Assembly (NCBI GenBank): GCA_021787535.1 | Contig: JAJYLR010000001.1 | Span: forward strand, 83,648 to 147,647 | Length of the DNA: 64,000 nucleotides | DNA from: a bacterium | GTDB taxonomy: Bacteria > Patescibacteriota > CPR2 > UBA1875 > JAJYID01 | Direction: 5' to 3' | In this document: piece by piece, positions 1-64,000 of the stretch | How the letters are laid out: every line of letters starts with the position of its first letter | Numbering within the stretch: the stretch's first letter is position 1 | The notes under the pieces: model-generated | Database searches by the model: none | What the model was told of the DNA's origin: nothing | What the model saw: the letters and a program-made list of their open reading frames with translations, nothing else | Program-made: the position numbers and the translations under genes

Positions 1-2251
1 GTTTACTTTCGCCAACACTGATATAATTTTTAACTTCAGTATCACCCTTGTCGCCAACTGTTAAATCATTAATCTCTTTTTTAAAAGTTTCACGAATAGT
101 TTTTATTACCTCTGGCTCTGATAAATTTCTTAGGATATTCAAATCGAGCAGATCCACCCGTTTAATAAATAAATGATTTTGAATGAATTCTTTAACCTTG
201 CCAAAAAGAACGTCATAGCAATTGAATAATCTCAAATCGCGCATAATGGTTTGGGCAAAGAAGCCAACTACTCTTTGATAGTCTGGCGTTGTATTTGAAT
301 CCAATGTCAAAGAATGGTGAACTTCCTCGCTAACAACGTCTTTAAAAACTATTTCCTTCTTTTCCGTCTCACTAAATTCTTTAATGGGTAATTTATGATT
401 TGGAAATTTAGAAAGGTCAAGATCAGCTAAATTTTTATATTCTCGCTGGATTCTAGGAGATAATACCGGTAGTTCGATATCAAGTTTGTGCAGATCTTTT
501 TTTGAGTTTTCGCTATCTACTTCGATCACAATTGGAGCAATCGGTTTGGAGCCGACGGACATTTGGCGCTTTTCAAGGACAACACCCTCGCCTTTGATTG
601 ATTCGACAAAATCCATAAAAGCCGGCGTTCCAATAACGCTTACATATTCCTCAATAATATCTTGTCCAAAAAACATTCTTCTTAAACCTCGTCCCAGTGT
701 TTGTTCCGGCAAGATATTGCTTTTTGAAGAATAAGCTCTTAAACCAACGATTGTTGTTACGTTTTTTACGTCCCAACCTTCTTTAAGCATAAGGACCGAA
801 ATTATTGCCTTATATTTGCTGCTCCAGCCATCAATTGCGTTAGCTTGTTTTCTAAGCTCGATAAGTTCTTTTTCATCTTTACCCTTAACGCTTTCTGAAA
901 TATCACCGCTTTTGTTGGTGTGAATTGTGAGAACGGCATTTCTCATTTCATGAAAATTCTTTTCCAGATATTCCGCCACGTCATCACAATTTTTGGTGTC
1001 ATCAGTCATTACAAAAAGGATTGATTTCTTTCCGGCTTTCTCAAGCTCCTTGTATGTTTTACGCCATTCTTCGATGCCAAGGTTTAAATATTCTTCATAT
1101 TTTTCAGAAAAAACTGAGCTTTGTTTTTCTGTGAGTTTGCCTCGGCTGGCTTGATCCGGCACAACGGGTTTTTTAACAATTTGCTGATGTATGGCTTCAA
1201 CTAGGGGATAGTCAGATATAATCTGAACGAATATATTTCCATTATGATGTTTTGGAGTTGCCGTAACATCGATTTGCAAAGCAAGCTCGCCGCCTTTAAG
1301 TTTTAGCTGATTGTGAATATCTTGAATGGATTTAAACCAAGCTAATTTATCATCATGAATATGATGAGCTTCGTCATTTATTACGATCAGCTCATCGATA
1401 TCTCGCACAATTTTGCCAAGGTCTGTTTTTGACGCATTTGTTTTAGTAACCGGCTTATCTCCTAAGAAATAATTTGAAGTGTCTTCATCCTCTGGGCCTG
1501 GATCTTTAATATCTCCTTCAAAGACCCGATGAATATTAGTTAGAAATATGTTTCCGGTTTCAGAAATTGGGCCAACCTCGTCCTGCAAATGTAGTGTTAT
1601 TTGAAAATCGTCTTGCCAGTTTTGTCCGTGATAACCATTATCCGGTAAAATTGGATCTTCATAAAAGATTTTTAATCCTTCAAAATCTGTTTTAATTCTT
1701 TCTAGCACAATGATGTTCGGGGTAATGAGGAGAAAGTTTTTGGCTAAGCCAGAATCTGGCTCATAGAGTTTATGGAAATAGGCCCAGGTCAAAATTAGAC
1801 TCATAGTTTTTGTCTTGCCACTGCCGGTTGCCATTTTGATTACAAAACGCAGCCAATCTTCGGGAAACATATTTGGACTGACACGGCCGAGAGAATCATA
1901 TCGCAAAAGATCATATTTGCTTTTTACTTTTGCTACGTCATATAACCAAATAACGGTTTCGACTGCTTCTCTTTGAGCAAAGTAATATTGGAAAGGGGTA
2001 GCAACGCCATTTCTACCAAGAATATTATGTTCTTCCTTAAACCACCAGTTTAAGAGCGCTCTTGAAGTCTCTGTCGCTCCTTTATAATGATTGTCACGCC
2101 ATTCCTTTACTTGTTTACGAAGCTCAGGGACAAAAGGAGGCAAGAGCTTCTGGTATCCTTGCTCACGTAAATCTTCAGCCGCCGGAAACCAACGAATTCC
2201 CGGATCTAAGATTTCAAATGGGTTTTTGGGGAAATTTTTATGAAGTGCCAT
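1..2251 (-). CDS. Type III restriction endonuclease Res subunit (SF2 helicase-nuclease). Partial: the C-terminus runs off the window start. Not in the ORF track because there is no stop codon inside the window.
   Basis: Manual minus-strand translation from the ATG at 2251-2249 gives MALHKNFPKNPFEILDPGIRWFPAAEDLREQGYQ... with helicase motif I KMATGSGKTKTM and the DEAH box INDEAHHIH. It reads in frame to position 1. It lies immediately downstream of the Mod gene and the small gene. Confidence 0.75.
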   Translation of the reverse strand, partial: MALHKNFPKNPFEILDPGIRWFPAAEDLREQGYQKLLPPFVPELRKQVKEWRDNHYKGATETSRALLNWWFKEEHNILGRNGVATPFQYYFAQREAVETVIWLYDVAKVKSKYDLLRYDSLGRVSPNMFPEDWLRFVIKMATGSGKTKTMSLILTWAYFHKLYEPDSGLAKNFLLITPNIIVLERIKTDFEGLKIFYEDPILPDNGYHGQNWQDDFQITLHLQDEVGPISETGNIFLTNIHRVFEGDIKDPGPEDEDTSNYFLGDKPVTKTNASKTDLGKIVRDIDELIVINDEAHHIHDDKLAWFKSIQDIHNQLKLKGGELALQIDVTATPKHHNGNIFVQIISDYPLVEAIHQQIVKKPVVPDQASRGKLTEKQSSVFSEKYEEYLNLGIEEWRKTYKELEKAGKKSILFVMTDDTKNCDDVAEYLEKNFHEMRNAVLTIHTNKSGDISESVKGKDEKELIELRKQANAIDGWSSKYKAIISVLMLKEGWDVKNVTTIVGLRAYSSKSNILPEQTLGRGLRRMFFGQDIIEEYVSVIGTPAFMDFVESIKGEGVVLEKRQMSVGSKPIAPIVIEVDSENSKKDLHKLDIELPVLSPRIQREYKNLADLDLSKFPNHKLPIKEFSETEKKEIVFKDVVSEEVHHSLTLDSNTTPDYQRVVGFFAQTIMRDLRLFNCYDVLFGKVKEFIQNHLFIKRVDLLDLNILRNLSEPEVIKTIRETFKKEINDLTVGDKGDTEVKNYISVGESK

Positions 2252-2253
2252 TG

Positions 2254-2913
2254 CTATCCTTGAGATGCTATCTTACTTATTTTCTCTAATGCGGAAGTTC
2301 CAGATAATATTTTTACAGAGTCTATTGCAGCTTTAATTTGTTGAGAAAGAACTAAAGGTGATATGAACCATTGTTTGTTTAAAATGTTTGTTATTTTTTT
2401 CCATTCATCAATAGCGTTTTCTTCTAACTTCTGTAATTCAATGTCTTTGTTTTTTTTATCATTAATTTTATCGAATGCTTTTTGATTTAGATCGACTAGT
2501 TTTTGTATGCCAACATTTACTTGGCTATGAAACATTGAGTATAATACTTTGTCATGTTCACTAATGCGATCATCTAGTATCTGACATGAATTATAAAAAT
2601 CATTTACTAGTTCGTACTCATCGGAACTCAATTTTTTAATAAAAATATGACCATAATCTTTCCAACTATTTTTAGGTAGTAGTCGTTCAGGAATTAAGGT
2701 AGTTCCATTAAAATTGAAGTTCTTTAAAACCGAGATTACTCTCTGTGCGTTTAATACTTCAGATAAAATTGTTTCGGCGGCCTCGCGCCTTTTATTTTTT
2801 TGATATGTCTGAAATCGCCAAATAGCAACAAAAATCGACATCAAAGCTAGTATGCCAGTTGATTGATCGCTAAATATCCATTTTGCTATCTCAATGACAG
2901 GAATATTAATCAT
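2254..2913 (-). CDS. Hypothetical membrane-anchored protein (219 aa) inserted between mod and res of the Type III R-M operon
   Basis: ORF with an N-terminal hydrophobic segment ([12 protein letters not shown]) followed by a charged, coiled-coil-like region. Its start overlaps the mod stop (ATGA at 2910-2913). Its stop at 2254-2256 lies 2 nt before the res ATG, which suggests translational coupling. Confidence 0.5.
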
Positions 2914-5075
2914 ACATTCACCTCAATAACTTTCGTCGTATCGTTGCCAAAGATATCGACAACTTTTACAGCAATTTTATATTTTCCAGGAAGAACTTCT
3001 TTTGAAGAGGAAATTAATTCTAAATTTCTATTTTTCTTTGTTCTGAAAGATTGCCACTCATTTTCAAAGATGTAATTGCCGGTCCAGACTTCTTCAATCT
3101 CACCATTTTCTTTTTGTCGTGCCATTATTTCTTTTTTACTTGCGAAGTTAAAGTCTATCGCCCAGTAATCAACCCAATCTGCCCAATGTTTTGTTAAAAT
3201 TTCTCGTTCAATAATCCCTGATGCTTTATCTTTTGTAAGTTTAATGACCTTGCCGTCCTCAATAGCAATCTTGCTGCTTCCGGCTGATAATTTTTCTTCG
3301 ATTTCTCCCGTGTTTTCTTGGTTATAAAAAACGCTAAAATCAGTTAGCTCAATGGCGATTGTTTTTTTCTTAACAACTGGTTTTACCTCGATGTATGCCA
3401 CGTCATAAAATTTAACTTGGCCCTTTTCGACTGCTTTTCGGTCAAACACTTCTCGGGGAATAACTTTAAATTGTAGGTCTACGCCTCTTTGTCGTATTTC
3501 TGAAAAGTCTATTCCCATTTCGTAATCAAAACCCAAAATATCAGCTTTTAGAATTTCTTTTTCTCTGCATTCGGTTACAACATCTTCAATAAAGCTTGAG
3601 GTAATTGGATTATCGATTGGACCGACTGCAACCAAACGGTCTCTCTTCTTTCCTACAAAAGAAGTAAAAGAATCAACTGGCTCTGCCTTGTAAGCAGCCA
3701 AGATAAGTTTGATAAACTCCTTTTCTTTCCTCTCCAAAACTTTTGCTCTCTGTTCTTTTCTCAAATCCATCCCAGATGAAACATAATATTCGCGTTCATA
3801 CTTTCCGATATTTAAAATCTCGAACGGACGAAAATTTTTACCTGCTTTCTTTAATTCTCTCTGAATCCCAATCATTCTTTTTCTGGTTGTATGAATTGAG
3901 AATCTGCCAAGGTCAGATCCAATCCACTTCCTGCCAAGCTTTTCTGCCACCGCGAGCGTTGTGCCAGATCCACAAAAAAAATCAGCTATGATATCACCTT
4001 CACTGGAAGAGGCTTTCATGATACGTTCTAATAATTTTTCTGGTTTTTGGGTTGGATAATCTACTTTTTCTCTCAGGTCCTTAGGATCAACCGCCTTAAC
4101 ATTCCATACAGAATCTACTGTATTTCCTTCTATTCTTAAAATCACATCATTTGGTCCTGGTTTTCTGTGGTTTTCCTTTAGAAATCTATTATAGTAACCC
4201 TTAAATCGTGAGTCTGTTTTTGGATAATTTGCACCGGTAATCTCATTGTTTTCATTTAAATATTGGTTCCACCTTGTAAAGTCAATCGTTTGTTCGGGAT
4301 TTTCATCCTTCAAAAGATGAAAAATAGGGCTGTCAGTTTTACTATAAATAAGAATAGTATCATGTTTACGTGGAAAGTAGTTTTTAACCTGCCCCTGGTA
4401 TGTTTGATAATGCCAAACGATCTCATTTCTAAACATTTCTCTCCCCAACAATTCATCAAGAATAATTTTAATATAACTATTTACCCTATAATCGCAGTGA
4501 ACATAAATACTGCCATCATCAGCAAGCAGATCACGCATGAGCGAAAGGCGTTCGTAAATCATTGAGATAAAGCTATCGGCACCCTTGCCCCAAGTATCAC
4601 GGTAGGCGATTTCTTCTATCACTGAAGGCTTTTTTGTAAATGATTCATCGCCAATTTCAATATTCATTGAAAAGTCGGCGCCAACATCAAATGGCGGATC
4701 TATGTAGATAAGTTTCAGTCCGCCCTGAGCTTCTATTTCTCTCCTTAATGGTCCGTTTTTGAGCGATGAAAGAATGAGTTTGTTGTCACCCCAAATGAGT
4801 TTATTCGTCCAATCTTGTATTTGCTGACCGGAAGTATCAAAAAGTTGAACTTGACGATCTCTTTGCTCTTCGCTTCGAGGCTCGTCGATATGTTCAATGG
4901 TTTGGAATGGTAATACTAGATTAGTAATCTCATTTGTTTTTCCATTCCAAATAAGCTCAACCTCTCGCTTATCTTCAAACAAAAGAAAACGATATTTGTC
5001 AGGAAGATGTTTTCCTTTCTCCAAATATTTTCTTACATCTCTTTTTTCATTATCACTGAGATCTAGATTTGCCAC
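2910..5075 (-). CDS. Type III R-M system Mod subunit (beta-class N6-adenine/N4-cytosine DNA methyltransferase)
   Basis: Motif [15 protein letters not shown] comes before motif [14 protein letters not shown], the beta-class order. Size is 721 aa, with a central region consistent with a target-recognition domain, and res is adjacent. Confidence 0.85.
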
Positions 5076-5336
5076 CTTGAAAACCCCTTATCGTCTTATT
5101 GTTAGCTTAATTTTAGCATTTCTAAGCGTAAAAATAAAGAATGAAGTCGTGTAATTGCGAGTTCTCCTCCTGCCATTTCTTCAAGTATATGAACAGGTCT
5201 AGCCAAGTCAAGGTAGTCTAAGATAGTTTTCTTAGCTCCACCTTAGACTTGCCCAGCGTGCTGTTCCTCTCCTTTTGATCAAAGGCGGAGGTCGAACCGC
5301 TTTTGAAGTACTGAGTTAATTGAAAGGAGAGACAAG

Positions 5337-5648
5337 ATGTGTAATCAAGTTTCTAAAGTAGCTTTGCTTAACGATCAGTTCAGAAGATCGGGCCAAGGAG
5401 TAACCTTGACTTGCGATGTGGCGGAAATAGCTGATCTGTCCGGACTGATGAAGAAAGTCCGCTCATTCAAGGAATTTAATAAAAATAACGATCCTTGGAA
5501 TGAGCATGACTTTGGAAGACTGAATTGGAAAGGTGAAAGGGTCTTCTGGAAAATCGACTATTTCAACAAGACTCTTGATGAATGGGAAGATCCGCTATCT
5601 CCCGACTGTAAAAGGCTAATGACCGTGATGCTCGCTGAAGATTACTAG
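5337..5648 (+). CDS. Hypothetical 103-aa protein with a WNEHDFGRL motif, reminiscent of small plasmid-borne DUF3768-type proteins
   Basis: ORF followed by a hairpin plus T-run terminator. The DUF3768 family guess is from memory of an HDFG motif only. Confidence 0.35.
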   Translation: MCNQVSKVALLNDQFRRSGQGVTLTCDVAEIADLSGLMKKVRSFKEFNKNNDPWNEHDFGRLNWKGERVFWKIDYFNKTLDEWEDPLSPDCKRLMTVMLAEDY

Positions 5649-5671
5649 AAGCTAAACAGCCAAACAAATTA

Positions 5672-5707
5672 AGCCCTGAGAGTTTAGGCTCTTGGGGCTT
5701 TTTTTGT
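5672..5707 (+). terminator. Rho-independent terminator
   Basis: aagccc-tgagagtttaggctcttg-gggctt hairpin followed by tttttttg. Confidence 0.6.
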
Positions 5708-5814
5708 GGCTGGGGTTAATTGATTGTAAATGAGCTTTCATAAAAACTTCAGGCCGCCCTGTAGGGCGGCCTTGATTGGTGCGTGTTTTTGCTGGGGCAG
5801 CAGCGAACTTTCGA

Positions 5815-6369
5815 TTACCGATTCCATATAGATCTAATACCGACTGAATTCATATATTTACTTTGTTCACGAATATGGCCGATTAACCGATGAACAACAC
5901 TATTAAGACGTTCATCGTGTACTCTCTGTCCCTCATTATAAAGATCTTGATATAGGGCACCGAACACTAAAGCCAACTCGTAATGTGCTCTCGGAACCTC
6001 TTGACCAGACCCAGCGGAGTCGAGATCGTTTATGGCAACAAATGATCCTTTGCAAAACCACTTGTTGCAAAAATCCCACCACTCTCCTGTTATCTTACTT
6101 ATCTGGGAAGGTGCGAGGTGTTGATAACCAAAAGCTCCCCTGATGGGAATCGGGCAAAAGGGGTACTCAGTGTAGAAATGAACACTCGTCAGATTTAAGG
6201 GATTAGTGGTAGTTGTGCACAAGTTGAGCAAATCTACCCTGACCATTCCATGAAGGTCAGTGACTCCATCATGGAAAAACTTAACGCGAATTATTATTTT
6301 CTTTTCAAGTGTTTTTAGGAGACTATTATTTAGCTGTGCTGTTTTCATCCGCGTCCTTTCAATCACCAT
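5815..6369 (-). CDS. Hypothetical protein (184 aa)
   Basis: Clean ORF with no recognisable motifs, sitting inside the accessory block. Confidence 0.4.
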   Translation of the reverse strand: MVIERTRMKTAQLNNSLLKTLEKKIIIRVKFFHDGVTDLHGMVRVDLLNLCTTTTNPLNLTSVHFYTEYPFCPIPIRGAFGYQHLAPSQISKITGEWWDFCNKWFCKGSFVAINDLDSAGSGQEVPRAHYELALVFGALYQDLYNEGQRVHDERLNSVVHRLIGHIREQSKYMNSVGIRSIWNR

Positions 6370-6675
6370 TGGAATTTCACCAGTTGGCTATGATAAGGTT
6401 CTGGCCGTTTGAATCACCATTGGACTAATCCAGATGGCTATCTGGCCCTGACAACTCTCCTGCCCGAGAGTACAAGGATTATACTATATTTAAGCCATTT
6501 CCTCAACCCTGATTTGTAACTCGAATATAAAGAAGAGTTATCCTGAAATTTCTCATTATTTTTGTAACCTAGCTTTAAATAAGTTTTGAAGAGACGAACA
6601 AAATAAAACTCCCAAAACGGGAGTTTATTTGAAACTTGTTTAAAGATTGGTGGCAAATGCACCATATAACCATAG

Positions 6676-7443
6676 TTATATTCTCTTCCATATATCCCCG
6701 GTAAGGCCAAACTGCCTTGCCTTGGCTTCGGTCGTCAAATGGATTGCCAGTTCCGGTTCATCCAACAGGGCAAGTCTGGTTTTGAAATAGCGCTTCACAT
6801 AAGTTAGTACGTCGTTGCTTGGGCAGATTATCAAAATAGTTGGAAAGTCCGTTTCTGTCTCAGCTTCCCAGTCGCTCCACTGATAAAAAGAAAGATATTT
6901 TCTGACTCTTTGCCTTAATCTTTCCTTTGGCACATTGTAAAGTATCTCCAAGAAATAATCTTTGGTTTGATTCTTGGTCGTTTGCCGAATATAGGCGGTT
7001 GGCGAGAGGTCTTTCAAGAGTTCCCCCGAGGGGTGATTATCATACTCGCTTTTCACACTCACTTCGAATCTCACTTTCCGGCTGTCTCTGTTTGTTAGAT
7101 CAAGGCAAATGTCGGCAAGCAAAAGACAGGAATTTATGAAAGAAACTGATCTTTCATTTTCCCTGTAATATTTCTGGACTGTTTTGACAGATATATTTTT
7201 ATGCTCCTTTAAATAACGGATGCCGGCTTTGGCGAGATGGTACACGGCCGGCTGAGTGTTTTTGCAAGAAGGCTTAATATATTCTTTTTTGCTCAAGTCT
7301 TTCAGCCACCTGTTTATTCCTGCTTCATCTTTATGACGCAAAAATCTTTGGATCTGAATGCGATTTAAGAACCTGTAACGAAATAAAAGAGATATAATCT
7401 CTCCCTGCCTTTTGGTTATGTCTGTTTCTTCTGTGTTAGCCAT
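6676..7443 (-). CDS. Replication-relaxation family protein (winged-helix, plasmid/ICE-associated)
   Basis: The N-terminus TDITKRQGEIISLLFRYRFLNRIQIQRFL is typical of the replication-relaxation family. It is 255 aa and adjacent to the coupling-ATPase gene. Confidence 0.5.
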   Translation of the reverse strand: MANTEETDITKRQGEIISLLFRYRFLNRIQIQRFLRHKDEAGINRWLKDLSKKEYIKPSCKNTQPAVYHLAKAGIRYLKEHKNISVKTVQKYYRENERSVSFINSCLLLADICLDLTNRDSRKVRFEVSVKSEYDNHPSGELLKDLSPTAYIRQTTKNQTKDYFLEILYNVPKERLRQRVRKYLSFYQWSDWEAETETDFPTILIICPSNDVLTYVKRYFKTRLALLDEPELAIHLTTEAKARQFGLTGDIWKRI

Positions 7444-7584
7444 TGGTTTAATTGTTCTTTCAAAAATGGATATATTAGCTTATACAATTCTGCCAATCCC
7501 TTCCTGCACCTTTCTTGTATGGGTAGAGGTAAAAGAATTAAGATGTTTTGAACTTGAAAATTGCAAATTTTTGTCGCAGCAAGA

Positions 7585-10422
7585 TTACTTTGGGAGGAGC
7601 TCTTCTTCGTCTTTTTCGGTCAGCTCGCCAAGCTCCGGATTGCCTTTACTAACAATGGATTTAATCTCTTTAACTTCTTGTTGGACGGCTTTCTTTTCTT
7701 TGATTTGGTTGATTTTAGCCGCGTATCTTTTCCTGGACTCTCTGATCACGGCTTGGGCGGTCTTCGGATCCGCCTTAACCTTGAAATCGTAAGAGCCGGC
7801 CAGAAAACTGTCTTCGGCTTTTCCGACTGCGACCTTCATATAGAAGCGGTATAAGGGGAGATTTGCGATTTCATATTTTGAAACTTCCGGGGAAAAGATG
7901 GGCAGAATAAATTGTTCGTCTTCCGGATTGGCTGTCCTAAAACAGATGACCGTGCCGACATTGGCTAAAATCACTTTAACGATATCCCTGTTCTCTATTT
8001 GCGAGACAGACTGGTGAGCCATAACAACTGAGAGCCGGTATTTGCGGGCTTCTGAGACCAGCTCGGCAAAAGTATTGGTGGCGAAGTTCTGAAACTCATC
8101 GACATATAAAAAGAAGTCTTTTCTTTTTTCTTCGCTGGTTCGGGCTCTTTTTAAAGCGGCCAATTGAATCTTGGCAATGACAAGGGAGCCGAAGAAACTG
8201 GACTCGTCTTCGCCGATTTTGCCTTTTGACAGATCGCAGAGCAAAATCTTTCCCGAATCCATCGCTTCTTCAAAGTCCAGCTTTGAATGAACTTGAGTTA
8301 AGATATTGTAATTGATCGGAGAAGCAAGCAGGCCGCCGATTTTATTGGTAATCGGCGAAATCACCGAGTTTCGCTGCAATGCTCCCAGTTTCTCGAACTC
8401 GTAAGTCCAGTAATCCTTTAAGACCTCATTATCCAGGTTTTTCACGATCTCTTTTCGGTATCTGGTTTTGGTGAGCAGATCAAGGACCGTCTTTAAAGTC
8501 GGGTCTTTTGTTTCAAGAGCCGTCAGGATTGTATTTCTAAGGACGTACTCCATTCTCGGCCCGAAGAACTTGGCGTCGTAGAACTTTTGGATAATGGAGA
8601 TAATCGAGCTTGTGACCAAAGACTTTTGTTTTTGGAGCTGGCTTAGAGTCTGCTCTTTGTCTTTTGGCAGTTCCAGTAAGTTTAAAGCTATCGGGTAAGC
8701 GTCATCATCGGGGGCAAACCAAATGACATCCTTGGCTCTTTCTTTGGGAATCGCTTTTAATATTTCCTCGACCAGCTGTCCGTGAGGGTCAATGACGCCG
8801 ACGCCCTTGCCGGCTTTAATGTCATTTAAGATCATATTGGCCAATAGGGTGGTTTTGCCCGAGCCGGTCGCCCCCAGAATATATGTGTGCCTTCTTCTTT
8901 CTTCCAGCGTTTGGCCGATGGGCGTCTCTGTCCCGCCGTAAGTGTTTTTGGCAAAAACATTGTCGAACTTGGTGGCGCTTTTCTTGAAGGAAAGCGGAGC
9001 TGAAAGCTCGGAGCTTTTAGCTTTCACTAAATCTTCTGTTCTGGCAAGCGAATGCGGAAAATGATAAAGGCCGGCCAGTTCTGAGACTGAGAGAATCGGG
9101 TTTGAGAATGCCGCGAGCCGGCGGCCGGCAAGGTTGCTTAGCGTCCATTGATTGAATAAGGGAAGGCTTAGCTTCTTGAGTAATGACTGATGAGCATTAG
9201 ACAGGCCATGGAGGGAAGCTAAAAAGCCTGAAGTCCTAAGATCATAGTCAGCGCTTGAATCCGTTTTGGCAAACATCCTGATTGAAGTTTCAAACATGGG
9301 CTGATCTGTTTTGCCTTTGACCTTATCCCTTAACTCCTGCTCGATAGGATTTGCCACATTCTCATTTGAATGCGGTTTGTTAATGACATAAAGATCGGTC
9401 GGACCGTCGTTAAGAATATAGGTAGCCATTTTCAGCGGAATCTTAATGAACCAGGCCAAAGCCAGGAGCAAGGCTTTGGCTATCGCAAGCGGAGTAGCCA
9501 AGGCTTTTTCAAAAGGTGTTTTAAAAAGTTCTCCGCTTAACGGTTCGTTTCTAAGCATGGACACGTTCAGCTTTCTAATTCGCTTTAATACTCCCTTGTG
9601 AGTTGACTTTTTGACCGGAGTAACCACTATCTGAAAAACCATCAGCTCGCCGTCTTTTAATTTGGTCATCTGGCCTGTAAGATAGGCGATTTGATCATGC
9701 TCTTTTAAGCTGCCTTGCTCTTCCAGGGGCAAAGCAAAGTCGCTTGCCAGCTTTAGCTCGGTTACGCCTTCTTTAGTTTGGCTTTTTTTGCCGGCAATGT
9801 CATTTGATATATAGTCCTTCACCTTGGTCACCTTCAGCCCCGGCATAAACGACAGCAGGGATTTTTCAATAATCGGCGCTTCTTTTTTTGATATTCCCAA
9901 GATATATCTGATCCCTTCTTCTTTTGAGGCCGTTATCTCAAACGCATATCTTTTCTTGTACCTCAGAAGTTTATATACCCCTCTATTTTGCCTGGCCAGC
10001 GAATGCAGATGGGTGAAGAGCTGTTTGGTGGCGTAAGGTGTTTTGTCGGTACGGGCCGGAAAGACCAGTTCAAGATAGGTGAGCGGTTCTTTTTTGGACA
10101 GCCGGTTTAACAAGTATCTTTTCAGGAGATATATGCCGATTAGGATGAGGATGATTATGAGGATAAAGCCCGGGAATGAAAAGTGAGAGGCAGAGAGATT
10201 ATTTAGCCATTCAAAAAAGGCCAGCTTCCAGCTGATCGGCCCGGGAATGATAACGATTGTATAGAGAAAAGCTTTTTGCAGGCCGGTCAGTGGAGCGTTA
10301 TGCTTAAGAGCAAGCAAAAGACCGGTTGCAAACTTGCCGTCGTGAGGCGAAGGCGTATAGCCGGTTAGCATTTTGTTCTGAGACGAAGAAAGAAGGATTT
10401 GAGTTAAAGAAAAAGATTTCAT
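7585..10422 (-). CDS. VirD4/TraD/TraG-type coupling-protein-like P-loop ATPase (FtsK/HerA superfamily) with an N-terminal membrane anchor
   Basis: Two N-terminal TM segments are followed by an unusual ~400-aa spacer. Then come Walker A ILGATGSGKTTLL, Walker B FFLYVDEFQNF and the MAHQSVSQI motif characteristic of type IV coupling proteins. Confidence 0.6.
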   Translation of the reverse strand: MKSFSLTQILLSSSQNKMLTGYTPSPHDGKFATGLLLALKHNAPLTGLQKAFLYTIVIIPGPISWKLAFFEWLNNLSASHFSFPGFILIIILILIGIYLLKRYLLNRLSKKEPLTYLELVFPARTDKTPYATKQLFTHLHSLARQNRGVYKLLRYKKRYAFEITASKEEGIRYILGISKKEAPIIEKSLLSFMPGLKVTKVKDYISNDIAGKKSQTKEGVTELKLASDFALPLEEQGSLKEHDQIAYLTGQMTKLKDGELMVFQIVVTPVKKSTHKGVLKRIRKLNVSMLRNEPLSGELFKTPFEKALATPLAIAKALLLALAWFIKIPLKMATYILNDGPTDLYVINKPHSNENVANPIEQELRDKVKGKTDQPMFETSIRMFAKTDSSADYDLRTSGFLASLHGLSNAHQSLLKKLSLPLFNQWTLSNLAGRRLAAFSNPILSVSELAGLYHFPHSLARTEDLVKAKSSELSAPLSFKKSATKFDNVFAKNTYGGTETPIGQTLEERRRHTYILGATGSGKTTLLANMILNDIKAGKGVGVIDPHGQLVEEILKAIPKERAKDVIWFAPDDDAYPIALNLLELPKDKEQTLSQLQKQKSLVTSSIISIIQKFYDAKFFGPRMEYVLRNTILTALETKDPTLKTVLDLLTKTRYRKEIVKNLDNEVLKDYWTYEFEKLGALQRNSVISPITNKIGGLLASPINYNILTQVHSKLDFEEAMDSGKILLCDLSKGKIGEDESSFFGSLVIAKIQLAALKRARTSEEKRKDFFLYVDEFQNFATNTFAELVSEARKYRLSVVMAHQSVSQIENRDIVKVILANVGTVICFRTANPEDEQFILPIFSPEVSKYEIANLPLYRFYMKVAVGKAEDSFLAGSYDFKVKADPKTAQAVIRESRKRYAAKINQIKEKKAVQQEVKEIKSIVSKGNPELGELTEKDEEELLPK

Positions 10423-10544
10423 CTTTAAAACTCCAACCCTCCTTAATTTAAGGACAGCATAACAAATATGGGGCCAAACGGCAATTGTTTTTTGCTGTCA
10501 AAAATGGGTTTTTAGAGATATAATTGAAGGCGTGAGGAGGAAGA

Positions 10545-10772
10545 ATGGCAAAAACTATTGAAGAACATATAGCGGAAATGGATCCGGAGATTGTGGAAAT
10601 AGGAAAAAGCATAGCGAAAGAACGCTGGAACGAAAGGCTAAAAGAGGAAACAATCTTAACGCCCGAGCTTCAAGAGCAGGAAATCGTTGGAATGATCGAG
10701 GTAGGGCCTAAGCGCGCTGAAGCCATCAGATCTAAATATGAGACTAGGATAACTGAGTTGGATAGAAAATAA
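10545..10772 (+). CDS. Small hypothetical protein (75 aa)
   Basis: ORF preceded by a ggaggaag RBS. Confidence 0.3.
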   Translation: MAKTIEEHIAEMDPEIVEIGKSIAKERWNERLKEETILTPELQEQEIVGMIEVGPKRAEAIRSKYETRITELDRK

Positions 10773-10853
10773 AGTAGCTTACAATCTATTATTCTTAATT
10801 GTAATTTTAAGCGTTCAGTAGTAAAATATTGAGTACTAAAAAGAGAGGAAGTT

Positions 10854-11762
10854 ATGGCAGAAGTTGAGAAACCACTGACTATTAAAGATGCTGTTGAAAA
10901 TCTAGAAAAAATTAGAAAATCTACATTAATTTCTTACCTTGCAGATTCTAGGGCTATCTTTGATCCTAATGACTGCCTTGTTTTAGATGACAATTTGAGC
11001 CAATTAACAAATGGTGGACAAAGTAAAATTAAAAAACTCGATCTATTTCTACAAAGTCCAGGGGGAATCCTTGAAGCTGCTTATAAATTTTTCAGAATAT
11101 GCAGAGATTATTGTGATGAATTTAGCGTAATTATTCCTTTATCTGCAAAAAGTGCGTCTACTATCATTGCTCTTGGAGCTGATGAAATTGTCATGACTAC
11201 CATTTCCGAGTTAGGGCCTGTAGATCCTATTGTGCAACATCCTCAGAATCCAAACATCAGAGTTCAAGCTAGAGCAATTAAGGAGTATATAGACTTAGTG
11301 AGCAAACCAAACCAGGCAATAAATATGGGCCCAGAGCTTAAAAAGACACTAAATAGTACATTAGATGCATATTTAATTGGCAGTTATGAAATGGCAATCA
11401 AAAATTCAAAAGAGATTATCCAAAAGTTATTAACTGAAAACAAAAAGGTTGGTTTAAATGCTGATCAAATTAAAATAGTTGTTGAAGAACTTACAGAAAG
11501 CCATGCTTCTCATTCATATCCAATTGATAGATCGGATTTAATCGGTCTTGGGTTTAAAAACATTGTAAAGGCAGAAAAAACTCCAGAATTAATCGTAGCG
11601 ATCAAGCAACTATTTAGTATTTACTCTCAATTTATGGCTCAGAATAATTTAATCAAACTCCAGGGAAATAGGGATATGAATAGACATATTCAAATCCCAC
11701 CTCAGCAAATGGTCGGTTTTGAGGATAAAGATAATCCAATCCCTCCAATAAGTTTTTCTTGA
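10854..11762 (+). CDS. Clp-fold serine peptidase (SDH/S49 SppA-like family)
   Basis: LQSPGG and AKSASTIIALGADEIVMTTISELGPVDP match the ClpP/SppA-fold serine protease signature. An aggaag RBS is present. Confidence 0.55.
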   Translation: MAEVEKPLTIKDAVENLEKIRKSTLISYLADSRAIFDPNDCLVLDDNLSQLTNGGQSKIKKLDLFLQSPGGILEAAYKFFRICRDYCDEFSVIIPLSAKSASTIIALGADEIVMTTISELGPVDPIVQHPQNPNIRVQARAIKEYIDLVSKPNQAINMGPELKKTLNSTLDAYLIGSYEMAIKNSKEIIQKLLTENKKVGLNADQIKIVVEELTESHASHSYPIDRSDLIGLGFKNIVKAEKTPELIVAIKQLFSIYSQFMAQNNLIKLQGNRDMNRHIQIPPQQMVGFEDKDNPIPPISFS

Positions 11763-11763
11763 A

Positions 11764-12282
11764 ATGACTTCTTGGGCTGTAATGAAAATGCTATTTATCG
11801 ATGGCCAGCTATTGGCTGCGATTGTAACTGGCCTAGCTTTTGCCTTCCTTTTTTACTGGTTTAATAAAAAAGATAAACATAATTTACAAGAAACTATTTG
11901 GAAAAAAGAATTTGATATGCATCAAACTGACCCAATCATTACTATTTTTAGGGGAATATTATTGACACTTAACAGAAATGAAGTTAGCAGTATAAAATCA
12001 GGTATCCCACAAATTACGCTGGATGATCTCAGGGTCGAAATACATCTAGTTAGATATTTTGACGCAAAATTAAGAAATAGGATTCTAGAAAAGATTTATA
12101 AAGAATGCTTATATTATAATAATATTGGCATTGTAAGTTCTTCAAAGGCAGTTTCAAGTACAGATGAAGAAACTGATATCGTGGTTAACGAGAGCAAGGT
12201 CGAAAAAGATAAGAGGAAAAAACTTATAAAGGAAATTCTTGATGTTGTTGACGAAATTAAAAAAAGCTATGCTAAGAAATAG
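11764..12282 (+). CDS. Hypothetical membrane protein (172 aa) translationally coupled to the protease gene
   Basis: N-terminal TM helix LLAAIVTGLAFAFLFYWF. The start is 2 nt after the stop of the upstream gene. Confidence 0.4.
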   Translation: MTSWAVMKMLFIDGQLLAAIVTGLAFAFLFYWFNKKDKHNLQETIWKKEFDMHQTDPIITIFRGILLTLNRNEVSSIKSGIPQITLDDLRVEIHLVRYFDAKLRNRILEKIYKECLYYNNIGIVSSSKAVSSTDEETDIVVNESKVEKDKRKKLIKEILDVVDEIKKSYAKK

Positions 12283-12369
12283 ATTAAGCTTAATTCTCGA
12301 GGTATAACAATCTGAACAAAAATTTTTTCGACTTTTGCTTTCTAATATCGTATTATCATTGTAGCAAAA

Positions 12370-12690
12370 GTCGGTTTTCTGATTCCTTCCTTCCTTCCGC
12401 CCGATCTTTGCCGCAAAAACCCGAACCCGTTTATCCGGGGAAACCGGCGAAAGTTCATGCTTGAGGCGATACGAGATTCAAGAAAGACCGAAAGCCCAAC
12501 GGAAATTCGCCCCGACCCGAATTTCCGCCACAGATTTTTACAAATCCTTGTAAAAATCGCCCCTAGTATTCCTCTCCCTGTTCGAAATGGGTTCGAGCAA
12601 CGTTCAGCAATTGCGACCAAACTAAACTTTTTTCAAATTCAGGAGTATTTTGCTGTTCGCTCGCCCCGACCAAGAAAATTAATAAAATGC
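12370..12690. other. GC-rich noncoding island with internal hairpins and repeated cgccccgacc motifs. Unclassified (degenerate element cluster or small structured RNA).
   Basis: A local GC jump in an AT-rich genome. The hairpin ggaaattcg-ccccgacc-cgaatttcc is present. The only ORFs are overlapping low-quality ones (12342-12620 minus and 12457-12708 plus) with odd Arg/Pro-rich composition. Confidence 0.3.
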
Positions 12691-12691
12691 T

Positions 12692-13138
12692 ATGCAAAGT
12701 CAATATAACAAAATTGCAAAGAAAATAATTAGAAATAATATTTATCTTACACTGTCGACAGCTGGAAAAGATGGTAATCCTTGGGCTGCACCGCTTTTTT
12801 ATTGTCTGGATGACAAATATAATTTCTATTTTATCTCTCAGTTAGCATCTTTACATGTAAAGCATATTTTAGAAAGTCCGAAAGTTGCTTTCTCTATCTT
12901 TGACTCCCATCAGCCGGAAGGTTCAGGTAATGGAATACAAGGATTTGGAAAAGCTGTGGAATTGAAAGATGACGAAATTGATAATGCGCTTAAATGGTAT
13001 AGAACAAGCTTCATAGAATATATCCCCGGATATTTCAAAGGAGATTCGTATAGGATTTTTAAACTTGTCCCTAAAGAAGTTTATATACTAGACCCAGATG
13101 CTCAGATAGATCAGAGAGTTAAAGTGAAACTTTGTTAA
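12692..13138 (+). CDS. Pyridoxamine 5'-phosphate oxidase-like FMN-binding split-barrel protein
   Basis: 148 aa. YLTLSTAGKDGNPWAAPLFY is typical of the PNPOx-like / general stress protein 26 family. Confidence 0.55.
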   Translation: MQSQYNKIAKKIIRNNIYLTLSTAGKDGNPWAAPLFYCLDDKYNFYFISQLASLHVKHILESPKVAFSIFDSHQPEGSGNGIQGFGKAVELKDDEIDNALKWYRTSFIEYIPGYFKGDSYRIFKLVPKEVYILDPDAQIDQRVKVKLC

Positions 13139-13185
13139 GCACTTTGTCTACTTGTTTTAGCTTTGAGATAGGATAAACTTGATTT

Positions 13186-13581
13186 ATGAAAAAGGTTGTT
13201 ATTGCAGGCAGTCTTTCTTTTGAAAAAGAGATTAAGGAATGGGTTAGCTGGTGGACCGATCAGGGCTTAGCAGTGATTAATTATCCAAGTCCAAGCAGCG
13301 AGGGCGGAAAATTTCCTGAAAGTTATCCAGAAATTAAGAGAAAGTTTTATCAAGATCTTTCCAAAGCAGATATTTTGTTTGTGGTTAATGGAGATAAAAA
13401 CGGGATGAGCGGCTATATCGGTGCACAAGTTTTTGCAGAAATGGTCTTTGCCGTTGCCTTGAATTTGATTTATGATAAAAATGTTAAAATCATATTAGCT
13501 AAAGTGCCGTCCAAGAAAGTGCAATCGTATGAAGAGATAGAACATTGGTTGGCACTTGGTTGGATAAAAATATATGAGTAA
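13186..13581 (+). CDS. Nucleoside 2-deoxyribosyltransferase-like protein (putative)
   Basis: 131 aa with an N-terminal KVVIAGSLSF Rossmann-like start and ADILFVVNGD. Family assignment is tentative. Confidence 0.35.
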   Translation: MKKVVIAGSLSFEKEIKEWVSWWTDQGLAVINYPSPSSEGGKFPESYPEIKRKFYQDLSKADILFVVNGDKNGMSGYIGAQVFAEMVFAVALNLIYDKNVKIILAKVPSKKVQSYEEIEHWLALGWIKIYE

Positions 13582-13605
13582 GATTATCAATAACAGAGGA
13601 AAACT

Positions 13606-14289
13606 ATGGAAGATTTACAGGTACAATTGAAGTCGGGAGAAATTGATCCTAAGCTTCCCGCCAGGCTACAGATCAGCATGTTTAATTCTTATTGTTCTGG
13701 TGAGTATCTTTATGCATTATGCCATTGGCTAAAAAACCAAGGTCTTACTTCTGTTGAGTTTCAAGTCGCGGATACTTTGCAAAAACATAATATTTCCTGG
13801 AGAAATAAATGCTCTACAGATCAAGCCTTATCCGACGCGTATAAAACGGGTAACGATTGGTTCAGCGTTAATGCGGCAAGTTTTAAATATTGTTACGAGA
13901 ATTTTTCTTTTTTTTGCATTTCGAGGTGGGAGGACTGGATGAAACATACCGGTTTCTCGGAAGCCAAAGAATCCCTGCAAAAACTGCTTGAAACCGATAA
14001 TGGCTTTAGGGATGCTATTAATCAAGAAATCGAACTTTATTTTGAAAAAACAGGAAGATCTTTGAGTAAAGAAAGAAGAAAAATTTCACAAAACTTCCTC
14101 ATTGAAGAAATGGCAGTATCGGAAATATCTGCAAGGTATTGGCCGGCAAATGAAATATATCCGGGGCCACGATTTATTCCGGAAATATATTTAGAAGAAT
14201 CAAAGATTGGCAAGAACTTCTTTCTGACTAATGCAAGTTTTATTCATGTTGATTATGTATCAAAACAGAGGAAAGAAGTTGAAGTATGA
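13606..14289 (+). CDS. Hypothetical protein (227 aa)
   Basis: ORF with an RBS. Its stop overlaps the rnhA start (ATGA). Confidence 0.4.
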   Translation: MEDLQVQLKSGEIDPKLPARLQISMFNSYCSGEYLYALCHWLKNQGLTSVEFQVADTLQKHNISWRNKCSTDQALSDAYKTGNDWFSVNAASFKYCYENFSFFCISRWEDWMKHTGFSEAKESLQKLLETDNGFRDAINQEIELYFEKTGRSLSKERRKISQNFLIEEMAVSEISARYWPANEIYPGPRFIPEIYLEESKIGKNFFLTNASFIHVDYVSKQRKEVEV

Positions 14290-14717
14290 ATAAGCTAATC
14301 ATTTTTACAGACGGGGGGGCGAGGAACAATCCGGGGCCGGCGGGGATCGGGGTTGTTCTTTATGATGAAAACAAAAAGATACTGGAAACTTACAAAGAGT
14401 ACATCGGCGAGGCGACGAACAATCAGGCGGAATATCGGGCGCTTATTAAGGCGTTGGAATTAGCTCAAAAATATATAAATTCTGGACAAGGCCAGAATGA
14501 CCAGAAGGTTGCAATTGAATGTTTTTTGGACAGTGAACTTGTTGTTAAACAATTAAATAAAGAATACAAGGTCAAAGATCCGGCGATTAAGGAGCTTTAT
14601 AATCAGGTACTAGACCTCTCAATTTTTAAAAGTATTAGCTTCACTCATGTCAGGCGCGAACAGAACAAGCTGGCGGACAAGCTGGTCAATGAGGCGATAG
14701 ATGAAAAGCATCTATAA
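14286..14717 (+). CDS. rnhA: Ribonuclease HI
   Basis: IIFTDGGARNNPGPAGIGVV, TNNQAEYRALIKALE and a C-terminal HVRREQNKLADKL match RNase H type 1 catalytic residues. Confidence 0.8.
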   Translation: MNKLIIFTDGGARNNPGPAGIGVVLYDENKKILETYKEYIGEATNNQAEYRALIKALELAQKYINSGQGQNDQKVAIECFLDSELVVKQLNKEYKVKDPAIKELYNQVLDLSIFKSISFTHVRREQNKLADKLVNEAIDEKHL

Positions 14718-15618
14718 GAAAATTGTTAAATTAAGTGTTAGGCAAAAGTTTAAGCTTAAACGTCAAGCTATTCTTGTCTGTGCCGGTGTTTGTACTGTTT
14801 TGTTTGTTCTTATCCTCTCGGGAAGATACGCGTCTATTTTGAATCATAAAGAAAATTTGCATCCTCAATCTAGACAACAGGAACAAAATACCTTAAAAGA
14901 ACATCCGGTAATTGCTTCTGCTAAAAAATTGGTATCATCTCCATTGGCTCGTCAAAATTTAAAAATTCCTATCCTCATGTTTCACCATATACGCGATCCG
15001 AAGCCGATAAACGACAAGATACAGAAAAATCTTTCGGTTTCTCCGATAAAATTTAAGATTGATCTAGAATGGCTGCGCGATCATGGTTACCAAACCTATA
15101 GTATTGATGACCTGGAAGGTATTTTGAGCGGCCAGATGAAAGTGAGTAAAAAACCGGTGATTTTAACCTTTGATGATGGTTATGAGGATAACTATCAGAT
15201 AGCTTTTCAGGATCTAAAATCGATGGGTATGGTTGGCAATTTCTATATTATTACCGGCGCAGTTGGTAAACCGAACTATATGACAGATGCCGAACTCCAG
15301 GAAATGAGTCGTGGTAAAATGACGCTGGGGTCGCATACAGTGAGCCATCCCGACCTGGCTAAAGCTTCATTAGCGCGCCAGATCAAAGAGCTGACTGACA
15401 GCAGAGATTTTCTAGATAATCTGCTTCAGAAAAACATTACCAGCCTTTGCTATCCGTCCGGTAAATATACACCATTGACTCTCATGGTTGCCAAAGGTCT
15501 TGGCTATAAAACAGGAACAACTACAAAGTCTGGTTTTACGTCAGCAAGCTCTGATCCTTTGCAGTTACCGCGGCTCAGAATGACTGAGCTGACGGATTTA
15601 GCCCATCTTTTGCCTTAG
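14701..15618 (+). CDS. Polysaccharide deacetylase (CE4 family), membrane-anchored
   Basis: An N-terminal TM helix followed by the NodB motifs LTFDDGYEDNY and GSHTVSHPDL. Confidence 0.75.
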   Translation: MKSIYKKIVKLSVRQKFKLKRQAILVCAGVCTVLFVLILSGRYASILNHKENLHPQSRQQEQNTLKEHPVIASAKKLVSSPLARQNLKIPILMFHHIRDPKPINDKIQKNLSVSPIKFKIDLEWLRDHGYQTYSIDDLEGILSGQMKVSKKPVILTFDDGYEDNYQIAFQDLKSMGMVGNFYIITGAVGKPNYMTDAELQEMSRGKMTLGSHTVSHPDLAKASLARQIKELTDSRDFLDNLLQKNITSLCYPSGKYTPLTLMVAKGLGYKTGTTTKSGFTSASSDPLQLPRLRMTELTDLAHLLP

Positions 15619-15832
15619 AGCCTGTTTAAGAATCTCATGTCGTGCCTGAAATCCTCAGAATTTCGAGCGAGAAGCGTGAAAATGAGGAGTAATATCTAGA
15701 TATTACGACGAGATTTGAACGTTTTGCAGCCGAAATTATAAGATTTCAGCCGACAAGCTTATTCTTTTCATAATCTGCAGTGCTATGCACTAGACGGTAT
15801 ATGGCGGTGAGATTTTAAACAGGCTCCTAAAT

Positions 15833-17380
15833 TTAACGGTTGATACGCAGAACCTCGTAGTTGCCAAACTCTTTCTCGGGATGGTAGTGGTTTAGCATGT
15901 AGAGAATGACTTTTTTATTCTGGTAATAAACGTTTTTTGGGTCTTTTGCTATAATCCAGTACTTTGGCTTTGACTTTTCCATATCGCTGATAAAGGTGTC
16001 ATCGAGATGGAAGCCGTAGTTGTCACGATTATCGAGAAGGAGGACGCTTGCCGAAACATACCTGGAGCCGGCATCGCGCTCAGTCATGCGGTATAGGACT
16101 GCACCGTATGTATAAGCTTCGATTTTATCATTAGGGCTGGAATTTGCCTTCACGTAGTCGGCAATTTCCTGATACTGGTTCAGGTCTGTTTTTGCCGAAC
16201 CGGAAAAGAAATTCAAAAGCTCCTTATTAGATATGCCGAAAGAGACGAGCATCATAGCCAAAAGGATTAAAACGACAGCAAAATTTTTGGGTTTCGCAAG
16301 GTTTAGGAAAATATTTCCGCCGTAGGCAAAAATGAGGACAAAAAAGGGCATGCCGATCAGGAAATAGTAGGGATAAAATGATCCGACACCGAAGCAGGCG
16401 ATCACAGCAGCAACAGAACCGATTAAAATAAAGCGGTAAAACGTATCGGACTTTATTTTCTTTAAATCCTTTAAGAGATAAATAGCGAATGTAGCCAGAG
16501 CAAGGAAAAAAGGAGCAATTATCAAAATGAAAATCTTGTGGGGCGAGACATCGCCGCTCAAGGCGCTTTTGGCATACTTGGAACTGAAGGCGACCGCAGC
16601 AACCCAAAAATCGTTTAGGGCATTATGCGCCTTGAAGTAGAAAATCCAAAAGGCGGTTTGAAGGAGAAAAGGGATACCGAATATCAGGTAATTTACAATG
16701 AATTTCTTGAAACTCTTGTAACTTAGGAGGAATATTTCAATGATGATCGGCAGGGAAAGAAGCGAAAAGTTTTCTTTAAGATAGAAAAGCACTGAGAGGC
16801 AGATACCGGAGAGAAAGAGCCATCCTAAATTTGAAATTTGAAATTTGAAATTTTTATTGTCTGACATTTGATTTTTGATGATTGAATACCACTTGAAGAA
16901 TGCTAGAAGCATCAAAATTAAAAAGATGAGACCGAAATTTTCGCAGTTATTACCGCTTGATGTGAACTGAGATAGATTTCGCCAGAAAACATAAAGAAGC
17001 AGAGAAATCCTCACTATTTTATCTGCGTTTTCCTTGAAGAAATTTTTAGAGAATAACTTTGCCAGCTTATAAAAAAGGAAAGTATCAAAGACAGCAAGTA
17101 CGGTTAGAAATATGCGGTGAAGTACGAGATTACCCCCGAAAAGTATGCTCATTAAAGCGTTGAATTCAAAGATAATCGGAGGTTTGTGATCCCAGGCATT
17201 TACATATAGAAGGCCGCCATGCGCGATTGTCTTTCCTACGTAGTAAAAGATCCAGTGATCTGAATCATATGGATATAACCAGACCGCCAATCTCGTAACT
17301 ATGAAAACGAGAATAAGCGTAATCCAAAATACCTTCTTATTTTCTAGAAATTTATTAAACCCGCTTTGAATTTTTTGCAT
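15833..17380 (-). CDS. Polytopic membrane protein, GT-C-type glycosyltransferase-like (ArnT/PMT-like); assignment tentative
   Basis: 515 aa with more than 10 predicted TM helices. It contains an in-frame heptamer repeat that encodes NFKFQISNLG. Confidence 0.45.
   Translation of the reverse strand: MQKIQSGFNKFLENKKVFWITLILVFIVTRLAVWLYPYDSDHWIFYYVGKTIAHGGLLYVNAWDHKPPIIFEFNALMSILFGGNLVLHRIFLTVLAVFDTFLFYKLAKLFSKNFFKENADKIVRISLLLYVFWRNLSQFTSSGNNCENFGLIFLILMLLAFFKWYSIIKNQMSDNKNFKFQISNLGWLFLSGICLSVLFYLKENFSLLSLPIIIEIFLLSYKSFKKFIVNYLIFGIPFLLQTAFWIFYFKAHNALNDFWVAAVAFSSKYAKSALSGDVSPHKIFILIIAPFFLALATFAIYLLKDLKKIKSDTFYRFILIGSVAAVIACFGVGSFYPYYFLIGMPFFVLIFAYGGNIFLNLAKPKNFAVVLILLAMMLVSFGISNKELLNFFSGSAKTDLNQYQEIADYVKANSSPNDKIEAYTYGAVLYRMTERDAGSRYVSASVLLLDNRDNYGFHLDDTFISDMEKSKPKYWIIAKDPKNVYYQNKKVILYMLNHYHPEKEFGNYEVLRINR
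16828..16855. repeat. Tandem heptamer microsatellite (AAATTTG)x3.5 inside the glycosyltransferase-like gene, in frame
   Basis: The repeat aaatttgaaatttgaaatttgaaattt is directly visible. The same CAAATTT/CCAATTT unit recurs in intergenic DNA and inside uvrD and acs. Confidence 0.8.
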
Positions 17381-17465
17381 AAAACAACTCTAGCAGAAAA
17401 AAATAATTTTGTCATTCTAGAAATAACAAGGAGGTTTTTCCTGTTTCTACTTTGAAATTTAAAAT

Positions 17466-18083
17466 TTGTTTGTTTCTTGGAAATTTAAAAATTGTGCTAT
17501 AATGAAATCTATGAAAAAGATACTGAAAAATAAAATAGTTCTGATGTTTGCTGCAGCTCTTGTCGCGGGTTTTGGGGGCACTGTTCTTTATTTATCGAAA
17601 ACTGTCCCTTCCACGAAAAATGATAATCAGAAAAACAATGTCAGTACGCAAAACAACCAGAAAAACACTAATCCCCAAACTGAAAAAGGCAATCTGCCTG
17701 CCGCAAATCAAACCCCGCCTCCCAAAACTTCCGTACAAGAACAGGCGCCTAACTCAACCTCAACAAATCTTGCTGTCCTTAATGGTTTCGTGACCGCCAC
17801 TAAATCAAGCCAGGACGGCTCTATCAGTTTTTCTTTTTATCTTGAAGGGTCGGGATATTACAGTATTCAAGAAGAGCAAAGTGGAAGTTGGCAGACCACG
17901 GAAAACAATATTTACTATCGAGGTACCGGCGGTTTAGACGCGGGCAGTATTCCGGCCGGACAGTCGTCGGTGACTGTAAGAGCTCTAAAAATAGAGAATG
18001 GCAAATATACAGCCGTAACAAAAGCATTTACAATACAGAGATCAGAGGTGGAAGCAGCCGGAGGGGTGAAAACGTATAATTAG
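17466..18083 (+). CDS. Secreted/anchored hypothetical protein with a Q/N/T-rich low-complexity region. The true start is probably the ATG at 17511 or 17502.
   Basis: Signal-anchor IVLMFAAALVAGFGGTVLYL. An extended -10 (tgctataat, 17493-17501) lies immediately upstream, implying a leaderless or short-leader transcript. Confidence 0.45.
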   Translation: MFVSWKFKNCAIMKSMKKILKNKIVLMFAAALVAGFGGTVLYLSKTVPSTKNDNQKNNVSTQNNQKNTNPQTEKGNLPAANQTPPPKTSVQEQAPNSTSTNLAVLNGFVTATKSSQDGSISFSFYLEGSGYYSIQEEQSGSWQTTENNIYYRGTGGLDAGSIPAGQSSVTVRALKIENGKYTAVTKAFTIQRSEVEAAGGVKTYN

Positions 18084-18266
18084 AGAATTTCTAAATCCGA
18101 ATTTCTAATCTCTAAACAAATTCAAAATAATAAAGATCAAAACATTTTGGATTTTGGACATTTGAATTTATAATTTGTTTAGGATTTCGATATTAGAGTT
18201 TAGAATTTACAATCAGAGAAATATAAGCTGGCTTGGGTTATCATAAAGTAAGGTAAGGAGATTATC

Positions 18267-19262
18267 ATGAAAGTAGCGATCAATGGTTTTGGCAGGATTG
18301 GACGGCAGGTATTTAAAATTTTAAATGAAAAATATCCCGATGTTGATATTGTAGCTGTAAATGATTTAACCGATACCAAGACTCTGGCATATCTTTTGAA
18401 ATATGATTCCGTCCATGGTTCTTTCGCGGGTACAGTTGATGCGGGTGCGGACTCTCTCACCGTGAATGGGGAAAAAGTTCAAGTTTTGGCCGAGAAAGAT
18501 CCTATTAATCTGCCTTGGAAAGATTTGGATGTTGATGTGGTCATCGAGTCGACCGGTTTCTTTACTGATGGCGAAAAAGCCAAAGCCCACTTGGATGCCG
18601 GAGCGAAGAAAGTCTTAATCTCAGCTCCTGCAACAAATCAGGATATTACAATCGTTCTCGGTGTCAATGAAGACAAGTATGACAAAGAAAAGCACCATAT
18701 TATTTCAAATGCCTCCTGCACTACAAACTGCTTGGCACCTATCATAAAAGTTTTAGTCGATAGCTTTGGTGTGAAAAAAGGACTTATGACCACTGTGCAC
18801 TCATATACAAACGATCAGCGAATTCTGGATTTGCCCCATAAAGATCTTAGGCGAGCCAGGGCGGCAGCACTCAATATTATTCCGACTTCTACCGGAGCGG
18901 CCAAGGCGCTGAAAGAAGTTATTCCTGAAGTTGATGGTATCCTTGACGGTATGTCAATCCGGGTACCAACACCGGATGTATCGGTGGTTGATTTAACTAT
19001 AGAACTTGGGCATGGTACTACTCCTGATGAGATAACAGCTAAGATGAATGAGGCAGCCGCTGGCAGGATGAAAGGTGTCTTAGAGGTTACGGACGAACAG
19101 CTAGTCTCGATGGATTTCAAAGGAAATTGCCACTCTTCTATTTATGACAGTTTGCTGACTAAAAACATTGGGGACAATCTTTTTAAGATCATCAGCTGGT
19201 ATGACAATGAATGGGGATACTCGAATAGATTGGCAGATTTGACGAGTTTTATTATGCAATAA
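18267..19262 (+). CDS. gap: Glyceraldehyde-3-phosphate dehydrogenase
   Basis: [11 protein letters not shown]-binding motif and the [12 protein letters not shown] active-site Cys. A strong aaggag RBS is present. Confidence 0.95.
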
Positions 19263-19297
19263 AAAGCTACTCTTTATTGGTTAAATTCCCCCTTTTT

Positions 19298-19427
19298 AAG
19301 TAACAAGTAACAAGAAACAATGACCAAACAAATTTCAAATTTCAAATTAGAAACAGGGAGAATATCTTTGTTATTTGTTGATTGTTATTTGTTTGTATCT
19401 TGCTATCTTGCGCCTTGTATCTTTGAG
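19298..19427. repeat. MITE-like ~130-bp imperfect palindromic element (copy 1) immediately upstream of pgk
   Basis: aagtaacaagtaacaagaaacaatgaccaaacaaatttcaaatttcaaatt ... gttatttgttgattgttatttgtttgtatcttgctatcttgcgccttgtatcttt. It is a paralog of 51931-52065 and shows internal inverted symmetry. Confidence 0.7.
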
Positions 19428-19444
19428 ACCCGAAAGGGTGTAGC

Positions 19445-20614
19445 ATGAAGAGCATAAAAAACGCTAACTTAAAAGGTAAAAAAGTCATCATAAGGACTGA
19501 CTTTAATGTGCCTTTGGAAAACGGTAAAATCACAGACGATTCGAAGATTCAAGAGGTCATTCCAACGATAGAATATATCTTAAAATCAGGCGGTTCTATC
19601 ATTGTTATTTCTCACTTGGGTAGACCGGAGGGCAAGCGGGTTAGCGCTCTTTCACTAAAACCGGTTGCCAGAGGGCTAGAGAAACTTTTAGGCAAGAAGG
19701 TTATTTTCGTACCGGAAACTATCGGAGCAAAAGCGCGAGAAAGCGCTTCAAAGCTCAAACCCGGTCAAGTCTTGATGCTCGAAAATCTAAGATTTAGCGC
19801 TCAGGAGGAGCTGGGAGATCCTGAGTTTGCCAAAAAGCTGGCCGGTCTCGGGGATATATTTGTTCAGGAAGCATTTTCCTCAGCTCATCGTTCTCATGCC
19901 TCAATGCTTGCTATAACAAAGTTTTTGCCGTCATACGCCGGACTTCATTTCGAGGAAGAATACACGCATCTTACGAAAATCCTTAAAGAGCCGAAAAAAC
20001 CCTTTGTATTTGTTGCCGGGGGTAAAAAGGCCGGGACGAAAATTCAGTTGCTTGAAAAAATTATCGGTAAAGCCGATGTCGTATTGCTCGGGGGAGGCGT
20101 GGCCGATACCTTCCTCGTTGCCGAGGGTTACGAGATCGGCAAATCCTTTTATGAAGAAGATCATGTGAGTGATGCTGAGAGGGTCTTAAGGGAATCCTTT
20201 GACGGAGGTACCGAAATTCTTTTCCCTTCTGATGTGGTAACCGCTAAAAATGTATCCAAAGAAGCGAGAGTAGAAGAAAAAGATGTGGAACAAATGAACG
20301 GTAGTGATATAATCGTAGATATCGGACCTAAAACGGTTTCAAAGTATGCCCAACCAATAAAGTTTGCCGGCACTATCTTCTGGAACGGACCTATGGGTAT
20401 CGCTGAGTTTCCTAAATTTTCCGGCGGTACAAAAGCCATCGCAAGCATGATTGGCGAAACAGACACAGTTTCTGTGATTGGCGGCGGTGACACTCTATCT
20501 GCACTTAAAAATTTAGGTGCTATAGAAGATTTTACATATGTCTCAACTGCAGGGGGAGCGCTTATGGCTTTCTTATCGGGTGAAAAAATGCCGGTCATTG
20601 AAGCGCTCAGGTGA
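19445..20614 (+). CDS. pgk: Phosphoglycerate kinase
   Basis: IIRTDFNVP, an ISHLGRP-like motif and the C-terminal GGGDT motif. Confidence 0.95.
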   Translation: MKSIKNANLKGKKVIIRTDFNVPLENGKITDDSKIQEVIPTIEYILKSGGSIIVISHLGRPEGKRVSALSLKPVARGLEKLLGKKVIFVPETIGAKARESASKLKPGQVLMLENLRFSAQEELGDPEFAKKLAGLGDIFVQEAFSSAHRSHASMLAITKFLPSYAGLHFEEEYTHLTKILKEPKKPFVFVAGGKKAGTKIQLLEKIIGKADVVLLGGGVADTFLVAEGYEIGKSFYEEDHVSDAERVLRESFDGGTEILFPSDVVTAKNVSKEARVEEKDVEQMNGSDIIVDIGPKTVSKYAQPIKFAGTIFWNGPMGIAEFPKFSGGTKAIASMIGETDTVSVIGGGDTLSALKNLGAIEDFTYVSTAGGALMAFLSGEKMPVIEALR

Positions 20615-20656
20615 GTATAGAGTATGCAGTATTGGGTATTGGGGGTTGTCACACTC

Positions 20657-20703
20657 TATCATTCCGAGCGACTTCGCGGTAGCGACGAGCCGAGGAATCC
20701 CTT
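20657..20703. repeat. Palindromic element, type C (GTCATTCCGAGCG...CGAGGAATCCC), intergenic copy
   Basis: tcattccgagcgacttcgcggtagcgacgagccgaggaatccc. The same element occurs inverted at 37801-37848 and as variants inside uvrD and acs. Confidence 0.8.
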
Positions 20704-20735
20704 TTCAATAATGTAATTTAAAATATGATTTATAT

Positions 20736-20763
20736 AGATTCCCGCCTGCGCGGGAATGACAAA
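20736..20763. repeat. Palindromic element, type B (GATTCCCGCCTGCGCGGGAATGAC), intergenic copy
   Basis: Identical or near-identical copies at 38295-38320 (in ppsA) and 54436-54463 (in uvrD). Confidence 0.85.
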
Positions 20764-20797
20764 TAAGAGAAACAGGAATGACAAGTAAAGGAGCATT

Positions 20798-21586
20798 ATG
20801 GCTAAAAGAAAAAAGATTGTAATTGCAAACTGGAAAATGAATCTGACTGTTCCGGAAAGTACAGTATTAATTGAAAAACTCAAAAAAGAAATTTCGGGAA
20901 ATCTTCAACTGGAAGTAGCGGTGTGTCCCAGTTTTGTTGATATTTATTCAGCTTCAGCAGAATTAAAGAATTCCAAGATTAGCATTGGCGCACAAAACGT
21001 AGCTGAAGAGGAAAAAGGTTCTTATACCGGCGAAGTATCAGTACTGGCCCTTAAAGGTTTTGTGAAATATATCTTGGTGGGGCATTCGGAGAGAAGAAAT
21101 ATTTTCGGAGAAAACGATAAAGTGGTTGCGGGTAAAGCTGAAACAGTGGTGCGCCATGATATGACGCCGGTAATTTGTGTAGGCGAAACTTTACATGAAA
21201 GAGAAGATAAACTTTCTAAGATAGTAGTACTGTCTCAGCTCGAAGCATCATGCAAACAGTTGACGGCTGAAGAGATTTCCGAAAGTATCATCGCATATGA
21301 ACCAGTCTGGGCGATCGGTACCGGTCACGTTTGCTTACCAGAAGAAGCTGAAAAAATAGCAGCAGATATTCGAGGTCTTATTAAGTCTCTTTATGGCGAG
21401 AAAGCTGCCAGATTAGTGCATATTCTCTATGGCGGCAGCGTGACGGCAAAAACGGCGAAGGATTTTAGATATGCCAAAAATATCGATGGACTGCTCGTTG
21501 GCGGTGCCAGCCTGGATCATCATGAGTTTGCGGCAATAGTTAAAAATTTTTCATCAGAGAAGAAACCAAAAAAGGGTAGGAAATGA
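20798..21586 (+). CDS. tpiA: Triosephosphate isomerase
   Basis: The IANWKMN N-terminus, the GHSERR catalytic region and AYEPVWAIGTG. Confidence 0.9.
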   Translation: MAKRKKIVIANWKMNLTVPESTVLIEKLKKEISGNLQLEVAVCPSFVDIYSASAELKNSKISIGAQNVAEEEKGSYTGEVSVLALKGFVKYILVGHSERRNIFGENDKVVAGKAETVVRHDMTPVICVGETLHEREDKLSKIVVLSQLEASCKQLTAEEISESIIAYEPVWAIGTGHVCLPEEAEKIAADIRGLIKSLYGEKAARLVHILYGGSVTAKTAKDFRYAKNIDGLLVGGASLDHHEFAAIVKNFSSEKKPKKGRK

Positions 21587-22425
21587 TCGTTACTGCTAAA
21601 GATCTCTTAATTAAAGCAAGAGCAGGCAGGTACGCGATAGGAGCATTTAATACCTCAGATCTCGAAATAACCAAGGGAATTTTAGAGGCAGCTTTGGAGT
21701 TAAAATCGCCGGTTATTATTGAAACGTCTGAGGGTGAGGCACATTTTGAGGGATATCGAGTTTTCGTTGACAGCGTTCGTGATATGGCAGAAGACTTAAG
21801 CGTTGATGTTGCTATCAATCTGGATCACGGCAAGAGCTTTGAAAGTGTGAAGTATGCCATTGAGTCCGGTTACTCATCTGTACACATTGATTGTTCACTT
21901 CTGTCTAAAGCGGAAAACATTGCAGTGACAAAAAAAGTGGTTGAGTTTGCTCACTCGCGGGGCGTTTCGGTTGAGGGAGAATTCGGCCATGTCGGCGGAA
22001 GCAGCGAGATTCACGAAGGTGAACAGCCCCAAGATGGTACATTAACTGATCCTCAGGAAGCAGCCGATTACATTAAACAAACAGGGGTTGATATCTTCGC
22101 CGGTTCATATGGAAATATTCATGGTGTTTACAAAAATCCGCCGCATCTTGATATAGAAAGAATCAAGAAAATTGCAGAGGAATCCGGATTGCCGCTTTCC
22201 CTTCACGGGGGTTCAGGTATCCCGGACGACCAAATTAAAGCGGCAATTCAAGCCGGGATTTGCAAAATCAATGTCAATACTGAGATTAGAAAAGCTTACA
22301 GAGAAGCACTTGATAAAGCATTAAGGAACAAAGTTGCGGAAATAGTACCGTACAAATATATGCCGGAAGCCATTAACGCAGTCAAAGAAGTTGTAAGGCA
22401 GAAAATTTCATTATTTCATGCCTAG
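21583..22425 (+). CDS. fba: Class II fructose-bisphosphate aldolase
   Basis: YAIGAFN, LDHG and HGGSG class II FBA signatures. Its start overlaps the tpiA stop. Confidence 0.85.
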   Translation: MIVTAKDLLIKARAGRYAIGAFNTSDLEITKGILEAALELKSPVIIETSEGEAHFEGYRVFVDSVRDMAEDLSVDVAINLDHGKSFESVKYAIESGYSSVHIDCSLLSKAENIAVTKKVVEFAHSRGVSVEGEFGHVGGSSEIHEGEQPQDGTLTDPQEAADYIKQTGVDIFAGSYGNIHGVYKNPPHLDIERIKKIAEESGLPLSLHGGSGIPDDQIKAAIQAGICKINVNTEIRKAYREALDKALRNKVAEIVPYKYMPEAINAVKEVVRQKISLFHA

Positions 22426-22483
22426 TTTCGGGCTTGCAGTTTAAGCAATGTTCTGATAACATAAACTATATAAAAAAGGAGAT

Positions 22484-22945
22484 GTGATGAAGAAAAATAA
22501 TTTAACGTCCAAAAATGTTCTGATAGCAGTTTTAATCCTCGCGCTTTTGGCAGCGGGAGGATATGCTCTTTCACATAAAATTGAAGAACATTTTAACAAA
22601 GAGAGAACGGCAAGTGTTACACAACAAATCGATAGCAGTAAATATCAGGCAGTATTTTTAACAAACGGGCAGGTTTACTTCGGCAAACTTCAGGATAATG
22701 GCGGCGATTATGTAAAACTCACCGATATTTACTATCTTCAGAACCAAGATCAGAATAAGGTCCAGCCAAAAGATCAAAACTCTAATAATCAATCAAATCT
22801 AACCTTAATAAAGCTTGGCAAAGAGCTGCATGCTCCTGAGGATATGATGGAAATCTCACGACAACAGGTTCTTTTCTGGGAAAATATTCAAGATAACGGT
22901 AAGGTAGCTCAAGCTATCAAACAGTATAAAACGAATAATAAATAA
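22484..22945 (+). CDS. Membrane-anchored hypothetical protein (153 aa)
   Basis: N-terminal TM helix VLIAVLILALLAAGGYAL and an aaggag RBS. Confidence 0.4.
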   Translation: MMKKNNLTSKNVLIAVLILALLAAGGYALSHKIEEHFNKERTASVTQQIDSSKYQAVFLTNGQVYFGKLQDNGGDYVKLTDIYYLQNQDQNKVQPKDQNSNNQSNLTLIKLGKELHAPEDMMEISRQQVLFWENIQDNGKVAQAIKQYKTNNK

Positions 22946-22956
22946 TACATCCTGTC

Positions 22957-23035
22957 ATCCTTGGGCTTGACCCGAGGATCTAGATTCCCGCCGGAGTTTA
23001 TGCTGAGCTAGATTCAGTGCGGAAATGACAAGGGA
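22957..23035. repeat. Composite palindromic element cluster (type C-like plus type B-like variants) in the intergenic DNA after 22484-22945
   Basis: ctgtcatccttgggcttgacccgaggatc followed by gattcccgccgg...cggaaatgacaag. Confidence 0.6.
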
Positions 23036-23110
23036 ATAACAGCATAAAAAAATTGCTCACTCTCAAAACGGGCAATTTTTTATTGGCGGACGAAGTTTTT
23101 GAAAAAAATC

Positions 23111-23139
23111 TTGTGATGATGATTATGATTATCTATAAT
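23111..23139 (+). promoter_or_regulatory. Sigma70-like promoter (TTGTGA-17-TATAAT) for the first giant surface-protein gene
   Basis: ttgtga at 23111-23116, a 17-nt spacer, tataat at 23134-23139, then the ATG at 23163. Confidence 0.5.
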
Positions 23140-23162
23140 TTATTCATAACCGGAACAAGTTT

Positions 23163-26100
23163 ATGTACAGTGTGACTAAGGTATCAATTATCAAGCTTTT
23201 TATAGCAGCAGCTATCCTGATTATTGCGGGTTATCTTGCTGTTTATGAACTTACTCTCCACCAGGTGTATCAAAAATACAAAGCACAGCAAACTTCAGGC
23301 GGAAACATTCCTGTTTCAAATACTGACCTCTCCAAAGATTACGTTTCTCTAAAGGGCGGCAACCCTCAAGCCGGCGCTATCAATGTTAGCGGTGATATTG
23401 CCGGCAATGATGTCCAGGGGCAAACCATTACCTCAACCGTTCAGAATGGAACATCTCCGCTTAATGTCACTTCATCAACCTTAGTTAACAACCTTAATGC
23501 TGACATGGTGGACGGCAAGCACGCAGATGAATTAACCAAAACAACCGTAAACAATATTACAAACACTACAACAGGTGAATCTATCCAGCCGGGAACAACA
23601 GGCCAATACTACCGCGGCGATAAATCCTGGCAGACCTTAAATTCTTCTGCTGTCGGTCTTGGAAATGTCGAGAATACAGCTCTTTCGACATGGACGGGAT
23701 CAAACCAAGTTGCCATTTTAGGAACCGTCACTTCCGGAACCTGGAACGCTGGTGCAATCAACGCGGCCGGTTCTATTACCGGTACAGCTCTCCAAGGCAC
23801 ATCTCTAAACCTTGGCTCTGGCACTATTATCGCAGGAACTATCAATGGCGCAACTATCTCGGGAGGCACATTATCCGGCGGCAATATTTCAGGCGGAACA
23901 GTGCAGGGCGGAACTCTTTCTTCAACTGCCGTCAATGGCGTAACTACAGCAAATATCTTAATCAACACCGGCTCATACTCTGACCCGTCATGGCTACAAG
24001 GTCTTGCCGGTTCAAAGATTACCGGAGATATATCAGGAAATGCCAGTGGCCTTACCGGCACACCAAATATCACCGTCGGTACCATTAGCTCCGGAAATAT
24101 TACATCTTCAGGGACGCTTAGTATTACAGGAACAGGGAATTCATCGGTAGCTGGGAATTTAGGTGTTAACAGTTTACTTACGCCGGAAAGTCTTGGGCCT
24201 GAGCTCGATCCAAACCCTACGCTTGATAACAATTGTAACGGCTGGACAATAGGAGGCCCGGATTGGGTATGCCACGGCAACTATTACTCGCATGATTCTT
24301 ACGGAACCAGCTATACTTATTTAACTAATGGGATACCATCTGTAATCGGACAAGTCTATAAGCTGACTTTCACGGTATCCGGCTACTCTGCGGGAAGCTT
24401 CGATTTCTATGTTGCGGGAGATAGAACGCCTACCATAACAGCAAATGGCACTTATACTTTTTATCTTAAAGCGCGCTATGCCAATGATTGGTTCTTTCCA
24501 GAACAAACTGCGAACTCTCTTTTTGCATTAGATAACATCTACCTCGAGGCGCAAAACGCGCTACCCGTATATTCAACAATAACTGCCGGCGATGTAGTAA
24601 CAAGAGGCGGATCAAAAACTGATGTTAGGGCATTTGGCGCAAAATGCGACGGCGTGACGGATGATTCAGCTGCAATTCAAGCAGCTGAAGATAGTCTGCC
24701 TTATAACGGCGGTACGTTATTCTTTCCGGCGGGTACCTGTATTGGTCATTTCACGGTCAAATCCAATGTCCACATCATGGGCAGCGGCATTGAAGCTACT
24801 GTTTTAAAATTGCCCAATGGTGCCAATACTGACGTGATTAATACGCAAGATTTTAATAACCTAACGGGTACTGATAGTCAAAGAGGTGCCTTAAGGGTGA
24901 CTCTTGAAAATATAACTTTAGATGGCAACAAAGGTAACAATTCCAGCGGATATTGTCTCAAAAAGTACGGTGCTCAATGGAATATCCATGATACTGTTTT
25001 CAGAAACGGCGCAAGCGGAGGTATGTATGCAGAATGGGGAACTTATCTGGGCATACCTTATGGCGCTGACTCTATGGAGGATAAATGGAGTAATATCTGG
25101 GTTCATGATAACAATGGCGCTTACGCTATTTGGATGAAAGGACCCCATGATAGCGTAATGACAAACTCGCTAATATATGCAAATGCCGGCAGCGGAATTT
25201 TTATAGATCATTCAGGGAGTACGTTTAATGGCGGGGGATTAACTATCAATGATACGCATATTTGGGGCAACTCCACCACTGGTTATGGCATTCTCTCAGA
25301 TACGGCGCTTCGAATGAACGGAGATATCGTTGAAGGAGAAAGCGGCAGCGGCGGTGTAGGGATTAGGATGTACCAAAATTACGATACAGGTGTCCTTACT
25401 GCTACCAATCTCGAGATTTTTGGCAACGAAACTGGCATATTACTCGATGCAAATACCCAGAGAAACAATATTTCTGGTGTCTATGTGCATGAAAATACAA
25501 ATGGCATTAAGGTTTTAAGCAATGAAAATAACATAACCGGAGCTTTAATTACCTGGCAAACTTCAGGTACGGGCTTAATTATGGGTGACGGAACTCATGT
25601 TGTTTCCAATAACAATATTGAAGGAAAGTTTTATAATAATGCAACCAGCATTAATTGGGGCAATCCTTCAAACACTAACGATTCTATTGATGCTTTGATA
25701 TCGACATCAGGCGGACAAACTGCTCTTTCGGGTAGCCCCTCAAGCACTAACAAGTTAAATATCTTGTCAGCAGGTTCTGGCGCCAATACTTCACTTACCA
25801 ATATTGCCGGTCAATTATCCATTGAGTCCGCCCAAACCTCTGGCAATCTCACCACGATCGCAGCACCCTCTGCCGTAACTGCAACGGGTGACATTGTAGG
25901 CCAGAGAATTGATCTCCGAAGTAACTACACGATTTCTAATCATCAGGTAACAGGATCATGGCTATCTATGCCGAATGTGACAAACTCCAGTGCAACCAGT
26001 GCGTGGTACAATGCATACTATGTTGATGGCGGTTCACTGCAAAATGCCGGTATAGGCAATGATTATTGGACGGGTTTTGGTTACCAAGAACCCAACATTA

Positions 26101-28784
26101 CAACCACATCATCGGGTTCAATAACATCAGTCGGCATAGAACTTTATAAACCGAGCACGATCAGCGGAGCCAATGCTCATAACTATAGTATTATAGTTGA
26201 TCCCGGCGCGGGCAATGTCGGCATCGGTACCACAGCGCCAGCTAGTCTTTTAACTGTAAATGCTCCGGTGACGACTGATAGTTCCACGGTAACTGCCATG
26301 ATTACCTCGGCTAATGCCGCCAACAAAGGGCTGGTAGTCCAAGGTTATACTTCTCAAACAGCTGATTTAATCCAGGCACAGAGTTCGCTTGGAGCGGTGC
26401 TTTTTAGTGTTGATAATTCAGGCAACATTACAACTAGCGGTAATACCGCCAAAACAATCGCAGAGGCGCGCAATACTTCAAATGCTGCGGGAAACAATCT
26501 GACGGTGCAGAGCGGCGGGGCATACGCTGGCGGTACCGATCTAAATGGCGGAAACCTGATAGCTGCCTCGGGTATTTCCACGGGACTCGGGTCGTCTAAC
26601 ATCTATCTTCAGACAGCTTCGGGTACAGGGTCTATTTCGAGCGTTAATGCAACTCCGACGACAAGCGGCAGCGGCTATAGTTTGAATGATATTTTGACTA
26701 TTTCGGAAGGTTCCGGGGGACAGGTTAAAGTTACAGGCGTCAGCAGCGGCCAGGTTACTGCTGTGACTTTGTATGCCGCTGGCATTGGCTATACAACAGG
26801 GACAGGCAAGGTGACTACCGGAGGTACGGGGACGGGTTGTTCGATTAATATTACAGGTGTGTCGAGCGGGACAACCGATCAAACGCCGAGCACAAAGATG
26901 ACCATTCTAGGAAACGGGAATGTCGGCATAGGCACCACGGCTCCCGGTGCCAAACTGACAATCCAGGGGAATGCTGTCAACAACGGCGCTGCTCCAATTA
27001 TGGAAATTCAAGACAGCACCGGAGCCGAACTCTTCAGAATTAATGCAAATGTAGTAGACAACCTCTTCATCGGCAACTCAGCTGGTAATGCCATTCAGAC
27101 GCCGGGTGTTTCCACTCAAGGGCTCTATGATACATTTATCGGCACTTATTCCGGTATGCATAATACCACAGGACACTACAACACCTTTATCGGTAACAGA
27201 TCGGGATCGGAGGATACAACCGGCGATCACAACACCGCGATCGGGATGCAAAGCGGGTACAATATTACCACCGGACAATATAATACTTATCTAGGAATAA
27301 CTGCCGGTCAGGATGGGACGACTGCCAATCACAATGTTGCTATAGGCGACTATGCGGGTATAGGCAATGTCAACGGCGATAAAAATATCTTTGTCGGTAG
27401 TTACTCTGGCTACAACCGGCTGATGGGTATCGGGGAGATATTACAAGGTTACAATGCCGGCAGTTCCGGCAAGTCCGGCGGGTACAACATTAGTCTAGGA
27501 GTAAACTCTCTGTATAATGATTATGATGGTATCGGCAATGTTTCCTTAGGCACTTATTCGCTGTTTAGCAATAAATCCTCGACAGATAAGTCGATTACGG
27601 GCTTTGCCAACTATTCAGGCAGTGAAAAGGTCACTACCTTAAACCCTCATGGGCTGGCAGTCGGCGACTCTGTATATATTACCTTTAACTCAATGGCATC
27701 AACTGAACTGACGCATAGTGCGCTCTATACGGTACAAAGTGTGATAGATGCCAATGACTTTACTATTGCCAGAACATACGACTCTGCCAATGACCTGAAG
27801 GGCTACTGGGAAAGAGGTGCCACACTTTCAGATAACGGCAGCGGCAAGGTGAGAGTAACTTCAAACAACCATGGCGTGCCAAACGGAGGCCTTGTTATCC
27901 TTGGAGGAACGGGAGCAAATTCATCTTATGATGGTATGCATACAGCTACGCTTATAGATGCAAACCATTTCGATCTGACGGATTTAACTTATTCATCCAG
28001 CTATACAACGGGCTGGTTTGAATACGAGCCGCAATCAGGGAATAACACCGCTGTCGGAAGCTATGCCGGCTATGCCAATACAACCGGCTATAATAATACT
28101 TTTCTTGGCTACAATGCCGGCAATGCCGGCACGACAGGCACGCTGCAGAATGCTGCGGCTATCGGATATAACGCCCAAGTTACGGAAAGCAATGCTATAG
28201 TCTTGGGCGGTACGGGCTCAAGTGCGGTCAATGTTGGCATTGGCACAACTGCCCCGGGTGCTAACCTGGAGATTGATAGCAATGCTGCAGGTACTATCGT
28301 TCAGATCATTAAGGCGTATTCCGGTCAGACCGCAGATCTTTTGGAGATCCAGGGCTCTGATACCAGCGTTTTAGCGAAGATTGATGCATCCGGCAACCTG
28401 ACGGCAAAGGCCGCATCATTTACCGGAACACTCACCGTGACAGGTCACTTTAAATCAACCCAAACAACAGCTCCGACGATAGGTACGCCGACAAGCTGCG
28501 GTACGACACCGACTGCTGCAGTGACTGCCGGTTCAACCGACTCAGCTGGATCATTAACCATCACTGCCGGTACTGGTGCTCCTGGTAACTGCGCTGCTCA
28601 AATAACCTTTAATACTGCCTATGGCGCTGCCCCTAAGTCAATTATTCTGACGCCAAGTACTGCAACCGGTCCGGCTAAACAAGCATATATTTCTGCTAGT
28701 TCTGCTACCACATTCACAGTTACATTTGGAACGGCTCCGACTGCTTCTGAAGCTAATACTTTCTACTACTGGGTTGTAGAATGA
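23163..28784 (+). CDS. Giant surface protein (1873 aa) with an N-terminal signal-anchor, a pectate-lyase-superfamily right-handed beta-helix (tailspike/depolymerase-like) and tail-fibre-like NTxxG repeats
   Basis: VRAFGAKCDGVTDDSAAIQAAEDSLPYNGGTLFFPAGTC is the hallmark N-terminus of the pectate-lyase-3 beta-helix family. Repeated xNTxxGxxAG units lie between aa ~1300 and 1480. The N-terminus is hydrophobic: IIKLFIAAAILIIAGYLAVY. Confidence 0.8.
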   Translation: MYSVTKVSIIKLFIAAAILIIAGYLAVYELTLHQVYQKYKAQQTSGGNIPVSNTDLSKDYVSLKGGNPQAGAINVSGDIAGNDVQGQTITSTVQNGTSPLNVTSSTLVNNLNADMVDGKHADELTKTTVNNITNTTTGESIQPGTTGQYYRGDKSWQTLNSSAVGLGNVENTALSTWTGSNQVAILGTVTSGTWNAGAINAAGSITGTALQGTSLNLGSGTIIAGTINGATISGGTLSGGNISGGTVQGGTLSSTAVNGVTTANILINTGSYSDPSWLQGLAGSKITGDISGNASGLTGTPNITVGTISSGNITSSGTLSITGTGNSSVAGNLGVNSLLTPESLGPELDPNPTLDNNCNGWTIGGPDWVCHGNYYSHDSYGTSYTYLTNGIPSVIGQVYKLTFTVSGYSAGSFDFYVAGDRTPTITANGTYTFYLKARYANDWFFPEQTANSLFALDNIYLEAQNALPVYSTITAGDVVTRGGSKTDVRAFGAKCDGVTDDSAAIQAAEDSLPYNGGTLFFPAGTCIGHFTVKSNVHIMGSGIEATVLKLPNGANTDVINTQDFNNLTGTDSQRGALRVTLENITLDGNKGNNSSGYCLKKYGAQWNIHDTVFRNGASGGMYAEWGTYLGIPYGADSMEDKWSNIWVHDNNGAYAIWMKGPHDSVMTNSLIYANAGSGIFIDHSGSTFNGGGLTINDTHIWGNSTTGYGILSDTALRMNGDIVEGESGSGGVGIRMYQNYDTGVLTATNLEIFGNETGILLDANTQRNNISGVYVHENTNGIKVLSNENNITGALITWQTSGTGLIMGDGTHVVSNNNIEGKFYNNATSINWGNPSNTNDSIDALISTSGGQTALSGSPSSTNKLNILSAGSGANTSLTNIAGQLSIESAQTSGNLTTIAAPSAVTATGDIVGQRIDLRSNYTISNHQVTGSWLSMPNVTNSSATSAWYNAYYVDGGSLQNAGIGNDYWTGFGYQEPNITTTSSGSITSVGIELYKPSTISGANAHNYSIIVDPGAGNVGIGTTAPASLLTVNAPVTTDSSTVTAMITSANAANKGLVVQGYTSQTADLIQAQSSLGAVLFSVDNSGNITTSGNTAKTIAEARNTSNAAGNNLTVQSGGAYAGGTDLNGGNLIAASGISTGLGSSNIYLQTASGTGSISSVNATPTTSGSGYSLNDILTISEGSGGQVKVTGVSSGQVTAVTLYAAGIGYTTGTGKVTTGGTGTGCSINITGVSSGTTDQTPSTKMTILGNGNVGIGTTAPGAKLTIQGNAVNNGAAPIMEIQDSTGAELFRINANVVDNLFIGNSAGNAIQTPGVSTQGLYDTFIGTYSGMHNTTGHYNTFIGNRSGSEDTTGDHNTAIGMQSGYNITTGQYNTYLGITAGQDGTTANHNVAIGDYAGIGNVNGDKNIFVGSYSGYNRLMGIGEILQGYNAGSSGKSGGYNISLGVNSLYNDYDGIGNVSLGTYSLFSNKSSTDKSITGFANYSGSEKVTTLNPHGLAVGDSVYITFNSMASTELTHSALYTVQSVIDANDFTIARTYDSANDLKGYWERGATLSDNGSGKVRVTSNNHGVPNGGLVILGGTGANSSYDGMHTATLIDANHFDLTDLTYSSSYTTGWFEYEPQSGNNTAVGSYAGYANTTGYNNTFLGYNAGNAGTTGTLQNAAAIGYNAQVTESNAIVLGGTGSSAVNVGIGTTAPGANLEIDSNAAGTIVQIIKAYSGQTADLLEIQGSDTSVLAKIDASGNLTAKAASFTGTLTVTGHFKSTQTTAPTIGTPTSCGTTPTAAVTAGSTDSAGSLTITAGTGAPGNCAAQITFNTAYGAAPKSIILTPSTATGPAKQAYISASSATTFTVTFGTAPTASEANTFYYWVVE
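23403..23800. repeat. 398-bp tract 100% identical to 29102-29499 in the downstream paralog (recent gene conversion or duplication)
   Basis: Base-by-base comparison of the two listings across all lines in this interval. Flanks diverge immediately at 23402/29101 and at 23801/29500. Confidence 0.9.
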
Positions 28785-28861
28785 TTTTGGTGTTGACGTG
28801 GGAAAAGATTATGTTTACACTGAGGTTCTATACTTTTCTAGTATGTGAAGAGATTTAATGA

Positions 28862-31800
28862 ATGTATAACCCAACCAAGTCAACCTTAATTAAAATCTTC
28901 TCTTTAATATCTATTTTAATTTTATGCGGTTTTTTGCTTGTTTACGAACTGACGATTCATGAAGTTAATCAGAAATACAAAAACCAGCAGTCTTCGCAGG
29001 GCAATATTTCGCTTTCAACTTCCGATCTCTCCAAAGATTACGTATCACTCAAGGGCTCAAATCCTCAGTCCGGCAATATCAACCTTGAGGGCAATATCTC
29101 AGGCAATGATGTCCAGGGGCAAACCATTACCTCAACCGTTCAGAATGGAACATCTCCGCTTAATGTCACTTCATCAACCTTAGTTAACAACCTTAATGCT
29201 GACATGGTGGACGGCAAGCACGCAGATGAATTAACCAAAACAACCGTAAACAATATTACAAACACTACAACAGGTGAATCTATCCAGCCGGGAACAACAG
29301 GCCAATACTACCGCGGCGATAAATCCTGGCAGACCTTAAATTCTTCTGCTGTCGGTCTTGGAAATGTCGAGAATACAGCTCTTTCGACATGGACGGGATC
29401 AAACCAAGTTGCCATTTTAGGAACCGTCACTTCCGGAACCTGGAACGCTGGTGCAATCAACGCGGCCGGTTCTATTACCGGTACAGCTCTCCAAGGCACG
29501 TCCTTAAATCTTGGTTCAGGCGCTATCACATCAGGCGCAATTAACGGCCAAACTATTTCTTCCAGCGCTAACTTTACAGGAACTATTACGGCTGGCGGTA
29601 CCATTAACGGAGCTACAATCTCCGGAGGCACACTTTCCGGCGGAAATGTCTCAGGCGGTACTGTCCAGGGTGGAACGCTTTCGTCAACGGCTGTCAACGG
29701 CGTAACTACGGCAAACATTCTAGTCAACACCGGCTCATATTCTGATCCTTCTTGGCTACAAGGTCTTGCCGGTTCAAAGATTACCGGAGATATTCAAGGA
29801 AATGCTAGCGGGTTAACGGGTTCACCTAATATCACGGTTGGTACGATCACTTCCGGCAACATCACATCATCGGGAACACTGGATATTACAGGAACAGGGG
29901 ATTCAACAGTTGGCGGTAATATTTCAGTGAACCCGGACTTTGGCTCTGAGCTAACGACAAATGGAAACTTTAACGGCAGTGCCAACAACTGGCTGGTTTC
30001 CTGCACCGATTATTCCAGCGGTTCCACTGCCTGTAATACGGCTGATACGCCAAACTCAGTTCCGGCATCCGGTTGGTCTTACGGCTCAAACAGTGTTTCT
30101 CATGCTTCTGGAACAAACAACACTGATGCCTTATATCAGGACATTTCAAATACGGCGGGAGAAACATACGGATCAAATATCATTACAGACAGCAACTTTT
30201 CTCTCAATCCTGCAACTAACGGATGGGATTGGATGGATGCCGGCTGGCATTGGGTAAACAACACCGCTATGACTAATGCCGGAGGAGCGTATTTCGGCGA
30301 TGATCTCGGAACAAGCCTTACAGCCGGACTGTACAAAGTTCAATTCTCAACATCGGGAATGCCTGCTGGCGGGCAACTAAAAGTTGCTTTATCCAGTGGA
30401 GGGATAAGTGAAGATGCAGCAGTCGTATCAGGTAACGGCCAACATACTTTCTATTTCACAGTCGGCACCACTCCTGAGACGGGTGGCTGGCCATATTATC
30501 TATATTTTGATTCGACATCGGTTGGCACCACCATTGATAACGTGTCGGCTCAACTGGTTACCGGCGCTCAGTTCGGAGAATCGCAAACTCAGTCATACAA
30601 AGTTAGTTTCGCTGTCTCGGGCATGACAGCCGGATCGCTCTCCGCCAATCTCGGTGGTGTCGGCGGGTCGCCCATTACGGCCAATGGGACCTATACCCAG
30701 TATTTAATTGGCAAGCCCAACGCTAACATCATTTCATTTGTTCCATCACATGATGCTGTCTTTACTCTTTCAAATATTTCCGTTACTCCGGTTCAGAACG
30801 GCACTATTACTGTTCAGGATATCATTACCAAAGGAGGGCCGAAAGTTGACGTCAGAGCTTATGGCGCAAAAGGAGACGGGAAGACCGACAATACGGCGGC
30901 CATCCAGGCGGCGGAAGACAGTCTCCCTGATCAGGGCGGCACTCTTTATTTCCCATCCGGAACATTTCTCGGCCACGTAACCCTAAAGTCAAATGTCCAT
31001 GTTGAAGGTGCCGGTATCAACGCAACCATACTGAAACTTCCGAACGGCGCAAATACGGATGTGATTGCCTCCAAAGATTTCGCCAGCTTGACCGGCAACA
31101 CAACCAACAGAGATGGTGTTAATAGAGTTACACTCGATGACATAACCATCGACGGAAATGCAGGAAACAATACCGCGGGTTACGGTGTCAGAAAATACGG
31201 AGGCCAATGGAATGTTCATGACGTTGTCATTAAAAACTGCGCTCAGGACGGAGTCTATTCTGAGTGGGGTAGCTATGGGGGCGCTCCTCTTGTGGCTGAT
31301 TCAATGGAAGATCATTGGACTAATATTATGCTTACTGTTAATTCCGGCAGCGGTATGACCTGGAACGGCCCTCATGATAGCGTGCTCGACAACTTTATTG
31401 TAAGTAGCAACAGTGGCAATGGGATCAATTTTGAGAATGCATCCGGGGGGGTTGCCAATGGTACCCAGCTGAAGAATTCCCACATTTGGGGCAATTCATC
31501 AACAGGTTATGGTTTGTGGATTAAAACGAGTATAAATCTTGACAATGATATTGTCGAAGGGGCAACCGGTACTGGCGGAATCGGCATTTATGTGGATTCC
31601 GGCGGAGCCATCTTGGCAAACGGCCTCCAAGTCTATGCTTGTGAAACAGGAGTTTACATAAGCGGAGTGTCGCCGGGCGGAAATAATGAGATTACAGGAA
31701 TTACTTTGTCTACTATTACTAAAGCTAATATTGTCATTTATAGCGCTTGGTCCGTCCGAATAACCGGTGCCACAATTTCGATCTCTTCGAATTCTTCAAG

Positions 31801-32731
31801 TGCAGTGGGTATTGATCTGCAAAGCGGAGGAAATGCCTATATAGATAATGCAGTGATCAGTTTAGGACAGAATTCGCATGGCATTAATGTTGGTAGCTCA
31901 GGGTCGGCGTTTACCGGCAGTATGATTTCTGCCAGGATTGTAGGATATACCGGAAGCAGCCCGACCGGAACCATGATCAATTGGGCTAATGCCGGAGATG
32001 CCAACAACAACTTAACAGCCACAGTTTCGACACATACGGGAGAAACCGCTCTTGCAGGCAGTCCCGCAGCAAGTAATGAAATTAATATTTTATCAACAGG
32101 GACTGGGACAAATGCGAATTACAAAAACTTCTCAAGCGCCAATAACGTTGGGGTTGGGGTAATTAATTCTCAAAACAAGCTTAGCGTTAATGCTCCTGTT
32201 ACGGCTGACACGCTGGCAACCACGATAATTACGCCAACTGTGGCTTCGAACAAAGGTTTAGTAGTGCAAGGTTATACTTCGCAAACTGCTGACTTGATCC
32301 AGGCGCAAAGTTCACTAGGAGCCGTGTTATTTAAGATTGACAACTCGGGTAACTTGGCGGCTAAAAGCGCAACCTTCACCGGCACATTGACTATGAACGG
32401 TCATATTATTACCGGAAACTCAATCGGTTCGACGACGATTGCCGCCGGAGCTAATGCAGGAACGGGAGCCACGGCAACAATCAGTGGAAACGACACTTCG
32501 GGGACTATCACAGTGACGACTGGAACCGGCCCGGCTGCGGGAACTTTGGCAACTATTACATTTGCCGGTACCTATGGCTCGGCACCAAGAGTGGTTTTGA
32601 CACCAACCGGCGCAAATGGCGCAACTCTGCAATATTATGTCGGATCCACAACCACAACATTTACCTTATCTAGCGGTACGGCACCGACGGCTTCAACCGC
32701 CTACACCTACAATTATCAGGTAATGCAGTAG
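28862..32731 (+). CDS. Giant surface protein paralog (1289 aa) with the same N-terminal anchor, a shared conserved ~300-aa N-domain, a pectate-lyase-type beta-helix and a shared C-terminal domain
   Basis: VRAYGAKGDGKTDNTAAIQAAEDSLPDQGGTLYFPSGTF. The N- and C-terminal regions align with the upstream gene. The genes are in tandem with a 77-bp spacer. Confidence 0.8.
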   Translation: MYNPTKSTLIKIFSLISILILCGFLLVYELTIHEVNQKYKNQQSSQGNISLSTSDLSKDYVSLKGSNPQSGNINLEGNISGNDVQGQTITSTVQNGTSPLNVTSSTLVNNLNADMVDGKHADELTKTTVNNITNTTTGESIQPGTTGQYYRGDKSWQTLNSSAVGLGNVENTALSTWTGSNQVAILGTVTSGTWNAGAINAAGSITGTALQGTSLNLGSGAITSGAINGQTISSSANFTGTITAGGTINGATISGGTLSGGNVSGGTVQGGTLSSTAVNGVTTANILVNTGSYSDPSWLQGLAGSKITGDIQGNASGLTGSPNITVGTITSGNITSSGTLDITGTGDSTVGGNISVNPDFGSELTTNGNFNGSANNWLVSCTDYSSGSTACNTADTPNSVPASGWSYGSNSVSHASGTNNTDALYQDISNTAGETYGSNIITDSNFSLNPATNGWDWMDAGWHWVNNTAMTNAGGAYFGDDLGTSLTAGLYKVQFSTSGMPAGGQLKVALSSGGISEDAAVVSGNGQHTFYFTVGTTPETGGWPYYLYFDSTSVGTTIDNVSAQLVTGAQFGESQTQSYKVSFAVSGMTAGSLSANLGGVGGSPITANGTYTQYLIGKPNANIISFVPSHDAVFTLSNISVTPVQNGTITVQDIITKGGPKVDVRAYGAKGDGKTDNTAAIQAAEDSLPDQGGTLYFPSGTFLGHVTLKSNVHVEGAGINATILKLPNGANTDVIASKDFASLTGNTTNRDGVNRVTLDDITIDGNAGNNTAGYGVRKYGGQWNVHDVVIKNCAQDGVYSEWGSYGGAPLVADSMEDHWTNIMLTVNSGSGMTWNGPHDSVLDNFIVSSNSGNGINFENASGGVANGTQLKNSHIWGNSSTGYGLWIKTSINLDNDIVEGATGTGGIGIYVDSGGAILANGLQVYACETGVYISGVSPGGNNEITGITLSTITKANIVIYSAWSVRITGATISISSNSSSAVGIDLQSGGNAYIDNAVISLGQNSHGINVGSSGSAFTGSMISARIVGYTGSSPTGTMINWANAGDANNNLTATVSTHTGETALAGSPAASNEINILSTGTGTNANYKNFSSANNVGVGVINSQNKLSVNAPVTADTLATTIITPTVASNKGLVVQGYTSQTADLIQAQSSLGAVLFKIDNSGNLAAKSATFTGTLTMNGHIITGNSIGSTTIAAGANAGTGATATISGNDTSGTITVTTGTGPAAGTLATITFAGTYGSAPRVVLTPTGANGATLQYYVGSTTTTFTLSSGTAPTASTAYTYNYQVMQ

Positions 32732-32732
32732 G

Positions 32733-32772
32733 CAAGCAACCGCTTGCTTGCTTTTACAAGGACAGTCCTTGT
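32733..32772 (+). terminator. Tandem hairpins after the giant gene: gcaagcaa-ccgc-ttgcttgc followed by TTTT, then the 17-nt perfect palindrome acaaggacagtccttgt
   Basis: Inverted repeats read directly from the sequence. The second palindrome is a member of a recurring gene-end palindrome family (also at 33875, 58092 and 61281). Confidence 0.55.
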
Positions 32773-32780
32773 TAAAATTC

Positions 32781-32849
32781 TGTATAGATGCTTGAGTTTT
32801 TGTATAGATATTTGACATTTTGTATAGTTTTTGATAGTATATCTATACA
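32781..32849 (+). promoter_or_regulatory. Promoter (TTGACA-17-TAGTAT) carrying three direct TGTATAG(A) repeats and an inverted CTATACA. A candidate operator array for the downstream MerR-type regulator.
   Basis: tgtataga at 32781 and 32801, tgtatag at 32821 inside the spacer, ctataca at 32843. ttgaca at 32812-32817 and tagtat at 32835-32840. The ATG at 32852 implies a leaderless or very short leader. Confidence 0.5.
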
Positions 32850-32851
32850 AT

Positions 32852-33574
32852 ATGAAAAATAACAAAAAATTGATGCCGATCGGAGAAGCAGCTGATTTCC
32901 TGGAGGTATCGGTTATGACCCTCAGGCGTTGGGATGCTTCCGGAAAACTGCCGGCGCTCAAAAAGCCCAGCGGCCACCGATATTATGAACGCGAAGCGCT
33001 TGAGCGGTTTCGCGAGGATATTTTTGGCTTGGCGAGAACATGGGCGGGCAGCGAGACAGCCCCCGATATTCCAAAAGATTACTACTGTGAAACTCAGGAT
33101 CGCTTTCGCGCTCGGCTTGAACATATGGCAATACTTGCCAGCCAAAAATCCGGGGTATCCGAAGCCGTCCCGATTTTAACAGCTGTGGCGGGAGAAATCG
33201 GCAACAATTCCTTTGATCACAACTTGGGAAACTGGCCTGACGTTCCCGGCGTATTTTTTGTCTATGACACCAATAAGCGTATAATTGTGTTGGCGGATCG
33301 CGGAGTGGGCATTAAGGGAACACTGTCAAGGGTTCGTCCAAATTTAAAAGATGACATTGACGCTCTGACTGTCGCGATGACTGAGCGCATATCGGGGAGA
33401 TCGCCGGAACAAAGGGGAAACGGTTTAAAGTTTGTAGTGAGTGTTACAGCGGAAAATTTGATTAAGGTAACTTTACAATCAGGAATAGCAGTCGCCACTA
33501 TTGAAAGAGGCAAGGCGCACATCTCTCTGGCTGATCGCAATATTCGCGGAGTATTAACTAAGGTGGAGTATTAA
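32852..33574 (+). CDS. MerR-family HTH fused to a GHKL-type ATPase/serine-kinase-like domain (anti-sigma-factor-like). The ORF-track start at 32831 is a TTG; the ATG at 32852 is preferred.
   Basis: The HTH PIGEAADFLEVSVMTLRRWDASGKLPALKKPSGHRYY fits the MerR pattern. The N-box EIGNNSFDH, G1 DRGVGI and G2 GNGLKFV resemble SpoIIAB/RsbW-type GHKL motifs. Confidence 0.55.
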   Translation: MKNNKKLMPIGEAADFLEVSVMTLRRWDASGKLPALKKPSGHRYYEREALERFREDIFGLARTWAGSETAPDIPKDYYCETQDRFRARLEHMAILASQKSGVSEAVPILTAVAGEIGNNSFDHNLGNWPDVPGVFFVYDTNKRIIVLADRGVGIKGTLSRVRPNLKDDIDALTVAMTERISGRSPEQRGNGLKFVVSVTAENLIKVTLQSGIAVATIERGKAHISLADRNIRGVLTKVEY

Positions 33575-33576
33575 CG

Positions 33577-33840
33577 ATGAAAATTGAACTTAAAAAATTC
33601 GGATTGGTTTTGACCTCTAGGCCGGCAGGCAAGGAAGCATTTGCGGCCATCCGGCCAACTTTAGATCTTAACGCTGATAAGGTAGAAGTTGATTTTAGCG
33701 GAATAATCTCTCTGTCCCCATCATGGGCCGATGAGTTTTTTAAGGGTTTGGAAAGTTTGTATGGAGATCGTGTAATCTATCTTCCGAGTGATAATCCGTC
33801 CGTAAAGGCCACTCTCAAAATCCTTCAAGACGAAGAGTAA
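33577..33840 (+). CDS. STAS-domain protein (anti-sigma-factor-antagonist-like, DUF4325-like). Putative partner of the upstream GHKL protein.
   Basis: 87 aa. VEVDFSGIISLSPSWADEFF resembles the SpoIIAA-type STAS core. Its start is 3 nt after the upstream stop. Confidence 0.5.
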   Translation: MKIELKKFGLVLTSRPAGKEAFAAIRPTLDLNADKVEVDFSGIISLSPSWADEFFKGLESLYGDRVIYLPSDNPSVKATLKILQDEE

Positions 33841-33874
33841 ATATTGTCTCATTTTAAACATCGTGGTTGCTTTT

Positions 33875-33891
33875 ACAAGGACTGTCCTTGT
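33875..33891 (+). terminator. Gene-end palindrome acaaggactgtccttgt (family member, opposite central base)
   Basis: A perfect 17-nt palindrome 35 nt after the STAS stop. Confidence 0.45.
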
Positions 33892-33947
33892 TGAAATTGT
33901 ACACATTGTTTTTGAGGCTTTGTTGTGTTTTGGTATTTTTAGATTCT

Positions 33948-34037
33948 CTTTCTTTGTCATCCCGAGTGGAGCGATAGCGTAATCAAGGGATCTTTTTCCG
34001 AGGATTAAGGGATTCCTCCGCTTTGGTCGGAATGACA
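33948..34037. repeat. Composite palindromic element (type C variants) in the intergenic DNA upstream of the phosphoribosyltransferase gene
   Basis: tttgtcatcccgagtggagcgatagcgtaatcaagggatc ... gggattcctccgctttggtcggaatgacag. Confidence 0.65.
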
Positions 34038-34048
34038 GAGGAGATAAT

Positions 34049-34705
34049 ATGGCAGATGTTTATTTTAAAGATCGAGAAGATGCCGGGCGGAGGTTGACTG
34101 AGAAGTTAATTCAATACAAGGGTCAAAATCCGGTTGTTTTGGCTTTGCCGAGGGGTGGAGTTGTTCTTGGTGCAGAAGTTGCCGGGGTATTAAACTGCCC
34201 GTTAGACCTCGTAATTCCCAGAAAAATCGGCCATCCGATAAATCCGGAGTATGCTATCGCCGCTGTGACCGAAGGCGGGGCGCTTGTGGCAAATGAGAGC
34301 GAAGTTGCCACGGTTGATCCGGAATGGTTTGAACGAGAAAAAGCGGTCCAGATTGCCGAAGCCAAAAGGCGGCGGAGGGTTTACTTGAAAGACAGAAAGG
34401 CAGTAGATTTAACCGGTAAAACAGCTATTATCATCGATGACGGTATTGCCACGGGCCTGACTATGATGGCTGCAATTTCCGAGGTTAAGGCGAAAAATCC
34501 TGTCAAAATCATCATTGCCGTACCGGTAGCGCCGGCTGATATTTACCACAGAATTAGCCAAGAAGTTGACGATTTTGTTGCCATTGACGCGCCGGAGTAT
34601 TACCTGGGTTCGGTGGGCGCTTATTATCAGAAATTCCCGCAGGTGAGCGATGAGGAAGTGGTCGGGATTTTGTACCAAAATCTCAGGAAAACAAATAACA
34701 ATTAA
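34049..34705 (+). CDS. Phosphoribosyltransferase (type I PRTase fold)
   Basis: The PRPP-binding motif TAIIIDDGIATGLTMMAAI. The size is 218 aa. Confidence 0.7.
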   Translation: MADVYFKDREDAGRRLTEKLIQYKGQNPVVLALPRGGVVLGAEVAGVLNCPLDLVIPRKIGHPINPEYAIAAVTEGGALVANESEVATVDPEWFEREKAVQIAEAKRRRRVYLKDRKAVDLTGKTAIIIDDGIATGLTMMAAISEVKAKNPVKIIIAVPVAPADIYHRISQEVDDFVAIDAPEYYLGSVGAYYQKFPQVSDEEVVGILYQNLRKTNNN

Positions 34706-34782
34706 CAAATAACAAGGGACTGCTAATTTAGGACATAGTTGTTAATTGTTTACTGTTAATTGTTTACTGTTATAATAAGCTT

Positions 34783-35160
34783 ATGCAATATATCAGTTTT
34801 GTACCAGCACTTTTAATCTGGTGGTATGGGAGGGGACTGACTGATCTCTTTTCCTTTCTTTTAGCTTTGCTTGACTATATTCAAAATTTATTTTCTGTCA
34901 CAGCACTCTTAAAAACGCTTTTTTCGCCTTGGAAAAAAATGGTTGGTGAAAGAGGCCGGGGGATTGACGGTTTAAAAATATGGCTTCTTGATAACCTTGT
35001 TTCCCGAGGAGTCGGCTTCGTTGTCCGGGTACTGATGATTTTTGTCTTTCTGATAGCTTTTCTGGCCTTCCTTATCTTTTCAGTGATAGCAATTATATTT
35101 TGGCTTTTTATGCCTGGGATTGTAGCAGCTTCTTTTATTTACATCTTTATAGGGAAATAA
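34783..35160 (+). CDS. Small polytopic membrane protein (125 aa)
   Basis: Three hydrophobic segments. Its stop abuts the start of the Clp ATPase gene. Confidence 0.4.
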   Translation: MQYISFVPALLIWWYGRGLTDLFSFLLALLDYIQNLFSVTALLKTLFSPWKKMVGERGRGIDGLKIWLLDNLVSRGVGFVVRVLMIFVFLIAFLAFLIFSVIAIIFWLFMPGIVAASFIYIFIGK

Positions 35161-35161
35161 C

Positions 35162-37678
35162 ATGGTGAATCCGGAACAAATAGATTTTTCTAAAAATACG
35201 CGGCTTACGCTTATTGCGAACTTAAATGCGACCTTTAACCGAGAGCAGATAGTCAAGATATTAGGCGCTATCAGTGTTCTGGGCGGATTATCTTTTGCGA
35301 TTCTTTTGGCGGCTTACTTTACCGGGCTTTCCAGTCCCTTCTTCATTTTTGCCAGAATGTTTCTTTTTTTGGGGCTGATGGCTTTTGTCTTTTTGGTTTT
35401 CATTAAAAAATTTTTTCGCCAGACAGAAGATGCTATTCAAATAGGCGAAAATGCGTCCTCGTACCAAGTCTTTAAAATAGTGGATCTTGAAACTGTTAGA
35501 ATCCTATCCGGCATTGACTTTAATAAGCCGGATCTAACTGCTTTATACGAAAAAATACTTGCGTCCCGGAGAGTCCAGTTCATTGCCGGCGAGATGGGGA
35601 TGACAGTGGAATTTAACCGCAAACTTTTTTCAGGAATCATCAAAGGACAGAATCTGTTTCCTCAAATTTTTGCTTTGGCTATCGATAACGCCGTGAGCGA
35701 AAAATCTAACTTTGTTACAACAGCGGATATTTTTTACGGCTTTTTGAAAATTAGCACTGCGCTCGATGCCTCGCTTATGGCTATCGAAATCAACGAAGAT
35801 GACCTTCAAAATATTGTTTTCTGGGCTAATAACTTTTTTATGAAGGTTATGTATCCCAAAACCTTGATCCAAAAGATGCATTCTAAACAGGAGGGATTAG
35901 CTGAAAGCTGGGCTTCCGGTTACACGATATTTTTAGACAGATTTTCGCGCGATATTTCTAGTCCTGCGTATTTTGGCGCCTTTTCGACGGAGGGCAGAGA
36001 GAAAGTTCTTGCCGAGATGGAAAATGTTTTATCTAAAGAATCAAGACACAACTGTATCTTGACGGGCGAACCGGGAACCGGCAAAACCTCCGTTGTTTAC
36101 GGGCTGGCTGAAAAAATTTACTGGGGTGAAACTTTGCCTGCGCTATCGCACAAAAGAGTTGTATCGCTTGACACGGCTGCTCTTCTTTCCGGTGTTTCTT
36201 CGCCGGCTGAGGCAGATGAAAGGTTGCTCGGAGTTTTAAACGAAGCGGCTCGGGCAGGAAATGTTATCCTTTTTATCGACGACATTCATACGCTTTTTGC
36301 CGGATCGGGAGGCAAGGTCGGGACGATTGATGCTTCTGAAGTAATAGCTCCTTACCTTGCCGGCAGCAATCTAAGGATCGTCGGAGTGACAACTACCCAT
36401 AACTATCAGACTTACATTGCACCCAGGGGCAACATTGCCGGCAGTATGGAAAAAATTGAGGTTGAACCAGCGGATTTGAACCAGACAATCCGAATTCTTG
36501 AAGACCTTTCGCTTTATTTTTCTGCTAAATATCATCTGAGTATCAGTTATAACGTGCTTAAGGAAGTTTATCGGCTTGCCGAGAGATTTGTGAGTGAGAA
36601 AGGATTTCCGGCCAAAGCGGTGGATATGCTGGAAAATGTTTGTACGGCCGCCAAGAACAAAGGGGAAAAATCGCTCGACCGCCATATCACCGATATGCTG
36701 GCTGAAAACACCTTAAATGTGCCAATCCAGGAGGCAGAGGGATCTGAGAAGGAGACCTTATTAAATCTAGAAAGCAAACTGCACTCAAGAGTCATCGGAC
36801 AGGATGAAGCGGTAAGGGCTGTCACTCAGGCCCTTCAGCGCGCCAGAACGCAAGTGGCGGATACAAAAAGACCGATCGGAACATTTCTCTTTCTGGGCCC
36901 GACAGGGGTTGGTAAAACGGAGCTTTCTAAAGCGCTTGCTTGGGCATACTTTGGCAGCGAGGAAAATATGGTCCGGATGGATATGAACGAATTTCAGGAC
37001 GCCTCATCTGTCGATCGTTTCATCGGGCGCCAGATCCCCGGCAGTGAAGATCTAGAGGGCGGTGATTTTGTAAAGAAAGTACGAGAGCATCCGTTCTCTG
37101 TTGTTCTTTTGGACGAACTTGAAAAAGCGCATCCGGACATTCTAAATCTTTTCCTGCAAATTTTAGACGAGGGCTACTTTACAGATGCCCTTGGCAGTAA
37201 GATATCATTTCAAAACACCATTATCATTGCTACATCAAACGCTGGGGCGAATTTAATTCGGGAAGGCATTGTCTCCGGTCAAGACTCAAACAGTTTAAAA
37301 ACAGAACTGTTGGCATTTTTACAGAAAGAAGGCATTTACAAGCCGGAGTTTTTAAATAGATTTGACGGAACTATTATCTTTAAGCCATTAACAAAGGATG
37401 AACTCTTGAAAATTGCCCGGCTAATCTTCCAAAACTCTTGTACATCCTTGAAAGAAAAAGGTTATATTATTCAAATAGAGCCGCTAGCGCTTGAGAAGCT
37501 TGTTGAGTGGGGTTATCAGCCGGAGTTTGGCGCGCGTCCGATGAGACGGGTATTTCAAGATAAGTTAGAGAGCATGCTAGCCAGGAAAATCTTGGAGGGT
37601 ATAGTTCAAAAAGGCCAGCCGTTTACGGTCAAACTAGCTGATTTGGAAGGTGCCGACCAAGCGGTTGGAAATGCTTAA
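35162..37678 (+). CDS. Clp-family two-NBD AAA+ chaperone (ClpB/ClpC-like) with an N-terminal membrane anchor
   Basis: NBD1 Walker A LTGEPGTGKTSVVYGLAEKI and NBD2 LFLGPTGVGKTELSKALA. Clp-N-like repeats are present. Two TM helices at aa 30-80 are unusual for Clp ATPases. Confidence 0.8.
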   Translation: MVNPEQIDFSKNTRLTLIANLNATFNREQIVKILGAISVLGGLSFAILLAAYFTGLSSPFFIFARMFLFLGLMAFVFLVFIKKFFRQTEDAIQIGENASSYQVFKIVDLETVRILSGIDFNKPDLTALYEKILASRRVQFIAGEMGMTVEFNRKLFSGIIKGQNLFPQIFALAIDNAVSEKSNFVTTADIFYGFLKISTALDASLMAIEINEDDLQNIVFWANNFFMKVMYPKTLIQKMHSKQEGLAESWASGYTIFLDRFSRDISSPAYFGAFSTEGREKVLAEMENVLSKESRHNCILTGEPGTGKTSVVYGLAEKIYWGETLPALSHKRVVSLDTAALLSGVSSPAEADERLLGVLNEAARAGNVILFIDDIHTLFAGSGGKVGTIDASEVIAPYLAGSNLRIVGVTTTHNYQTYIAPRGNIAGSMEKIEVEPADLNQTIRILEDLSLYFSAKYHLSISYNVLKEVYRLAERFVSEKGFPAKAVDMLENVCTAAKNKGEKSLDRHITDMLAENTLNVPIQEAEGSEKETLLNLESKLHSRVIGQDEAVRAVTQALQRARTQVADTKRPIGTFLFLGPTGVGKTELSKALAWAYFGSEENMVRMDMNEFQDASSVDRFIGRQIPGSEDLEGGDFVKKVREHPFSVVLLDELEKAHPDILNLFLQILDEGYFTDALGSKISFQNTIIIATSNAGANLIREGIVSGQDSNSLKTELLAFLQKEGIYKPEFLNRFDGTIIFKPLTKDELLKIARLIFQNSCTSLKEKGYIIQIEPLALEKLVEWGYQPEFGARPMRRVFQDKLESMLARKILEGIVQKGQPFTVKLADLEGADQAVGNA

Positions 37679-37800
37679 AGAAAAGAGTAAAATAAGAATG
37701 ACTAATTACCAATATCTAATAACCAATCAATTCTAAAATTTAAAAATTAATTAATTGAAAATTGACTGGAAATTGGGACTTGAAAATTAGAAATTAAGGT

Positions 37801-37848
37801 TAAGGGATTCCTCGGCTTGTCGCTACCGCGAAGTCGCTCGGAATGACA
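37801..37848. repeat. Palindromic element type C, inverted copy of 20657-20703, upstream of ppsA
   Basis: gggattcctcggcttgtcgctaccgcgaagtcgctcggaatgacaaa is the reverse complement of the 20.66-kb copy, with 1-2 differences. Confidence 0.8.
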
Positions 37849-37863
37849 AAAACGGAGGGTTGA

Positions 37864-40395
37864 ATGAGTAAGAATATACTTTGGTTTAAAGAAGTCGGGA
37901 AAGACGACGGAGCAAGGGTTGGCGGTAAGGGTGCAAATCTTGGTGAGATGTTTAGTGCCGGTCTCCCGGTGCCGAACGGTTTTATCGTCACGGCGCAGGC
38001 TTACTTTGATTTTCTGGATCATACCGGGCTCAAGGCAAAGATTGCAGAAGCGCTTGAAGGCTTAAATGTTGAGGATTCCAAGGATCTGCAAGCGAGAGCG
38101 GAAAAGGTGCAGAGTTTAATAAAGAAGGCTGATTTCCCCCAGGACTTAGCTAATGAAATTACCAAAAATTACCACAAGCTTTCTGAAGAAGGCCAAAAGG
38201 AAAAGGGAAGGAGCAAAAAAGAAGATTCCGGTCAAGCCGGAATGACGGAAGATTCCCCCAATACCCAATACCCAATACCCAATACAGATCGACTGGATTC
38301 CCGCCTGCGCGGGAATGACAAGGCGGGCGTATATGTGGCTGTTCGTTCGAGCGCGACGGCCGAGGATTTGGCTGATGCGTCATTTGCCGGCCAGCAGGCG
38401 ACATACCTGAACATTCTTGGCGATATTCCTGTTTTGCATGCGGTTTTAAAATGCTGGGCGTCGCTCTTTGAAGCCAGAGCTATTTATTATCGCGAAGACA
38501 AAGGGTTTGACCAGCTGGAAGTGGGTATTGCAGTGCCGGTGCAGAAAATGGTCAACTCCGAAAAAGCGGGAGTTATGTTTACCATTGATCCTACAAATAA
38601 CGACATGGAGCATATTTCCATCGAAGCGGCTTACGGGCTTGGCGAAGTGGTTGTTCTGGGCGCCGTTACCCCGGATCGTTATCTGATTGATAAAAAAACC
38701 AGGCAAGTGACCGACAAGGAAATTCACAAACAGACTTGGATGCTAACCCGCGAAGGCGGCAATGCCGATACGGATAACACGGAAGACATCTCAAAGAATG
38801 GCGTCCCCGTACCGGAGGATAAGCAAGGATTGCAAAAGCTGAGCGATGACGAAATCTCACAGCTTACCGATCTGGCTTTGAAAATTGAGAAGCATTACGG
38901 CAAACCGCAAGACACAGAGTGGGCGGTCGAGGGCGGAAAAGTTTACATGACCCAGTCGCGACCGATAACGACATTGCCAAGTAAAGATGATCAGGCAGGA
39001 ATGGATTCCGGACAAGCCGGAATGACAAATGAAGGGCAGGATATTTCCGAGGCCAAAGTGATATTAAAAGGTTCGGCGGCATCAGTCGGGATGGCCGGGG
39101 GACCGGTAAAGATCATTCATTCGCCGAGCGAGATAGACCAGATCTTGGACGGCGATGTTTTGGTCACAGAAATGACCACCCCGGATTTCGTGCCGGCTAT
39201 GAAGAGGGCTTCGGCTATCGTTACTGATGAAGGCGGACGGACCTGCCATGCGGCCATTGTTTCAAGAGAACTTGGTATTCCTTGCGTTGTCGGGACTGAG
39301 ACAGCTACAACTACGCTTAAGGATTACCCGAAAGTAACCGTCGATGGCAAAAGCGGCGCGGTTTATGAAGGTAAGGTTAAATCTCAATCGGATTCTGGAC
39401 AGGATTCTGGACAAGCCAGAATGACGAGCTCAGAGCCAGCGCCGATAACTGCCACGAAAATTTATGTCAACTTGGGAGAACCGGAACTGGCCGAGAAAGT
39501 AGCGGCTCGCGACGTCGATGGGGTGGGCTTGCTGCGCGCTGAGTTCATTATCATGGAGTCCATCGGCGAACATCCCAAGAAAATGATCAAGGAAGGGCGC
39601 CAAGAGGAATATATTACAAAACTAGCCGAAGGACTGGAAACATTTGCCCGGGCCTTTGATCCAAGACCTGTTGTTTATAGGGCTACTGATTTTAAGACTA
39701 ACGAATATCGAGGGCTAAAGGGCGGAGAAGAGTTCGAGCCCGAGGAAGACAATCCGATGATCGGCTATCGCGGCTGCTTCAGATACTTAAAAGATCCGGA
39801 AGAATTTTCATTGGAGCTTGAGGCGATTAAAAAAGTGCGCCAAAACCACAGAAATCTCCACCTGATGATTCCCTTTGTTCGCCGCACCGATGAGTTTCAA
39901 AAAGTTAAAGCAATGGTCGAAAAGAGTGGATTAAATAAAGAGAGCGACCCCGACTTTAAACTTTGGATTATGGTGGAGGTGCCATCGGCTGTTATCGAAA
40001 TAGAAAAGTTCTGCCAGATGGGCATCGACGGCGTGTCAATCGGCTCAAATGACCTGACCCAGCTGACTTTGGGATTAGATCGGGATTCAAATCTTGTGGC
40101 AGAGGAGTTTGATGAGCGAAACGATGCCGTCCAATGGATGATTAAAAGAACGGTGGAAACATGCAAAAAATACGGCGTTACTTGCTCGATCTGCGGCCAG
40201 GCGCCAAGCGTTTATCCCGAAGTAGCGCAGAAAATGGTGGAGTATGGCACCACATCCATTTCCGTAAACCCCGATATGATTGAGAGCACGCGCAAACTGG
40301 TGGCGCAGGTTGAAGAGAAGATTTTGATGAATGAAATGAGCGCAGTTCAGGCGAAATTGTCTGAATTGGAACAAAAGATAGAGACAAATGAGTAA
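37864..40395 (+). CDS. ppsA: Phosphoenolpyruvate synthase (pyruvate, water dikinase)
   Basis: N-terminal ATP-grasp VGGKGANLGEM, phosphohistidine domain GGRTCHAAIVSRELGIPCVVG, and a C-terminal PEP-utilising domain SICGQAPSVYPE...SVNPD. A ggaggg RBS is present. It contains three in-frame repeat-element insertions. Confidence 0.85.
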   Translation: MSKNILWFKEVGKDDGARVGGKGANLGEMFSAGLPVPNGFIVTAQAYFDFLDHTGLKAKIAEALEGLNVEDSKDLQARAEKVQSLIKKADFPQDLANEITKNYHKLSEEGQKEKGRSKKEDSGQAGMTEDSPNTQYPIPNTDRLDSRLRGNDKAGVYVAVRSSATAEDLADASFAGQQATYLNILGDIPVLHAVLKCWASLFEARAIYYREDKGFDQLEVGIAVPVQKMVNSEKAGVMFTIDPTNNDMEHISIEAAYGLGEVVVLGAVTPDRYLIDKKTRQVTDKEIHKQTWMLTREGGNADTDNTEDISKNGVPVPEDKQGLQKLSDDEISQLTDLALKIEKHYGKPQDTEWAVEGGKVYMTQSRPITTLPSKDDQAGMDSGQAGMTNEGQDISEAKVILKGSAASVGMAGGPVKIIHSPSEIDQILDGDVLVTEMTTPDFVPAMKRASAIVTDEGGRTCHAAIVSRELGIPCVVGTETATTTLKDYPKVTVDGKSGAVYEGKVKSQSDSGQDSGQARMTSSEPAPITATKIYVNLGEPELAEKVAARDVDGVGLLRAEFIIMESIGEHPKKMIKEGRQEEYITKLAEGLETFARAFDPRPVVYRATDFKTNEYRGLKGGEEFEPEEDNPMIGYRGCFRYLKDPEEFSLELEAIKKVRQNHRNLHLMIPFVRRTDEFQKVKAMVEKSGLNKESDPDFKLWIMVEVPSAVIEIEKFCQMGIDGVSIGSNDLTQLTLGLDRDSNLVAEEFDERNDAVQWMIKRTVETCKKYGVTCSICGQAPSVYPEVAQKMVEYGTTSISVNPDMIESTRKLVAQVEEKILMNEMSAVQAKLSELEQKIETNE
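38221..38325. repeat. Composite in-frame insertion in ppsA: type A half-element (gattccggtcaagccggaatgac), (CCCAATA)x4 heptamer, and type B element (ggattcccgcctgcgcgggaatgac)
   Basis: Read directly from the sequence. It is translated as EDSGQAGMTEDSPNTQYPIPNTDRLDSRLRGNDKAG. Confidence 0.85.
39003..39028. repeat. Type A half-element (ggattccggacaagccggaatgacaa) in frame in ppsA
   Basis: Translated as DSGQAGMT. Confidence 0.8.
39391..39425. repeat. Type A half-element with a 12-bp internal duplication (gattctggacag-gattctggacaagccagaatgac) in frame in ppsA
   Basis: Translated as SDSGQDSGQARMT. Confidence 0.8.
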
Positions 40396-40565
40396 TTAAG
40401 AATTTCTAATTTCTATTGAAGTCCCAATTAAAGAATTTAAAAATTTAGACATTGATTGGAAATTGTGAATTAGAAATTGAAAATTGAGCCAGCTAAAAGT
40501 TTGGATTTAAACAAGTAAAAAGCAAAAATCATCCGTTGTAAATTAAGTTTACTAGAAGGAAACCC

Positions 40566-41246
40566 ATGTTTTGCCCCAAGTGCGGCCAGGTAACAATTAA
40601 TCTAAATAACAAAGAAGTTTGCACGAATTGCGGCATTGTTTTCGATGATCTTAATGCCAAGGAACAGGTTTTAAGTCAAATCCGCGCTAAAGCGCAAGTA
40701 AAAACGGCGCCGGAAGAGCCGGTGGAAGAGTATATTTCTCCGGCCGGTTTGGTCACAAAAGCGGAACCAATGCCAAAACCGCGCGCGTATGAACATACGG
40801 AAAAAAATATTCAGGCATCCGGAACTATAGAAGAAATGGCAAGGCGCATGCATACGCCACCTATAAAGATCGCTCCTCCGGTTGCGCAAGCGGCGGTTGA
40901 GATCGCTCCGGCAGAGTCATCCGTTCAAAAAGTGATTCCGCAAGAACAGCCGGCATTCAAAAATCCCTCGGCCATGATGCCGCCATCCGCGCCTTCCCCG
41001 GCTGTACAAACCTCCTCGAAATCATCTGCGGAACTCCAAATAAATACAGAAGAAAACGAGCAGCCAAATGCTCCGCGGATTTACCCTTCGCATGAAGTCA
41101 ATCCCATTCTTATTAAAATGCTGATCGGTATCTTTGTGATTGCTCTCCTGGTTTTAGGAGGAATGTTTTTATATTCTCACTTGACCTTTTTGCGCGATAC
41201 CGTGAATAATATTATAAAGGGTGTGGGGGTGAATTTATTTAAATGA
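40566..41246 (+). CDS. Zinc-ribbon membrane protein (226 aa)
   Basis: N-terminal CPKCG...CTNCG zinc ribbon, a Pro/Ala-rich linker and a C-terminal TM helix. Its stop overlaps the eno start. Confidence 0.45.
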   Translation: MFCPKCGQVTINLNNKEVCTNCGIVFDDLNAKEQVLSQIRAKAQVKTAPEEPVEEYISPAGLVTKAEPMPKPRAYEHTEKNIQASGTIEEMARRMHTPPIKIAPPVAQAAVEIAPAESSVQKVIPQEQPAFKNPSAMMPPSAPSPAVQTSSKSSAELQINTEENEQPNAPRIYPSHEVNPILIKMLIGIFVIALLVLGGMFLYSHLTFLRDTVNNIIKGVGVNLFK

Positions 41247-42547
41247 AGATAAAAAATATAAAAGCAAATGAAATACTGGATTCACGGGGCAATCCCACCG
41301 TTTCTACCGAGATAGAGTTGGAAAACGGCATAATTTCTCATGCATCGGTTCCCAGCGGGGCGTCGACCGGTATTCATGAGGCGCATGAGCTGCGTGACGG
41401 CGACATGAAACGTTTTGACGGCAAAGGAGTCTTAAAGGCCTGTCAAAACATTGAGCAGATTATACAGCCGGAAATTAAAAAAATTGACATTGAAAATCAG
41501 GCGGAAATCGATAGTAAAATGTGCGAGCTGGACGGCACAAAAAACAAGGAAAAACTCGGAGCAAATGCTATTTTAGCGGTTTCGATCGCGGCTCTTAGGG
41601 CTCATGCCGCACATAACGGTAAAGAGCTGTATGAGATTATCGGCGAGCTTTACGGATTTCATGATTTTCGCCTTCCCAAGCCCTTGTCGGTTATTCTAGA
41701 AGGCGGCAAACATTCGGATTCTAATTGTGAAATCCAAGAATTCATGATTCAAATCGAGGAAGAGAAAATCGAGGAAAATTTACGGAAGATTGAACTTGTT
41801 TACCATTCGCTTGAGCAGGTGCTTGAAAGCCAGGGTAAAAATACCAACATTGGTTATGAAGGAGCATTTGGTCCGAATTTAACCTCGAACCGGGAGGGGC
41901 TTGATCTGATTATGCAGGCGATTGAAATGTCCGGATTAAAGCCCCGATATGATGTGCGTATTGCCCTCGATATTGCTGCCAGTGAATTTTACGATACTGA
42001 GAGCAGCCAATACCTTCTAAAAAGTGAGAACATTGCTCTGCGCGGGAGCCAGATGGTGGCTTACAATGAAGAGTTAGCGAGGGATTATCCTATCCTTTCT
42101 ATCGAAGACGGCATGTACGAGGATGACTGGGAAGGATGGCAAGCGCTCTATGAGCGTCTGGGCGATAAAATCATGCTGGTTGGCGACGATCTGTTTGTGA
42201 CCAACACCGAGCGCATTAGAAATGGCATTGATCGCCATGCTGCTAACGCAGTTTTGATTAAGCCGAATCAGATTGGTACAGTGACAGAAACCATCGAAGC
42301 TGTCAAAATGACCAAATTTGCCAGTTGGGAACCGATTGTTTCGCACAGGAGCGGAGAGACGAACGATAGTTTTATCGCCGATCTGGCCGTGGCGATCAGC
42401 GCCAAGTATATTAAAGCCGGCGCGCCGGCCAGAGGCGAGAGAGTAGCGAAATATAATCGGCTGATGGAAATTTCCTCTGTCATTCCCGCCCCCGATCGGG
42501 TCGAGGGTAAAGCTTCGGCGGGAATCCAGGAAGATAATTCAAAATGA
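41243..42547 (+). CDS. eno: Enolase
   Basis: ILDSRGNPTV N-terminus, the SHRSGETND signature and IKPNQIGT. Confidence 0.95.
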   Translation: MKIKNIKANEILDSRGNPTVSTEIELENGIISHASVPSGASTGIHEAHELRDGDMKRFDGKGVLKACQNIEQIIQPEIKKIDIENQAEIDSKMCELDGTKNKEKLGANAILAVSIAALRAHAAHNGKELYEIIGELYGFHDFRLPKPLSVILEGGKHSDSNCEIQEFMIQIEEEKIEENLRKIELVYHSLEQVLESQGKNTNIGYEGAFGPNLTSNREGLDLIMQAIEMSGLKPRYDVRIALDIAASEFYDTESSQYLLKSENIALRGSQMVAYNEELARDYPILSIEDGMYEDDWEGWQALYERLGDKIMLVGDDLFVTNTERIRNGIDRHAANAVLIKPNQIGTVTETIEAVKMTKFASWEPIVSHRSGETNDSFIADLAVAISAKYIKAGAPARGERVAKYNRLMEISSVIPAPDRVEGKASAGIQEDNSK

Positions 42548-42737
42548 AAATTTAAAATTAAAAAGATGATATCAAAATCCCAAGAATCAATTATCAATGT
42601 TCAATTCATCCAAATCTCAATGATTAAAAATAATTTGAAAATTGAAAATTCTTAAAGTTCTATTGTTTTCGCGAAATTTGAGCTATTATTGAATAAACGA
42701 ACTGATCGTTAAAAATAGAGGAGGGAGGTGAAAAAAT

Positions 42738-43103
42738 ATGTTAGCATTACTTGCACAAGCAACCGACAACTTACCGGATGTATCGAACAGCGTCAACAAC
42801 ACGAATGCGACCGGCATTATTGCGGGTCTTGGAATATTTCTTCTCGTCATAGTAATTATCGGATTAGTTTTATGGCTCTTTAATCTCTGGATGGCTATCG
42901 ACTGTGCTGTCAGAAAAGATACTGATTTTCCAGGCAACAACAAAACTCTTTGGCTTGTACTTCTTTTTGTGGGTCTTTTTGTGGGTTTTGGATGGATAGT
43001 TGCTCTTGTATATTACTTTTCCGTCAAGAAAAAAGCCGGCCAAGGCGGTGGTGGAGCTGCCCCATCGCAGCCCGCAAATACAGACACGCCAGCACAGGAG
43101 TAA
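42738..43103 (+). CDS. Small membrane protein (121 aa)
   Basis: ggagggagg RBS, two TM helices and a Gly-rich C-terminal tail. Confidence 0.4.
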   Translation: MLALLAQATDNLPDVSNSVNNTNATGIIAGLGIFLLVIVIIGLVLWLFNLWMAIDCAVRKDTDFPGNNKTLWLVLLFVGLFVGFGWIVALVYYFSVKKKAGQGGGGAAPSQPANTDTPAQE

Positions 43104-43116
43104 TATTGATTTAAAA

Positions 43117-43146
43117 AGAACCTTCCGGAACGAAGGTTCTTTTTAA
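43117..43146 (+). terminator. Rho-independent terminator
   Basis: A perfect 9-bp stem agaaccttc-cggaac-gaaggttct followed by tttt. Confidence 0.7.
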
Positions 43147-43186
43147 GATTAAAGATTTGTTTTATCCTTATTGATAGACATAATTA

Positions 43187-43975
43187 ATGGAGGCGATGCT
43201 GAAATATCTAAAATTAGCTTTATTTTGCATATTGCTTGCGGTTTTTCTCATCTCATTTTTTTACAAGGATGATTTTCATCGCCGGACAGAGATTGTACCA
43301 GATGCTTTGAACGATCCTGTTCAAACCGACCTAAAAGATAAAACTCCTGTTACTTTTGAAAGAGACGGATACTCTTACAAAGTGACGCCGCTTTATGATT
43401 ATGATATCAGCGGCATGCTTGTCCATAAAAACGATTATCGTTTTTTCAGTTTGGATAAGGTTGACAATGCCATTCCCTTTGATTTTTGCATGATATGGGG
43501 CCAAAATCTCGCAACCGGCACTTACGAAGATAGTTCTTTAAAATTCAGCCAGGACAGCCGGTTTTGTAATGCTACATGGGGTCCCGGAGTTGGTCTCAAG
43601 ATTTCCGATGTTTCGAATAACCATTTAATTATCAATGATGATAATGTAGCAAAAGAAGCCAAAAATGTTTCAGTTGGCGATCAAGTCAGGATTAAAGGAG
43701 AACTAGTAAACCTTCAAGCTGTAAGAAATGATCAGCAGGAAACAGAAACTTGGCATACCAGTGTCACAAGAGATGATACCGGAGCCGGGGCTTGTGAAGT
43801 GATTTTAGTCAAAGACATAGAAATCTTAGGAAAGTCAGATTCTTCAATGCGCATATTAAATAAAATTGCTTTCTGGGGCTTAATTCTTTTTATACCTGTC
43901 AATATAATATGGTTTTTTATCAATGTATCTCGCAAAAGAAAACAGATAGAGAAAGATGATCTCTTACCCTATTAG
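43187..43975 (+). CDS. Hypothetical membrane protein (262 aa) with TM helices at both ends
   Basis: Hydrophobic N- and C-terminal segments. No recognisable motifs. Confidence 0.4.
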   Translation: MEAMLKYLKLALFCILLAVFLISFFYKDDFHRRTEIVPDALNDPVQTDLKDKTPVTFERDGYSYKVTPLYDYDISGMLVHKNDYRFFSLDKVDNAIPFDFCMIWGQNLATGTYEDSSLKFSQDSRFCNATWGPGVGLKISDVSNNHLIINDDNVAKEAKNVSVGDQVRIKGELVNLQAVRNDQQETETWHTSVTRDDTGAGACEVILVKDIEILGKSDSSMRILNKIAFWGLILFIPVNIIWFFINVSRKRKQIEKDDLLPY

Positions 43976-44004
43976 CTCTTGATTCTTTTTGCTACAATAG
44001 GTTT

Positions 44005-45276
44005 ATGCAGAAGATTCTTTTTATCATATTTGACGGGCTTGGCGATAGGCCTATCAAAAAATTTGGCGGGCTGACTCCGCTTGAAGCGGCGCATACCCCT
44101 AATATGGATCAATGGGTACACAAGGGCATTTGCGGAACGATGAATGCCATGCCAACCAATTTATATCCGACAAGCGAAGAAGCGCACCTGGCCATTTTCG
44201 GCTATGATTTTGTGAGAGATTATCCCGGACGGGGAGTTTTGGAAGCGCTTGGCATTGGCATTAAATTAAAACCGGATGAGATGGCATTTCGCATAGATTT
44301 CGGGACGGTGGATCAAAGTTTAAAGCTGATTGATCCGAGAGCGGGAGTGATTGAGTCGACTGAGAAGCTGTGCAAGGCGGTCGACGGAGTTGAGGTGGAC
44401 GGGGTAACTTTCAAGATTTATCCTTCGCTTCTATATCGGGGTGTTTTGGTTCTTTCGGGCCAGCCGGTTAAAAATTATCTGAAAAAAGTCAAGCATGCTG
44501 CAATTTCTGATACTGATCCTCACAAAAGCGGGCCTCACAAACTGGATGTTAGAGTGCTTCATCCCCAGTCATTTGGCGAGTGCCGCGAGGGTAAAACGGT
44601 GGCTAGAGCACTGGAGCGGTACCAGTATTTGACGCATGAGATTCTAGAAGAGTATAAGGTTAACAAAAAAAGAGTTAAGCAAGGCCTGCCGCCGGCAAAC
44701 TTTATCCTGGCGCGCGGTGAAGGCAGACTTAAGCCCGTCCAAAGCTTCAAAGATAGATACGGCTTGAAAGCCGCTTGCGTTGCCGGTGCCCCGCTCTACA
44801 AAGGCATTGCTTCATATTTAGGCATGGATGTCCTGCATGTTCGGGGAGCGACCGGAACGCTAGATACAAATGCCGATGCAAAAGTGAAAGCTTCTATAAA
44901 AGCGCTCAAAAAGAATGATTTTGTATTCTTGCATTTCAAAGGAACGGATATGGCAGCCGAAGAACTAGGTAGTCCAGAGCTCAAAAAGAAATTCATCGAG
45001 AAAGTTGACAAATCGTTTTCAAGACTTTCCGGGCTCAAAAATGTTATGATAGTAGTGACCGGTGATCACTCGACACCCTGTGAACTGCACGACCATTCGA
45101 CAGATCCAGTACCGCTGTTAATTAACAGCCAATTTCCAATACCTAATGCCCGATTAAATTCCCAAGGCAAAAGGTCAAATGCCAAGTTTGGAGAGAGCGA
45201 GTGCAAAGATGGCAATTTGGGACATATTTATGGGAAAGACATGATGAAAAAATTATTGGAAATGAGGGCAATGTAG
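44005..45276 (+). CDS. apgM: 2,3-bisphosphoglycerate-independent phosphoglycerate mutase, archaeal type
   Basis: The N-terminal ILFIIFDGLGDRP metal-binding motif characteristic of ApgM. The size is 423 aa. Confidence 0.8.
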   Translation: MQKILFIIFDGLGDRPIKKFGGLTPLEAAHTPNMDQWVHKGICGTMNAMPTNLYPTSEEAHLAIFGYDFVRDYPGRGVLEALGIGIKLKPDEMAFRIDFGTVDQSLKLIDPRAGVIESTEKLCKAVDGVEVDGVTFKIYPSLLYRGVLVLSGQPVKNYLKKVKHAAISDTDPHKSGPHKLDVRVLHPQSFGECREGKTVARALERYQYLTHEILEEYKVNKKRVKQGLPPANFILARGEGRLKPVQSFKDRYGLKAACVAGAPLYKGIASYLGMDVLHVRGATGTLDTNADAKVKASIKALKKNDFVFLHFKGTDMAAEELGSPELKKKFIEKVDKSFSRLSGLKNVMIVVTGDHSTPCELHDHSTDPVPLLINSQFPIPNARLNSQGKRSNAKFGESECKDGNLGHIYGKDMMKKLLEMRAM

Positions 45277-45352
45277 GAGATAAGCGAAATGAAAAAACAA
45301 CAATACCCACGATGGAAGCGATTCAACAATTCCAACATTTGCGGAGCAGACT

Positions 45353-46345
45353 ATGTTTGATTGCATTACATTTGGCGGAGCTACAAGGGATATTTTCTTT
45401 AAAACGGCGAAAGGCGTAATATTCCCTGACCCGGAGGACGCCGAGGAGAAAATGCTGGCTTTTAAATACGGCCAGAAGATCATTACTGATAATGCTTATT
45501 TTTCCTTTGGCGGAGGCGCTTTTAACGCAGCTGTTAGTATGGCTAAGTCGGGACTCAAAGTTGCAGCTCATATCAATGTCGGCAGAGACGAGAGCGCTTA
45601 TTCCATAGTTCAGCAACTTAAATTTCTGGGAATTGATACTTCGCTTGTCATGACTGATCCGGAAAATCATACTGCCATGTCAATATTAGTGATAGATAAA
45701 AAAGATCACGTGGCCTTTTTGCACCGCGGAGCCAACAACTACCTTAAAACCCCGCCGGCAGACAAACTAAAAAATACAAAATGGTTTTTTATCACATCTC
45801 TCACAGGCGAATCAGCAAAGATGCTGCCTGATCTAATAGATTTTGCCAGTACAAACAATATCAAAGTGGCCTTAAATCCCGGCTCAGCTCAGCTGAAAGG
45901 CGACTGTCGCCAGCTTAAAGCACTGATAGAAAAAATCGAACTTTTGATCTTAAACAGGGAAGAAGCGGAAACACTCATTTGCAGCAACGAAGCTTGTGAG
46001 ATTATTGAAGATAATAATGTTTTATTATCTAAGGCCCAGAAGCTCGGGGCAAAGAGAGTTATTATTACCGAAGGGGCAAAAGGAAGTTATTATACCGACA
46101 GCGAGCTAGTAAATTTTGAGCCGGCTTTCAAAGAGAACGGGGTAGCAGTTGATACGACCGGAGCCGGAGATGCCTTCGGTTCAACATTCATGGCTAATAT
46201 CATTCAAGGAGCAAGCACGCCTCTTGCTCAGAAAAGAGCGGCTGTAAATGCAGCCAGCGTGACTGAATATATTGGGGCTCAGGAAGGGCTTTTGACTCCC
46301 AAAGCGATTGAAGCGAAATTAAAGAAAATAAAGGTCATAAGATGA
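45353..46345 (+). CDS. PfkB-family carbohydrate/nucleoside kinase (ribokinase-like)
   Basis: The C-terminal DTTGAGDAFGSTF ATP-binding signature and an N-terminal glycine-rich region. Confidence 0.7.
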   Translation: MFDCITFGGATRDIFFKTAKGVIFPDPEDAEEKMLAFKYGQKIITDNAYFSFGGGAFNAAVSMAKSGLKVAAHINVGRDESAYSIVQQLKFLGIDTSLVMTDPENHTAMSILVIDKKDHVAFLHRGANNYLKTPPADKLKNTKWFFITSLTGESAKMLPDLIDFASTNNIKVALNPGSAQLKGDCRQLKALIEKIELLILNREEAETLICSNEACEIIEDNNVLLSKAQKLGAKRVIITEGAKGSYYTDSELVNFEPAFKENGVAVDTTGAGDAFGSTFMANIIQGASTPLAQKRAAVNAASVTEYIGAQEGLLTPKAIEAKLKKIKVIR

Positions 46346-47166
46346 CATTATCAAAAATACCTACACGCGTCAGAAAAAAAAGAGAGATAAATACAGGCAA
46401 GAAAAAAATTCTCTTCGTTTTGGGTATTATTTTTGCTCTTATAGTACTTTTCGGCATTTACAATTTGAAGAAAAAAGTCCTTCCCGACAATAAGAGTAAA
46501 ATTCCTATTAAAATTCAGTCAACCGATCAGCCGATGGCGGCGCAAAAGAGCGTCATAGTCAATACCGGCGGCGGAGCTTTAAATATCCGAGCCGATCATA
46601 GCGCAACGGCGAAAAAGATAGGAGAGATACCCAACAAAACTAAGGTTGAGGTTAAGGCAGAAACTGACGGTTGGTATCAGATTTCTTATAACGGCAAACA
46701 AGGGTGGATTTCCAAGCAATATACTGTTTCGGCTAACGCGGATTCATCTGGTCAAGCTTCGACAAGCGGCCAGACCTTTCAAGGCAGCGGCTATACTTTT
46801 CAATATTCCAAGGATTGGAATTTACAAAATTATCCTACAACTGACTCCACGACTTGGGTGGCTCTTTCAAACAATCAGTTGCCGGCCGATCCTCCTCAAG
46901 GGTCGTACTTTTTTCCGATTACGCTTAAGGTTTACCCGGATAATATCAAACCAACTGGCGGCTTTAGAACTGATCCAGCTACTCAAAGTGCGCCAATCTT
47001 AGTTGGCGGTGCGAACGGAACCCGCTATACTTATACAAGTCAAGATACTTCAACTCAGGTGAATACTGTTGAATTTGAAAAAAACGGCATGCTTTATGAT
47101 TTTACGGATAATGGCGGATACTGGGATGATTTGAATAAGATTTTAGGAACGTTTATATTCAATTAA
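46342..47166 (+). CDS. Membrane-anchored SH3b-domain protein
   Basis: A TM helix, then GGGALNIRADHSATAKKIGEIPNKTKVEVKAETDGWYQISYNGKQGWISKQY, a typical bacterial SH3b domain. Confidence 0.55.
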   Translation: MTLSKIPTRVRKKREINTGKKKILFVLGIIFALIVLFGIYNLKKKVLPDNKSKIPIKIQSTDQPMAAQKSVIVNTGGGALNIRADHSATAKKIGEIPNKTKVEVKAETDGWYQISYNGKQGWISKQYTVSANADSSGQASTSGQTFQGSGYTFQYSKDWNLQNYPTTDSTTWVALSNNQLPADPPQGSYFFPITLKVYPDNIKPTGGFRTDPATQSAPILVGGANGTRYTYTSQDTSTQVNTVEFEKNGMLYDFTDNGGYWDDLNKILGTFIFN

Positions 47167-47231
47167 GATAAAAAACCAATGACCTATACCCAATAACTAA
47201 TCAAATCCTAATTTAAAAATTTTAAAATTCA

Positions 47232-49571
47232 TTGATTGAAAATTCAAAAATCGGAGGGGCTTTGCTAGATCGTTTCTTCAATCCAAAGAGTGTAGCTGTT
47301 ATCGGGGCTTCTCATCATAAAGAGAAGCTTGGGTTTTTGGTTTATGACAATATCAGAAAATACGGTTATAAAGGAAAACTTTATGGAGTGAATATCAAGG
47401 GCGGTTCCGCACATATTTCGCGTAAAAAATCAGGAGCGCAAAATATGTGCGGAATTCCACTCTACAAAACTGTAGGCGATATCCCTGGGCCGATAGATTT
47501 AGCTGTTGTGGTGATACCTGCGAAAGCTGTACCTCAAATAGTTAAAGATTGCGGTAAAAAAGGAATAACTTCTGTCATTATTATCTCGGCCGGGTTTTCT
47601 GAAACTGGAGCAGAAGGCAAAAAGTTAGAGGAAAAAATTGCCGATTTGTCACATAAATACGGTATCAGAATCTTGGGGCCGAACTGTCTCGGCATCATCG
47701 ACTCTTGGAGCAAAATGAACGCCTCTTTTGCCGAAAGTATGCCGGACAAGATGAAGATTTCTCTTCTTTCCCAGTCAGGAGCCATCTGCACGGCTATTTT
47801 AGACTGGGCCAATAGCGAAGAAATCGGTTTCTCCAGATTTATTTCTTTGGGCAATAAGCTTGATATCGATGAAAATGATGTCTTGGCTTATCTAGCCCGT
47901 GACACAAAAACCAAAGTTGTCCTGGCATATCTCGAAAGCATTGCCGATGGCCAGAAATTTATGGATAATGCTAGAAATCTTGCCTTGAAAAAGCCATTTA
48001 TCATGGTGAAGTCAGGCCGAACCAGCGAAGGCGCCAAAAGCATCTCTTCTCATACGGGCAGTATTGCCGGGTCGGATATTGTTATCGATACCGCTCTTCG
48101 CCAGAGCGGAGTGATACGGGCTGAGAGCTTAGAGGACCTCTTTGATCTGGCAAAAATATTTGCCTTTTCACCGGAAATGAAAGGCAAGAACGTTGCTGTT
48201 ATTTCAAATGCCGGCGGTCCGGCAGTTATGCTTGCCGATACGATTGGTCAAAGCCGCTTAAAGCTGGCTAAGTTTGAGCCAAAAACCCGTAAAATTCTAG
48301 AAGAGACATTGCCTCCTGAAGCTGCGACTCATAATCCTGTAGACGTCATCGGTGATGCCAGAGCCGATCGTTATGAAACTGCTACTTGCGAGGTTTTAAA
48401 AGATGAAAATGTTGATGCGGCCATAGTTGTTTTAACACCCCAAGTTATGACAGAGATTGAAGCGACAGCTAAAGTCATTAACAAGGCAAAAAAGTACGGA
48501 AAACCTTTGGCGGTATCTTTTATTGGCGGAGAAAAAGTCGGAGATGGCAGGAAAATTCTCGAAGACTTTGAAATACCTTCATATGAGTTTCCGGAGAGAG
48601 CGATCAAAGCGCTAGAAGCACTATTTGAGTACTATGAATTTAAGAGACACTATGGTCTTTGTCATTCCGACTGCCACCACGTGAGTTGCAAGCGGAGGAA
48701 TCCCTTAAAGAATAGCCAATTTCCAATAACCAATGACCAATCAAGCTCTAATAATCAGATGTCAAACAAAGGTGGTCATTCTGGGGACGGCAGGACCCCG
48801 GAATCTAATACAGATAAGGATTCTGGACAGGTCAGAATGACGAACAACAGGCAAAAGGTATCTGAAATTATCGGACCGGTATTTAACCGGCGCCAAAAGC
48901 TTATCACAGACGGAAGTTCGAGCGCTTTTGATGTTTTTGACGCCTATGGTATCAGCACTATCAAAAGAGCATATGGTCTGGGACTAAAGGATTTGAAAAA
49001 GAAATCGGAAGAACTGGGGTTTCCGCTTGTTGCGAAGACTTGCGCCGAAGGCGTTTTGCACAAAACGGATATTGGCGGAGTCAAGTTGGGTATGAGAGAT
49101 GAAAGCGAACTGCAAAAAGCGTATTTTTCAATTTGTAATAAAGTGCGAAAAGCTGGTTTCGAGGAGGGTTCGGATCGGGTTGACATTTATAAACAAGAAG
49201 AGGACGGCGTCCAAATATTTCTGGGCGCAAAAAAGGATTCCAGTTTTGGACCGCTCATAATTTTTGGTTTAGGCGGAATATTCGTCGAGGCGCTTAAAGA
49301 TTTTTCATATAGAATCGCGCCGGTTACGCATACCGAGGCCAAGAGAATGATCGGCGAAATAAGATCGCAGAAAGTTCTAAACGGTTTTCGGGGCATGCCG
49401 GAAGTTGATCGGGACAAAGTGGCAGATGCAATCGTTGGTTTGTCCCAGCTTATGCTCGACTTCCCGGAAATCAAAGAAGTAGATATTAATCCCTTAATGG
49501 CAACGGATAAAAAATGCGTTGCCATAGACGGAAAAATAATTTTGGACTTAGAAGTAGACCATGGTTTCTAA
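47232..49571 (+). CDS. Acetyl-CoA synthetase (ADP-forming), fused alpha/beta type. The real start is probably the TTG at 47265, which has a GGAGG RBS.
   Basis: The CoA-binding N-terminus FFNPKSVAVIGAS, succinyl-CoA-synthetase-like flavodoxin domains and a C-terminal ATP-grasp. A ~60-aa repeat-element insertion sits in the inter-domain linker. Confidence 0.85.
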   Translation: MIENSKIGGALLDRFFNPKSVAVIGASHHKEKLGFLVYDNIRKYGYKGKLYGVNIKGGSAHISRKKSGAQNMCGIPLYKTVGDIPGPIDLAVVVIPAKAVPQIVKDCGKKGITSVIIISAGFSETGAEGKKLEEKIADLSHKYGIRILGPNCLGIIDSWSKMNASFAESMPDKMKISLLSQSGAICTAILDWANSEEIGFSRFISLGNKLDIDENDVLAYLARDTKTKVVLAYLESIADGQKFMDNARNLALKKPFIMVKSGRTSEGAKSISSHTGSIAGSDIVIDTALRQSGVIRAESLEDLFDLAKIFAFSPEMKGKNVAVISNAGGPAVMLADTIGQSRLKLAKFEPKTRKILEETLPPEAATHNPVDVIGDARADRYETATCEVLKDENVDAAIVVLTPQVMTEIEATAKVINKAKKYGKPLAVSFIGGEKVGDGRKILEDFEIPSYEFPERAIKALEALFEYYEFKRHYGLCHSDCHHVSCKRRNPLKNSQFPITNDQSSSNNQMSNKGGHSGDGRTPESNTDKDSGQVRMTNNRQKVSEIIGPVFNRRQKLITDGSSSAFDVFDAYGISTIKRAYGLGLKDLKKKSEELGFPLVAKTCAEGVLHKTDIGGVKLGMRDESELQKAYFSICNKVRKAGFEEGSDRVDIYKQEEDGVQIFLGAKKDSSFGPLIIFGLGGIFVEALKDFSYRIAPVTHTEAKRMIGEIRSQKVLNGFRGMPEVDRDKVADAIVGLSQLMLDFPEIKEVDINPLMATDKKCVAIDGKIILDLEVDHGF
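48661..48842. repeat. Composite in-frame insertion in the acs linker: type C variant, a CCAAT-type heptamer stretch, and a full type A element (gtcattctggggacggcaggaccccggaatc-N13-gattctggacaggtcagaatgac)
   Basis: Read directly. It is translated as CHSDCHHVSCKRRNPLKNSQFPITNDQSSSNNQMSNKGGHSGDGRTPESNTDKDSGQVRMT. Confidence 0.85.
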
Positions 49572-49655
49572 AATTGATTTACAAAGCCAAGGGTGTTAAA
49601 CCAAGGGTTGACTTTGTGAATTTGAAAGCTTATTCTGTTTAAACTATCTTGAATT

Positions 49656-49955
49656 TTGACAAAGGAGGCGGCAATGGGATGTTCTTTCGAAGAGTCTTTT
49701 GAAGACTGGAGAAAGATGGAACAAGCACGCGAGAGATATGTAGTAAAGTACAGGCAAGAACAAAAAGAGCTGATGCAGTTTCCTTGCTACTGCGATGAGT
49801 CGGTTTTTGAGGGGACTGATAACTGTTCGAAAACATGCCCAGAAATTGCCGATTCGTGTAAGCGCAGGGTCGCTTTTCAGAGAAACCCGGAAGCAGCAGC
49901 AGATTTACTTGAGTCAGCGAATGATATGCGGGCATTGATAGCGCGGACATCATAA
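49656..49955 (+). CDS. Small Cys-rich hypothetical protein (99 aa)
   Basis: aaaggagg RBS. Followed by the hairpin gggacttgc-tgcatt-gcaagtccc at 49969-49992. Confidence 0.35.
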   Translation: MTKEAAMGCSFEESFEDWRKMEQARERYVVKYRQEQKELMQFPCYCDESVFEGTDNCSKTCPEIADSCKRRVAFQRNPEAAADLLESANDMRALIARTS

Positions 49956-50037
49956 TCAAAATCCAGGATGCCTGGGACTTGCTGCATTGCAAGTCCCTTC
50001 GCCTTTATGTTAAAATTATTTAGTAATTGGAGGGTGA

Positions 50038-51141
50038 GTGGCAACTCAAACTAAAACTAAAACGGTTTTAATGACCGGGAATCAAGCGGTGGTGAAAGCG
50101 GCTTTGGCTGTCGGTGCTGAGATGTTCAGCGGTTATCCGATAACGCCGACTACTGAAATTCTGACCGAATGGTCAAAAGCGGCCGAAAATAATAAAGATC
50201 TCATATTTTTGCAGACCGAGGATGAGCCGGCGGCCGGCTTTGTGATGATTGGCGGAGTTTCCATGGGCAAAAAGGCTTGGACGGCGACAGCCGGCGTCGG
50301 GCACGTTCTGATGCAGGATCCGCTCTCTATGGCAGAAGCTATGAGAATCCCGACGGTGACTTATATCGGCCAGCGCGGCGGTCCCTCAACCGGCACAGTG
50401 ATCTATTCCCAGCAAGAGCTGAATCTGGCTCGGATGGGCGGAAACGGCGAAGGCCTTCGCATCGTCTTTGCGCCTTCGAACCTGCAAGAACTCTACGATC
50501 TGACCATTAAGGCATTTAATGTAGCTTGGAAATACCGGTTTCCGACATTTATTCTATCCGACGGATATCTTGCCAAAACATATGGAGAAATTGAGCTTTG
50601 GCAGCCAAACAAATCGGAAATCGTGCCGACCGAAAGTTTCTTTTTGAATCCCAAAACAAGTCCGAACAATATCAGAAACTGCTACTCTATGGAGGTTGAG
50701 CTTTATGACCAACTGCTCAAAGACTTTGCCGATTATGCCAAAATGTCAGAGAAAGTTGAAGAAAGCGAGCTACTTGGCGACAAGAAGACAAATCTTTTAG
50801 TTTGCGCCTGGGGTGCGGTAGGAAACTCGGCTAAAACAGCGCTTAAGGCACTGGAAAAACAAAACATTTATTTTAAACTTTTCCGTCCGATTACTCTTAG
50901 GCCGTTTCCGGCAAAAGATCTGCAAAAAGCGGCGGAAGGAGTGACGGATATCCTCATTTTAGAGTCAGCAAACGGGCAGTTTGGCCGCATTGTGCGAGAA
51001 TCTTTGTATGGCACGACCGAAGCCGAAGTGCATCGCCTGTACAAACCGGCTATGGGCATCATGCCGGAAGAAATTCAAGCCAAAGTTAAGGAAGTATTTA
51101 AATTGGAGGATTCTGGACAAGCCAGAATGACGCAATCATGA
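50038..51141 (+). CDS. 2-oxoacid:ferredoxin oxidoreductase alpha subunit (pyruvate/2-ketoisovalerate type)
   Basis: LMTGNQAVVKAALAVGAEMFSGYPITPTTEI matches the PorA/KorA N-terminus. The C-terminal tail EDSGQARMTQS is encoded by a type A half-element. Confidence 0.85.
   Translation: MATQTKTKTVLMTGNQAVVKAALAVGAEMFSGYPITPTTEILTEWSKAAENNKDLIFLQTEDEPAAGFVMIGGVSMGKKAWTATAGVGHVLMQDPLSMAEAMRIPTVTYIGQRGGPSTGTVIYSQQELNLARMGGNGEGLRIVFAPSNLQELYDLTIKAFNVAWKYRFPTFILSDGYLAKTYGEIELWQPNKSEIVPTESFFLNPKTSPNNIRNCYSMEVELYDQLLKDFADYAKMSEKVEESELLGDKKTNLLVCAWGAVGNSAKTALKALEKQNIYFKLFRPITLRPFPAKDLQKAAEGVTDILILESANGQFGRIVRESLYGTTEAEVHRLYKPAMGIMPEEIQAKVKEVFKLEDSGQARMTQS
51108..51131. repeat. Type A half-element (ggattctggacaagccagaatgac) forming the 3' end of the OFOR alpha gene
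   Basis: Identical to the copy at 39403-39425. Confidence 0.85.
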
Positions 51142-51896
51142 TAAGCCCTCGATTTGCTTCGACAATTAAACCTTCTTCAAAACCATCGAACTTCTGTCCA
51201 GGATGTGGCCATTCCATAATCCTCAAGAATTTAGGGCAGATAATATCAGATCTCAAAATAGAAAAAAAGACGGTATTTCCCATAGACATCGGCTGTTCGC
51301 TTCTGGCTTGGGATTTTTTTGATGTTGATACTTTCCAGACACATCATGGCCGGACCACGGCAGCAGCAGTGGGACAGAAAAGGGCGCGTCCGGATGCTAT
51401 TATCCTCGCTTACATGGGCGACGGCGGAGGGTATGCCATCGGACTGCAAAACTTAGTTCATGCCTGCTATCGCAATGAGAATATTACGGTGATTTTGGTC
51501 AACAATACTATGTTTTCCATGACCGGAGGACAGATGGCGCCGACATCTTTGCCGCATGAGGTAACATCATCATCGCCGGACGGTGCATTTACCCAAGACA
51601 AACCCTTCTACGGTCCGGAAATGCTGGCTCGCGAAGCCCATGACGGCGCATATATCGCCAGAGCGGCCGTCTCAAATCCGGGGCAGATGAAAGCTTATAT
51701 GCAAAAAGCTATCCAAAATCAGATAGACGGCAAAGGTTTTTCATTTGTCGAAGTGCTTTCGTACTGTCCGACGAACTGGAAGACAAACGCCGAACAAACA
51801 ATTAGGTTTTTAGAAAAAATGAAAGAAACGTTTCCGGTAGGAGAGATTAAAAATCCTTCTCTGTCATCCCGAGCCCATTCGACAAGCTCAGGATAA
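51138..51896 (+). CDS. 2-oxoacid:ferredoxin oxidoreductase beta subunit (TPP-binding)
   Basis: FCPGCGH near the N-terminus, and a GDGG thiamine-diphosphate-binding motif. The start overlaps the alpha-subunit stop. The C-terminal 15 aa and the stop are encoded by a type C element. Confidence 0.85.
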   Translation: MISPRFASTIKPSSKPSNFCPGCGHSIILKNLGQIISDLKIEKKTVFPIDIGCSLLAWDFFDVDTFQTHHGRTTAAAVGQKRARPDAIILAYMGDGGGYAIGLQNLVHACYRNENITVILVNNTMFSMTGGQMAPTSLPHEVTSSSPDGAFTQDKPFYGPEMLAREAHDGAYIARAAVSNPGQMKAYMQKAIQNQIDGKGFSFVEVLSYCPTNWKTNAEQTIRFLEKMKETFPVGEIKNPSLSSRAHSTSSG

Positions 51897-51925
51897 ACTC
51901 CGCAATAGCGGAGTCGAGGGATCCC
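51863..51925. repeat. Type C variant element (gtcatcccgagcccattcgacaagctcagg...gagtcgagggatccc) spanning the 3' end of the OFOR beta gene
   Basis: It encodes the ...PSLSSRAHSTSSG tail and the TAA stop. Confidence 0.75.
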
Positions 51926-51930
51926 TTAAA

Positions 51931-52065
51931 AAGAAGTAACAAGATACAAGAGACAATGACCAAACAATACTCAAAATTCAATTTTCAAGAAGCAAACGAC
52001 GTCGGTTTGTTATTTGGTTATTGTTCCTTGTTTGTACCTTGCTTTCTTGCATCTTGTATCTTTAA
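51931..52065. repeat. MITE-like ~135-bp element (copy 2) immediately upstream of the OFOR gamma gene. Paralog of 19298-19427.
   Basis: aagaagtaacaagatacaagagacaatgaccaaacaatactcaaaattcaattttcaag ... gtttgttatttggttattgttccttgtttgtaccttgctttcttgcatcttgtatcttt. Confidence 0.7.
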
Positions 52066-52080
52066 CGACAGGAGGATGGC

Positions 52081-52677
52081 ATGAAGGACGTAAAACGAAT
52101 ACTAGTTTCAGGCGAAGGAGGACAAGGCGTTCAGACTATTGCCAAAGTTTTAGCCGAAGCAGCTTATGACTCAGGTGAGAAAGCCCTCTATGTGCCAAAC
52201 TACGGTGTGGAACAGCGCGGAGGCGTATCGCTTGGCTTTGTCCAGATTTCAAAAGAAGAGATCGGCTTTCCCAAGTTCCAAGACGCTGATATTTTGGTTA
52301 TCTTGGCTGAAAGAGCCATTGAGAGGGTGATAGAATATATCACAAAAGATACAGTAGTGATTTATGACGAAACCTTAGTATCGGAAGATAAACTGAAAGG
52401 TATTTCAAGTGAAAAGATAGCTATACAAGCGCTCAAATGCGCCGAAGAAACGATGACTGGAAGAGTGATGAACATGATTGTTCTTGGGTTTTTAGCAAAT
52501 ATGGTTGGCGGAATGAGCTTAGACAGGATGGAAAAGACCGTTCACGAACGCCTGAAGGAAAAATACGAGAGAAGCCCAGAACTGAAACATTTTAATACAA
52601 GGGCGCTGGAAATAGGAATGAGAGAAATTCCAAAAAGTTTATGGATCAAAGATGGCAAGAAGGAGGTTTCTGTATGA
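52081..52677 (+). CDS. 2-oxoacid:ferredoxin oxidoreductase gamma subunit
   Basis: ILVSGEGGQGVQTIAKVLAEAA matches the Por/Kor gamma N-terminal motif. A ggagg RBS is present. Confidence 0.8.
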   Translation: MKDVKRILVSGEGGQGVQTIAKVLAEAAYDSGEKALYVPNYGVEQRGGVSLGFVQISKEEIGFPKFQDADILVILAERAIERVIEYITKDTVVIYDETLVSEDKLKGISSEKIAIQALKCAEETMTGRVMNMIVLGFLANMVGGMSLDRMEKTVHERLKEKYERSPELKHFNTRALEIGMREIPKSLWIKDGKKEVSV

Positions 52678-52922
52678 TGCGTGATTGGAAAGGCAAAATT
52701 TATTCAGATAGCCAGAAAGCATGGACAAACTTCGCCGAACTCTGCAAGGGTTGCGGACTATGCATAGAGAAATGTCCGCAGAAATGTTTGGCATTTGATA
52801 AAACAAGGACCAACCATTACGGTACCGATACCGTAAAGTGCGATATTGGCAAATGTATCGCCTGCGACATTTGCGAAATCAACTGCCCGGATATGGCGAT
52901 AAGAGTGGATCGGAAAAGTTGA
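52641..52922 (+). CDS. 2-oxoacid:ferredoxin oxidoreductase delta subunit (2x[4Fe-4S] ferredoxin)
   Basis: CKGCGLCIEKCP and CIACDICEINCP cluster motifs. It overlaps the gamma gene. Confidence 0.8.
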   Translation: MDQRWQEGGFCMMRDWKGKIYSDSQKAWTNFAELCKGCGLCIEKCPQKCLAFDKTRTNHYGTDTVKCDIGKCIACDICEINCPDMAIRVDRKS

Positions 52923-53003
52923 CTTTCTAGCCAGTTTATCATATAATTATCAAAAGAGGAGAAACCTCTTTTTTCGCATCTTTGTCAACTTAAGGAGAAT
53001 CTG

Positions 53004-53249
53004 ATGATTTATGTGCTGCAGGTGATTTTTTTCTGGATTTTTGCAATAGCCGGCGTTGTGGGAACTGTAATCGGATTTTCGAGTGCTATGTCAGGCGCGA
53101 TTATTGGTATCGCGCGGCCAGACATAGTAGACATAGATCCCAGCGGCAAAGAGGAACGTTGGATGAAGAGAGGGATTGCCGTAATGCTGATCGGTGCTGC
53201 AGGGGCTTTCCTCGTGTCTCCTTACTGGTCAGCGTTCGGTATGCTATAA
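53004..53249 (+). CDS. Small membrane protein (81 aa)
   Basis: Two TM helices and an aaggag RBS. Confidence 0.35.
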   Translation: MIYVLQVIFFWIFAIAGVVGTVIGFSSAMSGAIIGIARPDIVDIDPSGKEERWMKRGIAVMLIGAAGAFLVSPYWSAFGML

Positions 53250-53343
53250 GATCGTTCCCCAGTTTTTCTTTTCACATGGATAGCGAGCCACCGGGTTCAT
53301 ACTGCCGCTCTGACAAGGGCGGCAGTCTTCTTTTAAAAAAGTG

Positions 53344-53371
53344 TTGACAAAAATTTTGTATATGATATAAT
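53344..53371 (+). promoter_or_regulatory. Strong sigma70 promoter with an extended -10 (TTGACA-16-TGaTATAAT)
   Basis: ttgaca at 53344-53349 and tgatataat at 53363-53371. It drives the GC-rich non-coding unit downstream. Confidence 0.6.
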
Positions 53372-53377
53372 GATTTT

Positions 53378-54098
53378 CATTGCACTTTGAGAATATTCGC
53401 GGTTTATACAGCTGTAATTGGTTTCTAGATTAGAGATCAGTTATAGCTGTATAAGCAAAAGTTTCCTCTCGGGTGCCACTGGAAAGTGGGACGAGGGGAC
53501 CCTCTGTACTCCCAGGGGGATACATGAGCAACCCGGAGATTGGGGAAGAGGTTGTTCTGAAAGGGAGCCGAATATAGCAGCCCCAACTGCGTATGTCGGG
53601 CCAGGTCCTCTGGTTACTCCATGAAAAACCTCATGTGGAGGTCAATGATAGAAGGAGGATATCCTGATCTAGTTTTACTGGTCTTCTATCGTTGCATCGT
53701 TAAAAGGAGATATGCACGGCAACCGCAATCTCGCCCCGAAGGAGGGAATAAAGCGGTACCAGTTGCAACTGGACGTGCGTGGGTTCTCTATTCAGTCAGG
53801 AGAATAGTTAATCTACGCTTTCAAAGATTCCCAAGGGCTTGGCTTTTATTGAAGTTCCCTCCGATGGCGGAAGGAGAGCGCTGCTCTCATATTTCTTGCC
53901 GCCCAGTGCGCCACATATGTTGGGGTACTGATCTGTGTGAGGGGGTCGGAGCTATTGGGGTCGCGGTTCTCCCGTCCTCCTTAAGGAGGCTTAGAACGAA
54001 CCGAAGTCGGTAGGGTGCCCAAATCCGGAGCCCTGAATACGCACCCTGCCCAACTAGTAAGGGACGCCTCCAATTGGAGGCGTCCCGATTTCTTTTTG
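53378..54098 (+). ncRNA. Candidate large structured ncRNA (~0.7 kb) of unknown class: promoter-to-terminator unit, GC-rich, no credible ORF
   Basis: ~52% GC against a ~40% background. Multiple GNRA-capped hairpins (ctggaaagtgg, gttctgaaaggg). Long-range complementarity cgggtgcc (53470s) with gcaccctg (54040s) would close the molecule. It ends in a perfect hairpin plus U-run. The overlapping ORFs are Arg/Pro/Trp-rich junk. Bacterial RNase P P4 motifs and tmRNA ends were looked for and not found. Confidence 0.3.
54061..54098 (+). terminator. Rho-independent terminator
   Basis: gggacgcctcc-aatt-ggaggcgtccc (an 11-bp perfect stem) followed by gatttcttttt. Confidence 0.8.
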
Positions 54099-54139
54099 TA
54101 TACTTACTCTCACTTCCCAAATCCGCTATAATAGAATGC

Positions 54140-56647
54140 ATGGCGGATTTTTTAGATGATTTAAATGAGATGCAGAAAGAGGCGGTCAAAACTACCGAAG
54201 GGCCCCTTCTTATTTTAGCCGGGGCCGGCAGCGGCAAGACCAAAGCCCTGACTTACCGCATCGCTTACTTAATTAGCGAAAAAAATGTCGATCCGGAGCG
54301 GATTTTGGCCGTGACTTTTACCAATAAAGCGGCCAAGGAAATGGTCTCGAGAGTTGAGAAACTACTCTCGAGAAATAACCAATTTCCAAGTCCCAATTTC
54401 CAATCAATTTTCAATGATCAAAATTCAAAAAGTCTGGATTCCCGCCTTCGCGGGAATGACAAGGAGGGAAAGGGATCCGTCGACTCCCATTCGGCTGCGC
54501 TCAGGGCAGGCTTTCGCGAAGTCGCTCAGAATGACAGAAAAGGGGAGCAAGAAGTCTGTCGAAATGACCCACGCACCGAAAATGGTGCGGGGCAAGCAAT
54601 ACAGAATACCGAATACTCAATACAGCATACTGTCACCGGCCGCAGGCCTGTCATGGGTACTTTTCACTCTGTTTGCGTCAAAATTCTACGGCGGGAGATA
54701 GGCCATCTCGGCTATAAATCGAGCTTTACCATTTATGACTCGGGCGACTCCAATAGGGCGGTAAAGATTGCCATGAAAGAACTCTCTATTGATGAGAAGA
54801 AATTCAATCCCAGAACAATACAAAATTACATCTCCTCGGCAAAAAATGAGCTGATTGGCGAGAAAGAGTACGCTGCGCTCGTCAACGGCTATATCCAGGA
54901 AATGGCTTCCAAAGTGTACTTTGAATACCAAAAAATTCTTAAAAACGCCCATGCGCTGGACTTTGACGATCTGATTATGAAGACGGTAGAAATCTTCCAA
55001 AAATTTCCAGAAATCTTGGAGAAATATCAGAAGCAATTCAAATATATTCATATAGATGAGTATCAGGACACAAACCACGCCCAGTATGTTTTTTCAAAAC
55101 TGCTGGCAGCTAAACATGAAAATATCTGTGTGGTGGGGGACGACTGGCAAAGTGTTTATGCATTTCGCGGGGCGAACTTCCAGAACATCCTAGATTTCGA
55201 GAAGGATTATCCGAATGCAAAAGTGGTCAAACTTGAGCAAAATTATAGATCAACAAAAACCATTTTGGATGCTGCCCATCATATTATCAAAAAGAATGAA
55301 AACCGAAGCGACAAAGAGCTCTGGACTGAAAACATTCTGGGTGTTCCTATCCTGACATTTGAGGCAAAAGACGAGGTAGATGAAGGAAGATTTATCATTC
55401 AGGAAATTTCGAGTTCAGCCCGCGATCTTTCTGATTTTGCTGTTTTATACCGCACAAATGCCCAGTCAAGAAGCCTTGAAGAACAGTTTCTAAAAGCCGG
55501 CATGAAGTACAGGATTTTCGGAGGAGTGAGGTTCTATGAGCGAAAGGAAATTAAAGATATTATCGCATACCTCAGGTTCATTCAGAATCCAAATGACTGG
55601 GTGGCGCTCGAGCGGATTATCAATGTTCCGTCGAGAGGAATAGGGGCAGCTAGTTTGAAAAAAATAAAGGAATTTTTTTCAAATAATTTGCAATTTCCAA
55701 TTTCCAATTTTCAATCAAATTCCAATAACCAAATTCCAAACAAAAGCCGTCATTTTGGGGACGATAGGACTCCAGAATCAAACTCGGATAAGGATTCTGG
55801 TCAAGCCAGAATGACGGAAGGTAAGGGTGACTTGGTTGGTATACTGGAAAAAGTGAAATTCAGCAATATTCTTTCCGGCAAAGCGCTAGCCGGATTTAAG
55901 TCATTTATGAAAGCCATTATTGAGCTCGAAGATCAGAAAGATAAATTGCAACTGGTGAAGTTCATCGATCAGGTTATGAAAAAAACCGGCTACTATGATT
56001 CGCTTGATGACAAAACTATCCAAGGTGAAGAAAGGCAGGAAAACCTGAAAGAGCTTTTGTCGGTAGCAGAGGAATTTGTCAAGGATAGAGAAGACTTCGG
56101 TCTTGAGGATTTTCTCGAGGAAGTGGCTCTTATTTCCGATATTGATAACTACTCGGAAGACGAGCAGTCCGTGGCGCTTATGACCTTGCATTCGGCCAAA
56201 GGGCTCGAGTTTCCCTGTGTTTTCATTGCCGGGATGGAAGAGGGGATCTTTCCGCATTCTCGTTCACAGCTTGATATCGAAGAAATGGAAGAAGAGCGCA
56301 GATTGGCATATGTCGGTATCACAAGAGCAAAAGAAAGAGCGTATCTGGTTAGCGCTCGCAGGCGTCTTCTCTATGGAAACTATCAGTCCAATCCGGCGTC
56401 GAGATTCATCTCTGATATTCCCGGTGAGCTCAAGAAAGACATTAACCGGTTTGAAACGTCATTGGACTCAAAGATTTATGAAAAGCAAATCCCGCAGTTT
56501 GCTCCCGGAGAAAAAGTTCTGCATGACAAGTTTGGCGTAGGCATAGTCCAAGACGTCAAAGGCGATGAGATGACTGTATCTTTTGAAAAGGTGGTGGGTC
56601 TCAAAGTTCTCTCTACCATTTACGCGCCGATTGAGAAGATAAGATGA
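54140..56647 (+). CDS. uvrD: ATP-dependent DNA helicase UvrD/PcrA (SF1). The ORF-track start at 54074 lies inside the upstream terminator; the ATG at 54140 is preferred.
   Basis: Motif I LLILAGAGSGKTKALTYRIAYLI, then GTFHSVC, DEYQDTN and later SF1 motifs. tataat at 54127-54132 sits 7 nt before the ATG, implying a leaderless mRNA. There are two large in-frame repeat insertions. Confidence 0.85.
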   Translation: MADFLDDLNEMQKEAVKTTEGPLLILAGAGSGKTKALTYRIAYLISEKNVDPERILAVTFTNKAAKEMVSRVEKLLSRNNQFPSPNFQSIFNDQNSKSLDSRLRGNDKEGKGSVDSHSAALRAGFREVAQNDRKGEQEVCRNDPRTENGAGQAIQNTEYSIQHTVTGRRPVMGTFHSVCVKILRREIGHLGYKSSFTIYDSGDSNRAVKIAMKELSIDEKKFNPRTIQNYISSAKNELIGEKEYAALVNGYIQEMASKVYFEYQKILKNAHALDFDDLIMKTVEIFQKFPEILEKYQKQFKYIHIDEYQDTNHAQYVFSKLLAAKHENICVVGDDWQSVYAFRGANFQNILDFEKDYPNAKVVKLEQNYRSTKTILDAAHHIIKKNENRSDKELWTENILGVPILTFEAKDEVDEGRFIIQEISSSARDLSDFAVLYRTNAQSRSLEEQFLKAGMKYRIFGGVRFYERKEIKDIIAYLRFIQNPNDWVALERIINVPSRGIGAASLKKIKEFFSNNLQFPISNFQSNSNNQIPNKSRHFGDDRTPESNSDKDSGQARMTEGKGDLVGILEKVKFSNILSGKALAGFKSFMKAIIELEDQKDKLQLVKFIDQVMKKTGYYDSLDDKTIQGEERQENLKELLSVAEEFVKDREDFGLEDFLEEVALISDIDNYSEDEQSVALMTLHSAKGLEFPCVFIAGMEEGIFPHSRSQLDIEEMEEERRLAYVGITRAKERAYLVSARRRLLYGNYQSNPASRFISDIPGELKKDINRFETSLDSKIYEKQIPQFAPGEKVLHDKFGVGIVQDVKGDEMTVSFEKVVGLKVLSTIYAPIEKIR
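54370..54655. repeat. ~285-bp composite in-frame insertion in uvrD between helicase motifs I and Ia: heptamer stretch, type B element, an inverted type C variant, and AATAC-type repeats
   Basis: Translated as a ~95-aa insert: SRNNQFPSPNFQSIFNDQNSKSLDSRLRGNDKEGKGSVDSHSAALRAGFREVAQNDRKGEQEVCRNDPRTENGAGQAIQNTEYSIQHTVTGRRPV. The type B copy at 54436-54463 matches 20736-20763. Confidence 0.85.
55684..55814. repeat. Composite in-frame insertion in uvrD: (AATTTCC)-type heptamer stretch plus a full type A element (gtcattttggggacgataggactccagaatc-N13-gattctggtcaagccagaatgac)
   Basis: Translated as NLQFPISNFQSNSNNQIPNKSRHFGDDRTPESNSDKDSGQARMT. Confidence 0.85.
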
Positions 56648-56842
56648 TAAATTGTTTTTTCTGAGCACAAAATATCGATTTTTTGCCTTTAAATCAATAT
56701 TCTGATTCTAAAAAATCTACTTGACATGGGATAGCGTAATCATTAAAATAGTCCGCGTACCTTTTAAAGCAGGGTATATACGGGTGATTGAAAAGGGCAA
56801 AATATAAACCCCTCTAAATGTTTCTATTTCTTAAAGAGGCAG

Positions 56843-58039
56843 GTGTCTATTTTACTAGGCAGAACGAGAAATTATTTTTTTAATTCTCATCTAAAAATTA
56901 ACTCGAGCATTTCGCTTTTGGCATTTATGCCGCTTTTTGCTGTTGCGCTTGGTGTAGGCAATGTTCAAAATAATACCGTTTTGAACGGCGTAGAAACGCC
57001 TGTTCGGGCTTTTTGCGATGGCCAGGAGTACGACATTAACACAAAAGCGAATATAGTTTCAGATGCTTTGAAAGAAACGCCATGCACTCTAGGGCAAAAC
57101 GATCTTTCCAATCCGTCAGCCGATTCGAAGCTTGACGGTAACTCGGTTGATGTTCATGTAACGAAGGCGATGCCGGTAACGGTTGTTGACAGCGGCAAAA
57201 TTACCGAGGCAAAAAGTGCTTATAAAAACACATCAGATATTTTAAAACAGTTAAATATTACGGTTTATCCGGAAGACAAGGTGACGTCTGAGCTCATCAT
57301 TTCAAACTTTGATAAGGATGGCTTTGGCCAGAAAATTACCATTGAAAGAAGGCCGAAGGTGACTTTAGAAGTTGACGGCAAAGTGATCAACACCGCGACT
57401 TCGAAAGAAACAGTTGGTGAATTTATAAAAGATCAAAATATTAGTCTAGGCGTAAAAGACGAGGTTACGCCGTCTCTGGACGCTAAAATTACAAGGGACA
57501 TGAAGATTATTATTACCAGAGTGAATGAAGCCGATATTAAGGAAATCAATGCCATACCTTTTGATACAATTAATAAAACCGACTACGGCTTGTATCAGGG
57601 GCAAAGCAGGGTCGAAACAGCCGGAGCGGATGGTCTGGCAATCCAGACGATCCACATAGTCTATAAAAATGGTATGCCAGTTAGCCAGATTATTGCCGAC
57701 GTTCAGGTGCTACAGCCATCTAAGACAAAGATTGTGGATGTTGGGGCTAAGCCGTATGACGCAGGCGATCTCTGGAATATCATTGTTGAAGCCGGCCAGA
57801 AATATGGTGTAGATCCCGGTTCGATGTATCGGGTAATGGAATGTGAGAGTGGCGGCCGGGTGAATGCTGTGAACTCCTGGGGTTACAAGGGCCTTTTCCA
57901 GTGGGACGGTTCATTCTATAAATGGACGGCTATTGCAGGTGTTCCGGCCGATTACTTTAATCCTAGATCTCAAATTTTTGCCACAGCAGCGCGAGTATCT
58001 GCTTCAGGCGGCTGGCGTGCTTGGCAGTGCAAACCGTAA
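56843..58039 (+). CDS. Secreted RpfB-like protein (G5 / DUF348-like repeats plus a C-terminal transglycosylase-like domain)
   Basis: The C-terminal MYRVMECESGGRVNAVNSWGYKGLFQWDGSFYKW matches the Rpf-type transglycosylase-like domain. There is an N-terminal hydrophobic signal. Confidence 0.6.
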   Translation: MSILLGRTRNYFFNSHLKINSSISLLAFMPLFAVALGVGNVQNNTVLNGVETPVRAFCDGQEYDINTKANIVSDALKETPCTLGQNDLSNPSADSKLDGNSVDVHVTKAMPVTVVDSGKITEAKSAYKNTSDILKQLNITVYPEDKVTSELIISNFDKDGFGQKITIERRPKVTLEVDGKVINTATSKETVGEFIKDQNISLGVKDEVTPSLDAKITRDMKIIITRVNEADIKEINAIPFDTINKTDYGLYQGQSRVETAGADGLAIQTIHIVYKNGMPVSQIIADVQVLQPSKTKIVDVGAKPYDAGDLWNIIVEAGQKYGVDPGSMYRVMECESGGRVNAVNSWGYKGLFQWDGSFYKWTAIAGVPADYFNPRSQIFATAARVSASGGWRAWQCKP

Positions 58040-58091
58040 AGTATAGCCACAGAAGAACTAAAGAACAAGATAACAGATTCGATTTATTCAA

Positions 58092-58127
58092 AAGGACAGT
58101 CCTTGCATTCTAGAAGGACTGTCCTTA
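58092..58127 (+). terminator. Pair of gene-end palindromes (aaggacagtcctt ... aaggactgtcctt) after the RpfB-like gene
   Basis: Same core as 32756-32772 and 33875-33891. Confidence 0.45.
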
Positions 58128-58172
58128 TTAAGTAAATTCAGCTATAATAAGCGTGCAAACAAAGAAGAAACT

Positions 58173-59051
58173 ATGGATTTAACCAATATTTTAGAATTAA
58201 AGAAATTAATGCGGACATATGGTGCTTGGCCAAACAAAGACCTTGGCCAGCATTTTTTAACTGATAAAAGCGTCTTGGCTAAAATGGTTGAAACAACCGG
58301 TCTTTCCAAGAACGATATAGTAGTAGAAGTCGGTCCAGGTCTTGGCATTATGACTCGTGAACTGGCAAAAAGAGCCAAAAAAGTTTATGCCGTTGAAATA
58401 GATCCGAAGATTGCCGAGATTCTCTCTACTACCTGCATTAAATACCCTAATATAAAAATCGTCAGAGGAGATATTAGGGATTTTAGTCCGAAAGGTATTG
58501 GAAAGTATAAGGTGGCGGCAAATCTCCCGTACTACATCACTTCTCATGTTATAAAAAAATTTCTGGAGGAAAAACATAAGCCAGCAACCATTACTGTGCT
58601 CATACAGCGAGAAGTAGCCGAAAGAATCTGCGCCAAGCCGGGCAGAATGAGTATTCTCTCTGTGGCTGTTCAGTTTTATGGGATGCCTGAGATTGTGGAG
58701 CTTGTGTCACCCATGGCTTTCTTCCCGTCACCGAAAGTTTATTCGGCAATTCTTAAAATTAAGGTTTTCAAGGAACCTCTTTTTGAAGATATAAATGCGA
58801 GAGTATTTTTCAGATTGGTCAGAGCCGGTTTTGGCGAGAAGAGGAAAATGCTGTCAAACTCAATGTCCGGAGGACTGGGCATTGATAAGGATATAGCTGA
58901 AAAGCTTTTGAAAGGCGCCGGAGTTGAGCCGATGCTTCGGGCAGAAAGATTATCTCTAGATGACTGGCGGCGCATCTATCTGGTTTTTAATAAATATTTA
59001 AACTTAAGCGGAGGTAAGAGTGCGCAGATGGCGGATCAAAGTGACTGGTGA
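58173..59051 (+). CDS. rsmA: 16S rRNA (adenine1518/1519-N6)-dimethyltransferase
   Basis: LGQHFL, the VVEVGPGLG SAM motif and NLPYYIT. Confidence 0.85.
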   Translation: MDLTNILELKKLMRTYGAWPNKDLGQHFLTDKSVLAKMVETTGLSKNDIVVEVGPGLGIMTRELAKRAKKVYAVEIDPKIAEILSTTCIKYPNIKIVRGDIRDFSPKGIGKYKVAANLPYYITSHVIKKFLEEKHKPATITVLIQREVAERICAKPGRMSILSVAVQFYGMPEIVELVSPMAFFPSPKVYSAILKIKVFKEPLFEDINARVFFRLVRAGFGEKRKMLSNSMSGGLGIDKDIAEKLLKGAGVEPMLRAERLSLDDWRRIYLVFNKYLNLSGGKSAQMADQSDW

Positions 59052-59289
59052 CGTCCAAGGCGTTTTCTATCGCTTTAGCGCGAAGATGGAGGCGGAAAAG
59101 CTGGGAATAACAGGTTTTGGTGAAAATGAGTCTGATGACAGTGTCCTTATAATCGCAGAAGGCGAACAGGAAGCGTTGGAAAAATTTAGCCGGTGGTTGA
59201 AAGAAGGCCCGCCGATGGCTGAAGTTGAAGATGTACAGATCGAGGAAGATGATTATACTGGAGAATTTAAAGGTTTCGAGGTCCGGTAA
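59020..59289 (+). CDS. acyP: Acylphosphatase
   Basis: The VTGDVQGVFYRFSAKMEAEKLGITGF acylphosphatase signature. It overlaps the rsmA 3' end in another frame, and the exact start is uncertain. Confidence 0.65.
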   Translation: MRRWRIKVTGDVQGVFYRFSAKMEAEKLGITGFGENESDDSVLIIAEGEQEALEKFSRWLKEGPPMAEVEDVQIEEDDYTGEFKGFEVR

Positions 59290-60011
59290 TGCTGTATGTA
59301 GTTTCTACTCCGATTGGTAATCTGGATGACATCACTCTTCGCGCGCTCGAAACCTTAAAGAATGTCGATCTTGTTGCCTGCGAAGATACGCGCCATACAA
59401 AAATCCTGCTTGATAAGCATAGTATCCCTTTTTGTCATTCTGGGGACGGTAGGACGCCAGAATCTGATTCTGGGCAAGCCAGAATGACGAGCCGGTCACG
59501 GCTCGTCAGCTATCATCAGCATTCAGGGTCAGTAAAAACCGAGAAAATTCTAACGATGCTGAAAGATGGCAAAGATGTTGCTCTTGTGACTGATGCCGGT
59601 ACGCCCGGTATTTCTGATCCTGGCAGTAAGTTAGTTGCCGAAGCAGCAGCAGATGGTATCGAGATTACATCCATTCCGGGCCCTGCCGCCTTTGTGAGTG
59701 CTTTAAGCGTTTCTGGATTTGACACTTCTGAATTTATTTTTATCGGATTTCTTCCTCACAAAAAGGGACGGCAAACAAAGCTGAAAGAAATAAGCGGTGA
59801 AAAGCGGACAGTTGTGTTGTATGAATCGGTACATCGGATAAAAAAGTTGTTCGGAGAGCTGTCAGAAATTATTCCAAACAGAGAGATATGTGTTTGCCGT
59901 GAACTGACTAAGAAATTTGAAGAGATCTATCGTGGAAAACCATCAGAGCTCATGGATCAAATTATAGAAAAAGGAGAATTTGCGGTTGTTATAGGAGGCA
60001 GAAATGATTAA
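59289..60011 (+). CDS. rsmI: 16S rRNA C1402 2'-O-methyltransferase (tetrapyrrole-methylase fold)
   Basis: LYVVSTPIGNLDDITLRALETLKNVDLVACEDTRHT matches the RsmI N-terminus. It contains one in-frame type A insertion. Confidence 0.85.
   Translation: MLYVVSTPIGNLDDITLRALETLKNVDLVACEDTRHTKILLDKHSIPFCHSGDGRTPESDSGQARMTSRSRLVSYHQHSGSVKTEKILTMLKDGKDVALVTDAGTPGISDPGSKLVAEAAADGIEITSIPGPAAFVSALSVSGFDTSEFIFIGFLPHKKGRQTKLKEISGEKRTVVLYESVHRIKKLFGELSEIIPNREICVCRELTKKFEEIYRGKPSELMDQIIEKGEFAVVIGGRND
59434..59488. repeat. Full type A element, short form (gtcattctggggacggtaggacgccagaatc-tgattctgggcaagccagaatgac), in frame in rsmI
   Basis: Translated as CHSGDGRTPESDSGQARMT. Confidence 0.85.
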
Positions 60012-60672
60012 AGCAGTTATCTTTGATTTTGACGACACCTTGATCTACACGCAAAGGATTTGTATAAAAAACTATATTAGCGCTGCTAAAAATCTTAATA
60101 TGCGCGTTCCTACCGAGAGGGAAGTAGTCCGGCTTTTCGGTCTGCCTTGGCCAAAGATAGTTGAGATTTTATGGCCTGAAGCAGATCTTGAAACTTTCAA
60201 TGAGGCATACGTACAATGCAGAGGCAAGGAGGAATATGAAGCGGTCAAAAATGCCGGGGAAACTATCAAAAAACTCAAACAGAGTTTTACACTTGGTATC
60301 TTGACCTCGAGAAGGGGAAGCAGTATTTATCGGGTAATGAAAGAGACAGGTTATGACAAAGAAGACTTTAAGTTTATTGATACGCATAATGATGGCAAAA
60401 TCTCTAAGCCGGACCCAAAAGTTTTTAATCATTTTAAAAATATTTTGGACACCGAAGGAATTATTGCGGAAGAAACCGTTTATGTCGGTGATGCCATATT
60501 TGACTATCAGGCGGCAAGAGATGCGGGACTCCACTTTATTGCTTTCATTAATGGGGCCTATACCGGCGAAGAATTCATTGAGGAGGGCTTAGACAAGAAT
60601 CTGGTAATGAAATCATTTAAAGAACTGCCGGGTATTTTGGCAAAGAATTTTAAAATGGAGAAAGTTGCATGA
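60004..60672 (+). CDS. HAD-superfamily hydrolase (phosphatase / beta-phosphoglucomutase-like)
   Basis: Motif I AVIFDFDDTL, then GILTSR and VYVGDAIFD. Confidence 0.7.
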   Translation: MIKAVIFDFDDTLIYTQRICIKNYISAAKNLNMRVPTEREVVRLFGLPWPKIVEILWPEADLETFNEAYVQCRGKEEYEAVKNAGETIKKLKQSFTLGILTSRRGSSIYRVMKETGYDKEDFKFIDTHNDGKISKPDPKVFNHFKNILDTEGIIAEETVYVGDAIFDYQAARDAGLHFIAFINGAYTGEEFIEEGLDKNLVMKSFKELPGILAKNFKMEKVA

Positions 60673-61301
60673 TTAAGACGATTATTTTTGACAATCACGG
60701 AGTTATTACATCGAGTACTGCGGAAGGAGCAGACGAAAAGTTCGCCGATTTTTTGGGCGTGGACCTCGACCGGTTTAACAAGGTCTGGGGCAGCTTAGAA
60801 GGCATTGTCGATGAAGGGAAAATGACTAGTGATGATTTTTTAAAAAATCTTTTACACAGAACAAACTGCCATAAAGATTTATCGGATTTTAAGAAGATCT
60901 ATTTTGGAAGCTATTTCCCGAAACTTGATGTCCAAGATTTTGCCAAAGAACTGGGCAAAAGCTTTGAAATCGTCCTGCTTACAAACTACGGCGACAGTTT
61001 TCGTTATGTTAACGGCAGAAGCTGGCACCTAGAAAAAATATTCGGCGATAAAATATTTGTTTCAGCCGAACTGAAAATGAGAAAGCCCCATAAAGATATT
61101 TACCAGTATGTTCTGGACAAAATCGGGAAGAAGCCGGAAGAAACTGTATTTATCGATGACAATCCCAAGTTCATAAAAACGGCGAAAGAACTCGGAATGC
61201 ACACTATTCTTTTTGAGTCGCTTGACCAGGTCAAAAAAAATCTCGAAGAAATATTAGTTTCACAAGGGCAATCTCTGCAGACACAAGGTCTGTCCTTGTA
61301 G
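60669..61301 (+). CDS. HAD-superfamily hydrolase
   Basis: Motif I TIIFDNHGVI and motif IV FIDDN. Its start overlaps the stop of the upstream gene. Confidence 0.65.
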   Translation: MIKTIIFDNHGVITSSTAEGADEKFADFLGVDLDRFNKVWGSLEGIVDEGKMTSDDFLKNLLHRTNCHKDLSDFKKIYFGSYFPKLDVQDFAKELGKSFEIVLLTNYGDSFRYVNGRSWHLEKIFGDKIFVSAELKMRKPHKDIYQYVLDKIGKKPEETVFIDDNPKFIKTAKELGMHTILFESLDQVKKNLEEILVSQGQSLQTQGLSL

Positions 61302-61326
61302 GTGCTGTCTGTGCTAAAATACACTT

Positions 61327-62778
61327 ATGTCTAAAAAGTTTTATATAGATACTTCTATTCCGTATGCAAACGGAAATCCCCACATAGGACATCCTCTGGA
61401 TCCTTTATACGGTGATGTTCTAGCAAGATATTATCGCGCTAACGGTTATGATGTTTTTTTTCTTGTCGGCTTGGACGAGAATGGCCAAAGCGTTTACAAC
61501 AAAGCCAAATGCGCGGAAGTCCCGGTTCAGGAGTTTACTGAGAATGTGCGCAAGAAATTCATAGAAATGCATGAAAAGTTAAATGATTCTTACGATGGAT
61601 TTATCAGGACTACCGATAAAAAACTGCATTGGCCGACGGCGCAGGAGATATGGAAAAGGGCTGAGAAGGCCGGTGATATTTACAAAAAAAACTATCAAGG
61701 GCTTTACTGTGTCGGTTGTGAAGAGTTCAAGCTGGAAAGAGATTTGGTTGATGGCAAATGTCCGGATCACCAAACCAAACCGGAGAAAATCGAGGAGGAA
61801 AACTATTTCTTCAAACTCTCAAATTACCAAAAATTTTTACAGGATTTGTTTGATAAAAATCCGGATTTTGTTTATCCGAAAAACAAATATAACGAAGCTT
61901 ATCAAATCATCAAAGGTGGGCTGGAAGACGTAAGTATTTCCCGGCCGAAGGAAAGGCTTCCGTGGGGTGTACCCGTGCCGGGTGATGACAGCCACGTTAT
62001 GTATGTCTGGTTTGACGCGCTGACAAATTACTTATCCGGTATTGGGTTTACCTCAGACAAAAAGAAATTCGAAAGGTATTGGCCGACTGACCTAAACATC
62101 GTTGGCAAAGACAACAACAAATGGCATTCTATTCTCTGGCCGGCAATTTTAAAGTCGGTAGGACTTCAGTTGCCTAAGAAAGTTTTTGTTCATGGGCACG
62201 TTCTTGGCAAAGGCAATGTAAAGATGAGCAAAACGATAGGCAACGTAGTCGATCCGATGGAGATGATTGATAAATATGGGGCTGATGCTTTTCGATATTT
62301 TATTCTTGCCAAAATCCCAGTGGATTCTGATGGCGCCTTTGATGAAGATCATTTCAGGGAAGTTTATAATTCAGAGCTTTCAAATAAGTTGGGTAATCTT
62401 TTACAGAGAACAATTTCAATGATTAATAAGTATAATGTAAAAATTTCTGACAAGGAGATCGACAGGTTTGGCGGAAGCATAGACGAAAAGATCGGGAATT
62501 TAGATTTTAATGGGGCTTTGCGTTCAGTTATTAGAATGGTAGAGGTGGCAAATGAAGAAATTGATAGTAAAAGACCTTGGGAATTGGCAAAATCTGGTAA
62601 AACGAGAGAGCTAAATGCATTATTAAGTGAAATCTATTGGATATTGAATTCAGTAGCCAAAAATATCTATCCTTTCATGCCCGACACCAGTAAAAAAATG
62701 AAAAAACAGCTTAAAAATTTAAAACCGGTACCTTTGTTTCCGAGGATGGAGAAAGATTCCCGATCGGGTCGGGAATGA
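61327..62778 (+). CDS. metG: Methionyl-tRNA synthetase (class I, compact form)
   Basis: The HIGH motif ANGNPHIGHPL, the KMSKS motif VKMSKTIGN, and the zinc-knuckle region CVGCEEF...CPDHQ. Confidence 0.9.
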   Translation: MSKKFYIDTSIPYANGNPHIGHPLDPLYGDVLARYYRANGYDVFFLVGLDENGQSVYNKAKCAEVPVQEFTENVRKKFIEMHEKLNDSYDGFIRTTDKKLHWPTAQEIWKRAEKAGDIYKKNYQGLYCVGCEEFKLERDLVDGKCPDHQTKPEKIEEENYFFKLSNYQKFLQDLFDKNPDFVYPKNKYNEAYQIIKGGLEDVSISRPKERLPWGVPVPGDDSHVMYVWFDALTNYLSGIGFTSDKKKFERYWPTDLNIVGKDNNKWHSILWPAILKSVGLQLPKKVFVHGHVLGKGNVKMSKTIGNVVDPMEMIDKYGADAFRYFILAKIPVDSDGAFDEDHFREVYNSELSNKLGNLLQRTISMINKYNVKISDKEIDRFGGSIDEKIGNLDFNGALRSVIRMVEVANEEIDSKRPWELAKSGKTRELNALLSEIYWILNSVAKNIYPFMPDTSKKMKKQLKNLKPVPLFPRMEKDSRSGRE

Positions 62779-62783
62779 CAAGC
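62755..62783. repeat. Type B variant element (gattcccgatcgggtcgggaatgacaag) forming the last codons and the TGA stop of metG
   Basis: The ORF ends ...EKDSRSGRE, followed by a TGA that lies inside the gggaaTGAc terminus of the element. Confidence 0.8.
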
Positions 62784-62849
62784 GTAGGAGGGTAAGTGAA
62801 ACACTATATTAATCACATTCATCATAGCAAAAACCGAGAGCTTAATGAG

Positions 62850-64000
62850 ATGTACGTTGCCATGAGCATGCGTTCGTTTGCGATTTCTCTGATCGGTATC
62901 TTCATCCCAATCTACCTTTTCACGATCGGATACTCGCTTCGGAACATATTCCTTTTCTATATCATGGCAAATACTTTTCAGTTTGTTGGTGATTATTTGT
63001 CCGGTCATGGCATAGCCAGATATGGCGCTAAGCATTTGCTAATCGCCAGCTATCCGATGATGGCCGTCAATTTGACCATGCTTGTTACAATGAAAACTTT
63101 CCATTGGCCGCTTTGGGCTTTGGCCCTCACTACCGCTGTTGCCTTAAATCTCTTCTGGACTCCGTATCACGATGATTTTTCAAAAGCAAAAGATAAAAAG
63201 TCAGCGGGAAGACAGGTCGGCAGATGGATTATTTTGTCAGAAGTTTGCGGCGCTTTCGGACCTTTGCTTGGCGGCATTATTGCTCAAAGGTTTGGTATGA
63301 CTTATGGCATTATCGCGGCACTTGTCATAGTGGTCGGGGCAATGATCCCGCTTCTAGGCAAACACGAAATAGTGCCCAGAAAACCTTTCAATCGAAGCGC
63401 CTGTTCAGTCAAAAAATATTATAAAGATCTGATCGCATATGGAGGTTTAAGTTTGGAGGGAATGACGGTTGGCGTGGTCTGGCCGCTTTTCCTATACTTT
63501 TTTATCAGGGATTTTGCCAAAGTGGGCTTCATTGTCACAATGTCGTTTTTGCTCGTCATATTTTTATCGCTTCTTATTGGCAAATTGACTGATCAATACG
63601 GGAAAGAAAGGGCAATGAAAACTGGGAGTGTCGTAACATTTTTTACTGCGGGATCGCGCGTACTAACATCGGGGGTCTCTATGGCTTATGTGATTGGTAC
63701 CGTTTCGTCGCTTTCCCAGATATTTCTCCTTATCCCTTTCTATAGCGTATTCTATATCCATGCGGATAAAGAACCAAGGACAGAGTATGTGACGCTGATG
63801 GAAATGTCGGTTGATGTTTTTCGCGGGATTCTTTATGGGATTATGTACGCAAGTACTTTCTTTCTGCCGGTTCGCTATGTCTTCTTAATTGCTTTCTGTT
63901 TCGCGGCAGTCGGCGCTCTCACAACCAGCTTAATTGCCCGATCTGGTAAGAGTTTGCCAAAGCAAATTAAAACTCATAGAGAAATTGCAAAGGCCAGGGT
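62850..64000 (+). CDS. Polytopic membrane transporter-like protein (MFS-like), truncated at the 3' end by the window. Not in the ORF track because there is no stop.
   Basis: Manual translation from the ATG at 62850 (MYVAMSMRSFAISLIGIFIPIYLF...) stays open to the window end, with many hydrophobic helices. It is in frame with an upstream GTG at 62805. Confidence 0.5.
   Translation, partial: MYVAMSMRSFAISLIGIFIPIYLFTIGYSLRNIFLFYIMANTFQFVGDYLSGHGIARYGAKHLLIASYPMMAVNLTMLVTMKTFHWPLWALALTTAVALNLFWTPYHDDFSKAKDKKSAGRQVGRWIILSEVCGAFGPLLGGIIAQRFGMTYGIIAALVIVVGAMIPLLGKHEIVPRKPFNRSACSVKKYYKDLIAYGGLSLEGMTVGVVWPLFLYFFIRDFAKVGFIVTMSFLLVIFLSLLIGKLTDQYGKERAMKTGSVVTFFTAGSRVLTSGVSMAYVIGTVSSLSQIFLLIPFYSVFYIHADKEPRTEYVTLMEMSVDVFRGILYGIMYASTFFLPVRYVFLIAFCFAAVGALTTSLIARSGKSLPKQIKTHREIAKAR

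Follow-up and report, generated by a model that had tools for sequence, protein, structure and literature searches.

Organization of the locus

In the window, by which is meant the whole 64-kb stretch of DNA analysed here, a hypervariable slot (52923-54139) lies between a ferredoxin gene and uvrD/pcrA. It holds a small open reading frame (ORF) followed by a GC-rich segment with transcription signals of its own. The ORF (53004-53249, + strand) encodes a predicted membrane protein of 81 aa and, with its own promoter at 52919-52947, represents a separate cassette in the same variable slot. As the ORF is also closed by its own terminator (53301-53326, + strand; an 11-bp stem with 7 GC pairs, then a T tract), the segment downstream of it forms a separate transcription unit. 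That unit opens with a + strand promoter at 53344-53371, composed of the -35 box TTGACA (53344-53349), a 16-nt spacer, TG (53363-64) and TATAAT (53366-71). It scored 12/12 plus the extended -10 in a promoter scan, which bears out the extended -10 promoter (TTGACA-16-TGaTATAAT) reported in the initial annotation. Judging from the promoter position, the 5' end of the RNA would fall at C/A 53378-79. The unit is closed by an intrinsic terminator (54061-54086, or 54061-54097 with its U tract, + strand) of the form GGGACGCCUCC-AAUU-GGAGGCGUCCC. Its 11-bp stem contains 9 GC pairs and is followed by a T tract, so that the terminator previously noticed before uvrD is genuine in form. Promoter and terminator enclose 718-721 nt (53378 to ~54095/54098).

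At 0.508, the GC content of the segment exceeds the window mean of 0.425 (sd 0.043, 720-nt windows). This places it in the top 1.6% of such windows and agrees with its earlier description as GC-rich. A repeat check found no further copy of the element in the 64-kb window, and the element is not composed of the abundant short hairpin repeats of this genome. The Shine-Dalgarno-like AGGAG occurs 6 times in the 721 nt at 53378-54098, compared with 1.3 per kb across the window; by eye, 1-2 occurrences are present in the related elements of loci L094 and L059 described below, and the enrichment is probably not a family feature. The locus was also recovered in an independently sequenced and assembled 1413-nt contig (L057) of Logan run SRR13170411, a run of DNA or RNA. 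The contig is 100% identical to window positions 52874-54286 and covers the 81-aa ORF, the entire RNA and the start of uvrD.

Downstream, uvrD/pcrA occupies 54140-56647 (+ strand) in the ORF list and served as the synteny anchor. It is preceded by a conserved promoter region (54098-54139, + strand; GTATACTTACTCTCAC...CGCTATAAT), copies of which flank cassettes in relatives. The ATG at 54140 sits 7 nt past TATAAT at 54128-33, which is compatible with the leaderless uvrD described earlier. The coding sequence of uvrD itself contains hairpin repeats (GATTCYGGnCAAGCCRGAATGACr and GGATTCCCGCCTkCGCGGGAATGACAAGG) together with AT-rich CCAATTTCCAAT tracts. Such repeats lie in frame within long ORFs at 54354-54600 and 55680-55830 (uvrD), 48657-48846, 51092-51141 and 59449-59493, with further in-frame positions at 38224, 39004, 39403, 20722 and 38281. 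The ORFs concerned include uvrD, an acyl-CoA-synthetase-like gene, the C-terminus of an oxidoreductase alpha subunit and an rsmI-like gene, and the encoded peptides include, for example, DSGQARMT. This arrangement resembles the Rickettsia-type palindromic elements inserted in coding sequence. Several relatives have a UvrD that is about 130-150 aa shorter (703-710 versus 835 aa), and the absence of the repeat inserts would fit this difference.

Conserved flanks and variable contents

Regions upstream of uvrD were fetched from about a dozen relatives with UvrD identities of 61-78%, uvrD being the synteny anchor. The UvrD of the window is 73% identical to a protein named 'candidate division WS5', which puts the organism close to that lineage. 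The gene order is conserved, namely a 2-oxoacid oxidoreductase operon, the ferredoxin gene, the slot and uvrD, and the slot is syntenic in L001, L058-L066 and L090-L098. Its contents are highly diverse. The slot is empty in L060, L063 and L095, where uvrD directly adjoins the ferredoxin gene. L001 carries a 164-aa ORF, an IS and a nucleotidyltransferase gene, as well as a truncated uvrD start. L058 holds a homologue of the 81-aa ORF and a 102-aa Cys-rich ORF; that homologue, a 78-aa protein with 75% identity, is the sole relative of the 81-aa ORF, and no RNA follows it. Small ORFs occupy the slots of L064, L065 and L090, whereas a Tsp45I-type restriction enzyme with its methyltransferase is found in L096-L098. 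Small membrane ORFs and DUF308 proteins are also among the contents, and Pfam gave nothing informative on the slot ORFs beyond a weak alpha/beta-hydrolase fragment in L059. RNA-type elements are located in L059, L094 and L062. The element is absent from the syntenic site in L060, L063, L095, L001, L064, L065, L090 and L096, and a UvrD scan of genome contigs returned 56 loci, none of which had the RNA. The element is cargo of the hypervariable slot between the ferredoxin gene and uvrD. As a separate observation, the UvrD proteins of L001 (3992-7408) and L096 (3501-7175), 1138 and 1224 aa long, contain an intein (Hint and Intein_splicing); the UvrD of the window has none.

The three RNA-bearing relatives share different parts of the window element. 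In L094, contained in run SRR29054604, a promoter of the form TTGACA-17-TGATATAAT is followed by a match to nt 2-102 and 186-432 of the window RNA; this element terminates without the last 270 nt, and a 118-aa ORF cassette lies between it and uvrD. L062 conversely has the last 270 nt alone, with the stop codon of a 94-aa membrane ORF before them and a terminator after them. In L059, whose UvrD is the closest to that of the window, promoter and leader are arranged likewise, and an ORF-less body of ~620 nt follows. This body showed no relation to that of the window by nhmmer or by covariance models (CMs) R2 and R3, so that the shared part is limited to the leader and the initial architecture of domain 2. 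The RNA similarity has been kept between hosts whose UvrD proteins are 69-74% identical, and it counts in favour of an RNA gene because neutral DNA would be scrambled at this distance. Cassettes may nevertheless have spread horizontally, in which case the host divergence overstates their age.

The uvrD promoter region (GTAyACTTACTCTC...CGCTATAAT) is duplicated around cassettes, at 2470-2510 and 2940-3000 in L094 and at 2790-2830 and 2950-3000 in L062. These duplications suggest recombination at the uvrD promoter region as the route by which cassettes are gained or swapped.

Coding potential and searches for known families

An ATG-initiated ORF of 130 aa (53621-54013, + strand) lies inside the element and was judged spurious. 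No relative was found at E <= 10 among 5.8 billion proteins, where its own sequence is absent too; it has no Pfam match, and no counterpart was found in the elements of L094, L059 and L062. The same search served as a probe for spurious ORF calls in homologous RNAs, none of which turned up. In the homologous elements, the longest + strand ORFs are no more than 60 aa and begin at TTG, and the gap runs in the homologue alignments are mostly not multiples of 3. Furthermore, tblastn with all slot proteins revealed no similarity to the element. The earlier statement that the segment has no plausible ORF was imprecise in that the 130-aa ORF exists, but it holds for coding signal, with no relatives, Pfam match or conservation. 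A protein-coding homologue, which the initial annotation had named as evidence against an RNA, was likewise missing at E <= 10 among the 5.8 billion proteins.

Rfam 15 gave no match at gathering level in the entire 64-kb window. At E <= 10, only chance hairpin-type matches to miRNA and sRNA models appeared in 53200-54250, the best of them reaching 26 bits (E 0.009) where the gathering score is 63. Across the window and the homologous loci, the matches were miRNA-like chance hits on the long hairpin and one weak hit within the uvrD coding region. The models of RNase P, tmRNA, group II introns, GOLLD, ROOL, OLE, HEARO and raiA had no match in 53200-54250 at E <= 10, and those of GOLLD, ROOL, OLE, HEARO and raiA had none in the homologous elements of L094, L059 and L062 either. 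RNase P RNA of type A or B was rejected for want of a covariance-model match and because, unlike a housekeeping gene, the element is absent from the syntenic site in close relatives. A tmRNA was sought with ARAGORN, which reported none in the window, in agreement with the Rfam tmRNA model. An ORF-less group II intron was rejected as well, with no match to Intron_gpII or group-II-D1D4 at E <= 10; a domain-V-like stretch at 53569-53598 has, by eye, a CCCCAA loop and not a GNRA loop. The initial annotation had proposed a GOLLD/ROOL-like RNA, an unusual RNase P RNA or a group II relic, with a comparison against the RNase P, tmRNA, GOLLD, ROOL and group II models of Rfam as the check. This comparison yielded no relevant match, and the family guesses fail since Rfam 15 offers no match to any suggested family even at E <= 10.

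Mobile DNA was searched in the same manner. No match was obtained by blastn against phage and plasmid collections or by exact-motif scans for the conserved motifs in viral contigs. A scan of metagenomes and one viral scan used gapped patterns, in which variable gaps inflate chance, and all 23 loci recovered were chance matches. No reverse transcriptase, IscB/TnpB or recombinase gene lies next to the element.

Modular architecture and compensatory changes

The element is, judging from sequence comparison, a mosaic of separable modules, comprising a leader, a variable domain, a 262-nt core and a 236-nt 3' module. The 5' leader (53378-53401, + strand) bears the motif CAUUGnnCUUUGArrA, which is kept in the window, L094 and L059 and has one exact occurrence in the entire window. 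In all three RNA cassettes, CAUUG begins exactly 7 nt past the -10 element. A boxA-like UGCACUUUG lies at 53381-53389 within this leader, and the three cassettes bear UGCACUUUG, UGUACUUUG or UGUCCUUUG at +4 to +12. The motif is identical in 7 of 9 positions to UGCUCUUUA, the boxA of E. coli rrn operons (PMC2724277), and is kept in the three homologues, although this consensus is that of E. coli rrn and may not be that of the host. By a rough estimate, a 7/9 match would arise by chance in ~3% of 25-nt leaders.

The leader is followed by a long 5' hairpin (53402-53456, + strand) of 26 bp in the window, 22 bp of which are conserved, with 5 G-U pairs. Among its 22 pairs in three sequences, 4 were changed on both sides, and 2 of the 66 cells were broken. 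CM R1, built for the leader, scored 91-98 bits on the + strand and 22-35 bits on the - strand (98 versus 30 in the window); the + strand excess arises because G-U pairs work in the + strand RNA alone. A distant version of the leader was observed in the 5' UTRs of small membrane ORFs in L062 (2148-2232) and L064 (2483-2575), where yAUUGAACCUUGA is followed by a long hairpin and an A-rich linker up to the ribosome-binding site. These CM matches outside RNA cassettes are weaker (E 0.007 in L064 and 0.13 in L062). The leader may be a module of 5' UTRs at large, not confined to non-coding RNA (ncRNA), and it seems to be portable, serving coding and non-coding cassettes.

Next comes an A-rich linker (AAGCAAAAGUUUC) with the variable domain (53457-53562, + strand), delimited by the MFE structure and homologue comparison. 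The domain opens with a CU-rich/GA-rich helix, and its size and sequence differ in L094 and L059. It also holds the sole GNRA hairpin of the MFE structure (GGAA, 53481-84), so the several GNRA-capped hairpins previously reported were an overstatement. Similarly, the previously described long-range complementarity between the 5' and 3' ends was not recovered, as no helix joins the ends in the MFE structure.

The middle core (53563-53824, + strand), 262 nt with 8 helices, is shared with L094 at 60% sequence identity (nhmmer E 3e-8). Its structure was written by hand from helices visible in the window and L094, and CM R2 was built on the window alone; it matched L094 at 2128-2430 with 38.5 bits and E 2e-11. 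In this comparison, 93.8% of the cells are paired and 17 of the 61 pairs are compensatory, compared with 0-3 compensatory pairs and 33-40% pairing in slid controls. Conserved loops are GCAG-CCCCAA-CUGC (53577-90), UCCUGAU (53662-68) and GUCAGGA (53795-801), the latter two being mutually complementary. The 3' module (53825-54060, + strand; 236 nt) has a multi-helix junction and a long hairpin; AGGGCUU (53834-40) is a possible pairing partner of the hairpin loop GGAGCCCU (54027-34). The module corresponds to 2513-2797 of L062 with 70% identity (nhmmer E 2.6e-17; CM R3, 83.6 bits, E 6e-23), and it was not found by CM R3 in L094 and L059. Here 97.4% of the cells are paired, and compensatory changes affect 12 of the 63 pairs (0-2 in slid controls).

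In both modules the stems vary and the loops are kept, namely GCAG-CCCCRA-CUGC, GUCAGG, UCCUGAU and GGAGCCCU. The CCCCAA loop at 53581-86 may pair with UUGGGG at 53540-45, and in L094 an A-to-G change in the loop is accompanied by a matching U-to-C change in its candidate partner. The three loop pairings (53662-68/53795-801, 53581-86/53540-45 and 53834-40/54027-34) were read from the sequence and carry no statistics. The initial annotation had suggested a covariation analysis against related genomes, which gave compensatory changes in 4/22, 17/61 and 12/63 pairs for the three modules versus 0-3 in slid controls. These counts are pairwise, with 2-3 sequences and one or two independent homologues per module, and come from alignments fitted to the window-derived structure, free of phylogenetic statistics.

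Folding energies agree in part. The full 721 nt has an MFE of -296.6 kcal/mol (z = -9.0), most of which is owed to the 26-bp 5' hairpin and the terminator; when both are removed, the core has z = -3.4 on the + strand and -2.3 on the minus strand. The middle core (53563-53824) gives z = -4.2 (+) and -1.6 (-), and coding controls lie near 0. The L059 element reaches -10.6 in full and -3.6 for its core, whereas the L094 core is thermodynamically unremarkable (z = -0.4) and the 3' modules on their own give z = -1.7 and -0.8.

Interpretation and alternative explanations

Taken together, 53378 to ~54095 probably constitutes a stand-alone gene for a non-coding and highly structured RNA of ~718 nt, belonging to an uncatalogued and narrow family of WS5-like bacteria. 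At sequence level, the features expected of a generic structured ncRNA gene are present here, including its own promoter and terminator, the lack of a conserved ORF and a compensated structure. This reading is supported because the structure is compensated in homologues and coding signal is lacking. Of the ~0.7-kb structured ncRNA first described, the general idea survives on the same two grounds; its portrayal as one indivisible large RNA does not.

The element could be decaying, non-functional DNA, a remnant of former cassettes in a recombination hotspot whose promoter, terminator and hairpins owe their presence to chance or recent ancestry. The rapid turnover of the slot has left remnants such as the duplicated uvrD promoter copies and the truncated uvrD start of L001, the family is tiny and patchy, the core z of -0.4 in L094 is unimpressive and the L059 body is unrelated to that of the window. 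However, substitutions fall in compensated pairs (17/61 and 12/63 versus 0-3 in slid controls), stems vary under conserved loops, G-U pairs make the fold strand-specific and the promoter is a perfect consensus. As no frame shows similarity to slot proteins or to 5.8 billion proteins either, decay is considered unlikely. The element might also be a strongly diverged or degenerate version of a large RNA already described (RNase P, tmRNA, group II intron, OLE, GOLLD, ROOL, HEARO or a transposon guide RNA). Its size and GC contrast resemble those classes, and a slot prone to mobile DNA would suit such an origin. This origin is extremely improbable given that Rfam, even with permissive filters and E <= 10, has no relevant match and ARAGORN no tmRNA, that the element is missing at the locus in close relatives, unlike housekeeping RNAs, and that neither an adjacent reverse transcriptase, IscB/TnpB or recombinase gene nor a blastn match in phages and plasmids or an exact-motif match in viral contigs was found.

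The remaining alternatives tie the RNA to a neighbouring gene. As a cis-regulatory leader of uvrD, it would be a long sensor RNA whose terminator governs read-through; it lies on the same strand directly upstream of uvrD in the window and L059, and its terminator ends 40 nt before the uvrD -10. Such a role is very unlikely, as uvrD keeps its own conserved promoter, adjoins the ferredoxin gene in the RNA-less L060, L063 and L095, and is separated from the RNA by the 118-aa ORF cassette in L094; moreover, the 3' module follows a different gene in L062, and no alternative antiterminator pairing is present in the MFE structure. There is equally little to recommend a regulatory partner of an adjacent small membrane protein gene, of the type I toxin-antitoxin-like or antisense kind, despite the frequency of small hydrophobic ORFs in the slot (81 aa in the window, 94 aa in L062, 111 aa in L064), the position of the 3' module after the L062 ORF and the related leaders before the L062 and L064 ORFs. 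The 81-aa ORF homologue of L058 has no adjoining RNA, neither the L094 nor the L059 RNA adjoins an ORF of this kind, and the genes are tandem and non-overlapping. In addition, complementarity to neighbouring mRNAs is no greater than in shuffled controls by a crude RNAduplex comparison, and the ORFs, at 78-111 aa, exceed typical type I toxins, which are shorter than 60 aa.

Proposed mode of action

For the preferred reading, a non-coding RNA gene, a mode of action can be sketched. Among the long non-coding transcripts that boxA/Nus complexes shield from Rho are rRNA and CRISPR arrays (PMC7665894; PMC5725501). In view of this protection and the boxA-like match, itself modest, the leader is proposed as an antitermination signal: UGCACUUUG would act like boxA and recruit NusB/NusE, which would let RNA polymerase finish a long untranslated transcript despite Rho. 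The 22-26-bp perfect stem downstream would mark a site for RNase III processing or serve to stabilise the 5' end. Perfect stems of this length are of the size cleaved by RNase III.

The body of the RNA most likely works in trans, in folded form, as a scaffold or RNA-only effector, with the conserved loops UCCUGAU/GUCAGGA and CCCCAA/UUGGGG making putative tertiary contacts. Trans action is a conjecture, since no conserved protein partner or target of the RNA was found in this analysis. The element would be accessory and exchangeable in function, not part of the housekeeping set; a role of this kind, perhaps in genetic conflict, is suggested because the slot elsewhere holds a restriction-modification system and mobile-element genes. 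A bolder, rather doubtful extension is that WS5-like bacteria possess portable RNA cassettes in which a shared leader (consensus promoter, boxA-type motif and RNase III-type stem) precedes interchangeable bodies, shuffled modularly at a hotspot of defence-island type beside uvrD and acting as RNA-only conflict effectors, for example in anti-phage, anti-restriction or addiction functions.

Comparison with known systems

Bacterial RNAs of more than 400 nt with complex folds are rare, and most known classes are ribozymes, RNP scaffolds or unexpected RNA assemblies. In Rfam 15 and a literature search, no folded RNA above 400 nt was described from WS5 or CPR-type lineages. A new structured RNA class from an uncultured lineage, with very few representatives, is a credible reading of the present comparisons. 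Like the large ornate ncRNAs (OLE, GOLLD, ROOL and raiA), the element spans several hundred nt, is multi-domain and ORF-less, exceeds its surroundings in GC content and has its own transcription signals. Those RNAs, too, often reside in accessory or mobile DNA, and their function is not deducible from context. The element differs from them in matching no family by sequence or structure, in being far narrower (3-4 loci found) and in its mosaic nature, with the core and the 3' module apart in different genomes. Additionally, blastn searches of phage and plasmid collections and exact scans of viral contigs for its conserved motifs did not turn it up. OLE RNA has the protein partner OapA, whereas the element has no associated protein.

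The second likeness is to the boxA/Nus leaders known from rRNA operons, lambda nut sites and CRISPR arrays, which the element resembles in having a U-rich, boxA-like motif (UGCACUUUG, against UGCUCUUUA in E. coli rrn) within 15 nt of the predicted start of a long untranslated transcript. In lambda nut (PMC2724277), a spacer separates boxA from a stem-loop downstream, and the same order is seen after the boxA-like motif here. The rationale would be shared with CRISPR arrays, whose non-coding transcripts are shielded from Rho by boxA (PMC7665894). Differences lie in the 7/9 identity to the E. coli rrn sequence, in a stem of 22-26 bp that is far longer than boxB and in the weaker version of the leader that precedes protein-coding cassettes. 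If the boxA-like leader is functional, Nus-factor antitermination would extend to an accessory ncRNA in an uncultured, deeply branching lineage.

Finally, the locus resembles defence islands and integration hotspots, in which fixed flanks, here the ferredoxin gene and uvrD, enclose contents that differ in nearly every relative; the cargo of the relatives includes a restriction-modification system, an IS and a nucleotidyltransferase gene. Compared with hotspot cassettes, no integrase or attC-like site was identified at this slot, and the cassette borders show duplicated copies of the uvrD promoter region instead. Moreover, the cargo in the window is an RNA gene and not a protein system. The element would be a candidate RNA class with the unusual trait of exchangeable domain modules, the entire gene being carried as the cargo of an island.

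Follow-up and report, generated by a model that had tools for sequence, protein, structure and literature searches.

We propose that the PcrA/UvrD-type SF1A helicase encoded in the stretch of DNA analyzed here (64 kb from an uncultivated CPR-like bacterium, hereafter the window) is very probably a working enzyme whose two most permissive loops have been colonized by short, non-autonomous repeats. Each insert is a mosaic that combines AT-rich runs of heptamers with GC-rich hairpins bearing a YGTC tag; syntenic orthologs differ in whether they carry the insertions, and the modules are dispersed repeats present in both genic and intergenic DNA. The inserts, predicted to be disordered, are most likely translated and form floppy surface loops. 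The gene and its features are laid out as follows:

54074..54139, forward strand: mechanical TTG extension of the open reading frame, probably untranslated, holding a conserved promoter/leader
54140..56647, forward strand: PcrA/UvrD-type SF1A helicase gene of 835 codons and a stop; it encodes a Tudor domain at the C-terminus and contains both inserts
54218..54241, forward strand: motif I, AGAGSGKT, aa 27-34
54314..54343, forward strand: motif Ia, TFTNKAAKEM, aa 59-68, preceding insert 1
54371..54637, forward strand: insert 1, 267 nt long (aa 78-166), which adds a net 87 aa compared with empty-site orthologs; repeat-module mosaic, predicted disordered
54374..54433, forward strand: heptamer run 1 (CCAATTT-like units), AT-rich, detected by TRF
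54434..54464, reverse strand: hairpin B, CTGGATTCCCGCCTTCGCGGGAATGACAAGG; TGTC-tagged on the minus strand, its 8-bp stem enclosing a 4-nt loop (54438-54457)
54465..54543, forward strand: 'type C' half-element, AAGGGATCC...GCTCAGAATGACAG, matching 37827-37848 and the reverse of 20659-20678
54544..54597, forward strand: additional GC-rich block in which a GTCGAAATGAC end precedes the hairpin CCACGCACC-GAAAAT-GGTGCGGGG (54569-54592)
54598..54637, forward strand: heptamer run 2 (AATACAG units), detected by TRF
54656..54670, forward strand: motif Ib, GTFHS, aa 173-177, following insert 1
55679..55828, forward strand: insert 2, 150 nt long (aa 514-563), which adds a net 47 aa to a helix-helix loop within domain 2B; predicted disordered
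55685..55746, forward strand: heptamer run (AATTTCC / CAAATTC units), detected by TRF
55747..55780, forward strand: CGTC-tagged hairpin, CCGTCATTTTGGGGACGATAGGACTCCAGAATC, translated SRHFGDDRTPES, with paralogs at 48775-48804 and 59434-59463
55791..55818, reverse strand: CGTC-tagged hairpin, GGATTCTGG-TCAAG-CCAGAATGACG, translated DSGQARMT

The helicase gene and the siting of its inserts

Pfam recovered the UvrD-helicase (4e-86), UvrD_C (8e-77) and Tudor domains, and the protein matched PcrA 1PJR with E=1e-199, bearing out its initial annotation as an SF1 UvrD-type helicase. The same annotation had the frame kept over 857 codons; the frame is indeed open without interruption for that length (54074-56647), but the gene proper is shorter. 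The orthologs begin at MADFL, equivalent to the ATG at 54140, and their proteins have no N-terminal extension. The TTG extension in turn contains a promoter/leader (54089-54135, ending in CCGCTATAATAGA) with about 90% identity in five orthologous loci (L003-L006 and L008), where it directly precedes the helicase or is associated with it. Hence, we place the gene at 54140-56647, with 835 codons. In six loci it is flanked by POR/ferredoxin upstream and DUF348-G5 downstream. Rfam returned nothing relevant, either for the whole window at the gathering threshold or for 53250-54140 at E<=1, and no tRNA or tmRNA genes were found in the window. Pattern scans of metagenome and viral contigs for homologs of the ncRNA-like region that precedes the helicase were empty or gave chance matches in unrelated coding DNA.

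All of motifs Q, I, Ia, Ib, II, III, IV, V and VI (named as in PMC3797037) are intact, as are all columns invariant across 74 orthologs. The core is under strong purifying selection, with a dN/dS of 0.05 at a dS of 1.14 between the window gene and L001, its closest insert-bearing ortholog, and of 0.075 between the filled L002 and the empty L005; it is from this selection (dN/dS 0.05) that the protein is presumed to carry out ATP-dependent 3'-5' translocation and unwinding. The AlphaFold2 core (pTM 0.70) superposes on the DNA complexes of PcrA (3PJR, TM on target 0.88) and UvrD (2IS6, 0.89) and fits their four-subdomain fold (1A/1B/2A/2B), with pLDDT<50 at aa 83-166 and 519-562, i.e. most of both inserts. 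Thus, intact motifs, constrained sequence, a folded core and disordered inserts together uphold the earlier suggestion that the enzyme tolerates a large loop in domain 1A. That two large foreign insertions reside in one gene, in a genome that tolerates many such insertions, could alternatively be read as a young pseudogene still in frame by chance, and a slide toward pseudogenization had been raised at the outset. We reject this reading as scarcely credible: purifying selection (dN/dS 0.05) persists between two genes that both bear inserts and whose synonymous distance is about 1.1, the invariant motif residues and the promoter/leader are conserved, the core folds confidently, and all thirteen filled site instances in eight genomes are a multiple of 3 nt long and stop-free.

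We mapped the insertion points by aligning the sequence to PcrA, UvrD and UvrD1 and by secondary structure. This mapping places insert 1 in the alpha3-beta3 loop of domain 1A, with motif Ia before and motif Ib after it; correspondingly, phmmer against PcrA leaves an alignment gap at query aa 77 to 172 (PcrA 81-89), and the spacing from NKAAKEM to GTFHS is 17 aa in empty-site orthologs versus 104 in the window helicase. Its previous placement between motifs I and Ia is a naming error, since TFTNKAAKEM (motif Ia, 54314-54343) precedes the insert. The insert described there at 54370-54655 (~95 aa) is real, but its best limits are 54371-54637 (+87 aa); likewise, the second one, described at 55684-55814 (~44 aa), stands with limits of 55679-55828 (+47 aa) and lies in domain 2B, which we delimited by combining aa 404-585 of UvrD1 (PMC13646824) with the PcrA alignment.

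Modular make-up of the inserts and comparison with known repeats

Insert 1 had been described as built of a type B palindrome, a type C palindrome and heptamers; we recover all of these and add a further hairpin block and a second heptamer run. Heptamer run 1 matches 37754-37788 (94%), 40451-40479 and 55691-55718, while hairpin B, which reads LDSRLRGNDK in translation, has copies at 38293-38323 in the PPDK gene (97%) and at 20737-20762 (96%). The relatives of the 'type C' half-element are the right half of GTCATCCCGAGC...GGGATCCCTT / AAGGGAT...TCGRAATGAC dimers, and L007, L001 and L002 each have it at this position and in this orientation; insert 1 of L007 is without the GC-rich block 54544-54597. 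In insert 2, the heptamer run is ~89% identical to its counterpart in L008 and L002, the two hairpins (55747-55780 and 55791-55818) constitute a tag-outward inverted dimer whose two ends pair in the RNA fold, and the entire insert has a 75-77% identical paralog at 48707-48848 in the acetyl-CoA synthetase (ACS) gene.

Compared with the rest of the 64-kb window, single modules show 89-97% identity with E values from 3e-3 down to 1e-9, and such dispersed matches point to a recurrence beyond chance. The window contains about 17 true hairpins, 13 of them inside ORFs, and TRF detects similar heptamer arrays scattered through intergenic DNA. In-frame inserts of the same elements occur in at least four other window genes, those for PPDK, ACS, RsmI and RNase H; the ACS insert is missing in the L001, L003 and L004 orthologs. 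Most hairpin copies have stems of 8-9 bp and loops of 3-5 nt, with a minority showing loops of 9-27 nt. The tag is CGTC in the hairpins of insert 2 and in those at 38225, 39404, 51110 and 59467, and TGTC in hairpin B and others. Where read through, the hairpins always present a hydrophilic open frame: DSGQA(R/G)MT (7/7), LDSRLRGNDK (2/2) and HSGDGRTPES (3/3). Beyond the window, the hairpin-B 25-mer recurs verbatim in at least 120 contigs from many phyla, including one contig labelled Nanoarchaeota as well as N. lactamica and N. mucosa. In 148 copies of the 25-mer from other phyla, GAATGAC is followed 92 times by G, which yields a CGTC tag, and 52 times by A, which yields TGTC; 18 of the 19 close pairs in other phyla are arranged tag-outward, 44-112 nt apart.

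Based on this hairpin anatomy and the tag-outward dimers, both resembling those of CGTC REPs, we regard the YGTC-tagged hairpins (8-9 bp stem, 3-5 nt loop) as probable members of the CGTC-REP / dRS3 class. The CGTC REPs (Di Nocera et al. 2013, PMC3733652) share with them the tetranucleotide tag outside the stem, the 8-9 bp stem with a 4-5 nt loop and 3-nt tail, the predominance of inverted dimers and the intragenic copies. These REPs lack an associated transposase, and no transposase domain was recovered among the scanned ORFs of the window. REP-decorated UvrD/Rep helicases are also known, namely R. palustris RPE_2137 (aa 278-288) and K. olearia Kole_1028 (aa 914-923; PMC3733652), although these carry 10-11 aa at other positions, against 47 and 87 aa in the window protein. 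Further differences are that many window copies are TGTC-tagged and some have the longer loops, that an association with heptamer arrays is absent from PMC3733652, and that CPR lies outside the five phyla considered there.

A second point of comparison is furnished by the Rickettsia palindromic elements (RPE), which are described as lying in frame in many functional genes (Ogata et al. 2000, Science 290:347, as cited in PMC10969869 and PMC3733652). As presented in those accounts, they too are small palindromic repeats in frame in unrelated housekeeping genes, adding peptides compatible with the fold while the hosts remain functional; two of their families, RPE-4 and RPE-6, consist of CGTC-tagged hairpins (PMC3733652), and it is through that class that the two sets are linked. 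However, the host of the window is an uncultivated WS5/CPR-like bacterium rather than Rickettsia, its inserts combine several short hairpins with heptamer arrays whereas an RPE is, per the same accounts, one element of ~100-150 bp with a conserved peptide, and the same two helicase sites contain different mosaics in related genomes.

The dRS3 element of Neisseria is a 20-bp inverted repeat, ATTCCCNNNNNNNNGGGAAT (Bentley et al. 2007, PMC1797815). Positions 54438-54457 of hairpin B, ATTCCCGCCTTCGCGGGAAT, fit the dRS3 form ATTCCC-N8-GGGAAT exactly, while other hairpin types of the window (ATTCTGG...CCAGAAT) depart from it. In the NIME arrays (PMC1797815), as in the inserts, GC-rich hairpins alternate with AT-rich spacers and array content varies at syntenic positions. 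The hairpins and AT-rich heptamer arrays together make up NIME-like mosaics. NIMEs, however, are intergenic, thought to be Neisseria-specific and spaced by RS-family repeats, whereas the window mosaics are intragenic, predicted to be translated, found in a distant lineage and spaced by heptamer runs. We considered filing the mosaics as NIME and decided against it in view of their intragenic location and heptamer spacers, retaining NIME as a system that works alike. The STRR of cyanobacteria, reportedly genome-dispersed tandem heptanucleotide arrays with nested small hairpin-like repeats, may offer a further parallel; yet they have other unit sequences, belong to another phylum, and are not typically described as intragenic in-frame mosaics in core enzymes.

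Orthologous sites and the mode of insert divergence

We carried out the sister-genome comparison proposed in the initial annotation at the DNA level across nine orthologous loci, with a simple NJ tree of the core, and found each insert present or absent among syntenic orthologs. L004 and L005 lack an insert at both sites, and L006 lacks one at site 1; different mosaics occupy both sites in the window, L001, L002, L003, L007 and L008, and site 2 in L006 as well. L002 is filled at both sites, yet sister to the empty L005/L004 in the NJ tree. Site 1 of L003 and L008 consists of heptamer arrays only, L007 has a hairpin block between left and right arrays, and in the window and L002 the hairpins lie upstream of a shared AATACNG array. 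Across the 74 orthologs, the main length-variable regions are the two insert positions and a C-terminal linker, and short peptides of heptamer-like appearance occur at site 1 of distant orthologs.

Some of these observations would fit a purely local origin, in which replication slippage expanded native loop codons with no import of repeat DNA. When L002, L003, L007, L008 and the empty sites are aligned, heptamer run 2 falls in register with the CATACSGG native to the latter, and part of the arrays could thus stem from local slippage rather than import; the array-only alleles and the heptamer-like peptides of distant orthologs point the same way. As an account of the inserts as a whole, we nevertheless consider it very unlikely: the hairpin modules are 90-97% identical to other genic and intergenic copies and a hairpin is identical in other phyla, insert 2 has its paralog in an ACS gene whose orthologs are missing that copy, and similar heptamer arrays are dispersed in intergenic DNA.

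Two of the orthologs, L007 and L008 (= P0012 and P0010), carry a true intein, which raises the question of whether the inserts are themselves intervening sequences, such as introns, inteins or 'byp'-like segments removed after transcription or bypassed in translation. GC-rich palindromic 'byp' inserts are skipped by ribosomes in one yeast mitochondrion. However, no intein, Hint or Intein_splicing domain occurs in the window protein, no intron or other Rfam family was detected, and the intein of L007/L008 sits at motif III (VGDDWQ^S), away from the insert sites. All insert variants, moreover, are in frame, stop-free and hydrophilic, a pattern expected only if the inserts are translated, and removal therefore appears extremely improbable. 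The intein does resemble the mosaics in being a selfish element in the same helicase gene of the same clade that has not destroyed the gene. It differs in its length (~363 aa), its Hint/Intein_splicing domains, its self-removal and its location in the most conserved motif, whereas the mosaics occupy the loops that are least conserved, lack splicing domains and are presumably retained in the protein.

The inserts evolve as DNA rather than protein, their divergence being blind to codon position. Between the window and L008, insert 2 has a nucleotide identity of 0.86 and a third-position identity of 0.97, against 0.3-0.57 at third positions of the flanks, while its amino acid identity (0.70) is below that of most flanking blocks despite the higher nucleotide identity; insert 1 shows the same pattern between the window and L007. 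Insert DNA at orthologous sites is ~82-89% identical while synonymous sites of the same genomes are saturated. Simple neutral decay in situ is insufficient to explain this, which requires that the insert DNA was recently re-inserted or exchanged, underwent gene conversion, or is constrained at the DNA/RNA level.

Alternatively, the hairpins or disordered loops may have been co-opted and kept by selection, for instance as mRNA pausing or stabilizing hairpins at domain boundaries, recombination hot spots or flexible protein-protein interaction loops in the regulatory domain 2B. Consistent with this, insert DNA is far better conserved between the window and L008/L007 than are flanking synonymous sites, and intragenic stems are perfect or near-perfect with compensatory variants (e.g. 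ATTCTGG/CCAGAAT versus ATTCCGG/CCGGAAT). Insert 2, moreover, falls in the autoinhibitory, partner-binding domain 2B (PMC13646824), and three hairpin ends elsewhere in the window lie directly upstream of ribosome-binding sites. On the other hand, L004 and L005 have no inserts and L001 has unrelated mosaics under equal purifying selection on the helicase, the insert amino acid identity is lower than that of most flanks, and unrelated genes as well as intergenic DNA contain these modules too. The RNA folds of whole inserts are also no more stable than shuffles (z -1.07 for insert 1 and -0.08 for insert 2), so that only the individual hairpins count. Taken together, we regard co-option as improbable.

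Proposed spread of the modules and its implications

Under the preferred reading of a working helicase with repeat-colonized loops, the inserts would be transcribed and translated within the helicase, being neither spliced nor bypassed. Selection would act as a filter, such that the intragenic survivors are those that measure 3n nt, lack stops, present a hydrophilic frame and lie in a loop. Two of the three forward frames of insert 1 are without a stop codon. The mosaics may have grown stepwise, with a heptamer array arriving first and hairpins later being inserted into it or exchanged within it. The first insertion might thereby serve as a landing pad for later ones, which would account for the different contents at the same two sites in related genomes. 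No transposase domain or other mobilizing enzyme was recovered among the scanned, annotated ORFs of the 64-kb window, where no PivNM/IS110-type gene was seen either, and the CGTC REPs have no known transposase. For dRS3/NIME, either a hairpin-specific recombinase or exchange with exogenous DNA has been proposed (PMC1797815), and by analogy with dRS3 a putative trans-acting, hairpin-specific recombinase or transposase may move or exchange the hairpins here.

A more far-reaching version holds that the mosaics are kept 'young' by active hairpin-specific exchange, i.e. NIME-type site-specific recombination or re-insertion, inside essential genes, so that the PcrA loop is repeatedly rewritten with cross-species modules. 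The 25-nt dRS3-type hairpin, extending from Neisseria to a CPR-like lineage, would then mark a very broad putative mobilization machinery; in a variant of this idea the intragenic hairpins have a cis-function in mRNA or DNA. We consider this conceivable, if on balance unlikely.

'Selfish DNA inside genes' has been described before, in Rickettsia as well as in other bacteria. The literature searched yielded no earlier description of such repeats in CPR/Patescibacteria, where the mosaics are apparently undescribed. The locus offers a multi-genome example, with empty, intermediate and filled alleles, of how palindromic repeats spread in coding DNA while the genes survive. It also indicates that PcrA/UvrD can accept 50-90 extra disordered residues in the Ia-Ib and 2B loops, which is useful for engineering SF1 helicases and for reading their length variation, and it cautions that the inserts and the spurious ORFs they create (e.g. 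54354-54701) should be annotated as repeat-derived. Finally, it provides three testable signatures, namely the hydrophilic-frame filter, landing-pad mosaic growth and DNA-level conservation of the inserts, which bear on the old question of what mobilizes hairpins of the CGTC/dRS3 type.

Identity and integrity of the helicase gene

The open reading frame at 54074-56647, which starts with TTG and runs for 857 codons, encodes a superfamily-1A helicase of the PcrA/UvrD type, with Pfam matches to UvrD-helicase (4e-86), UvrD_C (8e-77) and the PcrA/UvrD Tudor domain, and with Geobacillus PcrA as its top relative of solved structure (E=1e-199). The 857-codon frame of the initial annotation is indeed open, but the gene itself is shorter: because the ortholog proteins start at MADFL, equivalent to the window ATG at 54140, and because the 46 nt ahead of this ATG (54089-54135) form a promoter/leader ~90% conserved in five related loci, we place the gene at 54140-56647 (835 codons) and count residues from that ATG. 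Its closest named ortholog, from 'candidate division WS5' (taxid 2093353), is 73% identical, and remoter matches come from CPR2, Howlettbacteria and Saccharimonadia; the G+C content of the window is 42.5%.

A phmmer alignment with PcrA splits in three (query 4-77, 172-514 and 569-834 against PcrA 8-81, 89-435 and 448-724), leaving gaps of ~94 and ~54 query residues opposite 7 and 12 PcrA residues. The empty state can be read directly from syntenic orthologs, which lie between pyruvate:ferredoxin oxidoreductase and ferredoxin genes on the upstream side and a DUF348-G5-transglycosylase gene on the downstream side: NKAAKEM and GTFHS are separated by 104 aa in the window versus 17 aa in relatives L004, L005 and L006, and RGIGA and LS[GA]K by 74 aa versus 27 aa in L004 and L005. 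The alignment gaps and empty-site orthologs thus establish the two in-frame insertions that had been recognized from sequence alone, and the proposed comparison of sister genomes yields both filled and empty sites among the syntenic orthologs. Their extents, first put at 54370-54655 (~95 aa) and 55684-55814 (~44 aa), are revised below to the best boundaries; the description of insert 1 as built of palindromes and heptamer repeats holds, its modules being resolved at 54374-54637.

The helicase gene, its insertions and their modules
54140-56647, + strand: PcrA/UvrD-type helicase (Pfam, PcrA match, ortholog starts)
54371-54637, + strand: insert 1, aa 78-166, net +87 aa
54374-54433: insert 1, CCAATTT-type heptamer run (tandem-repeat module)
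54434-54464: insert 1, hairpin B CTGGATTCCCGCCTTCGCGGGAATGACAAGG, 8-bp stem, 4-nt loop
54465-54543: insert 1, type C half-element AAGGGATCC...GCTCAGAATGACAG
54544-54597: insert 1, block with GTCGAAATGAC end and 9-bp-stem hairpin
54598-54637: insert 1, AATACAG heptamer run
55679-55828, + strand: insert 2, aa 514-563, net +47 aa
55685-55746: insert 2, AATTTCC/CAAATTC heptamer run
55747-55780 and 55791-55818: insert 2, two CGTC-tagged hairpins, inverted, tag-outward

The outer ends of the insert 2 hairpin pair base-pair in the predicted RNA fold, and the peptides encoded within the inserts would include ...LLSRNNQFPSPNFQSIFNDQNSK... and ...DSGQARMTEGK.... With motifs named as for D. radiodurans UvrD (PMC3797037), insert 1 lies downstream of motif Ia (TFTNKAAKEM) and upstream of motif Ib (GTFHS), its earlier placement between motifs I and Ia being a slip of naming. 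Aligned with mycobacterial UvrD1, insert 2 falls at about residues 456-471 and is therefore inside the 2B domain, which spans aa 404-585 in that protein (PMC13646824).

All residues invariant in a 74-ortholog alignment are kept in the window protein, including motifs I, Ia, Ib, II, III, IV, V and VI, so that no conserved helicase motif is lost among these columns. Between the window gene and its closest relative in this comparison (L001), both insert-bearing, dN/dS is 0.05 at a dS of 1.14 (Nei-Gojobori, 633 gap-free codons); between L002, with both sites filled, and L005, with both empty, it is 0.075. These values and the retained invariant residues speak against a slide toward pseudogenisation, one of two outcomes initially envisaged; the helicase gene is alive and under purifying selection. 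The other outcome, tolerance of a large loop, agrees with the AlphaFold2 model built on the 74-sequence alignment, in which the core is confident (pTM 0.70) and fits onto the PcrA-DNA complex 3PJR and the UvrD-DNA-ADP.MgF3 complex 2IS6 (TM on target 0.88 and 0.89, respectively), and pLDDT falls below 50 at aa 83-166 and 519-562, most of both inserts, which are thus predicted to be disordered. In the model, insert 1 joins helix 62-78 to strand 171-173, and insert 2 joins helices 503-516 and 562-575. Both sites, together with the C-terminal linker, are the main length-variable regions among the 74 orthologs (two smaller ones occur in a few sequences), and in Saccharimonadia-like orthologs site 2 carries unrelated low-complexity inserts of 45-59 aa. 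Given these joints and this variation in length, we consider both insertion points to be generic permissive loops.

The region upstream of the gene has features of its own. In L008 an inserted HEPN/nucleotidyltransferase (toxin-antitoxin-like) pair separates the promoter/leader (1827-1872) from the gene, which begins 2.1 kb further downstream; the intergenic stretch between Fer4 and pcrA is a hot spot of accessory insertion. In the window, a ~700-nt GC-rich non-coding stretch (53330-54100, + strand) lies just upstream of the helicase, with a sigma70-like TTGACA/TATAAT promoter at 53344/53367, a perfect 26-bp hairpin after it (53402-53455) that shows compensatory changes in L001, and an intrinsic terminator at ~54060-54098. 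Its folding energy is -298.7 kcal/mol versus -241.9 +/- 8.8 for shuffles (z=-6.5), and a search of Rfam at E<=1 gives no match. Part of it is conserved in L001 and L002, and L003 and L004 lack it. The stretch could represent a structured RNA not described before or a non-coding mobile insertion, and neither of the mechanical ORFs 53621-54013 and 53887-54243 is likely to be genuine.

Repeat modules in the window and in other genomes

Every insert module has further copies in the window: hairpin B at 38293-38323 (97% identity) and 20737-20762 (96%), the CGTC hairpin at 38224, 39401, 51107 and 59466 (93-96%), the first heptamer run at 37754-37788 (94%), and insert 2 as a whole at 48707-48848 (75-77%). 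A simple detector (YGTC + ATTCYSGS stem + loop + tail) finds ~17 genuine hairpins in the 64 kb, 13 of them inside ORFs, the coding fraction being 0.86. As the same elements stand in frame in other genes, the helicase is one instance of a genome-wide habit. The repeats remodel gene ends too, since the C-terminal and/or stop codons of four genes fall in hairpin elements; at three sites the end of a hairpin, GGAATGACA..., directly precedes a ribosome-binding site and start codon and probably belongs to the 5' UTR.

Other genes associated with the repeats
37864-40395: PEP synthase/PPDK-like gene, four hairpins and a CCCAATA run in frame
47232-49571: ADP-forming acetyl-CoA synthetase (ACS), same repeats in frame; insert at 48657-48846
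59289-60011: RsmI-like methyltransferase, same hairpin/heptamer repeats in frame
14286-14717: RNase H, same hairpin/heptamer repeats in frame
42479-42525, 51110-51131, 51863-51894, 62756-62779: gene ends within hairpin elements (enolase, POR alpha (POR_N), POR TPP-binding subunit (TPP_C), MetRS)
20754-20800, 34030-34050, 37841-37866: hairpin ends before ribosome-binding sites (TIM, a phosphoribosyltransferase, PPDK)

The intragenic hairpins are always read in a hydrophilic open frame, making frame selection visible. In + strand genes, one hairpin type is read as DSGQA(R/G)MT in all seven intragenic copies, hairpin B as LDSRLRGNDK in both of its copies with the WIPAFAGMT frame likewise open, and the GTCATTCTGGGGAC... 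type as HSGDGRTPES in 3/3 copies with VILGTAGPRNL likewise open. Across eight genomes, all 13 filled-site instances are stop-free and a multiple of 3 nt in length, which, together with the frame bias, argues that the inserts would be translated as part of the protein rather than spliced or bypassed; selection would act as a filter on insertions. Insert 1 is stop-free in two of three forward frames, giving rise to a spurious 115-aa ORF in the +2 frame (54354-54701, + strand; …WIPAFAGMT…) that spans all of the insert; it owes its existence solely to the scarcity of stop codons in the repeats and is likely to produce false gene calls.

The window hairpins share the anatomy of the CGTC-tagged REP superfamily, namely a tag outside an 8-9 bp stem, a 4-5 nt loop and a 3-nt tail; these REPs form inverted dimers, have intragenic copies, lack an associated transposase, and include Neisseria dRS3 and Rickettsia RPE-4/RPE-6 (Di Nocera et al. 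2013, PMC3733652). Hairpin B conforms to the ATTCCC-N8-GGGAAT pattern that defines dRS3 (PMC1797815). In a scan covering a single genome of each species, the exact 25-mer GGATTCCCGCCTKCGCGGGAATGAC was present in at least 120 contigs; hosts among the matches listed include Neisseria lactamica, N. mucosa, many Proteobacteria, Bacteroidota, Chloroflexota, Planctomycetota, Nitrospirales, Verrucomicrobiota, Acidobacteria, Spirochaetes and one contig labelled Nanoarchaeota. Among these listed matches the base after the 25-mer, in 148 copies, is G (CGTC tag) in 92 and A (TGTC tag) in 52, and 18 of the 19 close pairs form dimers with outward-facing tags at a spacing of 44-112 nt. REP-encoded residues have been tabulated in UvrD/Rep helicases before (R. 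palustris RPE_2137, aa 278-288; K. olearia Kole_1028, aa 914-923; supplement of PMC3733652), but those REPs are single hairpins of 10-11 aa at positions other than the window inserts. The window mosaics resemble the alternation of GC-rich hairpin and AT-rich spacer in the Neisseria intergenic mosaic elements, which are intergenic and described as Neisseria-specific (PMC1797815). Rickettsia RPEs are the paradigm of palindromic DNA inserted in frame into housekeeping genes (Ogata 2000, as outlined in PMC10969869).

Elsewhere in the window, a minus-strand cluster at 2254-10422 (DNA methylase, Replic_Relax protein and TraG/VirD4-like type IV coupling protein) looks like what is left of an integrated element, conjugative or mobilisable. 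Two adjacent giant + strand ORFs (23163-28784, 1873 aa, with no Pfam domains; 28862-32731, 1289 aa, with a pectate-lyase-like beta-helix) share ~80%-identical 300-nt blocks and are probably paralogous surface proteins.

Evolution of the inserts and history of the sites

The helicase cores of the window and L008 are 77% identical at the protein level, with synonymous sites saturated. In the insert 2 block (30 codons) the two have nucleotide, third-position and amino-acid identities of 0.86, 0.97 and 0.70, against third-position identities of 0.3-0.57 in the flanking blocks, and the first ~100 nt of their inserts are collinear and ~89% identical. At insert 1, the window and L007 share the order and orientation of hairpin B and the type C half, with third-position identity of 0.70-0.77 against 0.4-0.6 in the flanks. 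Such insert identity amid diverged flanks implies that the insert DNA is either much younger than the gene divergence, which would mean re-insertion, exchange or conversion, or constrained as DNA/RNA. These comparisons with L008 and L007 give no sign of protein-level constraint on the inserts, which evolve as DNA, not protein. Insert DNA is conserved at orthologous sites, and GGATTCCCGCCTKCGCGGGAATGAC is identical across phyla.

Site occupancy is discordant with the neighbor-joining tree of the helicase core, ((L005,L004),L002), L006, ((L001,window),L003), with L007 and L008 outside: L002 has both sites filled, yet is nested among empty genomes. The mosaic of L001, the window's sister, differs, comprising a GTCATCCCGAGC...GGGATCCCTT / AAGGGAT...TCGAAATGAC dimer whose right half (~50 nt) is ~94% identical to the L002 copy by our own count from the alignment; the same element is also present at site 2 of L006. 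Site 1 of L003 and L008 holds heptamer arrays only. In L007 the hairpin block lies between left (CAGAAYAAC-type) and right (AATACNN-type) arrays, and the window and L002 hairpins stand upstream of the same right-hand array. None of the L001, L003 and L004 orthologs has the ACS insert of the window (48657-48846), which is therefore younger than the window/L001 split. This history is drawn from nine loci, a number at which gains are not separable from precise losses.

Related PcrA genes (those of L007 and L008, proteins P0012 and P0010, and also P0027 and P0045) contain a ~363-aa intein (Hint/Intein_splicing) in motif III. In the L007 (4001-7675) and L008 (4001-7417) genes it lies after VGDDWQ and before S; as both loop sites there also carry repeat mosaics, these genes house two kinds of selfish element.

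The simplest reading of the site history would be that heptamer arrays settle first in a permissive loop, that hairpins later enter the array or are exchanged inside it, and that the loop, once occupied, becomes a landing pad. Mosaics may thereby grow stepwise by nesting. No transposase or recombinase gene was recognized among the window ORFs, and we posit that a trans-acting hairpin-specific enzyme might move or exchange the hairpins.

The insertions are polymorphic and their modules are dispersed repeats, in a host gene held by purifying selection; save for the motif naming, the initial annotation had described a real feature well. The helicase inserts are an example of a known phenomenon, unusually large and composite and in an undescribed host lineage, and the case also adds an informative series of alleles and shows a clear frame filter.

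Follow-up and report, generated by a model that had tools for sequence, protein, structure and literature searches.

The locus examined here raises the question of why a complete palindromic repeat lies in frame inside rsmI, and whether it is the encoded peptide or the DNA itself that has been conserved. In the following, the window denotes the whole stretch of DNA that was analysed (64 kb), with positions counted from its first nucleotide. The host gene, the insertion and the parts of the element are located as follows.

59289..60011, + strand: rsmI, 16S rRNA C1402 2'-O-methyltransferase, 240 aa (PF00590, PDB 5HW4, orthologs)
59427..59492, + strand: net gain of about 22 codons (66 nt) over orthologs that lack an insert, residues ~47-68 (alignment; codons of the empty site in locus L145)
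59434..59488, + strand: 55-nt inverted doublet ("type A") within rsmI, made up in this order of GTCATTCTGG (59434-43), GGACGGTAGGACG (59444-56, 13 nt), CCAGAATC (59457-64), T (59465), GATTCTGG (59466-73), GCAAG (59474-78, 5 nt) and CCAGAATGAC (59479-88)
59434..59464, + strand: left half (A-left), hairpin with the 13-nt loop GGACGGTAGGACG, tag TGTCATTC on the + strand
59466..59489, - strand: right half, T1 hairpin, reading CGTCATTCTGGCTTGCCCAGAATC on the - strand (CGTC tag)

The open reading frame matches the Pfam family TP_methylase (PF00590) over its full length (5e-36) and E. coli RsmI (5HW4) at 8e-47. RsmI orthologs without an insert comprise 217-223 aa, the nearest of them (217-219 aa) being 74-76% identical to the protein of the window, and both the ortholog alignment and the codon comparison with L145 place the ~22 extra residues between the conserved segments ...LLDKxxI and LVSYHQHS. 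A gap stands opposite the insert in the alignment with E. coli RsmI. The E. coli and ortholog alignments bear out the first-pass annotation in so far as it described a complete repeat element situated in frame between conserved RsmI segments. The 55-nt element is translated as HSGDGRTPESDSGQARM, in the RsmI context ...PFCHSGDGRTPESDSGQARMTSR...

The AlphaFold2 model of RsmI (mean pLDDT 80) positions the insert between a helix (residues 34-43) and a strand (residues 70-74), with pLDDT values below 50 at residues 53-66, and the insert is predicted by this model to be a disordered loop. Six other RsmI orthologs carry differing inserts at exactly the same loop, among them peptides that derive from hairpins of another type (VCHSDC...RRNPL, LDSSLREVARNDR) as well as stretches of low complexity, and the site is empty at the L145 locus. 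In the syntenic relative L146, whose UvrD is roughly 85-90% identical by eye with inserts excluded, a heptamer-repeat-like stretch occupies the RsmI loop, and a different hairpin type is found at the second site of insertion in UvrD. Since relatives bear differing modules at the same loops, the RsmI and UvrD loops are hot spots with rapid turnover. Neither a target-site duplication nor an exact empty-site boundary was definable against L145, which is too divergent (76% amino acid identity).

The arms of the doublet are complementary at two levels, GTCATTCTGG with CCAGAATGAC as the outer stem and CCAGAATC with GATTCTGG as the inner stem, and the layout at 59434-59488 agrees with the earlier description of nested palindromes that share the core ccagaatctgattctgg. 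Two alternative folds are available to the 55 nt, either a single long interrupted hairpin or two adjacent hairpins. Folding of the single-stranded DNA yielded the long interrupted hairpin at -14.3 and -12.7 kcal/mol for the two strands with a z of about -3 (-3.0 for -14.3). The tag of the right half, CGTCATTC, is located at 59482-59489 on the - strand and is the same at the copies 38225, 39404, 51110 and 55794; it is degenerate in the left half and in some other copies, since TGTC or GGTC is read there. With this tag, an 8-bp stem, a 5-nt loop and GAATC, the rsmI element is assignable by its sequence features to the class of CGTC-tagged REPs and Ssn-related motifs (SRM), as an inverted doublet. 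The name "type A" was that of the first-pass annotation; the element falls in the published CGTC-REP / NTS-SRM class.

The element belongs to a family of hairpins in the window, of which 22 were catalogued as units of 23-30 nt: T1 (GATTCYGG-NCAAG-CCRGAATGAC), T2 (GGATTCCCGCCTGCGCGGGAATGAC), T3 (longer GTCATTCCGAG...GGAATC forms) and A-left (hairpin with a 13-nt loop). Sixteen of the 22 lie within eight ORFs, while six are intergenic. The hairpin-bearing ORFs are those of a PPDK/PEP-synthase-like protein (four copies), enolase, acetyl-CoA synthetase, pyruvate:ferredoxin oxidoreductase (POR) alpha, UvrD (two clusters), RsmI and MetRS. The members outside rsmI that matter to the argument are these.

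14479-14501, 22984-23029, 34000-34036 and 37800-37847: intergenic copies
20659..20761, no strand assigned: intergenic cluster between pgk and tpiA, T3 at 20659-20702 and T2 at 20734-20761
38224..38246, - strand: single T1 hairpin with the CCGG variant of the stem, lying in frame in ORF 37864..40395 (PPDK/PEP-synthase-like)
39004-39026 and 39403-39425: further copies in the PPDK-like ORF, which also holds a T2 hairpin at 38293-38320
42479-42525, + strand: long T2-like hairpin that supplies the C-terminal tail of enolase
48661-48705: T3 hairpin upstream of the acs doublet, together with a heptamer-repeat module at 48711-48741
48775..48841, + strand: complete doublet, its halves separated by a 13-nt central spacer, in the linker between domains of ADP-forming acetyl-CoA synthetase (ORF 47232..49571)
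51109..51131, - strand: single T1 hairpin in ORF 50038..51141, providing the C-terminal codons of pyruvate:ferredoxin oxidoreductase alpha
54434..54461, - strand: T2 hairpin TGTCATTCCCGCGAAGGCGGGAATCCAG, which fits the published SRM pattern exactly and differs from the NTS consensus of Neisseria by one substitution
55749..55815, + strand: full doublet with a 13-nt central spacer in UvrD/PcrA (ORF 54074..56647)
62756..62779, - strand: T2-like hairpin at the 3' end of metG, with the metG TGA stop (62776-62778) inside the GAATGAC of the element

Three inverted doublets are present in the window. The copies with a 13-nt spacer that had been reported earlier for acs and uvrD are both there, the latter displaced by one base (55749-55815 instead of 55748-55814), and the orientation and phase ascribed to the three full copies hold, each of them (rsmI, acs, uvrD) starting at codon position 2. 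Compared with PcrA (1PJR), UvrD contains composite inserts of ~87 aa (residues 100-193) and ~42 aa (residues 537-590). The larger one comprises the T2 hairpin at 54434-54461 and a T3 hairpin at 54510-54535; the smaller one comprises the doublet and a heptamer module at 55685-55744. The 136-nt composite in uvrD and the acs copy share 77% identity (family D8).

On the + strand of the window GAATGAC occurs 20 times and GTCATTC 6 times. No Rfam family was recovered at the gathering threshold. Intrinsic terminators were considered and dropped, the hairpins having no downstream T-runs. A GC-skew switch near 8-10 kb was considered as a replication origin as well, a proposal weakened by the resemblance of this segment to a conjugative island.

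In the scan of a genome collection the T1 23-mer was found at 119 loci at least, mostly in Nitrospirota/Thermodesulfovibrionia and in many lineages of Patescibacteria, and inverted T1 pairs were seen elsewhere at L012, L033, L035, L050 and L077. The A-left half was detected on five contigs of a metagenome scan, four of which hold a near-identical 55-nt doublet; all five copies are non-coding. Among the matches listed, 112 of 139 exact copies in other genomes, and 42 of 56 copies at other CPR loci, lie outside open frames of at least 150 codons. With the strict pattern the intragenic share amounts to 9/9 in the window of this genome, compared with 14/56 at the other CPR loci listed (Fisher p=2.6e-5).

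The scan pattern left the stem positions 6 and 16 free, and among the matches listed these positions form a C-G pair in 97 cases and a T-A pair in 57, with seven mismatched. The compensatory change from C-G to T-A converts DSGQAGMT into DSGQARMT, i.e. it exchanges glycine for arginine. Since the pairing of the stem covaries despite this change in the peptide, conservation seems to act on the nucleic acid and not on the peptide.

A candidate for the protein that recognises the hairpins was indicated by six of the loci. At L126, L127, L130, L105, L124 and L125 hairpins of the T1 type directly flank single-domain GIY-YIG ORFs of 87-104 aa, which we designate ssn-like according to Pfam PF01541 and protein length. 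The arrangements are as follows.

L126 (Howlettbacteria): cGTCATTCTGGCTTGTCCAGAATC 15 nt upstream of the ATG and GGATTCTGGACAAGCCAGAATGAC directly after the stop codon
L127 (Levybacteria): loop variants on either side, the stop codon of the ssn-like gene being supplied by an A-left-like hairpin at its 3' end
L130: long-looped hairpin of the T1 type upstream of the gene, and a second T1 hairpin in frame in the C-terminal codons of the gene
L105: ssn-like gene with hairpins at both flanks
L124 and L125: hairpin upstream of the ssn-like gene, the contigs ending within the gene

L124 and L125 additionally bear the A-left hairpin or the full doublet, and the 13-nt loop of A-left occurs as a single hairpin upstream of the ssn-like gene of L124. 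Named sources among the 120 GIY-YIG homologs listed were Howlett-, Roizman- and Levybacteria; none of the 120 is encoded on the 635,771-bp contig of the present genome. In the 64-kb window no ssn or GIY-YIG nuclease gene was detected by a GIY-YIG regular expression or by phmmer of the six-frame ORFs. At 13 loci on viral contigs the hairpin was present with no adjacent ssn-like gene. Based on the hairpin-ssn-hairpin cassettes in the CPR relatives, an Ssn-type single-strand nuclease is probably, by analogy, the partner that recognises T1 and doublet hairpins.

Taking these observations together, we regard it as likely that the rsmI element is a non-autonomous, selfish hairpin repeat of the CGTC-REP/SRM class, laid out like a REPIN as an inverted doublet and tolerated in frame in a disordered loop of RsmI. 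The functional unit would be a single-stranded DNA hairpin with the asymmetric tag (C/T)GTCATTC; its conservation is shown by the covariation described above, and for homologs elsewhere Ssn GIY-YIG nucleases have been demonstrated to bind and cleave the single-stranded DNA site-specifically. A nuclease of this type would recognise the repeats and, judging from the CPR cassettes, may also disseminate them. New copies would land anywhere, the genes of the compact genome of ~0.64 Mb included, and those within genes would persist only if the net insert is a multiple of three, the frame is free of stops and the peptide is hydrophilic and disordered and placed in a permissive surface loop. Since the core lengths of 55 and 67 nt are congruent to 1 modulo 3, extra bases are needed to restore the frame. 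In rsmI about 22 residues would have been added in this way between helix 2 and strand 3, leaving the methyltransferase fold unbroken.

Alternatively, the hairpins could be kept in genes for a role at the level of the host, either as Ssn recognition marks that shape the recombination of incoming DNA or as mRNA structures acting on translation or stability. SsnA and the NTS modulate natural transformation in Neisseria (PMC11893778), and such a role would be in line with the stem covariation, the strong + strand bias (20 GAATGAC vs 6 GTCATTC) and the unusually heavy intragenic load. However, covariation is equally expected if subfamilies are copied as units, the window contains no ssn gene and this contig encodes none of the 120 homologs listed. 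Furthermore, the occupancy of the same loop varies among close relatives, with one ortholog site being empty, which resembles turnover, and the hairpins have no T-runs of the terminator type. We therefore consider a host-level role rather unlikely. Ultra-small CPR bacteria are thought to depend on DNA uptake, and a bolder form of the idea is conceivable, in which the Ssn nuclease and the hairpins constitute a host-level system in CPR and the hairpins set in frame into housekeeping genes mark these genes and control the recombination of incoming single-stranded DNA with them. We hold this version to be quite improbable; if it were true, the in-frame hydrophilic phase would have evolved as a compromise by which essential proteins can accommodate DNA signals.

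The first-pass annotation favoured a different explanation, in which several enzymes have acquired HSGDGRTPES..DSGQARMT as a protein module under positive selection, and proposed that a tabulation of strand and codon phase would reveal it. The tabulation did yield a bias, with coding-strand GATTC... copies in the frame GAT|TCY ('DS...') in 11 of 11 cases and GTCATTC... copies in the mirror-image frame xGT|CAT|TCY ('xHS...') in four of five, but the shared phase does not support selection on the peptide in the way that was argued. For all three doublets no forward frame but the observed one is free of stops, frame 0 ending at the TGA of the element and frame 1 containing stops, so that the phase is largely forced once the orientation is fixed and its coincidence in three copies is not significant on its own. 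One or two of the reverse frames are open in the doublets. As the host genes are all on the + strand, orientation is inseparable from the direction of genes and replication.

Two same-strand frames of a single T1 hairpin are open (DSGQARMT and FWTSQND), and the hairpins inside ORFs of the window and of the CPR loci listed use the DSGQARMT frame in 9/9 cases (binomial p=0.004). Stop avoidance does not account completely for this phase bias or for the high intragenic share. According to the six-frame analysis the observed doublet frame is also the most hydrophilic one (GRAVY -1.7 to -1.9), which is a point in favour of a selected module. Nevertheless, the compensatory stem changes alter the peptide, near-identical 55-nt copies are non-coding and most copies elsewhere are intergenic. 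The insert is moreover predicted to be disordered and is missing from most orthologs, the host proteins are functionally unrelated, a 44-aa tandem peptide had no index words in common with any protein, and a 47-column profile searched against 1.84 billion representatives retrieved no match at E<=0.001, i.e. no protein family. Selection for the peptide is thus very unlikely, and the data suggest an extra filter for tolerable hydrophilic loop sequence instead of a selected peptide function. In terms of the selfish-repeat explanation, the shared orientation and phase would mainly be the outcome of this survival filter, with no sign of a peptide function.

An insertion-sequence-derived MITE, or a classical REP or REPIN moved by a tyrosine transposase of the IS200/IS605 type (RAYT), would also account for short, abundant, palindromic copies and for the REPIN-like inverted doublet. 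However, the tag is CGTC/TGTC and not GTAG, CGTC REPs have been reported never to flank RAYT genes (PMC3733652), and the gene flanked in the six loci encodes a GIY-YIG nuclease and not a Y1 transposase. Since, in addition, neither a RAYT nor another transposase gene was identified in the 64-kb window and terminal inverted repeats accompanied by target duplications were not observed, this origin appears highly improbable. A chance palindrome or an assembly artefact has a negligible probability, because even though repeats often break or confuse metagenome assemblies and many ssn-like genes are on short contigs, the half-pattern has seven matches compared with 0.25 expected from shuffled sequence, the sequence of 56917-60872 recurs with 100% identity in an independently made Logan assembly of SRR13170411, the frame and the conserved domains continue on both sides, and the element recurs in unrelated datasets.

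The kind of element described here is already known, as are in-frame palindromic repeats in genes since the work on Rickettsia. New are the CPR host lineage for the CGTC-REP / Ssn-motif class, a hairpin variant that is missed by the published motif yet brackets CPR ssn-like genes, and, in core enzymes, the dense load and the turnover of composite inserts that keep the frame. With little intergenic space in a genome of ~0.64 Mb, the repeats accumulate in frame inside core enzymes, affecting RsmI, UvrD, glycolytic and pyruvate-metabolism genes and MetRS with inserts of up to ~87 aa. Since close relatives carry differing modules at the same loops, they offer a natural comparative system for the spread of repeats, their mobilisation by Ssn and the tolerance of loops for random peptide. 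When CPR genomes are annotated, gene callers and homology pipelines should be prepared to meet peptides of repeat origin, DSGQARMT and LDSRLRGND for example, within real proteins.

Among the known systems, REPINs and their RAYTs resemble the rsmI element in being inverted doublets of REP-like units that form one long hairpin. They differ in that REPINs are extragenic, and the present element is without the GTAG tag and the RAYT association.

RPE-1 (Ogata et al. 2000, cited in PMC10969869) is selfish palindromic DNA inserted in frame into unrelated housekeeping genes at positions compatible with the fold. The repeats of the window likewise occupy permissive sites of housekeeping genes in frame (RsmI, UvrD, acetyl-CoA synthetase, the PPDK-like ORF). 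RPE-1 is, however, ~150 bp long and restricted to Rickettsia, whereas the element described here measures 55-67 nt and is composed of 23-30-nt hairpins that are common across phyla.

A further parallel is provided by the NTS/dRS3-SsnA system of Neisseria, where the NTS reads CGTCATTCCCGCGMAVGCGGGAATCYRG, Ssn-related motifs are hairpins flanking small GIY-YIG genes, and Ssn nucleases cleave the hairpin-bearing single strand site-specifically (PMC11893778). Both share the (C)GTCATTC...GAATC hairpin with its asymmetric 5' tag and, at the CPR loci, the order hairpin-gene-hairpin around a GIY-YIG gene of ~90-100 aa. The published SRM pattern, HGTCWYN(0-2)YYVSBRHN(0-5)WNVSBRGN(0-2)RNCYNB, is matched in the window by the three T2 hairpins only; T1 and A-left hairpins fall outside it, even those that flank ssn-like genes. 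Further differences are that no ssn was found in the window and that the text of PMC11893778 contains no discussion of intragenic or in-frame copies.

The element also resembles the CGTC-tagged REPs (Di Nocera et al. 2013), which include RPE-4 and RPE-6 of Rickettsia, a link that rests on the grouping made there, and in which dimers are frequent (PMC3733652). Their intragenic in-frame copies encode 20-30 aa, or 43-82 aa as clusters, and often reside in uvr and rec genes (PMC3733652). The repeats of the window are likewise short multi-copy stem-loops with CGTC at one end that form inverted dimers, and the two have in common head-to-head or tail-to-tail arrangement, in-frame intragenic copies, repair genes of the uvrD type as hosts and overlap with ORF ends. 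The present repeats are distinguished by a CPR/Patescibacteria host outside the five phyla reported, the stem CTGG/CCAG with the loop CTTGN, a left half tagged TGTC, and a very high intragenic share.

Some hairpins of the window encode the C-terminal residues of three proteins (MetRS, enolase and POR alpha):
62756-62779, hairpin at the C-terminal end of the MetRS gene (metG)
42479-42525, hairpin at the C-terminal end of the enolase gene
51109-51141, hairpin at the C-terminal end of the POR alpha gene
The stop codon of metG is also provided by the hairpin, since the TGA falls within GAATGAC.

Furthermore, tandem heptanucleotide repeats adjoin hairpins in the window, their units being CCAATNN, CCCAATA, AAGTAAC and CAAATTT, among others:
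38257-38285, 48711-48741, 54379-54404 and 55685-55744, tandem heptanucleotide repeats
16827-16853, 19298-19393 and 34690-34771, intergenic tandem heptanucleotide repeats
Within ORFs some of these repeats are translated into N/Q/P-rich stretches such as QFPITNDQ. Heptanucleotide repeats and hairpins are combined into mosaic inserts, and the copies of a 136-nt composite in the acs ORF and in uvrD are 77% identical.

Further repeats and palindromes were detected in the window:
23163-28784 and 28862-32731, a pair of very large neighbouring ORFs of 1873 and 1289 aa
32738-32779, 33857-33898 and 58086-58126, copies of the motif AAGGAC(A/T)GTCCTT
59487-59506, perfect 8-bp palindrome ACGAGCCG-GTCA-CGGCTCGT, immediately adjoining the rsmI element
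The two ORFs have 300-nt blocks in common, with 79-80% identity between them (repeat families D1, D2, D9 and D17), and the ORFs probably encode paralogous surface or repeat proteins. The recurrent palindromic motif AAGGAC(A/T)GTCCTT, which is distinct from the hairpin repeats, is located upstream of a MerR-family gene (32831..33574), a phosphoribosyltransferase gene and ksgA, where it is tandemly duplicated, and may represent an operator site. The palindrome next to the rsmI element shares bases with the conserved RLVS codons of the gene; taken alone it is not significant because 64 kb should hold several such hairpins by chance.

The left end of the window resembles an island of conjugative or integrative type:
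1-10422, minus strand (all genes), putative island with a GC content of 36-40% and negative GC skew
2910-5075, minus strand, N6/N4 DNA methylase
6676-7443, minus strand, Replic_Relax protein
7585-10422, minus strand, TraG/TrwB-type coupling protein
The first 14 kb of the window hold none of the 22 catalogued hairpins, which is consistent with a recent acquisition of the island.

Beyond the window, 13 contig stretches from IMG/VR that are classified as viral (L132-L144; GC 45-58%) contain the exact 23-mer of hairpin type T1 as well, with no ssn-like gene next to it in any of them. One of them (L140) is dense in GTCATTC/GAATGAC motifs, with 20 occurrences. Loci from other genomes and metagenomes carry the ssn-like nuclease gene between flanking hairpins:
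L130 2251-2553 (likewise L131), within a type IV secretion/conjugation cluster
L126 (Howlettbacteria) 3001-3282, inserted in the conserved rpsP-KH-trmD operon
L128 2900-3330, on a 642,726-bp gut metagenome contig, with a different flanking hairpin (GTCATTGCGAGCGAAGGCGAAGCAATCC / inverse)
The cluster in L130 and L131 comprises PrgI-like, TraC-like and TraG P-loop genes, and at L130 the C-terminus of the ssn-like gene itself encodes DSGQARMT. The placements in L130/L131 and L126 point to mobility of the hairpin-ssn-hairpin cassette itself and to an ability to ride conjugative elements. The gut metagenome locus is one illustration that every nuclease clade is paired with a cognate hairpin variant of its own.

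Follow-up and report, generated by a model that had tools for sequence, protein, structure and literature searches.

In the 64-kb stretch of Patescibacteria DNA analysed here (the window), the methionyl-tRNA synthetase gene metG terminates at a TGA that lies within the conserved end of a TGTC-tagged, REP-like hairpin repeat, and it is likely that the tag of this repeat took over the stop of the gene in a neutral event that has long been tolerated. The ORF call and the palindrome coordinates agree on the position of the stop (Table 1), as the preliminary description had proposed. In the sequence of events that we favor, a CGTC/TGTC-tagged REP-like hairpin would have come to abut the last conserved metG codon, and the native stop, which directly follows ...EK in relatives, would have been lost. 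Translation would then run seven codons into the hairpin (DSRSGRE) and halt at the TGA formed by the last T of the stem and the GAC(A) tag. This state would have arisen before the window organism and a sister organism (L002) diverged. It would be a neutral side effect of repeat dynamics that was tolerated, in a host genome whose hairpins seem to be translated unusually often.

Table 1 Features at the end of metG and selected repeat copies in the window
Feature	Position	Strand	Remarks
metG ORF (methionyl-tRNA synthetase, 483 aa)	61327..62778, stop included	+	Pfam tRNA-synt_1g, E=2e-95
TGTC-tagged REP-like hairpin repeat, 25 nt, GATTCCCGATCGGGTCGGGAATGAC	62755..62779	+	Type B variant; 8-bp stem, 5-nt loop
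5' arm ATTCCCGA	62756..62763	+	Pairs in the RNA fold
3' arm TCGGGAAT	62769..62776	+	Final T is base 1 of the metG stop; pairs in the RNA fold
Seven repeat-encoded codons, DSRSGRE	62755..62775	+	Added after the family-typical MetRS end ...PLFPRMEK
GGAATGAC	62772-62779		3' end of the hairpin repeat; encloses the metG TGA
metG stop TGA	62776-62778	+	Last stem base T, then GA from the GAC(A) tag
Asymmetric tag GACA (reverse complement TGTC)	62777..62780	+	Conserved non-palindromic end of the family
Start of the downstream MFS transporter gene	AGGAGG RBS 62786-62791, GTG 62796-62798	+	From sequence layout and Pfam
Canonical type B copy in PPDK/PEP synthase ORF	38296..38319	+	DSRLRGND; one mismatch separates the reverse complement, TGTCATTCCCGCGCAGGCGGGAATCCAG, from the Neisseria NTS
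Canonical type B copy in UvrD/PcrA ORF	54437..54460	+	DSRLRGND; matches the SRM pattern
Intergenic canonical type B copy, 122 nt 3' of pgk	20737..20760	+	Matches the SRM pattern
Type A copy, 3' end of 2-oxoacid:ferredoxin oxidoreductase alpha ORF	51109..51131	+	GAT phase, DSGQARMT
Long type B copy, reversed, 3' end of enolase ORF	42479..42526	-	Read through as VIPAPDRVEGKASAGI
Dimers of the repeat	48775-48841, 55750-55815, 59434-59488		

We counted 21 copies of the repeat family in the window. Each of the short, G+C-rich ATTC...GAAT hairpins there is flanked by GAC at one end and only one, and GGAATGAC occurs 13 times against 1.84 expected, a count reached in none of 100 shuffles. Type A (GATTCTGGnCAAGCCAGAATGACG, 23 nt) carries the tag CGTC and has a stem of 7 bp and a loop of 5 nt, which leaves it slightly short of the 8-9 bp criterion for REPs. 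Type B (GATTCCCGCCTGCGCGGGAATGACA, 24 nt) has a stem of 8 and a loop of 4. There is also a longer form, GATTCCTCGG...CTCGGAATGAC, and a reverse-tagged form, GTCATTCTGGGGACGGyAGGACnCCrGAATC, which is the head-to-head partner of type A. Canonical type B is represented by three copies, with the sequence TGTCATTCCCGCG(C/A)AGGCGGGAATC followed by CAG in two of them and by TAT in the copy at 20737; their untagged tails are CCA in the copies at 38296 and 54437 and CTA in the one at 20737.

The loop of the metG copy is TCGGG. Read as the reverse complement, the copy is cTTGTC-ATTCCCGA..., that is, it has the tag TGTC, and its stem of 8 bp starting with AT and its loop of 5 nt lie within the ranges of the REP class. 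The tail at its untagged end is CTT and not CCA, and it falls outside the strict published SRM pattern, its stem (ATTCCCGA) differing from that of canonical type B. Nevertheless, we regard it as a genuine member of the family because similar stem-8 variants that keep the full GAATGACA end were seen again in unrelated metagenome contigs, with lengths of 25 nt (L089 and L095) or 26 nt (L151 and L199) and loops of 5 or 6 nt (5 nt in L089 and L095). The intergenic variant of L095, which has the full GAATGACA end, is a near-identical 25-nt subvariant.

The product of the metG ORF ends in ...PLFPRMEKDSRSGRE* and is identical to the deposited protein P0001 (NCBI/ENA). About 30 of its 60 closest relatives end in ...PLFPR(L/M/I)(E/D)K, and comparing MetRS length with relatives, a check suggested in the preliminary description, showed that the window protein continues 7 residues beyond this end, all of them encoded by the repeat. 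Immediately 3' of the EK codons, four related loci have TGA (L001, L003, L203, and L206) and one has TAA (L204). The sequence after the metG hairpin is GACAAGCGTAGGAGG, and the AGGAGG and the GTG of the MFS transporter gene lie 8 nt and 17 nt past the metG stop, respectively. Recoding of UGA was considered and rejected, since TGA serves as the stop of 15 of the 45 long ORFs; coding density under table 11 is 0.89.

Judging from the sequence of a close relative, the extension predates the split between the window organism and L002, a sister found in a different sample and assembly. The gene order rsmI, HAD, HAD, metG, MFS is kept in L001 and L002, the MetRS of L002 is 83.7% identical to that of the window, and the sequence AGGAGGGTArGTGAAACAC downstream of metG is common to both. 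The metG ORF of L002 has the same length as that of the window and ends in ...LDQDYRSDQK, with TAA at the same codon. Its DNA (GACTATCGATCAGATCAGAAATAAC) has changed at 8 of 25 positions relative to the window copy, mostly from G to A, the hairpin is lost, and the C-terminal 7-residue tails are identical at 3 of 7 positions. As this independently assembled genome has an equally long extension and stops at the same position, the extension would be old and not a sequencing error. An error that shifts the frame, with the true stop lying elsewhere, had been named from the start as what could overturn the case. A single nucleotide gained or lost in the G-rich loop would account for the metG copy having 25 nt when canonical type B has 24 nt, and with 24 nt the ORF would extend 13 codons to a TAA. 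However, the length of 25 nt and the stop codon position recur in L002, stem-8 variants of 25 and 26 nt recur in other metagenomes, and the deposited protein is the same as the ORF product. We consider an assembly or sequencing error very improbable.

The TGA that ends metG is most probably the element's own and not a retained native stop, given its sequence context. Indeed, the GAC tag is invariant, and the CAAG that follows the TGA matches other type B copies, with the continuation GACAAG found in three of the four type B-like copies (the metG copy and those at 38296 and 54437). The TGA could instead be the ancestral metG stop, in front of which a tagless 21-nt piece of seven codons, GATTCCCGATCGGGTCGGGAA, was inserted in frame, so that nothing was donated. 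A length of 21 nt is a multiple of three, and the closest empty sites (L001, L003, L203, and L206) do have TGA right after EK. This explanation nevertheless needs an insertion without the invariant tag of the family, together with a native flank that by chance read TGACAAG as in the type B copies, the probability of matching CAAG being about 1/256. Moreover, L001 and L003 show TGATAG and not TGACAA past their native stop, and the same 25-nt variant is present with its tag in L095. Retention of an ancestral TGA is thus quite unlikely, and we return to a stop supplied by the element.

Two routes to such a fusion explain the data equally well. The element may have landed on the metG stop codon, a site that is perhaps a recurrent target, or about 5 nt including the native stop may have been lost beside a resident 3' repeat situated 2 nt downstream, as in L001 and L003. 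In these two relatives, the hairpin GATT(T/C)TCG-TTTCGG-CGAGAA is found 2 nt past the native TGA. It is element-like, without the TGAC tag, and what ties it to the window copy is GATTC, the arms, and a single compensatory pair, T-A in place of C-G. GGATT remnants are present at the same place, just 3' of metG, in L203 and L205, and in L204 a pair of oppositely oriented canonical type B copies follows the metG stop, within some 90 nt of it. Unlike a MITE with its terminal inverted repeats, the unit consists of one hairpin, and no target-site duplication was visible at the metG or rsmI sites, where filled and empty flanks are unalignable at the nucleotide level. In a MAFFT alignment of the metG-MFS spacers, the intergenic DNA of the relatives did not align confidently to the window, which favors neither route. 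Either one, insertion or stop loss, leaves the element's TGA as the working stop. The earlier picture, in which insertion phase decides, may be wrong, as the element-like hairpins of the relatives adjoin the native stop.

The predicted RNA fold contains a 9-bp hairpin extending over the U of the UGA, and the fold z-score of the region is -0.99. No intrinsic terminator was found in 62500-63000, and there is no T-run after the hairpin. REPs near stop codons have been reported to lower translation in E. coli. It is possible to imagine that the stop-covering hairpin was selected as a regulatory device, acting in termination, in coupling to the MFS gene, or in mRNA 3' stability, and that the family has evolved a version with a stop. 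The stable 9-bp hairpin, the position of the metG stop 8 nt ahead of a strong RBS, the retention of the stop position in L002, and the E. coli reports would all fit such a device. So would the hairpins of L001 and L003, each of which has the compensatory T-A for C-G relative to the window copy and whose stems differ from each other at one position (C-G in L003, T·G wobble in L001). Against it, L002 kept the ORF end though its palindrome decayed, the z-score is only -0.99 and no terminator is present, and the TGA is not recurrently used in 150 + 7 other copies described below, nor in the two other gene-end copies of the window. There is little probability, in our view, that regulation explains the metG end.

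The tail DSRSGRE is hydrophilic and located past the final motif conserved in the anticodon-binding domain. Many bacterial MetRS continue past the anticodon-binding domain into a C-terminal tRNA-binding domain. The 7-residue tail is probably harmless, since other bacteria attach a whole extra domain at the same point of MetRS. With the hairpin lost in L002 and the tails identical at so few positions, there is no sign of selection on structure or peptide, and we infer neutrality from this decay in one sister lineage.

The preliminary description had also suggested that the element family may act as a built-in portable stop codon. The potential exists, because by the definition of the class the AT at the stem end and the complement of the tag give ATGAC; type A, type B, and the 25-nt variant each have a stop in exactly one of the six frames, the TGA of the tag. 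In the GAT phase, the 23-nt form reads through as DSGQARMT and the 24-nt form as DSRLRGND, and the 25-nt variant alone reaches the TGA. The metG TGA is thus in frame because the copy is a 25-nt variant in the usual GAT phase of the family. Actual use is another matter. The embedded TGA is used by one of the 21 copies in the window. When we surveyed copies at gene ends, as had been advised, three were within 25 nt of a gene end in the window and only the metG copy used its TGA. In the oxidoreductase alpha ORF, the TGA is unused and the ORF's own stop lies 10 nt past the type A copy, and the enolase stop lies 21 nt past the reversed long type B copy. A metagenome scan with the pattern GATTCCCG-N4-9-CGGGAATGAC, which leaves out type A, gave 150 copies at 120 loci, dominated by other phyla, and no convincing case of embedded-TGA use was found among these 150 copies. 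In eight of them the TGA closed an open frame of 100 codons or more, and we rejected these as spurious (contigs of 62-68% G+C, R/A/G-rich translations, no Pfam match); at the low-G+C metagenome loci (n=47), the copies were all intergenic. In other Patescibacteria MetRS loci (1.34 Mb with ortholog loci), none of the seven copies used the TGA and all were intergenic. The survey thus speaks against a portable stop as a property of the family, and stop donation looks incidental, not a dedicated function of the element.

By sequence likeness, the window family is placed in the CGTC/TGTC-tagged REP class and resembles Neisseria NTS/dRS3 and the short Rickettsia RPEs. CGTC-tagged REPs, which include Rickettsia conorii RPE-4/RPE-6, are described in the available part of Di Nocera, De Gregorio & Rocco (2013, BMC Genomics 14:522, PMC3733652) as having a CGTC, TGTC, or CCTC tag, an AT-starting stem of 8-9 bp, and a loop of 4-5 nt, with a CCA tail that is a soft feature, being the consensus for "most" of them. 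According to the same part, they are multi-copy, form head-to-head and tail-to-tail dimers, and often lie near ORF 3' ends. [quoted passage not shown] The window family shares with them the asymmetric tag, the stem and loop, the multiple copies, and the dimers. However, its host belongs to the Patescibacteria/CPR, which the available part of PMC3733652 does not treat, a far higher share of its copies is intragenic (16 of 21 in 64 kb are in or overlap ORFs), and at metG it is the complement of the tag that provides the stop (AT/GAC giving TGA), a use that this part of the paper does not mention.

The window family also shares sequence with the Neisseria NTS/dRS3 and Ssn-related motifs (Nat Commun 2025;16:2388, PMC11893778). 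The NTS consensus CGTCATTCCCGCGMAVGCGGGAATCYRG is one mismatch from the two type B copies followed by CAG, TGTCATTCCCGCG(C/A)AGGCGGGAATCCAG, and the dRS3 motif ATTCCC-N8-GGGAAT matches window type B copies exactly. The SRM pattern of that study, HGTCWYN(0-2)YYVSBRHN(0-5)WNVSBRGN(0-2)RNCYNB, matches the three canonical type B copies, against 0.17 matches in shuffles, and leaves the metG copy and type A unmatched. The NTS/SRM system comprises a GIY-YIG ssnA homologue, typically repeat-flanked, and Ssn cleaves the hairpin site-specifically in its single-stranded form; the available text makes no mention of stop-codon use or in-frame coding. In the window, an ssnA-like GIY-YIG gene gave no motif or tblastn match, a weak negative, as the queries were approximate sequences. 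No GIY-YIG domain was found among the 20 window ORFs scanned with Pfam, and no RAYT-like ORF was found in the window, which covers about one tenth of its roughly 636-kb contig.

Repeats that overlap coding sequence are known from other systems. In Coxiella burnetii, QMITE1 and QMITE2 overlap the 3' ends of functional genes (BMC Genomics 2018;19:247, PMC5896051), to which they give C-terminal residues or just a stop; ubiB and CBU_2020 take their stop from QMITE1, and EnhC is extended in one strain. Unlike the window family, QMITEs are larger MITEs with terminal inverted and direct repeats and an unrelated sequence. Rickettsia RPE-1 (Ogata et al. 2000, via PMC2229807) is a palindromic element found in frame in conserved housekeeping genes, where it is translated and seemingly tolerated. 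It differs from the window family in its size of about 100-150 bp, its alphaproteobacterial host, and its unrelated sequence, and work on it has centered on internal insertions as opposed to stop donation. That REP or MITE ends can supply stop codons is therefore already published, and metG offers the counterpart for a CGTC/NTS-type tag, from a CPR genome. We found no paper describing such repeats within CPR genes, in a literature search of incomplete coverage. The metG case captures, at single-nucleotide resolution, the take-over of the end of an essential gene by a repeat hairpin, in a form that would have persisted through speciation. Further, it carries the observation on GTAG REPs and TAG over to the candidate phyla radiation and to a CGTC/NTS-type tag, whose other strand would provide TGA.

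The many in-frame copies within housekeeping genes are a more notable feature than the stop donation at metG. All 11 forward intragenic copies in the window, metG included, are in the same GAT TCy phase, and they decorate at least eight housekeeping proteins. One could speculate that the hairpins are translatable, phase-locked modules whose length of 23, 24, or 25 nt sets read-through or stop, and that selection or the insertion mechanism shaped the family accordingly. We regard this as unlikely, if slightly less so than a regulatory device or an ancestral stop. If it were true, the repeat family would remodel protein loops and termini, and the stop-bearing variant would be part of the set. 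For annotation, CPR tails such as DSRSGRE and internal stretches such as DSGQARMT and DSRLRGND are to be read as repeat-derived and not as lineage-specific motifs. NTS-like hairpins and composite modules were seen in frame, in a single phase throughout, in the genes for PPDK, UvrD, ADP-forming acetyl-CoA synthetase, RsmI, RNase HI, enolase, and oxidoreductase alpha.

Five conserved housekeeping genes of the window carry the same hairpin repeats internally and in frame (see the table). The inserts fall within Pfam domain spans, as in the UvrD-helicase domain, which covers 351 residues versus the 271 positions of its profile. In-frame hairpins in housekeeping genes of a CPR bacterium are similar to the situation of the RPE in Rickettsia. 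All forward copies located within ORFs of the window (11/11) are read in a single phase, GAT TCy, which yields the peptides DSGQARMT, DSGQAGMT or DSRLRGND. One more forward phase and three reverse phases are also free of stop codons, and the likelihood that 11 forward copies share one phase by chance is roughly (1/2)^10 to (1/3)^10. This uniformity could result from selection for a hydrophilic peptide, or the copies could have spread as parts of larger in-frame modules.

A/T-rich CCAAT-type repeats (families D3, D4, D7, D8, and D10) were also found alongside the hairpins in the window. Together they form composite modules of ~140 nt or more that are translated as N/Q/S-rich linkers, and the modules of the acetyl-CoA synthetase and UvrD genes are 77% identical. 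Their mosaic layout is reminiscent of the Neisseria NIMEs or the E. coli BIMEs.

Comparison of RsmI with its relatives showed that the 23-aa insert of the window protein is absent from the ortholog encoded at L001, a MetRS-containing locus of another assembly. The rsmI gene of the sister genome, L002, contains a larger, different, A/T-rich low-complexity insert of about 45 aa. This differing insert lies exactly where the window gene carries its two hairpins. The comparison points to an ancestral cluster of repeats that has decayed or turned over at a common site.

The 3′ flank of metG seems to be a recurrent home of the hairpin family, as canonical type B copies were found shortly downstream of this gene in two other Patescibacteria assemblies (L204 and L051).

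Locations of the repeats and associated features
Feature	Sequence	Position	Observation
PPDK/PEP synthase	window	38224-39425	4-5 in-frame hairpins
ADP-forming acetyl-CoA synthetase	window	48661-48841	3 in-frame hairpins
UvrD/PcrA	window	54374-54620, 55681-55815	4-5 in-frame hairpins
RsmI	window	59434-59488	2 in-frame hairpins
RNase HI	window	14478-14501	1 in-frame hairpin
Composite modules	window	48707-48842, 55681-55816	CCAAT-type repeats with hairpins
Further CCAAT-type repeats	window	54357-54429, 45107-45179, 37688-37763, 47169-47244	
rsmI, compared regions	window; L002	59289-60011; 898-1684	
metG 3′ flank	L204	2045-2170	type B pair, opposite orientations, within about 90 nt of metG stop
metG 3′ flank	L051	2568-2590	one type B copy, about 157 nt after metG
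Enolase C-terminus	window	42479-42547	
Enolase copy	window	42479-42526	
metG copy	window	62755-62779 (+)	
Large ORFs	window	23163-28784, 28862-32731	1873 aa, 1289 aa

The C-terminus of enolase also appears to have been replaced. Past ...AKYNRLMEI, a long type B copy in reverse orientation is translated as part of the ORF (SSVIPAPDRVEGKASAGIQEDNSK*). The Pfam Enolase_C profile goes unmatched over its final 12 positions. The enolase and metG copies have a 13-nt string in common, CCCGATCGGGTCG (+ strand), even though their tags, the asymmetric GAC(A) ends, point in opposite directions. The shared string may reflect chance or a common internal module.

Two very large ORFs lie side by side in the window, and have internal repeats of about 300 nt in common (D1, D2, and D9; roughly 80% identity). 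They probably encode a pair of paralogs, surface or repeat proteins.
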